A stretch of DNA of 57,554 nt, filler included, from Dugesia japonica (Eukaryota), in the NCBI GenBank assembly GCA_001938525.1. It is 6 parts of 6 records of this genome, joined end to end, with 100 filler letters (N's around TTAATTAATTAA, not from the genome) between each part and the next. Parts side by side here need not be neighbours in the genome. Positions count along the whole stretch, not along the records: positions 47,586 to 57,554 come from MQRL01648147.1; 5 more parts are not named here. One strand, written 5' to 3'. The notes beneath the pieces are model-generated. The model was given only the letters and a program-made list of their open reading frames with translations. It ran no database searches and was not told the DNA's origin. Positions 1 through 57,554 of the stretch are shown here, in pieces. Every line of letters begins with the position of its first letter. The first letter of the stretch is position 1. Position numbers and translations under genes: made by a program.

Positions 1-37
1 AAAAATTCCCCGAATCAACATGTCTATTTAATTTACC

Positions 38-388
38 TCACAGTTTATACTGGCGTTTCAGCCATTTAATACAATATTGACCCCATAGAAATGTCAATAG
101 ATTCTGATACATAAGTTGATTGTATTCGACACGTTGTTGCATACTCTCCAATTTTATTACCAGTAATGGTGGATAAAAAATATACATTGAATCAAATACA
201 CGAATAATATTTGGTTTGACATGAATTGCGATTCAATGCTCACCATCCAAATTTGAGATATGTGTATAGATTACATAGTATCCGTTTTGTAAGAAATCCG
301 GTAATNATTCCAGTGGATACACCCCTTTGAATCGTTTGCTGCCAAAATCACGTCTCAATATTGTTTCAATCTGAAAAGTACTATTAAT
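38..388 (-). pseudogene. Polinton adenain-like cysteine protease
   Basis: Manual translation FKGVYPLEXLP..YYVIYTHISNLDGEH*IAI..VFDS..YPP..YNQLMYQ..LWGQYC; HW is now H-stop and the catalytic CGQYC reads WGQYC. Confidence 0.85.
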
Positions 389-479
389 CAATAAATTCTA
401 TTTAAAAAAAGCAATGCATACTTCATGCTATGCAATACATATATACATGTATGTGTATTTGTATGTATGTATTTATTGT

Positions 480-1612
480 TTATACAACCACTATTCCATT
501 CGTGGTGATTTGAATTTCTGAATCAAAAACTTCATATGCATACATTGTCACTGAATTCGTCGAGGCCTTATTGGAAGTTGCTGTTGATCAGCAACTAAGT
601 CGGGAGCCAATACAAAGGTGAAAAACGTATATGAATCCTTAAATTCCTTCATTGTAATACCGTTGTTTCGACCCATGTTACGAATAATCGATTGCGCATA
701 TGTCTCAGTATAATCGGTATCAAAGTCAGTAGTATATGTTTCTCGATAATCAACGTTTCTTGCCAAGCATATTGACTTTACACCGAAATTTGAGAATGAT
801 GAACAAAATGAACTTGCTTGTTTTGATTATTGGAAAGCAATCAAAAGAAATTTTGGTAATCGTTCATCGGAAAAGAGATTATCTTTATATTCTCCATGCA
901 AATTTTTCAGTATTGTAAAACGTACAATTTTTGTTTTCTGGAACGGATAAATTGCATTTTGATGTTCTAATCCTTGACGATCTCCAATCATAACCGACTG
1001 ATCAACACGAACACGTCGCACTACTAATTTTGCGTCTATAATGTACGGTTGAGGATTCATCTCAACTGTTTCTGTACCCTTGGTATATTTGTAAATTACC
1101 TAACCTACATTTCTCGTCAATTTGATTGTCAATTGACTCCCGGCAATAAATACTTTAGTTTTTGAAAGAAATCCAAATTAAGTGCACCACAGAGTGTTAG
1201 TTTGGAAGACGTTTTAATCCAACCCTTTCATCTTCTTTATGATAACCAATAGCTTCAAGAAAAGTGTTTTTCGTATCCTATCCAAAATTCAATGTTGCTT
1301 TAATTTGCATATACTTATCATTTGTATCTTCATTTTTTACATTATTTAGTGTTAATGGTGCTTCTTTAAATGGAGTATGAAGCAAATAATTGGAAGGAAT
1401 CATGTTGGTAGTATCAGTTGATGCAAATTCCGTCCCATCATGCTTTACCGTTTTCATTTTAATAATGAGTAACGTATCAATCAAATCCAAGTAATCATTA
1501 TCTGAACCAATAATGTTGAACTCAATTTATTGTCCAGCATACCCTGTTATAGAATTTTTTGGGTAGATTTCTTCAAATGTGGAGCTTTCAACAACAATTT
1601 GCGGTATATGAT
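480..1612 (-). pseudogene. Polinton major capsid protein (double jelly-roll), fragmented
   Basis: PQIVVESSTFEEIYP..IEFNIIGSDNDYLDL, NYLLHT, AKLVVRRVRV..AIYP, RLPKFLLIAF, NGITMKEF..FFTFVLAPD, VFDSEIQI spread over several frames. Confidence 0.85.
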
Positions 1613-1964
1613 GGTCCATTTCTACTTGAAAATCTGTTTTTAATATTACTTTCTTTTCATCGGAAAATATAAACCAATTATATTTATTAGTAGGGACGGT
1701 ATTTTTAAGTTGAAAACTACTATTTACAATACTTAATTGAAATTTATCTTCAATTTCCATCACTTCTCTTATTTTATATTCAATTTTTGAACCTTTCCGT
1801 ATAGTCTGTGGAAAGTAATTGAAAACAAATTCTGTCATATCAACTTCCCAATGGTCATCTTTTAAATTGATGGGATTCTCATAGTCGACCAAATACTTGC
1901 TCGCATTATTATCAGGTCGAGTTCTTGAACTGCAATTGCTTGGCAAAATTATATAGAAACTCAT
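1613..1964 (-). pseudogene. Polinton minor capsid (penton) N-terminal half, fused by deletion to MCP
   Basis: MSFYIILPSNCSS..PDNNASKY...PINL..HWEV is the typical penton N-terminus; ATG at 1964 overlaps the integrase stop (TAATG). Confidence 0.8.
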
Positions 1965-2200
1965 TATTGGATTTGAGATTCTTGAATCTACGTAGGCTTT
2001 GAATACCCATGCCATTCAACTAGATATTTTTTATATTGTCCTTGACCTTTGGTTTTGAGAATTGATTTAATTCGATATATACTTGGTTTTTCTGGCAACA
2101 CTTGCAATTCTTGCTCATAAAATTTGCCTTGAATAATATTATCATCTTCATCACGTATTACATACATAGTCAACTACGGTCTGATCTTGAGGATTCTTTA
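1964..2200 (-). pseudogene. Polinton integrase C-terminus with chromodomain
   Basis: YVIRDEDDNIIQGKFYEQELQ then YRIKSILK...YLVEWHGYSKPT*I chromodomain (W to TAG). Confidence 0.8.
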
Positions 2201-3233
2201 ATAAAATCAAATAGCTATATACTATTTGATTACGAGTACGATGCATTCCGCCTTGATGAAAAAGATTTTGGGTGATGAAGAACTAAAAAGATTTTTAACT
2301 ATAATATGATGAACTTATTTATTATTATAATCATCACATATGACGATCTCTTAATAATATAATATATTTATTATAATGATTAATTTAAGCATATTGTCAT
2401 CATCATATATGATGTCCTTATTTNNNNNNNNNTTTTATTGATTTTTATTATGATATCATCACTTATGATGACCTCATTTATATAATATTATCATTCATTA
2501 TATCATTCATTTTTTAATAATCAAAAAATAATTATGTCTCATCGAATTGAAAATATTATTCAAAAAGGAAATGGTAAATATATATTTATTTTTATTTATT
2601 TCAAAATTTTATATAGATAAAATATTTAATGATAATGTGGAAATAATTGATTCTGAAAATAAATCAATTCATAATCAAGAGATCATACCAAGAATTGGAT
2701 TACATGAAATTTTAAAAATGAATAGAAACGAAAATGGTAAAATATATTTATTATAATTAATTTTTACATTTTTTTCCTTATAAATGAAATTTTAGAAATA
2801 AATAAGTTTCGAAATAAATAAATGATCGAAATATATCGAAATATAAAGATATAAATTATAAATTTTTATAAATTTTTTATAAATTTTTAAAGATATAAAT
2901 TATGAATTTTTCTTTTTAATAAATATGAATCTTTTTATTATTGATAATAAATATTTTTAACAATTATTAACAATAATTTTTTATGAAATTTCTTTTAATA
3001 TCATTGTTATTACTAAATTATTTATTAATATTTATAAACATAAATATAACTAATTAATGTTAATAAATAGCAGCTTTTTTAATAATAAATACTTTTAATG
3101 AATATTACAATTATTATATATTATTCTAATTCATATTAAACATTATCAACATTTGTCATATCTTATTAATTTAATGAGTTATTTAATTTTTTGAAAAGTA
3201 TGTAATATGAATAACAAAATTTTTATTTAAACA

Positions 3234-3275
<42 letters not shown>

Positions 3276-3902
3276 TTGAAAATTTTTAATCAACTTTTAC
3301 TGAAATCAAAACCAATATCATTATTAAAATACTTATATATAAACAAAACAGTCAAGATAAATCAAGTCTATTAAAGAAAAGAAATAATTTATTATTTAAA
3401 TAAATTAAATTTATTATTCTTTATTTGTTATAGGAAGACTATAGTGTTAATAATAATAATAATAATAATTATTGCAAAATCAGTAAGCTTTTTATTTATT
3501 TCAATTCAATGTAATTTAAATAAATAATATTTTAATTGTTTGCTAAATATGATTGAAAGTTAGTGTACTTAATAACCATAATAACCATAAAAGATATAAA
3601 AGCATAACAGATACCATATATTAAACAAATATAGTCACTATTATTTTATTATTCTATCATTATTAATACATGATTTAGGATTTTAATTTAATTTTTTTAT
3701 AAAAGATTATTATCATCAGATATAAAATACATGTTATTAATGGAATTATATAAATTTGAGATTTTAGAAGAAAAATAAAACAAAACTATTGTCTTTTAAT
3801 TGTTATAATAATTAAATAACAATAAAATTATATTGAAAAAGTTTTTTAGTTATTTTGTTTATTTCAGAATACAAATATACAAGTCCGTTATATTAATTCT
3901 GT

Positions 3903-3903
3903 A

Positions 3904-3969
<66 letters not shown>

Positions 3970-4019
3970 NNNNNNNNNNNNNNNNNNNNNNNNNNNNNNN
4001 NNNNNNNNNNNNNNNNNNN

Positions 4020-4086
<67 letters not shown>
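3903..4086. repeat. (AAT)n microsatellite
   Basis: Pure AAT run spanning a gap; similar runs at about 3232-3273 and 8180-8245. Confidence 0.95.
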
Positions 4087-4087
<1 letters not shown>

Positions 4088-4143
4088 GGTCGAATTTTGT
4101 ATGATTTGATAGTTCAGCTATTAAACATACTAATCTACCTAAT

Positions 4144-7100
4144 ATGAAAAGTAAATTTAGTATAGAAAGGTTGATTGGATCATCATCATGTGATGATGAA
4201 CAACAACTTATATTTAATAATAATAGTGAGAGTAACAAAAATATTAGCATAGAACGGTTGCTTGGATTATCATCACATAATGATGAACAACAACTAATAT
4301 TTAATGATGGAAATAATAAAATCTATGATTCATCGTCATCTTGTTATAAACAATATGACAATGGTCAACAATTTGTAAGAAATATGGAAATAAAACTTTC
4401 TTTTGAAAATCAAAGTAATAAGAGGAGAAGAATAACAAATTTTCATAATGCATGCATTCGGAAATCAGATTTTAATGGAGATTGTGTAAGTCTCCAGTTT
4501 AAGGTGGATGATATGGAAATGAAGAGCATTCAAATTCCTAAAAATATTAAAAATAAAATGGAAGAAGAAGTTGATAAATTTGAAAATTAAATTTGGAGTC
4601 TTTGCCGAATTTGAGAAAGGCAATCAAGAAGATGAAGAAATCAAACAATGGTATTGGTCCTACAAGGCGATGAAACCCTCGGAAGATTTCATGGGAAAAA
4701 TAACTGCAAAAGCAAATGAAGAAATTGCTACATATTCTGAGCTCAGAAGTGGATGGAAAATTAAAANAATATTAGAGCTCAGATTTATTTTGGTAAAATT
4801 TTCGCCAGTAATCTATTTATCTGGCAGATCATTCTTTCAGAGTCCTGCAGCATTAAAACAATCAAAATCAATAGTCAATGTGCACAATAAAGATAATATG
4901 TGTTTTATATATACTGTGCTTGCCACAAAAATATGAACCATATTTTAATGAGTTAGTGTATAATGAGCAGAAGATGCCGATGAAGGTCATCAACATTCCA
5001 GAATTGGAAAGAAAAAATAATCTATCAATCACGGTATTCAAATACAATGATTCGATTGATGTGGATGATGAAATTTCATATAAAAATCCTCATGTGGATA
5101 TATAATAATAATAAACACTAAAGGATGTGTAGTGAATTTACTAGTTTTGGAAAATGGTCGAGGATTTCATTACATGGGCGTAATAAATTTAGATAGACTG
5201 TTAAATTTAAAAGATCAGACACGAAAAATTTGAATTGAAAGAAAATGGTGTTCAAAATGTCTACATGGATTCTGGACACAATCTACATTTGATCGTCATG
5301 TAGCTTTGTGCACTCAAATAACAGAAAAGATAACCTGAATACACAATGCCTGAAGAAAAAGAGTTGGAAAGACCATGAAACCAGCTTTTGTTATTTATGC
5401 AGATATTGAAGCTATCTTAGTACCGGAAGATTACGGTATGGTGAAACACGTACCGATAGCTGTATGAATTTTACTTATTTCCATATTAAATACTACAAAT
5501 AAATGTGAATACTATGCATTTTCTGGGGAAAATTGCATGGTTGAGGTTTTACAGTGTATTGATCGGTTGTTGAAAGATGTAGTGGTACCATGGTACAATA
5601 CAAATACGCATACAGATAGGAACTTGTCAACATTGGAACAAGAAGCGTTCACAAAGAGTATAAATTGTTACATGTGTGGAAATAAAAAGCGAAGTTAGTT
5701 CGTGATCATGATCATTATTCTGGAAAATATCTTGCAGCGACATGTAGTCAATGTAACTTATCACGTAAATCAGAAGAGAGTTGCCTGTTGTGTTTCATAA
5801 CTTTAAGGGTTATGATTCACATCATATAGTCAAATATGCGCTTAATTAATTCAAACATTGGGAAATCAAACCAATCGCTCAAACTATTGAAAACTTTTTG
5901 GCCATGTTTGTACTTGTTGACGGTGTTACAGTTCGATTCATCGACTTTATCTGCAAATCTAGATGGCTGGCCAATAACATCAATAGAGTTTCATCAAAAA
6001 ACTCAAAGAAAAGGTATTTTTCCATACAAATTCGCAACATCAAATGAAATTTAGATAAATCAACCAACATTACCACCACAATGATCTGAAATAACGGAAC
6101 AAGAATATGAAATGGCAAAGGGGGCATGGACTGAATCTGGTTTTAAGAATCTATTAGAATATATGCTTTATTATGTGAAATTGGATATTTATTTACTCGC
6201 TGGTATATTTCAAACATTCCGAGAAAAAGCAATTGACGAGCATGGATTGCAGCCACTTCGATTTGTTTCATAACCTGTACTGAGTTGGTCAAGTGCACTT
6301 AAAACAATGGATCGGTCGATGGAGTTGCTTCAGGATCCAGAAATACATCGATTATTTTAATTGGGTATTTGTGTGGGGATGACATTTGTGAATAGTCTTC
6401 ATGTTCAAGTAGATGAGAATACCTCACTGCTCTATATCAAAATAAATAATTTATATGGTTGGGCATTAACACAGCCTTTGCAATATAAAGATTTCAAATT
6501 TATAGAAAAAGATCAAGTGGAAGAAATATATCAAGAAATGCTATGCAATGATGTCAATTCAGATATTGGATATTTCTTGGAAATTTATTTGGAAATACCT
6601 ATCAAACATCATGATAGGTTTGATCAGTTACCATTGGCTCCAGAACATAAATATCCTCCGGGATCGAAAGTGAAGAAACGGTTGCTGACCCATGAACCAA
6701 AACAACATTACGTTATATATTGGCTTTTATTGAAATTATATTTAAAATTGCGGGCTTGTGTTACTACAGTGCGTAGAATAGTAGAGTTTAAGGAAACAGA
6801 GATATATGAAAGTTACATAAATGCAAATTCAGCGAGATGAGCAGCTTCAAAAACAAAATTTGAAAAGGATTTTTACAAGCTTTTAAACAATGCTCTATAT
6901 GGAAAAACTGTAGAAAATTTGAAAAAAAGAATGAATCTCCAGCTTTGCCATAATGAAAAAAAATTGTAACTTATACCAGCAAAGTTACACTCAAAAAGAC
7001 AATGTATTAGTAAAAACAATATCTGTTTAAATAGACAAAGCTATATTAGACAAGTTGTCTTTAATTAAAGCAAGTTGAGAATGTANCAATTGCAATATGA

Positions 7101-7160
7101 AGAACTTGAAGAATATCGTCAACGGTTTGAATGCAAGATTGATATTATTTCAGGCGATAC
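4144..7160 (+). pseudogene. Protein-primed family B DNA polymerase (pPolB) of Polinton, with EndoVII-like Zn insert
   Basis: SGW..., NVHNKDNMCF, VIYADIEA (exonuclease), CYMC..RDHDHYSGKY..CSQCNL, VFHNFKGYDSH, RKGIFPY, NNLYGWA, YKLLNNALYGKTVEN, SGDT; many stops and frameshifts. Confidence 0.92.
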
Positions 7161-8209
7161 AAAACTATCTGTATCTTTCAAAACAAAAATGATCATTTGT
7201 AATAATATTAATATATCTTTTAAAATTTTCAAAACAAAATCACTTGCTATTAAATTATCATTTTAAAATCTTCTGTACTTCAAAACAAAAAAATTGACAT
7301 TTCCAAAAATTTTAATTTATTTTAATTTCTTAATTAAATTTGTGATTTTGAATTTTTTTTAAAAAAGATTTTTTAAAACATAATTTCCAACCAGAGCACA
7401 AAAAATGTTAACTTGCTTCTAAACTAATCACAATGTTAAATATTGATGTGTAAATAAATTAATGAAGTGTAGGAATAATGTAGCACTCACGCTTCATTAA
7501 TTTAATGATGTCTATTAATGTTCTCACTCAATTAATTAGGAATTTATTATGTGTGAAATGACCTGTCAATTATCTGTTCCAGATCTCACTAATCAACCTA
7601 CTGATACACTTACTATTTATTAAAATAAAATTACTATATAAAATAAGAAAATAATTGTTTGCTAATAATATATATATACGTAAGAAATTTTTAACAAAGA
7701 AAGAAGAATCATTCGCCAATGATGAGATTTGTGTAGATTTAGCTAAATATTTCTACTGAAAAATTACAATTCAAAAATTTATTAAATATCAAATATTTAA
7801 AAGTAGAACAGTCGTAAAGAAATATATAAGAAAAATTATAAAAGTATTCTAAAATCAGAATAAATTGAAGTCAAACTGGAGACTATTAATATTGAAATTA
7901 TGTTTCTTTTATTCATAAAAATTGGAAAAAAATCGTTTAAAGAAAGGTGTCAAACAATTAGTTTTAGTCTATCCTTGATAGAATTTTCTTGTAAGTTTAC
8001 CATTATTTAAACAATAATCAGTATAATCAAAAAAACAATTCACCTATAAATAATTCTTTCCATTCTATACTCAACATTTTGTGAATAAAATAAAGTTAAA
8101 ATTTTCTAGAAAAAAATTTTAGATTCTTATTTTATCCAGCTTAATTAAAAATAATTAAAATAAGTTGAATAATTTATTAGATAATAATAAAAATAATAGA
8201 AATAATAAA

Positions 8210-8244
<35 letters not shown>

Positions 8245-8584
8245 NNNNNNNNNNNNNNNNNNNNNNNNNNNNNNNNNNNNNNNNNNNNTTAATTAATTAA
8301 NNNNNNNNNNNNNNNNNNNNNNNNNNNNNNNNNNNNNNNNNNNNAGATGATGATATTTGTTGCTTTCTAGTTTGCTTGATTAAGCAGCCAGTGGATCACA
8401 ACACATTTCAAAGCGGGACACTGAGTCATTTGGGTTGGTCACCTTTGTTCTAGCATTAGATTTTATATTGAATTAATAAAGGTTATTTCACAATTCATTT
8501 AATAATCGTTTTTCAAATTAAAAACTATTTTTATGATATCATTTTAATTTGATTTATATTTTTTTTATTCTAGTGAAAACTTAC

Positions 8585-8700
8585 GAATAATGGAGTCTTT
8601 TCGTGTTATTATACACCCATTGACCCGGAATGTCTCGACAGTTTGCATCTATCCAATACGTGTCTTTTCCCGAATCGAATATTGACTTTAGAATTCTTTT
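8585..8700 (-). CDS. Candidate C-type-lectin-like exon (possibly pseudogenic)
   Basis: tttttag acceptor, open frame KRILKSIFDSGKDTYWIDANCRDIPGQWVYNNTKRLHY, gtaag donor; upstream HIENTCFLY at about 8840-8870. Confidence 0.35.
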
Positions 8701-9649
8701 CTAAAAAAATATTAAAAAATTGAAAAGTAAAATACTTTACTGATTAAAGTTAGTCTAAAAATTACTTAATTAGGTGGATTTTATTGCCAATTTTTTTTCG
8801 TTACGATTTTGTGCTAGTATTAATGATTTTGTTGGCATGATACAAGAAACATGTATTTTCAATATGTAAATTAATAATAATATTTTAACCCACCTTATTA
8901 TTCAACATTCAGAATTTACAAAAGTTTTGCTTATTAATTTAAGAAATTAGAAATAGTACAAGAAATAAATGGAACTAGTCTACGTATTCACAAATTGATA
9001 AATATCGTTGAAATTTTATAGCAAAAAGAATCTACTAACACCATTAATTCATTTTACAGAAAATAAATTTATTTCTTGTATTTAATTAAATTAAAAGCTT
9101 CTATCAAAGTATTTTTTTATTTTTTAAATATTTTTTCAGTTCTTAATAGTACTTTAAATTTTCCATTTTGTATTTCTGACGAATCAAAAACTGCCTATAA
9201 ATTGCTTAAAGAACTGCTATAAAAAAATGATTCCGTGATGAATAATTTTTGCGCAAATTTTTTTATAATCGCTAGAAATTTGAATTCAAATATTTTTGCA
9301 GGAAATTATTTTGTTTTAAATGATCGGAAAATTTTTGTCGCGAATAATTTGAATTTTTATTTTGCTTTATTAATATTATTTATTTTTTATTTACGAATTT
9401 TAAGAAACTTAATTTTAAATTGTGAAAGTGAAAATTATTAAGTTAAGAAATTTAAGTTTTAAAAATGTATGATTGGAAATTTTTCTTTTTTTTGTTGAAA
9501 TATTTTTTATATTAAATTGAAATAACTAATTTATCATTATAATAAAATAAACTTAAAAGTTTTATTCAATATATTTCAATATTATTATAAAGAGTAAAAA
9601 CATTGAAAAGAATTGAACAAATATTAATTAAAATTATTGTTTTACTGTT

Positions 9650-9900
9650 TTAGAAAAAAATACTAGAAATATAATTTGGAATTTCTGAAAATTTTAGAAA
9701 TATTTTTTTTAATTTCATCACGGTGGCAAATGGTATCTTATCAATAGCGGTAAGGTTTTCCAATACGAATTCTGTACTTGATTTTGAAAGAAATGAAGAA
9801 ATCATAGGAGGCGGTGAATTATTTTGAGTTTGACTAAATATGGATTTCAAATCTATTAGTAAATTATGTTTATGCTTCATGTGATACTAATTAAGCGTTT
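9650..9900 (-). pseudogene. Possible hAT transposase N-terminal remnant
   Basis: HMKHKH resembles a BED-finger end and LTAIDKIPFATV resembles the hAT DxxPF motif; weak. Confidence 0.25.
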
Positions 9901-10234
9901 TGTATTCATTCAATTTAAATCTTGGAAAATTGACCATTTCATCTTTATTTCAATTGTTAATACATTAAAAAAAGCCGATTAATTGATCTTTTTATGATTA
10001 ATCGATAAACAAACACCTCATACACTTTGTTTACAAAACCTTCCTGAAAAGCATTTTAGATACCCCTAAACATTATGTTATGATAAAGAGTAGCAAAACG
10101 AATATATTGCATTAAGCAGATGAAATGATTGACTAAAGCCATGTTATTGACAACAATCATTAAAGCAAGACATTCACCTATTTAGGTTTTCTCAACATTT
10201 CTGAAAATATTTAATAATTTGTGTGGCTTTAGAG

Positions 10235-10549
10235 CGGCGGTTCCTAACCTTTCTGGTGTTGTGACCCTTTGATATTATTTCCCAAGTTGTGGCGACCCTT
10301 ACGATAAAATTAATTGAGTTGCACCTCCTTCACCACATTTTTGCAGATAACTGTTATGTATTTGATTTCTAAAAAACCAGTCAATGATATAGGCACCATG
10401 TTTTCAGTTACATATTTTACATAATGAAATCATAATAATTTATCAAAATAACAATTTGTTTTATTTTTCTAAATATTTAAACAAAATGAATTTGCAGAAG
10501 GTTCAGGCCACCCCTGTTAGGGTCGCGACCCACAGGTTTGGAACCGCTA
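10235..10549. mobile_element. Non-autonomous hAT (Charlie-like) MITE, 315 bp
   Basis: TIRs cggcggttcctaacct / aggtttggaaccgcta, subterminal gggtcgcgaccc, perfect 8-bp TSD CTTTAGAG (10227-10234 and 10550-10557). Confidence 0.9.
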
Positions 10550-11499
10550 CTTTAGAGCAATAACCTTATGTGTATATCATTTTCTTTCTAGTTCTTGTTT
10601 TTCAGACAATCTAAACGGCATCACCGGCTTTGAAGCTTTCAAAAATGTACACTACATTTTATATACCCTTGGTAATTTCTATACTCATGTGTGCTCGAAT
10701 GTGATTACAAATACTTCAAAATATTAGAACAGTATACACATTTCACTGAAAAAATACTTGCAGCCTCAACTTTAGTTTACCCGCTTTTATTCAAAGAACA
10801 CAAACTGTTGGCATCAAGATGACACATTACTTATTATCCGAAAAAATACAGATGTTTAAAAATTTACGTATANNNNNNNNNNNNNNNNNNNNNNNNNNNN
10901 NNNNNNNNNNNNNNNNNNNNNNNNNNNNNNNNNNNNNNNNNNNNNNNNNNNNNNNNNNNNNNNNNNNNNNNNNNNNNNNNNNNNNNNNNNNNNNNNNNNN
11001 NNNNNNNNNNNNNNNTTGACATTTAATTTCGATACAATTTAAACTCTAAAAATACAAATACATGTTAAGCAACGAAAATGTAAGATAAACAAAGTATTCA
11101 TATAAACTTAACAACTGATTAGTATAATATTATAGACAATATGATTTAACATATAACTTCATCAGTTCAAGGTAATAATAACTAACATTAATCCAAAAAG
11201 TTATTTAATAGTAGATGATTTTCCAGAAAAATATGAAATAGATGCAACATCAAAAGAAGAGATGAACAATGCACAACCAAATGATGTCATTATTGATGAG
11301 GTAATAATTGAGATGCCTCCAAATGATAATATTTCTGATGAAGTCAAGCCTGACGCTTCTACAAATAAGGATATGATTCGTGAGGAAATGACTGATTCAC
11401 AGTCCAATGAGGAAATAAATGATAAAGAAATGACTGATGAAGACATATAGATTGAATTTTTAAATGAGTAATAAAGAACATGTGAGTGGTTTAAATAAA

Positions 11500-14117
11500 T
11501 TTTTCTCATAATTGTCTTTTGTGTGTTATCTTACATAGATATTTTAATTGTATTAATAAGATGTCATTAAAATCTTTCCAAAATTATAAAGACGTCATTA
11601 CAATTTTTAATAAATTACATAGAAGTCGGTGAAATATTTAATAAATTGCATAGAGGTCTATAAAAACCGTTCAAAATTTCATAGAAGTAAGTGAAATATT
11701 TTAAAATTTGTATAAAAAATGTCTTTTTCAACTTTGTATTTTTTGAGTCTAAATTGTATCGAAACAATAAACTTTGTGATGCTACTCATGACCTTAAGAA
11801 AAAAATTTTGATTACCTTGAAAAAAAAAACATATTTAAAAAAAAATGTTTAAAAAAAAATTTTAATAAAAGAAATTGCAAAAAAAATATAAAAAAAAGTT
11901 TTTTTGTTATACTTTTTATATTCAAAGTTTTATCGAAACAAACAACTTTTTTATATTAGTCGTTAATACAATGTATGGATAGGTTTGAATTCTTTATCTT
12001 ATTTTACAAGAACAAATTTAGAAAATAAAAAATGGCGTCAGTTACCCTCTTTTAGAAATTTCTTTATTGAATACCTTTTTATGACGATGGCAACTAAAAT
12101 GTTTTTATACACCAATTTGTCCACCAATAGAGAGCGCGTCATTCAAAATTAAATTTGGCGCAATATCATGTATCTACTTGGCTCTGTGCTAAAAAAACAT
12201 AATTTCTCTGTTTCCATTTTTTGACCGGAAGGAAGCATTTTAAGATACAGGTTTAAGAGACTTTCCTATCTTAATTTTTAACTTTACATCTAACCATAAA
12301 TTTTCATCCAAATAGGTTGTCATCGAGTGGATGGGGGTGTTTCAGTGAGATCATAACCTTTGTGTCGAATTGAAGCATTTTTCGATACAAGTACTTTAGG
12401 CAATATATAAGTAGTTTTTAATTTTAGGAAGATTGATAAAATTTCAAGCCGATATCTTTTAAAATGAAGGTGTTGTTTGGTTTAAATCTTTAATAACTTT
12501 TTAAGGGCATACCCGAGGAAACCTTTAAACGCATAACATTGCGTGTCTAATGATACAAAATTGTTTTTATACGATGAAAATTACACACAGGAGAATCAAA
12601 AAACGCCTAAAACTTTGAAAATTGATTACACAATCAATTTAATTATTACTAAATCGATTATGTAATCAAAAATAATTAAATTTCCCAACTCAATTTTAAT
12701 GAGGAAGCTTGCATTTTAGGATTATAGTTCATGAGACATTCCTATCTTACTTTATTTTTCTTTACCTATGCTGAAACTTTCGTCGTGGTCGGTTGTCAGC
12801 TTGAGCTGTGTTCTTCACTTTCAAAGGTGAATTACGTATGGAAAAAATGTATTTTTCGATACAACTACTTTAGGCAATATATAGGCAGTTTTGTATTCTC
12901 CATCTGATGATATATATTTCGAGACTATATCTTTCAAAAATGGCGCTGCTCTTATTTTTAATCATTAATGTCCTTTGAATTACATCTCCGAATAAAAATT
13001 TAATTGCACCATATTTGCACCTTTAATTTAATTGCACGTTTAAATGATTTGTGTTTGTCATGATAAAAATTATAGTTTATTATTAAATTAATGATAATTT
13101 AATCAGACTTTATCTTTTTTCTTTATTATTATATTAAATACTTTGAATAAAAAAATAATAAACAAAAAAAATAAATAATATATTGAGATTCTAATATAGC
13201 ATTAATGTTTGTCATCTAATTACAATTCCAACGATATTAAGTTTGTCATCATAGCATGTATAAATGCGTTTTAAATCAAAGTTTTTAAATTTAAAAAGTC
13301 TTTGTGATAGTACGCAATTATCTACCTACTCCAACAAAATCGCAATTTTACCCATGAAAAAAGCGTTTTTTATTATAGTCATTTAAAAAATATATAGACA
13401 CTTTCCAATTTACTTTTAGGTAATTGTAATTTCAAGTTGAAAATTTAAATCTCCATAGCTCTAAAATCACATGTTTTGAGCTATTTATATTCTACTTTAT
13501 TATCTATCGATTCATACAAAAAGATTTATGGCTGGATTTAAAATATTTTAATGTAAACCGTTTTGAAAAGGTTTTAAAATTTTAAAACGTGAATAACGTT
13601 TTTTCAACATGTCTGACAAAATTCAAACCTGTGTTATTGATCTGAGTATAACGTTTTACACAAGAATGTAAAATTTCGTTTTCACCAGACCTATATTTCG
13701 ACCGCTAGAGGGAAGGTCTTTGTTTGGTTTTTTGTAAATCTGAGAAAACGAAGCGCTTTACGATAGTAGTACTTTAGATAATGTATAAGTAGTTTATAAT
13801 TATCTATCAAATGATGTAGGAATTAACTTTAAAACATAAAATGGCGACTGTAAATTGTTTTTCTTGTTTAAATCTTTGATAACATTTTACATTTAAATGC
13901 TGTGAGACATTCAAGCATACTATATTGTTTAACGCTTTATTGGGCATCCAATAAGTTTGTTTTCATCGGATGCTTCTAACCAATGCTACGCAAATTTTTA
14001 GGAAAAATATATGTCAGCAAAAATAAAGACTTCAAAAAAAACTGAAAATAAAATTTTCCAGAGAGAGGGGTTGAAATTAAAAAAGTCTTTGTAATAGTGC
14101 GCCACTATCTACCTACT
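11500..14117 (-). mobile_element. Polinton terminal region with two termini (ending at 13330 and 14117)
   Basis: Both ends read AGTAGGTAGATA on the minus strand, preceded by aaaaagtctttgt; diverged internal unit (cgatacaagtactttaggcaatatataag) at about 12385, 12857 and 13761. Confidence 0.65.
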
Positions 14118-27439: not shown

Positions 27440-27751
27440 GATTATATCACCATGAAGTTGGTAATAAGATTTTCAAAAAGGTCTCGATTTTAAGATTATA
27501 ACAAGAATTAAGAAGATTTGTGGAGCTGCACATATGAATCTCAATTTGCAAGATTTGCCAGATCTCAATGTTACTTTGGATTGGCTGTCGAGAAAATGCG
27601 ATGAAATCTTGGTGGCATGGAATCCAAAAATTACTTGAAAAATGGGAGAAATATGTTGCTAGTGATGAAAGTTTCTTTGAATAAAGTACTTTTGATATTT
27701 CTCTTATTTTCCTTGATTACAAATCCGCATGATTAAACGATACACCTAATA
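27440..27751 (+). mobile_element. Mariner 3' remnant
   Basis: GIQKLLEKWEKYVASDESFFE-stop and TIR-like tacacctaata. Confidence 0.7.
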
Positions 27752-27964
27752 TTTATTACAAGAAAATTATATATGGACTTTGTATAAAATCATGAGAATC
27801 TGGCACTCAAAAAAATTACATTAATATTTTTCTTAATTTGGGTACGTTGATAAAATTCTATTTGCCATCTCTGGTTAAATACAATTAGTTCTTAGCCGAT
27901 AAAAATAAAATTAATAATTCATTACAATAAAAGTTTCGATCAAAATTTTTTTGTTTTTGATAAT

Positions 27965-27999
27965 AATTCTAATTTTCGACTTTGTCATCGTCAGGAATT
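27965..27999 (-). ncRNA. Minimal type I hammerhead ribozyme (Penelope-type)
   Basis: aauuc CUGACGA u gac-aaa-guc GAAA auUA gaauu: 5-bp stem I, 3-bp stem II, palindromic AAUU stem III. Confidence 0.65.
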
Positions 28000-30299
28000 G
28001 ACTTTGAAAAAATTTGATCGAAGCTTTAGTTTTAATGAATTCTGAAAATCGATCAATGGTTACGTCCAACAATTTTTCTCGCAATAATTGTAAATGTAAA
28101 ACCAATTGATTTTAATTAGATTATTATGTAGAAATCTATTGTTGAATTAATTGAAATATCGTTTCTAATGAAGAATATTTAGAAAATATGAACAATTAAA
28201 AAATAATTTTTCATCTTTGAATTTTACAAATAATATCAAAATAGTCAACAAGTGAAAAATTTCTTCGAGTGTAAAATAAACAAAATTCGGTGAATTAAAA
28301 AAATGCCATGAGTAAATAACACAACAAAATAAATAGAATTAAAGAATGTAATACAGTTGTTAAAATATTTCAAATAGTAAAATGATTATCAATCTATTTA
28401 TTCTAATTTCAATAATACCACCGTGAATAGTTATGCTTAAAATGGGCTCATTGAATAATTATNNNNNNNNNNNNNNNNNNNNNNNNNNNNNNNNNNNNNN
28501 NNNNNNNNNNNNNNNNNNNNNNNNNNNNNNNNNNNNNNNNNNNNNNNGAAAATCATTTATATCGTAAAAAATAATTTTTTTTCCAATTCAAGAATTATTG
28601 TGAGAATAATTGTTGGACTTAACTATTAACCTTATTGAGATTTCAATAAATTAAAAGCTTCGATCAAAATATTGTTTTTCTGTCTTTATATAATTATTTT
28701 TTATACTTATAAATTTTTTTTACTATCAAGAACTAAAAAAATAGAAAATAAACCGAAAATCTAGATTTTGATCGAAGTTTTTAATTGAATGAAAATAATT
28801 ATTTGCTGAAGTCAACTAAACAAAGCCAAATATTCGGATTTCAACTACAATTCTTAAATTGAATTTTTACAATTTTAAAAATGTTGATTTTATTTCTAAA
28901 AAATATGCATTAAAATTATTATTTATTTTTATATTTATATTATATTTAAATTATAATTAATTATATTTTTAATATTAATATTTAAATATTGAACAAGAAA
29001 CTATTGTAATATTTATAAATTCGACAGATATTCTAAATTTTAAATATGCGTTTGTCATAGTGTTTTTAATAAATTAATTTAAATTCTTTTCAAATTAATT
29101 TAGATTAAATAATTTTAAATAAAATTTAACGGAAATAATCTAATCTTGCAATAATANNNNNNNNNNNNNNNNNNNNNNNNNNNNNNNNNNNNNNNNNNNN
29201 TTAATTAATTAANNNNNNNNNNNNNNNNNNNNNNNNNNNNNNNNNNNNNNNNNNNNAGGAATAATCCTTTTTCATTATTATTGATGGATAATTGTCGTTT
29301 CCATCATAGATCTGATGTATTATTATTATTATTGAATCAAAATTTTATTTCTTATAAGTTCTTACCACCATTTTTTAGTGAAGTTAAGGCCAAATATAGA
29401 GCTATCACATCCTCTCCAAAATCAAAAGAATAGTTAAAAGAAAGAGTTGAAAATATTATGAGAANNNNNNAAGGTAATTTTACTAGAAGCTTTGAACATG
29501 CCAGAGGTTTATTACCAAATGCTTTGGCAAGACAGCCATTTATTTGATTAAATAAAAGCATGTCATTATATTTAGTTTTATTTTAATAAATATACAATTA
29601 TATTTCAGAATATTTTATAATATCTAAATTTTAAATAATAGTTAATAATGATTTATGTTATGGAATGCACTCAGAATCTCAGGACAATAAGAGCTTCAAC
29701 TTGCATTTGGTTGTTTAATTAAAATATTTTCTTCTTTTATTTTAAGGAATAAAAGAATTTATATTATGGAATTACACTGAAAGTGGTTTGGAAGTATTTT
29801 AATTTTTTTGTCTTTTAATTAAAGACTTGTTGAACAATACAATTTAAACAGACTACACTTTTGTTAATATAATAATGCATCAACATACCATTTCATGCTC
29901 ATCAATTCAATTTACTTGATAATAAGACAACATAAAATATTTTAGTACTTTTAATATAAAAAGATATAACTGAGAGGTAGTCCAAAAAAGTTAATAAATA
30001 ATACACCAGTCTGAGTCCGATGTCCCTTCGGTTGATTGTCGATTTGTGTCATCATAAAATCCATTCTTTATACTTGGCGTGCCCATAAAATTAAAATTAC
30101 AGCGTCATTGTCTCACTTTTGATTGATTCTGCTAATTTTCTGTGTTTTTAGCTGAAAGAACAGCAGTGAATATATCTGAAATTAAATTATTCTCATTCTG
30201 CTAGATAAAATAGTAATTAAGGTTTTTATAAAAGTGACAACATTTATCCATAACTATCAAATTCACATATAAACTAAAAATCGTTTGCTAGCATTTATT

Positions 30300-32205
30300 A
30301 GTTTAACAATGCTTCAAAATTATGCAGCCTGGTGAAAATTTAGAAACGTCAACTTTCTCAGACACAGATTTATTCAGTCAGTATCAATCAATATTCGGCA
30401 TCATATGGTACAATACCAAACTAAAACTCTGGATGAGCTAGCTGACTGTCATTTTGAAATAGAGTCCTATTCTCTCAAGTCTATTATCAAAAACCATGAA
30501 GAAGAGAATTCAACTCAAGAAGCTCTAAATTTTATCAAAGCAAGAAGAAATCAGGATAATGATAAAAATTTAAGAGAACTTTGTTTTTATTAATATCATA
30601 AAAAATTTGGAAAATATTATGTTAAATGCCAACAAGTATGTTTCTGGTCCACCAAAAGTTACTCGAAAAAAGCCGACAGTTGAGATTCGAATCAAAACAA
30701 AGTCCTCGCAATCTATAATCTCAATTTTTAGTACCAGTTTTGTCAGAAAAGCTAAAATGTGCATTTTTAGTGGACTCAGGTGATAACATTAGCATTGTTC
30801 CTATACAGCTATTCCAACCAAATAATACAAAAATCAGACATTTACGGCCAATAATAGAGAAATAATGCTTTTCGCGAAAAAAATTAACATTATTCATTCC
30901 AAGCATTCCAGGAACATTCACATGGCTATTCACGGTTGCTGATATTCGCCGACCAATCTTAGGATCCGATTTTCTGTCAAATTGGTAGTATTGGTAGATT
31001 GTCAAAAAAATTGTATTTTTAGGACAGAGAAAATATTATGAGTACTGAAAATCCAAATTGCCTAAGAATAGAAACTTCCGGAGCACCAGTAAAGTAAAGA
31101 ACTTGTGGATTAGGAGGAATCATTCTCAGTCAAATAAAAAAGAGTTCAATGACATACTCACTAAGGATATTATTCAACCAAGTAACAGCAAATAGGCTTC
31201 TTCACTTATAATTGTCATAAAGAAAGATTGAACTTTTTGTCCATGTGGAGTTTATCACATGCTTAATGCAATCACGAAATCAGACCGAAACCCATTACCC
31301 AAAATGGATGACATTTTGAACAGAATTACAGGTTGTTTATTGTTTTCTACTTTAGATCTTAAGAAAGCTTACCTTCAAATCCCAATTAATGAGGAGGACC
31401 GACATAAAACGGCTATTATAACTCTATTTAGATTTTTTGAATCCAAAAGTATGCCATTTGGATTAAAAAGCGCTTCTAAAACATTTGAAGGACACATGGG
31501 AAAATGTTTGAAAGACTGTCGCGCATTTACCTCAGTATAAATTGATGACATTTTGATTCATTCGAAGAGCTCAGGTAAGCATCGGTATCACCTAGAACTA
31601 ATAAAGAAAGTTTTACTTAAAAACAAGCTTCAGATTAACACAGAAAAATGTCAGTTCAACAAATCCCAGGTGGAATTTCTTGGTTTTACAATCTCTCCAA
31701 AAAGTAAAAAGCCAATACAATCTAAGATTGAAGCCATCAGCAATATTCCTGTTTCAAAAACATTTAAGCGTTAAATAGATTTATTAGAACAATAGCCTGG
31801 ATTCCAAACTTATACGAAACAATGTCTATATCTCTACATGATCTCATATTACATGATCTCATCGTAGGTTCAAGTAAAAACCGAGTTATTAAAAGGTTAC
31901 CAAGTCACAAAGAAGCATTTAGAATTTCTATAAACTTACGCAGATTTTTAATATGGCAACACCAGACTACCTGAAAACATTTATTTTATGTACCGATTCA
32001 TCTGGTACGGCAATTGGTGCCAGTTTAAACCACGAAAACAACGACGGTCGTTTATGCCCTATTTCATTTTTCTCAAGAAAGTTAAATCCTCCTGAACGAA
32101 GATATTCAACATTCGATAGAGAACCTCTGGCGTTCGTTCCCTTAATCAAGCATTTCAATCGCTACTTATTTGGCAGCAAAATTATTGTCCGAACAGATTA
32201 TAAGA
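30300..32205 (+). mobile_element. Decayed Ty3/gypsy gag-pol (integrase tail resumes at about 33705-33840)
   Basis: CFY*YHKKFG..KC..C gag, FLVDSG protease, LDLKKAYLQIP / MPFGL / IDD RT, TDSS..IGA..YSTFDRE RNase H; RRPLQPVYECPY after the Penelope insert. Confidence 0.88.
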
Positions 32206-33702
32206 CTTATAATTACAATTATTGTGAGAATAATTGTTGGACTTAACCATTGATCGCATTTGAGATTTCATTAAAATAAAGAAAAAGCTTCGATCAAAAT
32301 AAAATGTATTTGTAAAGAAATTAAAATTTTTGACACTTGCCTTCTTCAGGAATGATGACTTTTTGATAGATTCAAAAGGACAATAGATCTTTGCTTCAAA
32401 ATTGTTAATCTTTTATCGAAATTTTATTGATTTATTTAAAGTATAATTTTTTTTGTAATTAAATTAAATTAACTCTCAAAAATTCATTTTTATCAATATT
32501 GCAATATTAAAACTCTAACTTTTCACTAATTCTTTTAAAATTTTTAAAATTATTTTAATTATTGAACGTCTTTGAAAAATTATTTATTTATTAAAAACTT
32601 TTAATTATTTGCAATTCTCAAAAATCGTTTATTTTAAAATTATTTCAAATTATTTATTTTTTAAAAATATTTAAAATTACTTATTTTTAAATTATTCAAA
32701 ATTTCAGCTATTGTAAATTTTGAAAAATTTTCAAATTATTTAAAATTATTAATTCCAAAATTATCTGAAATTTTTTCAACTATAGCATATATTGAAAATC
32801 CTTGATAATTTTAATTACTGAACAAATTCTAATTATTGTAATTATTGAAAATCACATTTAACCTGGGGTTTCTCCATTTTAATTAATATTCGTTCATGTT
32901 TTTTTTCTGTGAAGTGTAGAAACGTAGCTTGTTCCTAATGTTTTCCATGTAATATGATGATTTTCTGGTAAAACATATTGTTTGTATTGAAAGTTTTATT
33001 TTTTATCAAAAATAAATTCCTAAATAATGGTTATCCAAATAGAATCGTATCTAAATATCTATTCTCGAATACAAAATGTAATAAAATCAAACAAAAGACA
33101 AACACAGTAATCAAATTACCTTTTATTAATGAAGAATGTATCCAAATCATGCAAAATATAATAAAAAATCAAAACTCAAACACAATCCAAGAATTATACT
33201 TAAAACGCAAGCACCATTGGATATCCAATTACAGAAACCAAGACAGAATTTTTGTGGTCTTAAATGCATTTGTGATGGCAGAAATATATGCAATAAAAAA
33301 TATCACTTAAAAAATACCATGAACCTTATGTAAGGATACATATATAGGAGAATCATTCAGAACCATCAGAACAAGAATTAAAGAACATCTCAAACAGAAA
33401 GAAAGTGAAGTCTTCAAACACTTTCAAAACAAACATAANNNNNNNNNNNNNNNNNNNNNNNNNNNNNNNNNNNNNNNNNNNNNNNNNNNNNNNNNNNNNN
33501 NNNNNNNNNNNNNNNNNNNNNNNNNNNNNNNNNNNNNNNNNNNNNNNNNNNNNNNNNGTGATTTTCAATAATTACAATAATTAGAATTTTTTCAGTATAA
33601 AAAAAATTTTCAATAATTAAAATTATCAAGGATTTTCAATAATTGCTATAGTTGAAAAAATTTCAGATAATTTTGGAATTAATAATTTTAAATAATTTGA
33701 AA
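32206..33702. mobile_element. Penelope-like element: inverted 3' segment plus forward RT-thumb/GIY-YIG part
   Basis: NNGYP, IKLPFI, Cys linker, YIGESFRTIRTRIKEH on plus strand (about 33000-33437); about 32730-32855 inverted at 33558-33702; degenerate hammerhead at about 32325-32352 on minus strand. Confidence 0.8.
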
Positions 33703-33929
33703 GTAATGGATCAAACACGAAATAAGAAGACCACTACAGCCAGTCTATGAATGTCCATATATGGTGACTTGGATAAATCGAGATGTCAAAGTTATTAAAG
33801 TAATGCAACTAGGATAAGCAGAGCGAATTCGTCCAGCCTTCATTTATAATAATTATAATTAATTAAATATATTAAATATTTAATTAATTTTGTTTATATC
33901 TTATATTTTATTGAAATACATTCTTTTCA

Positions 33930-34170
33930 AATTACTTAGATTCTTCTCATTTAAATCATTTAAAATATTGACTACATACTTTACTATCATTCTATTTGAT
34001 ATGTTCTTTGATTCTGGTTCTGATTGTTCTAAAGTTTTTGCCTATGTATTATTTATTACAGATGCTACAAATGTTTTCACAATTTACATTTTTATTACAT
34101 ATGCTTGATTTATAATAATATCAAATATCAATAAAAAACAAAAACAAATTTGATCGAAGCTTTTATTTTA
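33930..34170 (-). mobile_element. Second Penelope-like GIY-YIG fragment
   Basis: CSICNK*YIGKNFRTIRTRIKEHIK on minus strand. Confidence 0.7.
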
Positions 34171-35656
34171 TATGAATTAAGTGTGATATATTTAAATTAT
34201 GGTAATATTTAAATATATCTAAATTCAAATTATTTAATATTTAAAATTAAATATTCATAATGTTAAAATGAATTTGATTTGTTTTAATATTGCTATTTTA
34301 TGAAATATAATTTTAACTTGTTAAATATCTTATTATTTAATATCTACATTTATATAACAATATGTACATGTTATTACATATGCATTTTGGTTGCACGAAT
34401 TATTCTTCGGTTTTTTAGTTGAATTCCCATGCGTGTTTGTGTTTTTAATATTATCATAGGTGAATATGTGATCTTCGATTTGTAAATAATATTCTGCATC
34501 AATNGTCTACTTTTTCATTGGTATATGTTAGTTTAATTACTGTATTCGTTTTTTTCTATTTTTCTTTTTTTATTATTATTCCATAGTAAATTTTGTGTAA
34601 GATATTTTGATAAGACATTCTCTGGATAACCATTTCGGTAAAATTTATTTCTTAGTAGTTCAAGTGATACTGACTTTGTTTATTCTTTGTCTCATTTTCG
34701 CTATACTCAGATGATTCAACAAATTTGGAATTCCATATTTCTCATGCCTGGGCCAGCTATTATCTCGTTAGTTAACGATAATAATAATAATGATTACCAA
34801 TAATAATAATGGATAACAATGAAATAATACGTATTATATTAAATAATATGATCGTAGAAGTCTATTTTTCTTTTTATACTATAAGTATTTAGTTTAGTTT
34901 TATTTACAAATAATCCTGAAATGCAGAAAATTAAATAAAATTTTATCTTTCACTTATGGATCCTGCATGCCCAATATTTTCTTTAACATAATATTAACGA
35001 GTTAATTGACTTATTACATATTTATTTATATGAATATTTGTAAAAGAAATAATTAAATAAATCCTATCTTAAAAGCCTATTAATTATTGAGAAAATTTAT
35101 TAAAATTTCATCTCACAAGGATTCTAACAATTATAAAAAATTGAATTTAATAAACGCAATAAAATAAATATTAAATTTTAAAATTTAACAATTATAAAAT
35201 TCAAAATTCATTTGGCTTTTTCAAATTTTTTTGAATATGCAAATTTGATCTTTATCTTTTATTTTATAATAACTATTTATGGTTTCTAAAACTCTTGAAT
35301 TCATATAGATAGTCAGGAACAAGTCACCCAAAAGAATATCGAAGCCATTTAATTTCATTTCAAAAATCATAAATTTTTACGAAGTTCTAGTATTTTTTTC
35401 CAGAGAAGAAAAGAAGAACTTAACTTTTTGTAAATCTTTGAAAATGAATATTTCTATTTTTGTTGTTGATTTTGCATCTAATAAGTTTCATTATGTGTGT
35501 ATGTTTTAAAGATTTTTTAATTATTTCATTATTTCAAAAATTAAAAATGTGATCATAGTTTTGTTTAAAAATTCCAAATTATTTAATTTTTAAATTGTGG
35601 TAAATATTAAATACATTTACTTGAAGTTTATATATGTATAATTTTTAGATATCTTG

Positions 35657-36054
35657 ATGGCTTCTGGCAACAATAATAATGAAATAAATGATGACGACAA
35701 TTATACTGTTCCTGAACCAGAATCTAATACTCAAAATTTTGTTACGCAATTTATAACTTCAGTTGCCCAAATTGACATTGAACGTGACAACAATCCTCAA
35801 ATCGCACAAGATATTATAACTAAAACCCAACCATTAATGAAGTATAATCTTATTTCCTTAAAAAAATGTTGTAAATTTTCATAATTGTTTAGCAATGATT
35901 GTCAGCCAATTGCACAAGATTTAAAGAGAATAGCTGATGAAATCGACAGAAATTATGGGAAAAACTTTGAAGATTTGGTTACTACAGCAATTAAAAATAA
36001 AATTATTTGTGATGTCCAAAATGGATATCAATATTTTGTAGAGATCACAGCTAG
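35657..36054 (+). CDS. bak: Host Bcl-2 family (Bak-like) gene, first two coding exons: 35657-35841 and 35893-36054
   Basis: Phase-consistent 51-nt GT-AG intron; IAQDLKRIADEIDRNYGKNF (BH3) ... NGYQYFVEITA|gtaaat resembles Bak LAIIGDDINRRY...AYEYFTKIA; BH1/BH2 exons not found in the window. Confidence 0.78.
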
Positions 36055-37239
36055 GTAAATAATAATTATTTAGTTATTTTCTTACTATATATATATATAT
36101 TGAACATTTTTTGAAAATTATACTAATATGTATTCATATATATAGAATAATTAAATGAATTTCTATAAATTCTAATTACTTCTAAGTATTCATGATAAAA
36201 CGGTAAACTATTTTCCAATTGCTAATTTCATTATTAATTAACAACATTTAAAAACTATATGACTTATAAAAAATTCTTTAGCATTACGTTAAGAATTATT
36301 AATAAAAATGGAATGAGCATAATCTTAATCAAAACCTTTTGAAAATAAATGTAATAATACTATATATATATATATATTTACATTCACAAATTTCGTTTTT
36401 GATATCATTTATTTATAATATTATATATAATATGAACCTAAAAATTTACTATTAATTATGATAAGTTTCATAATTATTATAGGCATACTGTAATTTATTT
36501 TACTTTCATGCCAACACAGTTCTGTTTTTTTAATTAGTTTTATGAATCTCTTTTAATCAAAGATTTGCATACAATTATAAAAAACAATTTTTATCTGCTT
36601 ATTTTTAGCCTATATACAAACTTTGATCTTAACATTCTTTTAAGGAAANGAAACTAGCCTAGGAAAACTANTACTTCCCAAGTATTAACTTTTGAGTACT
36701 GAAACTTCAAAAATGAAAAAGTGCAGTTTCTCAATTATTAATTAATAAAATTAAAAAAATATAATTAAAAATATAAAATTAAAAAAAAATTAAATTCAAA
36801 AAATAATTAAATAAATAATATACATACTCCATCCCATTAAAAAGTGGATTTAATAAATTTAATTTAAATTTATGATAAATTGTTTTTTTCTGCTTGATAT
36901 TTTTTTTTAATTAACTATTTTGTTTAAATCTTTTAAAATTTAACCAAATTTTTACTTCAAGAGTGGCTTTCAAAGTTACTCATTAATGATTATTATTAAC
37001 ATTTTATCTTTTATAGATTTAAAAAATACAAATTTTCTTGGTTTTTTAATTTTTTTTAAAAATCCACTTTTTATGGGATGGAGTAAGAAATAAATTAAAA
37101 ATATAACAAAATTTTAAAAATAAAAAAAATTTAAAAAATAATTAAGTTTATAATTAAAAAATTTTTAAATAAAATTTTAAAAATAGTGAGATTAAAAATA
37201 TAATGAAATTTTAAAAAATTATAATTAAAATATGATAGA

Positions 37240-37520
37240 TTACAAATATAATAAATTAAAAATATAATAAATTAAAAATATAATAAATTAAAAATATAAT
37301 AAATTAAAAATATAATAAATTAAAAATATAATTAATTAAAAATATAATAAATTAAAAATAAAATAAATTAAAAATATAATAAATTAAAAATATAATAAAT
37401 TTAAAATATAATAAATTAAAAATATAATTAAAAAAAATATAATTAAATAAAAATATAATAAATTAAAAATATAATAAATTAAAAATATAATAAATTAAAA
37501 ATATAATAAAAATATAATAA
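37240..37520. repeat. 16-bp AT minisatellite (aaattaaaaatataat)
   Basis: Direct tandem units visible. Confidence 0.9.
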
Positions 37521-37831
37521 ATAATAAAATTTTAAAAAATGTTAAAATTAATAAAATTGAAAATATATTAAAATTTAAAAAATAATAATTGAAAAAATAA
37601 TAATTTAAAAAATGATAAAATTAAAAAATTTCATTTTCAAGTTTTTTAAAAAGATTTTATTTTCAAGTTTTTTAAAAAGATTTTATTCTTTTGTGGTAAA
37701 TTTGTGAAATTAGATCATTTTTGTTTAAATTTTCACATTTTTAAAATTTTTCAATCAAATTTTTATATGAATTTGGAAGAACATCAAAATTTTCTAAAAT
37801 TTTTGAAAATTTTTTTTGTCGAAGTGATAAC

Positions 37832-38330
37832 TATTAGGTCTACCAGTTAATTCCGCGAATTTTTAAAAAAATCAAAACAGGTGTTTAATTAAAATTTCTT
37901 CTCATCGTTTGCACGAAAGTAAAAGTTTTCTTCTTTGGACGAAATCCTTTCATCTAGCCATTTTTCGAGGTTTCCATAATTCTTGAGTCGGTCTATCTGA
38001 GCAAGTAGTAATCAGGTGGAGATATGTCTGCACTTCCATCGATACCTTTTCCCGATTTTGCCACACGAAGTCGAGCATTGTCATACAACAAAATCACTTT
38101 ACCATGTTTATCAGCCCATTCTGATCGTTTCTGCTTCAATAACATCAATTCAGTCGCATCAATTACAGGTGACGAAAAATAGATTAATTTTGATAACCAG
38201 AAATGCAAAAAAATCGTGGGTTTATTCAGGATAACTAGCAACTTCAACTGCAATACATGCACCTGGTGGGACCAAAACTGGTGTGGTGTTCAACGACATT
38301 AAAACAGTCGACTCTGATCGTTATAAACGG
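37832..38330. mobile_element. Rearranged mariner remnant
   Basis: TIR tattaggtctacc; minus strand LYDNAR and SADISPPDYYL; plus strand ITGDEK*I..DN..KKSW and WWD. Confidence 0.8.
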
Positions 38331-38335
38331 CTCTG

Positions 38336-38700
38336 GGACAATTTCCTTCTGGACAATTTCCTCCGGACAATATCCTCCCAGGAAAATATCCTCCCAGGAC
38401 AATATCTTCCCAGGAAAATATCCTCCCAGGACAATATCTTCCCAGGAAAATATCCTCCCAGGAAAATATCCTCCCAGGAAAATATCCTCCCAGGAAAATA
38501 TCCTCCCAGGAAAATATCCTCCCAGGAAAATATCCTCCCAGGAAAATATCCTCCCAGGAAAATATCCTCCCAGGAAAATATCCTCCCAGGAAAATATCCT
38601 CCCAGGAAAATATCTTCCCAGGAAATTATCCTCCCAGGAAAATATCCTCCCAGGAAAATATCCTCCCAGGAAAATATCCTCCCAGGAAAATATCCTCCCA
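38336..38700. repeat. 16-bp minisatellite (ggaaaatatcctccca)n
   Basis: More than 20 near-identical units running into a gap; produces spurious 16-aa-periodic ORFs. Confidence 0.95.
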
Positions 38701-38800
38701 NNNNNNNNNNNNNNNNNNNNNNNNNNNNNNNNNNNNNNNNNNNNTTAATTAATTAANNNNNNNNNNNNNNNNNNNNNNNNNNNNNNNNNNNNNNNNNNNN

Positions 38801-40092
38801 ATAAATTACCCTCCTCCCCCGAGGGGGGGGGGTTCGGAAACACATTACGCTTGAGCTGCGTTTTTTTAGACATGGTTTTTTTTATCCTGAAAGTGTGTAT
38901 GTGTATTTTTAAATTTGGTTGTGGTTGGAAAAAAATTTGGTCTATATATTGTTTAAAGGACTCCTGAGTTTGGATGAATGGTTCGACCTACAAGGGTATT
39001 GGCACACGGGCACAGACGTATGAGTTATCGTATGTAGTTTTTATGGAGGCTGTAGGTTTGTATGTGGTTGATGGAATTTGTTGGTTTATGGTTTGTTGGA
39101 GAGGTAATGTCATGGGAAAGATGTTGGTAGATGTATGTGCATTGATGTTTTATTTTAAGTGCTACTATTGGATTGGTTTATTTTGTAAGTAGTATAAGTG
39201 TGTTCAAATTTTTTTCATGAGTTGGAAGTTGTTATGTGTGGAAAGATTATCAGATTTTATAAAATTTATTTGAAATTTTTCTGTCGGGTGGTTATAACGT
39301 CATAATTTTTTAAAATCTTTATTTGGGTTAAAAATGCAGTTTTTTGCTTAAATTGATGAATTTAATGAAAGTAATGTTATTTTAATGTATTTGATGTATT
39401 TTTGGTTATTTTGTCGGTATTTTAAACATGGAAGGATTGATTTTTAATATTTTCGAACGGAGAAGAGAGGAGTCTTGATATTTTTAAGATATTATTACAA
39501 GAAATTTATGCATAGTATGGGCAGTCTTCACATTTTTAAGATATTGTTGCAAGATATCGGACAGTCTTGATATTTTTAAGATATTTTTAAAAGTATTATT
39601 ACAAGACATTTATGCATGGTATGGACAGTCTTGTTATTTTTGAGAATATTAATCCAAAATATCGGGCAGTTTTGATATTTTTGTAAAGATACTAATACAA
39701 GGTATCGGACAGTCTTAATATTTTTAAGATATTTTTTAAGATATTATTACAAGATATCGGACAGTCTTGATATTTTTAAGATATTCTTACAAGAAATTTA
39801 TGCATGTTATGGGCAGTCTTGTTATTTTTGAGGATGTTATTCCAAAATATCGGACAGTCTTGATATTTTTTAAGATATTATTACAAAATATCGGACAGTC
39901 TTGATATTTATTATTGTAGATATTATTACAATAAATTTATGTATGATATGAGTAGTCTTGATATTTTGCATGTTATGAGCAGTTTTGAAATTTTGAATGC
40001 GGAGCCACTAAATTGAACATAGGGAGCCTCAATATTTAGAATGGGATGGGACAGACTTGATTTTTTGCAAGGTATGAGGCCGTCTAAAATTC
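38801..40092 (+). mobile_element. Another Polinton TIR copy (terminus lost in gap)
   Basis: Colinear with about 14300-15770: C/G hairpin, caagggtattggcacacgggcaca, gggcagtcttgata repeats. Confidence 0.8.
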
Positions 40093-41934
40093 GTAGAAGA
40101 AAAAGAGAAAAGAAAAACTTAGCAAAAATAAACATATTTTATTATTATATTCGTTATTAAAATTATTATTTGTATATAACTAACGAGTGCCATGATTAGA
40201 GGTTGTGCTCCCGGAACGCAGGAAAAAAATTGAAAACGTAAATCAAAAAAATGAATAAATGACAATTAATTGACAGACATAAGAAATCACGAGAAAATAA
40301 ACTCGCAAAAACAACTAAAAAATGAAGGAAAACTAATCGACAAAAACAACTAAAAAATGAATGAAAACTAATCGACAAAAATGAGAGCGTAAATCGACAA
40401 AGGCAGGTGAATGAGTGGATGAAGATATGAAGTGAGTGAAGGATGAAAGTGGAGTCCTTGGCAGAAAATGAGAAATAAATGTTTGCGAGTGATAGAATTG
40501 TGTTTTGATTTTATTAAAGTTCTATGAGAAATTTCAAGTGAAATGTATGCCACTTAGTCGTCGAACATTCTAAATCTGCAGAAGCATTAAAATTTTTAAA
40601 TGAAATTTTATTAAATGTTTCTTATTAATTTTTGTCAGTGTAAAAATCGCAGTTACGGAGTGAATATTTCGTTCTCAAATAATTGTCAGTTGCTGAGAAA
40701 CCATTTACCTATAATGTTTATTAATTTTCTTTGATTATAATCACTTACCGCAGTTAAACTTGTTAAAATTAAGTTATGATTAAACAATTTGTTTTTTTTG
40801 CAGTGAATATATCCAATGAAGAAAAGATGCTGAAGAAAGATGCAACCGCCGCGCAGCAAAGTTGGAAAGAAAAACGTAAGGAATTAAAAAATGAAATTCT
40901 GAGGTTGAAGGGACAGGTAATGAAATCCGCGGCGAAGTACAACCAGATAAAAAAAAGGAGCTGTCCCTTCAGCACCCAAACAGGCTAATAGCGGATATTA
41001 TAAAAACATATGCTGATCGAGAGAGTTCAATAATTGTTTCTTTAAGAACACTCCGATTTAATTACAAGTCGCCAAAGGCGCCAAACGAAGGAATGGAACC
41101 AGCGAAATTTATTAGAATCAATTTTGTTAAATATTTTAATTTGTATTATAAAATAATTTATAAATAGATAAAATTATCATTTTCATTATTTGTAAAAATA
41201 ACTAAATATATATTTAACTTTTTGTAATTTTGTTATTATTCTAAATATTTCGCTTTGTCAATAAAATATATTTTTTATTGTATTTAAAATTAATACATTA
41301 ATTAAAAAGATGAAATTTTAAATAGAATAGACTATAAAATATTGTCAATAAAAAATTTATTACTGTCTCTTCAAATAAATTTTAAATAAAATTAAAGAAA
41401 ATATATAAAAAANTAGTTACGCCATTTAAAATAAAATTTTATTGTTATATATTTTGACGGATTAACTGTNATCATCAGACAAAAATGAAATAAATGAGTT
41501 TATTCAGTTTGTATTATTCAAACAAAGATTAATGCGATTATACTGAATATGAGATGGATATAATTCTTAATTTTTAATTTTTTTTAACAACTTTTCAATA
41601 AAAAATTTTATTTATATAATAATATTTTATTACTGTTACCTATAAAATCAAAGATTTTTTTCCAAAATATTTAACTTTTTTAATTTTAGATTATATAATA
41701 AAATTTTGAAAATAATTTTATTTAATAATATTTAAACTTTTAAAAATTTTAACATAATTAACACATAATTTGTGACATTTGTCATATAATATAATCAATA
41801 TACATATACTATTATTATCATTATTTAAATTTCACCTGAAAATAATAGATATATTTTTTTTCTAAAAGAAATTTACATATAAATGGTTAGATTTTATACA
41901 ATACATTTATTTATTATAATTATATGAATACAAT

Positions 41935-42480
41935 TTCAATGTTGAGATTTTAACCATAATAACCAATTTTGTCCACATGTTGTTTCAAACAATTCTTGAT
42001 ATCGAATTCTCTTGTAAACTATTGGCTTTGATAATCTTGAAATATCTGAAACCAACATTTGTGGATAAAAAAATCTAAACCGATCAAAAAGCAGCATATT
42101 TTCCAATCTCAATCGAGATTTAATATTTGAGTATTGACAATTATGCCTTTATTAATTTTATTTAATACATGCTATTGAGTTTGTTTAAGCTAATATTGTT
42201 CTGTTCGCTGTTTTTGGATTTCATTTTTAAATACTCCATAAATTACTATATATGTCGATGCTAGCAATGCATTTCCATATTTGATATCCAATCTGAAATT
42301 TACTTTTTTAGGCAATTTACTCTAATTAACATCAAAACCCTGGAGCAAGTGCAAATGTAAAAAATGGATATTTGGCTTGGAATTCATCAAGTGTTATTCC
42401 ATAATTCATATTTTTGTTTAGATATTCCATATTTCTAACTATGAATTGCATGTATGTTGTGTTATAATTATCATTTTTAA
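41935..42480 (-). pseudogene. Second Polinton remnant: MCP C-terminus followed by protease
   Basis: IVRNMEYLNKNMNYGITLDEF..TFALAPGFD..FRLDIKY..IVIYGVFKNEIQ, then FFYPQMLV..IVY..RYQELFETTCGQ..WLK. Confidence 0.75.
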
Positions 42481-43339
42481 AGTCTAAAATTCAATGAACT
42501 TTAAAAAATAATTAATGTAATCCAATTTAAATTAAATGAAACCTTTATCAAATAAATGGGTTGATTTTTCTAAAAGGTCCACACCTATCATAATCAATAA
42601 TTCTTCTTGGATATCTTCGACAGTTTATACATCGACTATCATTTCTACATCCTCTTGAATATTTTCTAAATTAGTCATTATTTAAATAATAAATTAATAA
42701 AATATCTTACTCATAGCTTTAACAAATGTTTTCTTCTCCTCATCTGACAATGAAGACTATTCTTCTTTTTCATTAAGTTCTACAACAATTTGTTGAATTT
42801 CATGAGAATAATTTATATTCATTTGTTCAACCATATCATCTATAACTTTATCTATATTCATTGTTGATAAAATGAAATATATTGATTTTGATTATTTGAG
42901 CATTGTTGAATCTGTACTGCATTTTCTTGGTTTAAGTTGCATTCTTATTGAATTGTCATTGTTTAACGCGCACCTGCATTACGCATGCTCTTTGTATACT
43001 TAAATTAATGTTGCATTGTCTTTGTTTAACTTGCAGTTGTGTTGCACATGCATGACTCATAGTTTCTGATGGCTTGCATCTGTTTTGTATTTGTTTTTGT
43101 TTTCTTTGTTTATGTTTTTTATTAATCCTATAATTTGTAGCCTTAAAATGACTTATATACGTTCTCATAATAGCCAAAAGGAGAACTGATAAATGCTCAA
43201 TCAATATTTGTGGTCCTAAAGAGGACCGGTACACGTTCAAATATATATACATTTTTCTCTTTTTCTTTCGACATCATCTTCCTAAATATAAATGTTTTAA
43301 ATATTAACTAAAATAAAATAAAGTCACTTTACTTATAAG

Positions 43340-44230
43340 AATAAATGTGAGCAGGTCAGAAAAGAATTTAGAAATTGCAAACAAAGATATTATTCGAACA
43401 ATACCAATAACTACACAAGAAGGAATGGAAGTCACGTTAATTCAATTAAAAAAATTGAAAAAGATTGTGCATATAATGAAGATAAAGGCCAATGTAATGA
43501 AGAATCAAATATTTATCAAGACAAATACCCAAAATGCCCAAACTTTGACAGAAGTCGAGATTGTCGGAGCGTTGCATTAAGTATCCAAAAAAATCGCATT
43601 ATTGTAAATTTTAGTAAAAGTAGTATAAATAATTATATAAATAAAAGAAACGAAGATAAACGAGTAGATGAGTACAATGATGTTATCTCATAAGAAGATA
43701 AGTTATGACAAGATGGATGAATTTTCTTAGTAGCCTAGATATGGTATTGGAATTTAGACAATGTGCAAAACATACGAATGCAGATATGCTGTCGAGAAGC
43801 AATTGTGCTACGTGTGTACAATACATAACAGGTCATGAGAATCCAATAGAAGGGAAAATTAAGACAACGAAAATTAATTGTATATCAGGTTCAGATACAT
43901 ATAAATGACAAAGTAACGTAGAAAAAATTGAACAGATAAAGAATGATATAAAAATGGAACATGTAAAAAGTTTAGATTAATAGAAGATATAATAAAAAAG
44001 AAAGACGGTAAAATATGGACCCCGCATAATTTATTGGTGCACACAGGCACGAAAAAAGTGATAAATTATTTGAAAAATGAATATGATATAGAAGATTTGA
44101 GAGAAACTGTTCACAAGGCAAGATGATCGAAATAAATGTGGAAAAGATAAAAATAATTTTTAAAGAGAAGGAATGTAAGAATGATTGAATATACTTTAAA
44201 TATCTGAGAGGTTTTTTAAATTCTTTTTAT
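43340..44230 (+). mobile_element. Deleted Ty3/gypsy remnant with PPT and start of 3' LTR
   Basis: WMNFLSSLDM..HTNADMLSR; PPT aaagagaaggaa then tgtaagaatg at about 44173. Confidence 0.7.
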
Positions 44231-44236
44231 AAATTA

Positions 44237-47200
44237 TGTAACAAGACTTGTCAATAATAATAAGGATTTATTTAACAATGCTATAATTTGTATTATTCCA
44301 ACTAAATTGAATGTTTAAATAATCACTATTTTCTAACTTTCCTCTCCATTGAAATTGAAACTCGTACTGACTTTGGTTTATCCGGAAGCTTCAGTAAGAG
44401 TTGATGAGGATTTAAAAATTTAATAATCGTGTACGGACCTTCAAATATTTATCCACTTTTATGAATATTATTTACAAGAACGTTTCCCATTTCCTACGCA
44501 ACTCGTTTCAGTTCTAGTTTTTTGTCATTAACAACTTGTTCATGATTAGCGGGCTCATTTCTCGACTAATTAATTGAAAATTCAATCTTGGGAATATATT
44601 TATTCCAAGTAAACCTATTCTTATCACTATTAATTGAAGTAACTGTTCTAATTACTATCTCTGCTAAACCATTGGCTTAATGTTGGTAAGATGATATAAA
44701 TTCTTGTTTAATTCCAAATCTTCCACACAACTGATTCATTTTGCTACCTTCCAAAACTCCACCCCGATCAAATAAGATTGATTTTGGTTTTCCGAATCGG
44801 TTAATCCAATGCTTCTTTATTGCATCTGATATTGCTGTTTAATCTTGTTTACTACGAGGTATCAGTTTAAATAGTTTGCTAAATCTATCGGTAATAAGAA
44901 GCAAGTACTTATGATTAGACTTGTACTCAGAAAAATAAGCCACATCTATTAAAATTTGTTCTAGTAGTCAAAATCTTTCTCTAGTTAACAATAGTTCTTT
45001 TGTTCGACCAGTGTAGATCTTTCTTTTCGCACATATTTCACATTTTTGAATTTTGTGTTCGATTTCTCTATTCATATCAAGCCAGAAGTATATCTCTCGA
45101 ATATATTCCATTAACTTCTTGCTTTCCAAATGAAATAGTTTTTTGTGCAAGTATTTAACTAATTTTAGTGAGTAATTTTGTGGTATAACGATTAGTTTCT
45201 TCTCTGATCATCTTTAATTACAATAATCCCAAATAATTTGAATTTATATTATATCTTTGAAATATTTGCTTTTCTTCACTTCAGTAGTTACATCATTATC
45301 CAAACTAGCTTAATATTGATCTTGGTATTCCACATTTGTTTTGTAACTCTTCCATATTTTTGTTATAACATACATTTTCATTTAAACTGTTTATAAATCA
45401 AACTATAGATTTATTCCCTTTACCAGCATGGTGTTTTGTTAAACATTGACTACACATCGTTTCATTTATTCTAAAAAGGCCGTCAGCATTACTGCAATCC
45501 GTTTCTTTCCGATATTCTAAATCAAAATGAAATACAAAAAGATTAGCAAACCAAGTATGAAATTGGGGACTAATTTGTTTATTTGTTTTCTTCATATAAG
45601 TCAAAGCTTTATGGTCAGGCCTTATTTTAAACTTTTTCCCAATAAAATGATACTTAAAATGCATAAAAAATTAAGAATAGCTAAAATTACTTTTCTAGTT
45701 GCACATTAATCTTTTTCATGAGAATTTAAAACTCTCAAAGCAAAACCTATAACTTTTTCATCGCCTTTGTAATCCTTTTGGCTTAGAACAGCTCCAATAG
45801 CTCCAAAACTTGCATAAGTGTTTAGAATCATTTCTTTTGATGGATCAAGAAATCCCAATATTAGTGCAGTGGATAATTCATACTTTAACTTTTAGAAGCT
45901 ATGTTCAGCATCTGTGGACCACTCGATCAATTTGTCCTTTCCTGATATCATATCATACAGTGATGCAGTAATAATTGCATAATCTTTGATAAATCAACGA
46001 TAATTATTAGTTAGTCCCAAAAATGATCTTAACTGCGTAACACAACCTGGAATTGGTGCTTCTGTAATTTTTTTTATTTTATCATCGTTAGTTAAAATTC
46101 CTTTTTTATTAATTGAGTGCCCCAAAAATTCAATTTATCAGTTCCAAATACAAATTTTTCTGGATTAACTTTTAATTTTGATGCATTAATTAATTCAAAT
46201 GCTTTTTCTAATCTTTGATTATGTTNATCAACACTTCTTCCATAAACTAAAATGTAATCCAAATAAACAATTACACCTTTATACAGCATTCCTTTAAAAA
46301 TCAAATTCATTAAACTCTGAAAAGTTGCCCGTGCTGTACATAAACCAAATGCCAATTGATTAAAACAGAATTATCCAATCTTTGTACTAAAAGCTGTTTT
46401 CATTTGTGAATCTTCGTTTAACACAACTTGATAATAAGCTTGTCCTTAGTCTAAAGATGAAAGAATTGTTGATCCATTTAAGATATCCAAAAGTGTGTTT
46501 ATATCAGGTACCGGTAAATAGAGATTTTTTAGTTACTACATTAAATCCTCGAAAATCCAAACACATTCGGATAGTATCATCTTATCTTGTTACTATCACT
46601 AAAAGAGAATTCCATGAACTTTTACATGATCATATAATTTTGGATTCTAACTAATCTTCAATTAATTTATCAACTTTATCTTCAAAATGNATTCGTTGTT
46701 TTCTTGGATTTTGAGAAATTAGAGGTCTATTTGTATTAACATGATGCTTAATNAATGTAGTGATTCCTAAATCAAATTTGAATGCCATAAAAATCGATCC
46801 ATATTTTTTATGAATACACGATATTCTTCCATTTAATTGGCCCTTGGTAACCAAATAACAGTCTTTGAAATAATGATCATTTTTACCACAAATTAAGCAT
46901 TTATTCTTAAGTAGACATTCATTTCGTCTATGACTCATATTACCACAACAAAAGCATGTACCTTGTAGTAAGATTTCATCACGTGGTGGTGCTTTACCCC
47001 TGCATTGATTGTAGTATTTCATAGCAATCCTCTTCATTGATCGTTGTGGTCTATTGGCTTGATGAGAAAAATTCCCATTATTGATCGATTGTGAAAAGTT
47101 TTTATCTCGATCCTTATATGTAGTTGATTTTCAGATTGATTTTTATTTTCAGAAGATTTATATTTCCTGAATTCCTTTGGTGCTCAAAATGTGTCCTCCC

Positions 47201-47482
47201 TTCTGAACGTTGATTATAATATCGAGATTTACTAATCACTTGCGACTATGTTGGTTTCATTACATAAACTTCTCGATGCGGAACCAATTTTTCTAAATTC
47301 ATGGCAAAATCTCTTCTTCTTTCGTCAGACATTAATGGGTCAAGGGCAAAGTATTCACGTAATTGCTTACTCTGTAATCTTGCAGTATAAATGCTCTTGC
47401 AATTTCTTCTTTTGTTAATTTCTTTTGAAATACGCCTGTAACCATTTTTGAACTCGAATCTCAAAATTTCTGTACGTCTCAT
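44237..47482 (-). mobile_element. Decayed Ty3/gypsy (two CCHC knuckles, RT, RNase H, integrase), apparently nested in the previous LTR
   Basis: CFCCGNMSHRRNEC, CLICGKNDHYFKDC, AFGLCTA..VYLD, PDHKAL, CEIC; PPT ggagaggaaag at about 44337-44347. Confidence 0.85.
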
Positions 47483-47585
47483 CTGNNNNNNNNNNNNNNN
47501 NNNNNNNNNNNNNNNNNNNNNNNNNNNNNTTAATTAATTAANNNNNNNNNNNNNNNNNNNNNNNNNNNNNNNNNNNNNNNNNNNN

Positions 47586-49150
47586 ATAAAAATTAAAAAA
47601 TCTCTCAGATATTTAAATCTTTGAATGATTCTTAGACCCCATCTTTAAAACCTTTTTTAATCTTTTCCACAATTCTTTCAATCATCTCCCTTCTGTACTT
47701 TTCAGCAGGTATCGTCTTTCATGAATCTGTTTTATCACCTCGTATGGACCTGTATATATTTCTTTGTCTTTTTATCTGATTTTTACCTTGACTAGCACAT
47801 CATCTCTAACTTGAAAATGTCTCTTTGTTGGTATCATCTTTATCTATGTTTCTGCTAACGGAATATCACTTCAGCTGGACTTAACCCCAAAGTCTTCTCG
47901 CTTGTTGCATGTAGTGTATATTAAATTTCTGGTATTAACTCTGCCCTATGTTTATTCTTTTTATCTTTTAATGTTGCATTCATGTAATATCTGATCATTC
48001 TGAATTGTGGCTCCACTATTCCGTTTGTATTATGATGATATGGACTTGTTTGTCTATTTTATAAATGCTATCTGTTCTCACCAAAAGTCTTTTCCAATAC
48101 AAATAATGTTTAAAATGGTTACAAAAATAATAAATAGCCAATAATTCTTTTCTTGTTATACAATATCCTTTTTCATGAGCTAACATTACATGGGACCTAT
48201 ATGCAATCACTTGTTCTAAACTTCTTTCATCTATTTGCAATAGAACTGCTCCGATAGCATTAAAACTTGCATCTGTATATATTACAAACATCATTTTAAT
48301 ATCTGGAAAGCTCAATATCGGTGCATTTGTTAATCTCATTAAAAGCTTTATTACAATTTTCAGATCACACAACGTTTTTATTATTACTTCCACATAGCTC
48401 TTACAAGCTTCTAGCTTTCTTTGAGTAATTGTTGATAAACTGTTTATAGTATTTGAATATTCCCAAAAAGCTTCTTAAGTTCACACACATTTAGGTCTTC
48501 TAAGGTTTTTTGTTTGATCAGTTCGAACTCCATTCTTGTCTATTTGACTTCTGCTTGCAATAAATGACATTTTTCTGAGTTAATTCTCAATCCTGATTCT
48601 TGAATTCTGTTAAAAATTGGTTTAAAATTCTATAGTGCTGCTCTAAATTTACTGAAAATATCAATATATCATCCATGTATACCATTGTTTCTCTCAATCT
48701 TCCTAACATTGTTGTCATTAATTCTTGAAACGTTTCAGGTGCTGCAGCTATACCAAAAGGCATTCTTGTGAAACAATACTGTTTATATTTTGTAGAAAAT
48801 GCTGTTTTCATTTGTAAATATTTATGTAACGGAACTTGATAATATACATTTCCCAAATCAATAGTACTAAAATATCGTGCATCACTCAAATTGTTTAGTA
48901 TTTCCTCTACATTGGGCATCGGAAATGCCTGTCTTTTTGTGATTGCATTCAGTTTACTAAAATCTAAACAGAATCTAACGTCTTTCCTTTCTTTTTTGCA
49001 AGCATATATTAACGGAGTGTTCCATTGCAAATTGCACTTCCTAATAATGCCATTGTCAAACAAATTCTTGATAGCTTCATCGATCTTATTCTCTGAATGC
49101 ATTGGTTGTTTCCATGGTTTTGTATTTATTGGTTTTTTATTTGTGATTAT
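47586..49150 (-). mobile_element. Ty3/gypsy pol fragment related to the 50317-55048 element
   Basis: IDLGNVYYQ, MPFGIAAAP, YMDD, TDASFNAIGAVL, KGYCITRKELLA. Confidence 0.88.
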
Positions 49151-49479
49151 TGTTATTGTGATTAGTGTTTTTTGTTCAGGAACGTGTCTTGAGCGTTAAA
49201 CTAGGTATGCCTGTATTATTTATTTAAATCACTTTATTCGGAATAACTAAAAGATTGGTCTTCTAAAAATTAAAAGATTTCTAAAACTCACTATGAATTT
49301 CATTTTAAAAAATAAATGTTTAAAATACATTATAAATTTTTATTTGCTAATGAACATAATCAAATGATTTATTTTCAAAAACCGTAACCGTTATTTATAA
49401 TAATAAAATTTGACTTTACGTTACATTAGTTATTTATATTATTTGATACCATAATTGCATTTTTACTAAAACTTTTTAG

Positions 49480-49607
49480 CTGATCTAACTTCATTTTTAA
49501 CTGTAAGTGAAGGGAATAGTTTATTATCATCTTTGGATCAATTAGCTTCTCGAACTGATCTTAAAATTGTGATACCAAAAGGAACGAATTTGGATGCATT
49601 ATTAATA
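49480..49607 (+). CDS. Ionotropic glutamate receptor-like exon (M3 end to S2 start)
   Basis: tttttag acceptor, (A)DLTSFLTVSEGNSLLSSLDQLASRTDLKIVIPKGT, gtaag donor; matches the ANLAAFLTV...S.EDLA.QT pattern. Confidence 0.55.
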
Positions 49608-50316
49608 GTAAGAAAATTTAATTAATTGAAATACTTTCACTATTGAAATTTTTTTGATCACTTAGCTAATGTAATTCATTTTTCAAACCAATAATTTGTA
49701 AAAATTAAAGTGTTAAATTTTTTACAGTATATTCTATATTATCTAAATTTTTTATAATTTGATTAAAATGATATTATCGAAAATTTTATATCAAGAATGA
49801 TCTACTGTACTTACCGATAAATTTTCGAATAAATTAATTATCCAATACCTGGATAAATAAAGAAATATGCGGTGTCTAATTTAAATAAACGTACATACAG
49901 TACATTTCCTTCTTTGGTCCTTTGGCCTTAGGAGTAGGGGAACAGAAAAACAACCCAAAAAACGTTTACAATATATTTAAATAATAAATAATTTATTTAT
50001 AGTTTTTACTAAAACTATTAATTTAATATCGTAATGTTTAAAAAACATTATCCTTTTTAACACAAAGCATCAAGCATTTTCGTTCAAAATTATAGCTTGA
50101 TTTTTCCTATTCTTCTTCAGTTACTCCATAGTTCATCGCTATTCATTTCTGTGTCAATACTTTCTTTTGATCTAAAATTTCAATTCTTGTTTTAATGTGA
50201 GTACAGTTTTTCATTTATGAGATGGTTTTTGAATTATTTATTTAGGTATTGTTAGGTAAGTCTTCAATTGGTAATTGGTTATTCAAATCAGAACTAATAT
50301 GTTTGACATTATTTAT

Positions 50317-53300
50317 TATAAGGGAAACTTTTAAAAAAATTTTAAAAAGGGAATTTTTCATTTTGNTTGAATATTTAAGTTTTGAAAAAGTTTTTGGCGA
50401 AAATTTGGATTTGGAGAATATTGGATTATAAAGTAAATTTTGTATATTTTTATAACATTTTACTATTTTATTGTAATTGATTTTGTAATTTGATTAAGTT
50501 GTTATTAAGTTGTAATTGATTTGTAAATTATAAATATATTTTATTCTAAAGATCTTTAATTGTTTTCAGCTATTTTTGTTGTAATGAATACAAAAGAAGA
50601 AGAAAATATTATTAATGAGGTGCGTATTCCTTACATGGTGGCAGCGGTAAATACCAACTTGATCACTGAACGTCTATTGCCCAAGGTATTTTGTAAGAGC
50701 GAAGATATTGAAAAATTTATTAAAAGGACATAATTATATTTTGACGCGAAAGGTATCAACCAGAAGAAAGAACAGGAGAGACTTTGTTTACTGGATGAAG
50801 ATTTAGGAGAAGATTATGTGAAGACGGCAAAGAAAACGGAAGGATTTCAATCGAGGCTACTATTGGCATTCAAAAAAGAAAAGGATATAGTAGAAGATTT
50901 TCAGAATTTATTAAATTTTAAAAGGGAAATTTAGATGTTGGCGTATATGTAAAGAAAGTGAAGAATCTGGTCGACAAGATATTTGATAACAAAGACTTTT
51001 TAAAGGAGAAATTACTCGCCAAAATGTTAGTATTTTGTTCAGAAAATAGAAAAGTTGAAGAAGACGTGGTACTAAGGAAATTAGAAAAACTGGAAGAAAT
51101 TAAGGAAACTTTAGTGCTGTTAGACCGACGGAGAAAAAGAAAGAACAAATTAATGTTGTTTGAAGTTATGCGCAGGTGGTAAATCGCGAGTGTCAGAATC
51201 CAAAAGTACATGTAAGGGGTACGCAAGTAGATATTAGCAAATTAAACCAACAGTTGGAATGTTGGATATGTTGCAAAGTTGGTCACAGGAGAGAAAATTG
51301 GCCGGTAAAAGAAATATGGGAATGTTGGTCGTGCCGTAGAAAAGGGCATTTGAGTAGAGAGTGTCCAGAAAGACGACCTGTGAGATGTTTTGGATGTGGA
51401 AAAGTAGGACACATAAGAAGATGTTGTCCATAAATGAGATACGGAAGATGCAATAGTAAGGGTCATAGGGCGGAAAACTGTTATGATAATTCGGGAATTA
51501 AACAGATGGGAGACACAAAAGGAACAAGGAATGAGGAAAAGAATCGATATAATCAATTTAATATGATAGAGGAACAATGTAGAGATGAACAGCATGTTAT
51601 CGGTGAGACAGATGACAAGGAAGGAAATACTTTCCCAAACAGGTGGGCTCCATCAGTAGAGGAGTTGATTGGAGCCATCTATTAAGCGAAATCTTTGACA
51701 GTTATCCTCAAGGGGTTGAGCTGTGGGAGAATAGATGGAAAATAGGAAAGAAAGTGTATAGATTTTTGAAGAGAGAAACATTAAGTAGTTTGGATAGTAA
51801 GGAATGGATCGGAGAAATTGAAGGTAGAAAAGAGATAACAATTTCTTATGACAAATTACAAGGCAGACCTAGTGTTTTAGTAACAATTTAGAATGTGAAG
51901 CTAGAATGTTTATTAGATACGGGAGCCCGCATAAATGTCATAAGTAGGAGTTGTCTAAAGAAGTTTAAACATATACATTTGGAAGAATGAGATGACAGGT
52001 TGAGGTGTGCAAATGGCAGTATTTTAGAAACGGCAGGAAGAGTACGTTTGCTTGTTCAATTGGGAGACGACTGCAGAGAAATTACCTTTGTTGTGGCAGA
52101 TAAGGTTTTTCCGGAGATAATAGGGGGTATTGATTTCCAGATGATTTTTGGATTTCATCTGACAGTATAATAATTTGATGAAATTGGACAAATTCTAAAT
52201 AATATTGATGCAAGATTTGGTAGACAAGTGGAGAAAGGAGAACGTTTAAATATAGCGATTGAAACCATGGGAAATAAGAATGACTCAGATTTAATGGATA
52301 TTTGTAAAAAGATGGAAGATGTTTATATGGCGGACAAGTGGGACTTGGGTAAGACACTTTTGGTCAAACACAAGATTAACACTCAAGGAGAACCGATAAA
52401 TATCAAACCCTACAGACAGCCATCACATTTGGAAAGGAAAATTAATGAATCGATTCAGAATTTATTTGATAATAAAATCATTTGTAAGTGTAATTCGCCA
52501 TGGAACACTCCTTTGATTTGCGTATGGAAGAAGGACAAAAAGGACTTTCGACTATGTCTTGATTTTAGACAATTGAACGCAGTTAGGGAAAGGCAAGCTT
52601 TCCTAATGCCAAATATTGGCGAGATGTTGGATACATTGTAGGGAGCAAGATAATTTAGTTCGATTGATTTAAGAAACGCTTACTACCAAGTGGAGTTGGA
52701 AGAGGAGTCGCAAAAAAACTGCATTCTCAACCAAACAGGGACAATACGGTTTTAATCGGATGCCTTTCGGGATAGCAGCAGCACCGGATACGTTCCAAGA
52801 GATGATGACGAAAGTGATTGGAGGAATTGCAGGGGCTATGGTATACTTGGATGACTTCTTGATTTTTTTGAAGAGTAGGAAGCAACACTATGAAATCATT
52901 GACAGGGTATTAGAGGGTATTTTAACAGACGGATTGCGTGTAAACCCTGAAAAATGTCAGCTCATAAGGAGTGAAATTAAGTTTTTGGGATATATTATTT
53001 ACGAGAATGTGGTCCAGACAGACCCGACGAAGATTGAAGCCATAAAAACATTTGAACGACCAAATTTTGTAAAAAGACTACGTAGCTTTCTAGGAATCTG
53101 CAACGTTTATCGAAATTTTATAGAGTATGCAATTAAGGCCAGAAAATTAGAACAATTATGCTGTGGTTCAAGTAACAAAAAGTTGGATTGAACTAGTGAA
53201 TTGAATAAAATTTTTCAAGGTTTATAAGATGCATTAATGTCGGCGCCGATTCTAAATTTCCCAGATTTGAGCAAAGATTTAATTTTAGACACAGATGCTA

Positions 53301-55048
53301 GTTTTGAAACGATTGGAGCGGTATTATCTCAAAAAGACAATCAGGGTAAGGAAAGAGTGATAGCTTATGGATCGCATGCAATGTCGGCACAGGAAAAAGG
53401 CTATTGTATTACCAGAAAGGAATTATTGGTGGTGTACTATTTCTGTGTACATTTTAAACATTATCTTTATGGACGGAAATTTACATTAAGGTCAAATCAC
53501 AAAGCAATAACGTTTATGTTGACGACTAAAAAATCAATAACATCGCAGTTTCAGACTTGGATCAATTACTTAAGCAGTTTAGATATGGTACTGGAGTATA
53601 GGAAAGGCATTCTTCACAGCAATGCAGATATGTTATCAAGACCAGGTTGTGAGCCATGTGTTTAATGTCAAACAATACATGAGGATGCAATGAAAAGAAA
53701 GATTAAAACTAGAACGTTGAATGAAATTTCAGAAGATTGGGATATAAAACTAAGAAACGAAACAGATAGAGATAAGACAAACACAAAAATTTGGATTGTA
53801 GAAGAACAAATGAAAGATAAGATTCAAGAGATACATAAGTTGTTGTGTCACGCAGGTGTGGAAATAACACAAGAATATATGAAGAATATGTTTTAAGGAC
53901 CACAGTTGAGACAACGGGTTCTGGAAGTTGTACGTAGCTGTGAAATCTGTCAGAGAACTAAAGCAGAGGCCGTGGCTTTGAAAGAAGTTACAATGAAATT
54001 GGAGATGTTTAGTTGTTTTGAGGTAGTGTATGTAGATATTTGTGGACCATGGAGAGAGAAAAAAGCAGAAAGAAAAATTTACTGAGAATGATTGATCAGT
54101 ATAGTAAGTATATAGTACTGGTAGCATTATCACGTCAAGATGAAGGAGCAATTGTAGAGTCAATTTTTAAGAATTGGATCTTGCGTTTCGGATGCCCCAG
54201 AGTGTTGCGATCAGATTGTGGAAAGGTATTTGAATCAAAGGTTATGAAAGAATTCGGAGAGAAATTCAATATCAGATTACAAATATTAAGCTCGTATCAT
54301 CATAATACAAACGGACAGATCGAGAGACAATTTTGTACTATACGAGAGTGGTTGATGTCTACAATGAAAGAAAGAGGGACAACAGACTGGACAGATATTC
54401 TACCAGAAATAGAATTTGCTATAAACGCAACGAAACAAAGACTAAACAAATGAGTCCTGCACAGCTAGTATTTGGAAGACATATTAGTAGAGAAAGATGG
54501 TATACGGATCAGCGTACTTATATTTTAAAGAGAGGAGATAAATTGAAACAAAAAGACAGTGCAAAATAAGGGATCGGGTTTTAGTCAAAGCAGAAGTCAG
54601 AGATAAGAATCAGGACAGATTTGTTAGGCCATATCAAGTCATCGCGAAGGTTCATGGGAGAAGATATGTTCTAGAAGCGTAGAACGGCAAGCAGATCGAG
54701 AGAAATATAGAAAAAATTAAAAAAATTCTTAAATGAGGGGGATATAAGGGAAACTTTTAGAAAAAATTTAAAAAGGGAATTTTTCATTTGTTTGAATATT
54801 TTAGTTTTGAAAAGGTTTTTGGCGACAATTTGGATTTGGAGAATATTGGATTATAAAGTAAATTTTGTATATTTTTATAACATTTTACTATTTTATTGTA
54901 ATTGATTTGTAATTTAATTAAGTTGTAATTGATTTGTAAATAATAAATATATTTTATTCTAAAGATCTTCAATTGTTTTCAGTTATTTTTGTTGTAATGA
55001 ACACAAAAGAAAAAGAAAATATTATTAATGAGGTGCGTATTCCTCACA
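50317..55048 (+). mobile_element. Full-length but inactivated Ty3/gypsy LTR retrotransposon
   Basis: LTRs 50317-50635 and 54743-55048, TSD TTTAT, PBS TGGTGGCAGCGG, PPT gaggggga; gag knuckles, LLDTGA, YLDD, TDAS, HHCC and D,D-E integrase; several stops and frameshifts. Confidence 0.95.
50636..50647 (+). promoter_or_regulatory. Primer-binding site, probably tRNA-Leu
   Basis: TGGTGGCAGCGG immediately after the LTR CA is complementary to ...CCGCUGCCACCA. Confidence 0.7.
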
Positions 55049-56487
55049 TTTATTTTTCTACTTCAACTCTAAATTTNNNNNNNNNNNNNNNNNNNNNNNN
55101 NNNNNNNNNNNNNNNNNNNNNNNNNNNNNNNNNNNNNNNNNNNNNNNNNNNNNNNNNNNNNNNNNNNNNNNNNNNNNNNNNNNNNNNNGTATGTTTCCTG
55201 TATTTAATTATTCGTTTATTATGGAATGATATACCAAATATCCAAATTGTTTTTACATTAAATAAATAACAATAAAGTTCAAAACTACTATTATTCAAAA
55301 AGTAATACTTCCCTGATTTCAATCAAATATTGTAATAAAGTAGGTAGATAGTAGCGCATCACCCCAATTTTTTAAAGCAGTTATCGTGCAATCCCCGCGC
55401 CTTTGCGTTGCTAAATGGATTTTAAAAAGTAGATCAAGTTGAGTTTGTGTGTGTGGTTGTGTGTGTGAAAGAATGGTTTTGGGCTCGAAGGGGAGCTGGA
55501 GATCTTAGAAATAATTTTTTGGGGGTTTTTAAGCTTCGATTGTTGTTTGAAACAAATTTGGTCTACACATTGTCTAAAGGACTTATGGGGTGGGATGGAT
55601 GGATTTGACTAGAAGGGTAGTAGCGCCATGTCACAATCGTATGAGTTTTCGTGGCTTGTTTTTCGGGAGGCTGTTAGTTTGTAGTAGGTTATTGGATTTA
55701 GATGGTTGATGTGTTGTTGGAAAGGTAATGTGATGGGAAATATTGGGGATGTCGATTGTGCCAGAATTTTGGATTTTAAGGGCTTTAATTTAATTAGTCG
55801 ATATTTGTAAGTAGTATAAGTGTGTTAAAATGTTTTTTCGGGATCTCATTAGCGATGCAATGTTTCTATAAAAAATATATTAGCATTGTAATTTTTAATA
55901 AAAAACATATTAGCGTTGCAATTTTTAATAAAAGTCTCATAGTTGTTGAAATTTTTAATAAAAAATCTTATTAGCTGAGAGCATTCCTTTACAAAATGAT
56001 AAAAACATTGAACGTTTTTCATAAATTCATGGAACCTTTCCATATATAACTAATAAGTCTATATAAAAACTTATAAGTAAATATTTTTATGATTGTATAG
56101 TGTTAATGAGTATATAGGGTTTATGAGTATATTATTTACATAATTACCTTGTATTATTTACATAAAAACAATGTATTATATAGTTTATGGGAGTTTTTTT
56201 ACATATCAACCATGTAATAAAATTTCACCATACAAAATGCATACAAAATGCATGCAAAACGCTTGCTTGCGTCATGTTCATGAATATTTTAGATAACAAA
56301 TCATATCCTTTAAAAGAAAATACACCCAATCATTTAAATGAAAATTAATAATAACCATTCATTTCCTTTAAAACATGTAACGATCAATAAAAACTAACAA
56401 ATATNGAGTATGTATGTATCGCAGCAAGTATATAAACTGCAGGTTTCGTAAAATAAGTCTCCTTTACAATTCAAAGTTATTATCAAA

Positions 56488-56802
56488 ATGAACCAAATTG
56501 AAAAAGGAATTAAACAAATTTCAGATCCAATTACCATTGGATCAGTTGGCGAAATGAATCAAGGGAAAAGGTAAATTAAAAAATTTGCAGATGACATTAC
56601 CAGTGGATCCGTTGATGACATTCAATTCCTAAGAAGGATTGACAATGATCTATTGAGAAAACATGAGTATGTTGAACTCATTGTCCGATCACTATATATG
56701 GATAAAATTAAGGAAGAATTGAAGATCCAAAAGAGAACTAAATTTATTGCTGTAACTTTATTGACATCCATTGTGATATTTTATTTATTTGGTCGGAATT
56801 AA
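56488..56802 (+). pseudogene. Second copy of the tandem-BH3-like tail-anchored gene (nonsense at codon 29)
   Basis: MNQIEKGIKQISDPI...R*IKKFADDI...LLRKHEYVELIVR...FIAVTLLTSIVIFYLFGRN; same length, 73/104 residues identical to 18379-18693 by hand count. Confidence 0.85.
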
Positions 56803-57000
56803 TGTAGATATTATTATTTTGTTGTTTAATAAATGGATTTGAATAATAATTTGGTTTCTTTCTTGCATTATTTATATAAAAAACTTATATAGTAATATAG
56901 GATTTATTTACATAATAACCATGTAATATGAAGTAGTAATGTAAATGCATGAACATGTTATGTAAAATACAATTTTTCATTTTTGTAATATTATGAAAAG

Positions 57001-57549
57001 TTACCTATTTTGTTTATATATTGTAATACCATTTAGATTGAATATATTTGTTCTTACCCTATAATCATCTGGACATTGTTGTATAAAGTCAAGAAATAGA
57101 TATCCATGTTGTTTTTCCGTGGCATCTTCAAATGATTCAAGAAGAAATTGTCTGTTATTTGGATATGCTTGTCTTGCTAAAAAATCAACAACAGTCTGAT
57201 CTCTAGGAATTTTGAATAGAACCAAATATTATACGTTTAAATTACAGGTTCTATGACTGCCCCCTTGNNNNNNNNNNNNNNNNNNNNNNNNNNNNNNNNN
57301 NNNNNNNNNNNGTCTTGATATCTTTGTGAATAAATTATTTAAATCTTTTTCTTTATGTATCTCCTGATACAGATCATCAACAAAAATAACATCCTCTGGT
57401 CTTAATATTTTGCTCCAATTAGAATCAAAAGCATTTATAACTTTCATTTTAATATTACAAAATTCAGATTTAGTCAGTCCATGTTCCTCATCTACACCTC
57501 TATGCAAGTATAAGTTTTTAAATTTTGACTTGAATAACTTTGATTTCAA
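57001..57549 (-). pseudogene. Polinton A32-like packaging ATPase (C-terminal part)
   Basis: Walker B VIFVDD, LFTKISR, RTCNLN, LFKIPRD, LARQ, DAT..HGYLFLD, RVRTNIF; one in-frame stop at 57229. Confidence 0.9.
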
Positions 57550-57554
57550 TAATT

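Follow-up and report, generated by a model that had tools for sequence, protein, structure and literature searches.

The window analysed here, by which we mean the whole 57,554-nt stretch of Dugesia japonica DNA (assembly GCA_001938525.1), consists of AT-rich DNA laden with repeats. Towards its end lies a broken small gene (copy 2) with homology to an open gene of the same length that is found elsewhere in the window on the opposite strand (copy 1). The positions of both copies and of the features that surround copy 2 are collected in Table 1. In a pairwise alignment the two copies match over their entire length without a single indel, with 263 of 315 nucleotides and 73 of 104 residues being identical, which bears out the initial annotation of a gap-free homologue of about 70% identity. 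The single in-frame stop that had been noted in copy 2 was recovered in the assembled sequence as well, at codon 29 (56572-56574); this position lies outside the best 40 of 553 variant rows derived from the read and contig alignment. The gene had further been described as missed by the ORF track. This holds for copy 2, which is missing from the ORF listing because of its stop, but not for copy 1, which is found in a plain ORF listing. Copy 2 is likely a decayed, dead copy.

Table 1 Features at and around the two copies of the small gene in the window.
Feature	Position	Strand	Basis
Copy 1, open small gene, 104 aa	18379..18693	-	Plain ORF listing; lies in the right arm of the inverted-repeat element 14227-20788
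Element terminus, motif starting AGTAG	55339..55362	+	Same motif at 14227(+) and 14117(-); multicopy depth begins in this bin
Subterminal TIR-related sequence, with 31-bp tandem repeat block 55843-55975	55402..56128	.	Sequence matches
Upstream region common to copy 1	56129..56487	+	85.5% of the 200 proximal aligned nt identical
Copy 2, broken small gene, 104 codons	56488..56802	+	Homology to copy 1
66-nt tandem duplication at the ORF start, codons 1-22 and 23-44	56488..56619	+	Period scan; alignment
Hydrophobic tail behind the basic patch, codons 86-102, predicted single membrane anchor	56743..56793	+	Hydropathy scan
AATAAA, likely polyadenylation signal	56828..56833	+	Also present after copy 1; RNA depth drops past 56798
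Degraded A32/FtsK-type packaging ATPase, 3' part, convergent on the small gene	57001..57554	-	Similarity to a Pox_A32 protein

The block that is common to both copies spans 18279-19291 and 56897-55847, respectively, with 75% identity over 1085 nt, and it includes 640 nt upstream of copy 2. In both copies a motif scan placed a TATA-like site 59 nt ahead of the ATG. At the ORF start, 46-48 of 66 nt are alike at a period of 66, compared to 17-22 at periods of 60, 63, 69 and 72. Distant homologues of the protein contain one 66-nt unit only, and their starts align with Met23 of the window lineage. A separate proposal, that the small gene forms a cassette between direct repeats, was rejected, as the alignment scores of 62 and 49 remained below the shuffle maxima of 73 and 70.

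A motif scan for AGTAG-type termini returned three sites in the window, at 14227(+), 55339(+) and 14117(-). In two DNA runs the contig depth is 41-65 at 55259-55328, jumps to 758-1057 one bin further on and is far higher beyond, so that multicopy DNA starts in the bin holding 55339. The subterminal sequence behind this terminus is 70% identical to 14517-14952 and 75% identical to 38906-39215, and its part from 55843 to 56128 matches both inverted arms of the element at 14-21 kb. On the far side of copy 2, the ATPase remnant is 59% identical to a Pfam Pox_A32 protein in an alignment of 170 residues and 38% identical to the ATPase of a metagenome contig (L005) that also carries polymerase, integrase and protease. 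It contains a stop at 57229-57231 and a gap at 57268-57311, and the window ends inside it. The motif at 55339 and this remnant support the earlier placement of the homologue between an AGTAG terminus and a convergent packaging ATPase. The accompanying description of the element as a bona fide Polinton is likely to be right, but its polymerase, integrase and capsid genes and its second terminus would lie beyond the window. We refer to the element from 55339 onward as a degraded, likely Polinton (Maverick) element. Immediately ahead of its end we observed a 320-nt direct repeat (50317-50636 and 54743-55049, 92%), and by eye the region 44000-55050 holds what we take to be pieces of a decayed Gypsy-like LTR retrotransposon in both orientations.

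Copy 1 resides in another element. The stretch 14227-20788 has long inverted arms, tblastn detected neither an ATPase nor any other core Polinton gene in it, and the small gene is its only ORF of at least 90 aa; its far end is lost in the gap at 20789. Both this element and 38801-40097 look non-autonomous; their long inverted arms are made up of 31-bp and 41/53-bp repeats plus a 163-bp array. The termini at 14117(-) and 14227(+) stand back to back, 110 nt apart, and the one at 14117 may close a degraded Polinton with gene remnants at 1-7 kb. Within window positions 1-7000, tblastn identified an ATPase fragment (2160-2276) and an integrase/chromodomain fragment (2000-2140) of such another degraded Polinton, and by eye the same region presumably includes capsid-, protease-, penton- and polymerase-like pieces. 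Five 100-nt spacers in the window (8245-8344, 20789-20888, 29157-29256, 38701-38800 and 47486-47585) are runs of N around a short palindromic stop-codon linker, artefacts that appear as perfect inverted repeats.

To place the small protein in a wider family, 1.84 billion representatives were searched, which returned 13 clusters at E<=0.001, one of them close (75%) and 12 distant. The distant homologues are 78-96 aa long and 31-49% identical. Over the whole family the size ranges from 78 to 112 aa. A patch of basic residues and a hydrophobic tail at the C-terminus are common traits, and Gly40 and Arg67 do not vary in any of the 14 alignment rows. In copy 1 the tail reaches a hydropathy of 2.18 over 17 residues, and 7 of the 12 residues that precede it are K or R. 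In all 34 proteins examined, which amount to about 15 clusters and not to 34 independent cases, the most hydrophobic 17 residues lie at most 10 residues from the C-terminus; the tail hydropathy is at least 1.9 in 27 of the 34, and 2-8 basic residues precede the tail. With a lone hydrophobic segment at the C-terminus and a soluble N-terminal part, the small protein is predicted to be a tail-anchored membrane protein. In low-confidence structure models (pTM 0.24 and 0.35) a helix and a loop are combined with one long helix. A short soluble helical part, a basic patch and a C-terminal membrane helix also characterize viral tail-anchored membrane modulators and the vertex membrane proteins of PRD1. 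The small protein shares this layout by analogy only, and sequence or fold similarity to those viral membrane proteins was not found in ESM Atlas or in Foldseek searches of viral and PDB structures.

Searches of Pfam, PHROGs, PDB sequences, ESM Atlas and Foldseek (viral, PDB) yielded no usable match to the small protein, and Rfam gave 0 matches. No longer, fused form was present among 7999 candidates, which is weak evidence. Neither a metagenome scan with the window protein nor a scan of genome contigs with the family produced a match, and a literature search, conducted mostly without full texts, returned nothing on the family. The name 'pilus assembly protein TadC' attached to one member is an automatic label that Pfam does not support. 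A 29-residue match on a phage contig (L001, from the viral contigs) was dropped as chance, with no ORF of annotated length being present there; it was the only locus that the viral contigs yielded, next to one confirmed match that came without a locus.

Among the 12 distant homologues, genomic context is readable for one. This protein of 85 aa is encoded on three metagenome contigs that represent a single element (L002-L004). Its gene precedes an ATPase on the same strand by 67 nt, and this ATPase is 59% identical to the one in the window. Relatives of four of the other distant homologues lie on contigs of 14-19 kb. At the DNA level L002-L004 resemble the window only in the ATPase and in poly(A) runs; the likeness of the small gene is thus one at the protein level. 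The ATPase of these contigs additionally matches two more distant elements, L005 and L006 (37-39%). In L005 an ATPase occurs together with polymerase B, integrase and protease, and this links the ATPase to Polintons. Homologues of the small gene in independent Polinton-like elements are hence seen in one element (L002-L004) and in 0 of the 2 distant ones, both of which are partial and more distant, and their absence from L005 and L006 points to an accessory gene limited to a clade.

The convergent arrangement of copy 2 and the ATPase is not conserved. The two genes stand in tandem in L002-L004, and in the window the depth at 56890 amounts to only 25-42, equal to the level of the unique flank. 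Three contigs, among those listed, depart from the window sequence at 56981-56997. The convergence seen in the window is probably a local feature, and the dip in depth at 56890 could also stem from divergence in AT-rich DNA. Distant homologues, one of which adjoins a related packaging ATPase in an independent element, support the small gene as a likely real, clade-limited accessory gene family of Polintons that has no annotation. The earlier claim of a real Polinton gene is sustained on these grounds, whereas the argument drawn from the copy pair is weak.

Several further observations were made on the metagenome contigs. TBP homologues are encoded at L002:1281-1718(-) and L005:11565-12122(-) (Pfam TBP E 4.8e-16 and 1.3e-36, respectively) and share about 30% identity. 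As a map label, TBP already appears in the accessible part of PMC8502044 and is hence not new, while its recurrence in two distant Polinton contigs is notable. A second small ORF at L002:890-1219(+) likewise has a basic patch and a hydrophobic tail; it was rejected as a family member since it is not homologous (probability 0.1). L005 and L006 are Polinton contigs of eukaryote type that are filed under a bacterial metagenome-assembled genome and are likely misbinned.

Between the two copies in the window, signs of coding constraint are weak at most. The dN/dS ratio is 0.56 (Nei-Gojobori; dN 0.161, dS 0.289), with a bootstrap interval of 0.30-1.09 that reaches 1; 95% of the bootstraps fall below 1. 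A dN/dS near 1 along with divergence equal to that of the non-coding flanks had been named as the outcome that would speak against selection, and in part this is what we find: identity is 85.5% in the proximal 200 nt upstream and 87.5% in the 80 nt downstream, compared to 83.5% in the ORF, with 79.5% and 73.3% in DNA farther upstream. Silent changes are not in significant excess, with 14 seen versus a mean of 10.9 under random placement of the 52 substitutions (P 0.17). The many conservative changes that had been put forward as evidence carry little weight, as they make up 13 of 30 (43%) versus 37% by random placement (P 0.19). A conserved Asp motif, both residues of which were said to be kept, was not found either: of the 14 family rows, 4 have Asp at position 35 and 1 has Asp at position 54. 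Three of the four Asp residues of copy 1 are retained in copy 2. The sole significant sign of constraint in the copy pair is the deficit of indels, of which there are 0 in 315 nt of ORF versus 14 in 671 nt of flanking DNA (Fisher p 0.007), or 5 in 280 nt when the proximal flanks alone are considered (p 0.023).

According to contig depth in two DNA runs, the small-gene family is multicopy in Dugesia japonica. Transcription was followed in one oligo-dT RNA run, about a quarter of which was read, at 80% likeness. Over 56239-56798 first mates reach a depth of 14-48 on the minus strand versus 1.4-5.9 on the plus strand. Past 56798 the RNA depth is below 3, with DNA contigs still being deep at 56799-56868. 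If the usual library convention for strand is assumed, the RNA is a sense transcript that ends just beyond the stop codon. The ATPase part exhibits the same mate bias as the small gene and would be covered by antisense RNA under that assumption. Among 1608 aligned RNA reads, 1243 are less than 90% alike and 5 are at least 99% alike, and the reads at ORF rows differ from copy 2 in at least 4-15 further positions. This divergence indicates that the RNA stems from other copies, and other members of the family are likely transcribed. RNA cover sets in at about 56240, already ~190 nt ahead of the TATA-like site, which makes that site a candidate promoter only. The highest RNA depth (up to ~240) was recorded in the subterminal stretch 55399-55888, with a mate bias opposite to that of the small gene and mostly from diverged copies.

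We consider it probable that copy 2 is the stop-interrupted accessory gene of a degraded Polinton, and that its intact kin act on host membranes as tail-anchored proteins in the period of element activity. In such a scheme a Pol II transcript would arise from the subterminal region and end near the AATAAA, and the hydrophobic tail of the product would be inserted into a membrane after translation. The cytosolic helix-loop-helix might then bind a host partner through the conserved face around its invariant Gly40 and Arg67, the host membrane being the putative site of action for as long as the element is active. A short tail flanked by basic residues may point to the mitochondrial outer membrane or the ER as the target membrane of intact members. 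Selection on the family would be a legacy of the replication of active elements, and copy 2 would have been drifting since its insertion. At 14 ORF positions among the best 40 of 553 variant rows, a selected and best-supported subset, copy 2 differs from most of the aligned copies; 11 of these copy-specific changes replace a residue and 3 are silent, which matches the neutral share of 79%. Copy 2 itself shows little sign of selection, and its copy-specific changes fit drift after insertion. Together with the stop at codon 29 and the stop in the ATPase, the 11 replacing changes among the 14 listed are signs of decay.

A role in the virion or in packaging, with the small membrane protein holding the A32 ATPase or the capsid under assembly at a membrane, could explain why the small gene adjoins the ATPase in the two elements whose context is readable and encodes a single predicted membrane helix. 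Tectivirus PRD1, which has small membrane proteins at its packaging vertex, serves as the model for such a tether. We nonetheless judge this role unlikely: the orientation of the small gene and the ATPase differs between the two elements, their junction in the window appears near single-copy, the ATPases of L005 and L006 have no homologue of the small gene beside them, and copy 1 is retained in an element without an ATPase.

In the strongest form of the initial interpretation, copy 2 could be live or have been under selection until very recently, its stop being either a misassembly or a mutation of very recent origin. The lack of indels, the distribution of dN/dS bootstraps and the fact that the stop was not seen in reads among the best 40 of 553 variant rows are compatible with this idea. 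It becomes quite improbable, however, in light of the predominance of replacing changes among the listed copy-specific ones, the stop in the neighbouring ATPase and the RNA reads, of which only 5 in 1608 approach copy 2 and those at ORF rows do not. Finally, it is hardly probable that the ORF is a passenger of the subterminal repeats, a captured host or other gene or a chance frame that was copied along with the arms and is unused by the element. Flanks conserved to the level of the ORF, the location of copy 1 in a non-autonomous-looking element and the non-significant silent excess would fit a passenger. They are outweighed by the resemblance to 12 distant clusters, which is one of proteins, the gene having no DNA match between L002/L003 and the window, by the independent Polinton context and by the failure of any named cellular family to match.

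In the accessible part of PMC8097293, accessory regions flank the core genes of Mavericks, terminal motifs are reported and copies are mostly degraded. Like the accessory ORFs described there, the gene studied here is a small ORF between a putative terminal repeat and core genes, and an AG-initiated terminus as well as stop-degraded copies are further features in common. The terminus in the window reads AGTAGR-TAGATAG, compared to (AGT)2 or (AG)3 in the vertebrate elements of that source, and the dN/dS of 0.56 in the copy pair is far from the core-gene omega near 0.001 given there. The word 'transmembrane' is absent from its main text as far as accessible, and the available portion of 10.64898/2026.10.13.758929 makes no mention of transmembrane genes.

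For adintoviruses, the accessible part of PMC8502044 lists the membrane-active accessory genes PLA2X, GasderminX and Cupiennin in addition to unnamed Adintoc families. The small gene resembles these accessory genes in its size and in its location near an FtsK/A32 ATPase, and some of them are predicted there to be membrane-active. A Pfam search gave no match between the small protein and any such family, and a tail-anchored layout is not described in that part of the source. The small-gene family may already be among its Adintoc families.

Varied accessory genes are known in Polintons, so that one more family is to be expected, and the broken copy 2 alone adds little. A bolder proposal, to which we give little credence, is that a clade of animal-type Polintons possesses a conserved tail-anchored tether of packaging or capsid assembly to the host membrane, its gene having been amplified on non-autonomous elements and being still transcribed. 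If true, the tether would suggest that Polinton virions, like those of the tectivirus relatives, pass through a membrane step as they form. What matters beyond the single locus is a family with a predicted membrane anchor that is kept across elements, with proteins about one third identical, and for which poly(A) RNA from one host spans the ORF. This family provides a tractable handle on the contact between Polintons and host membranes.
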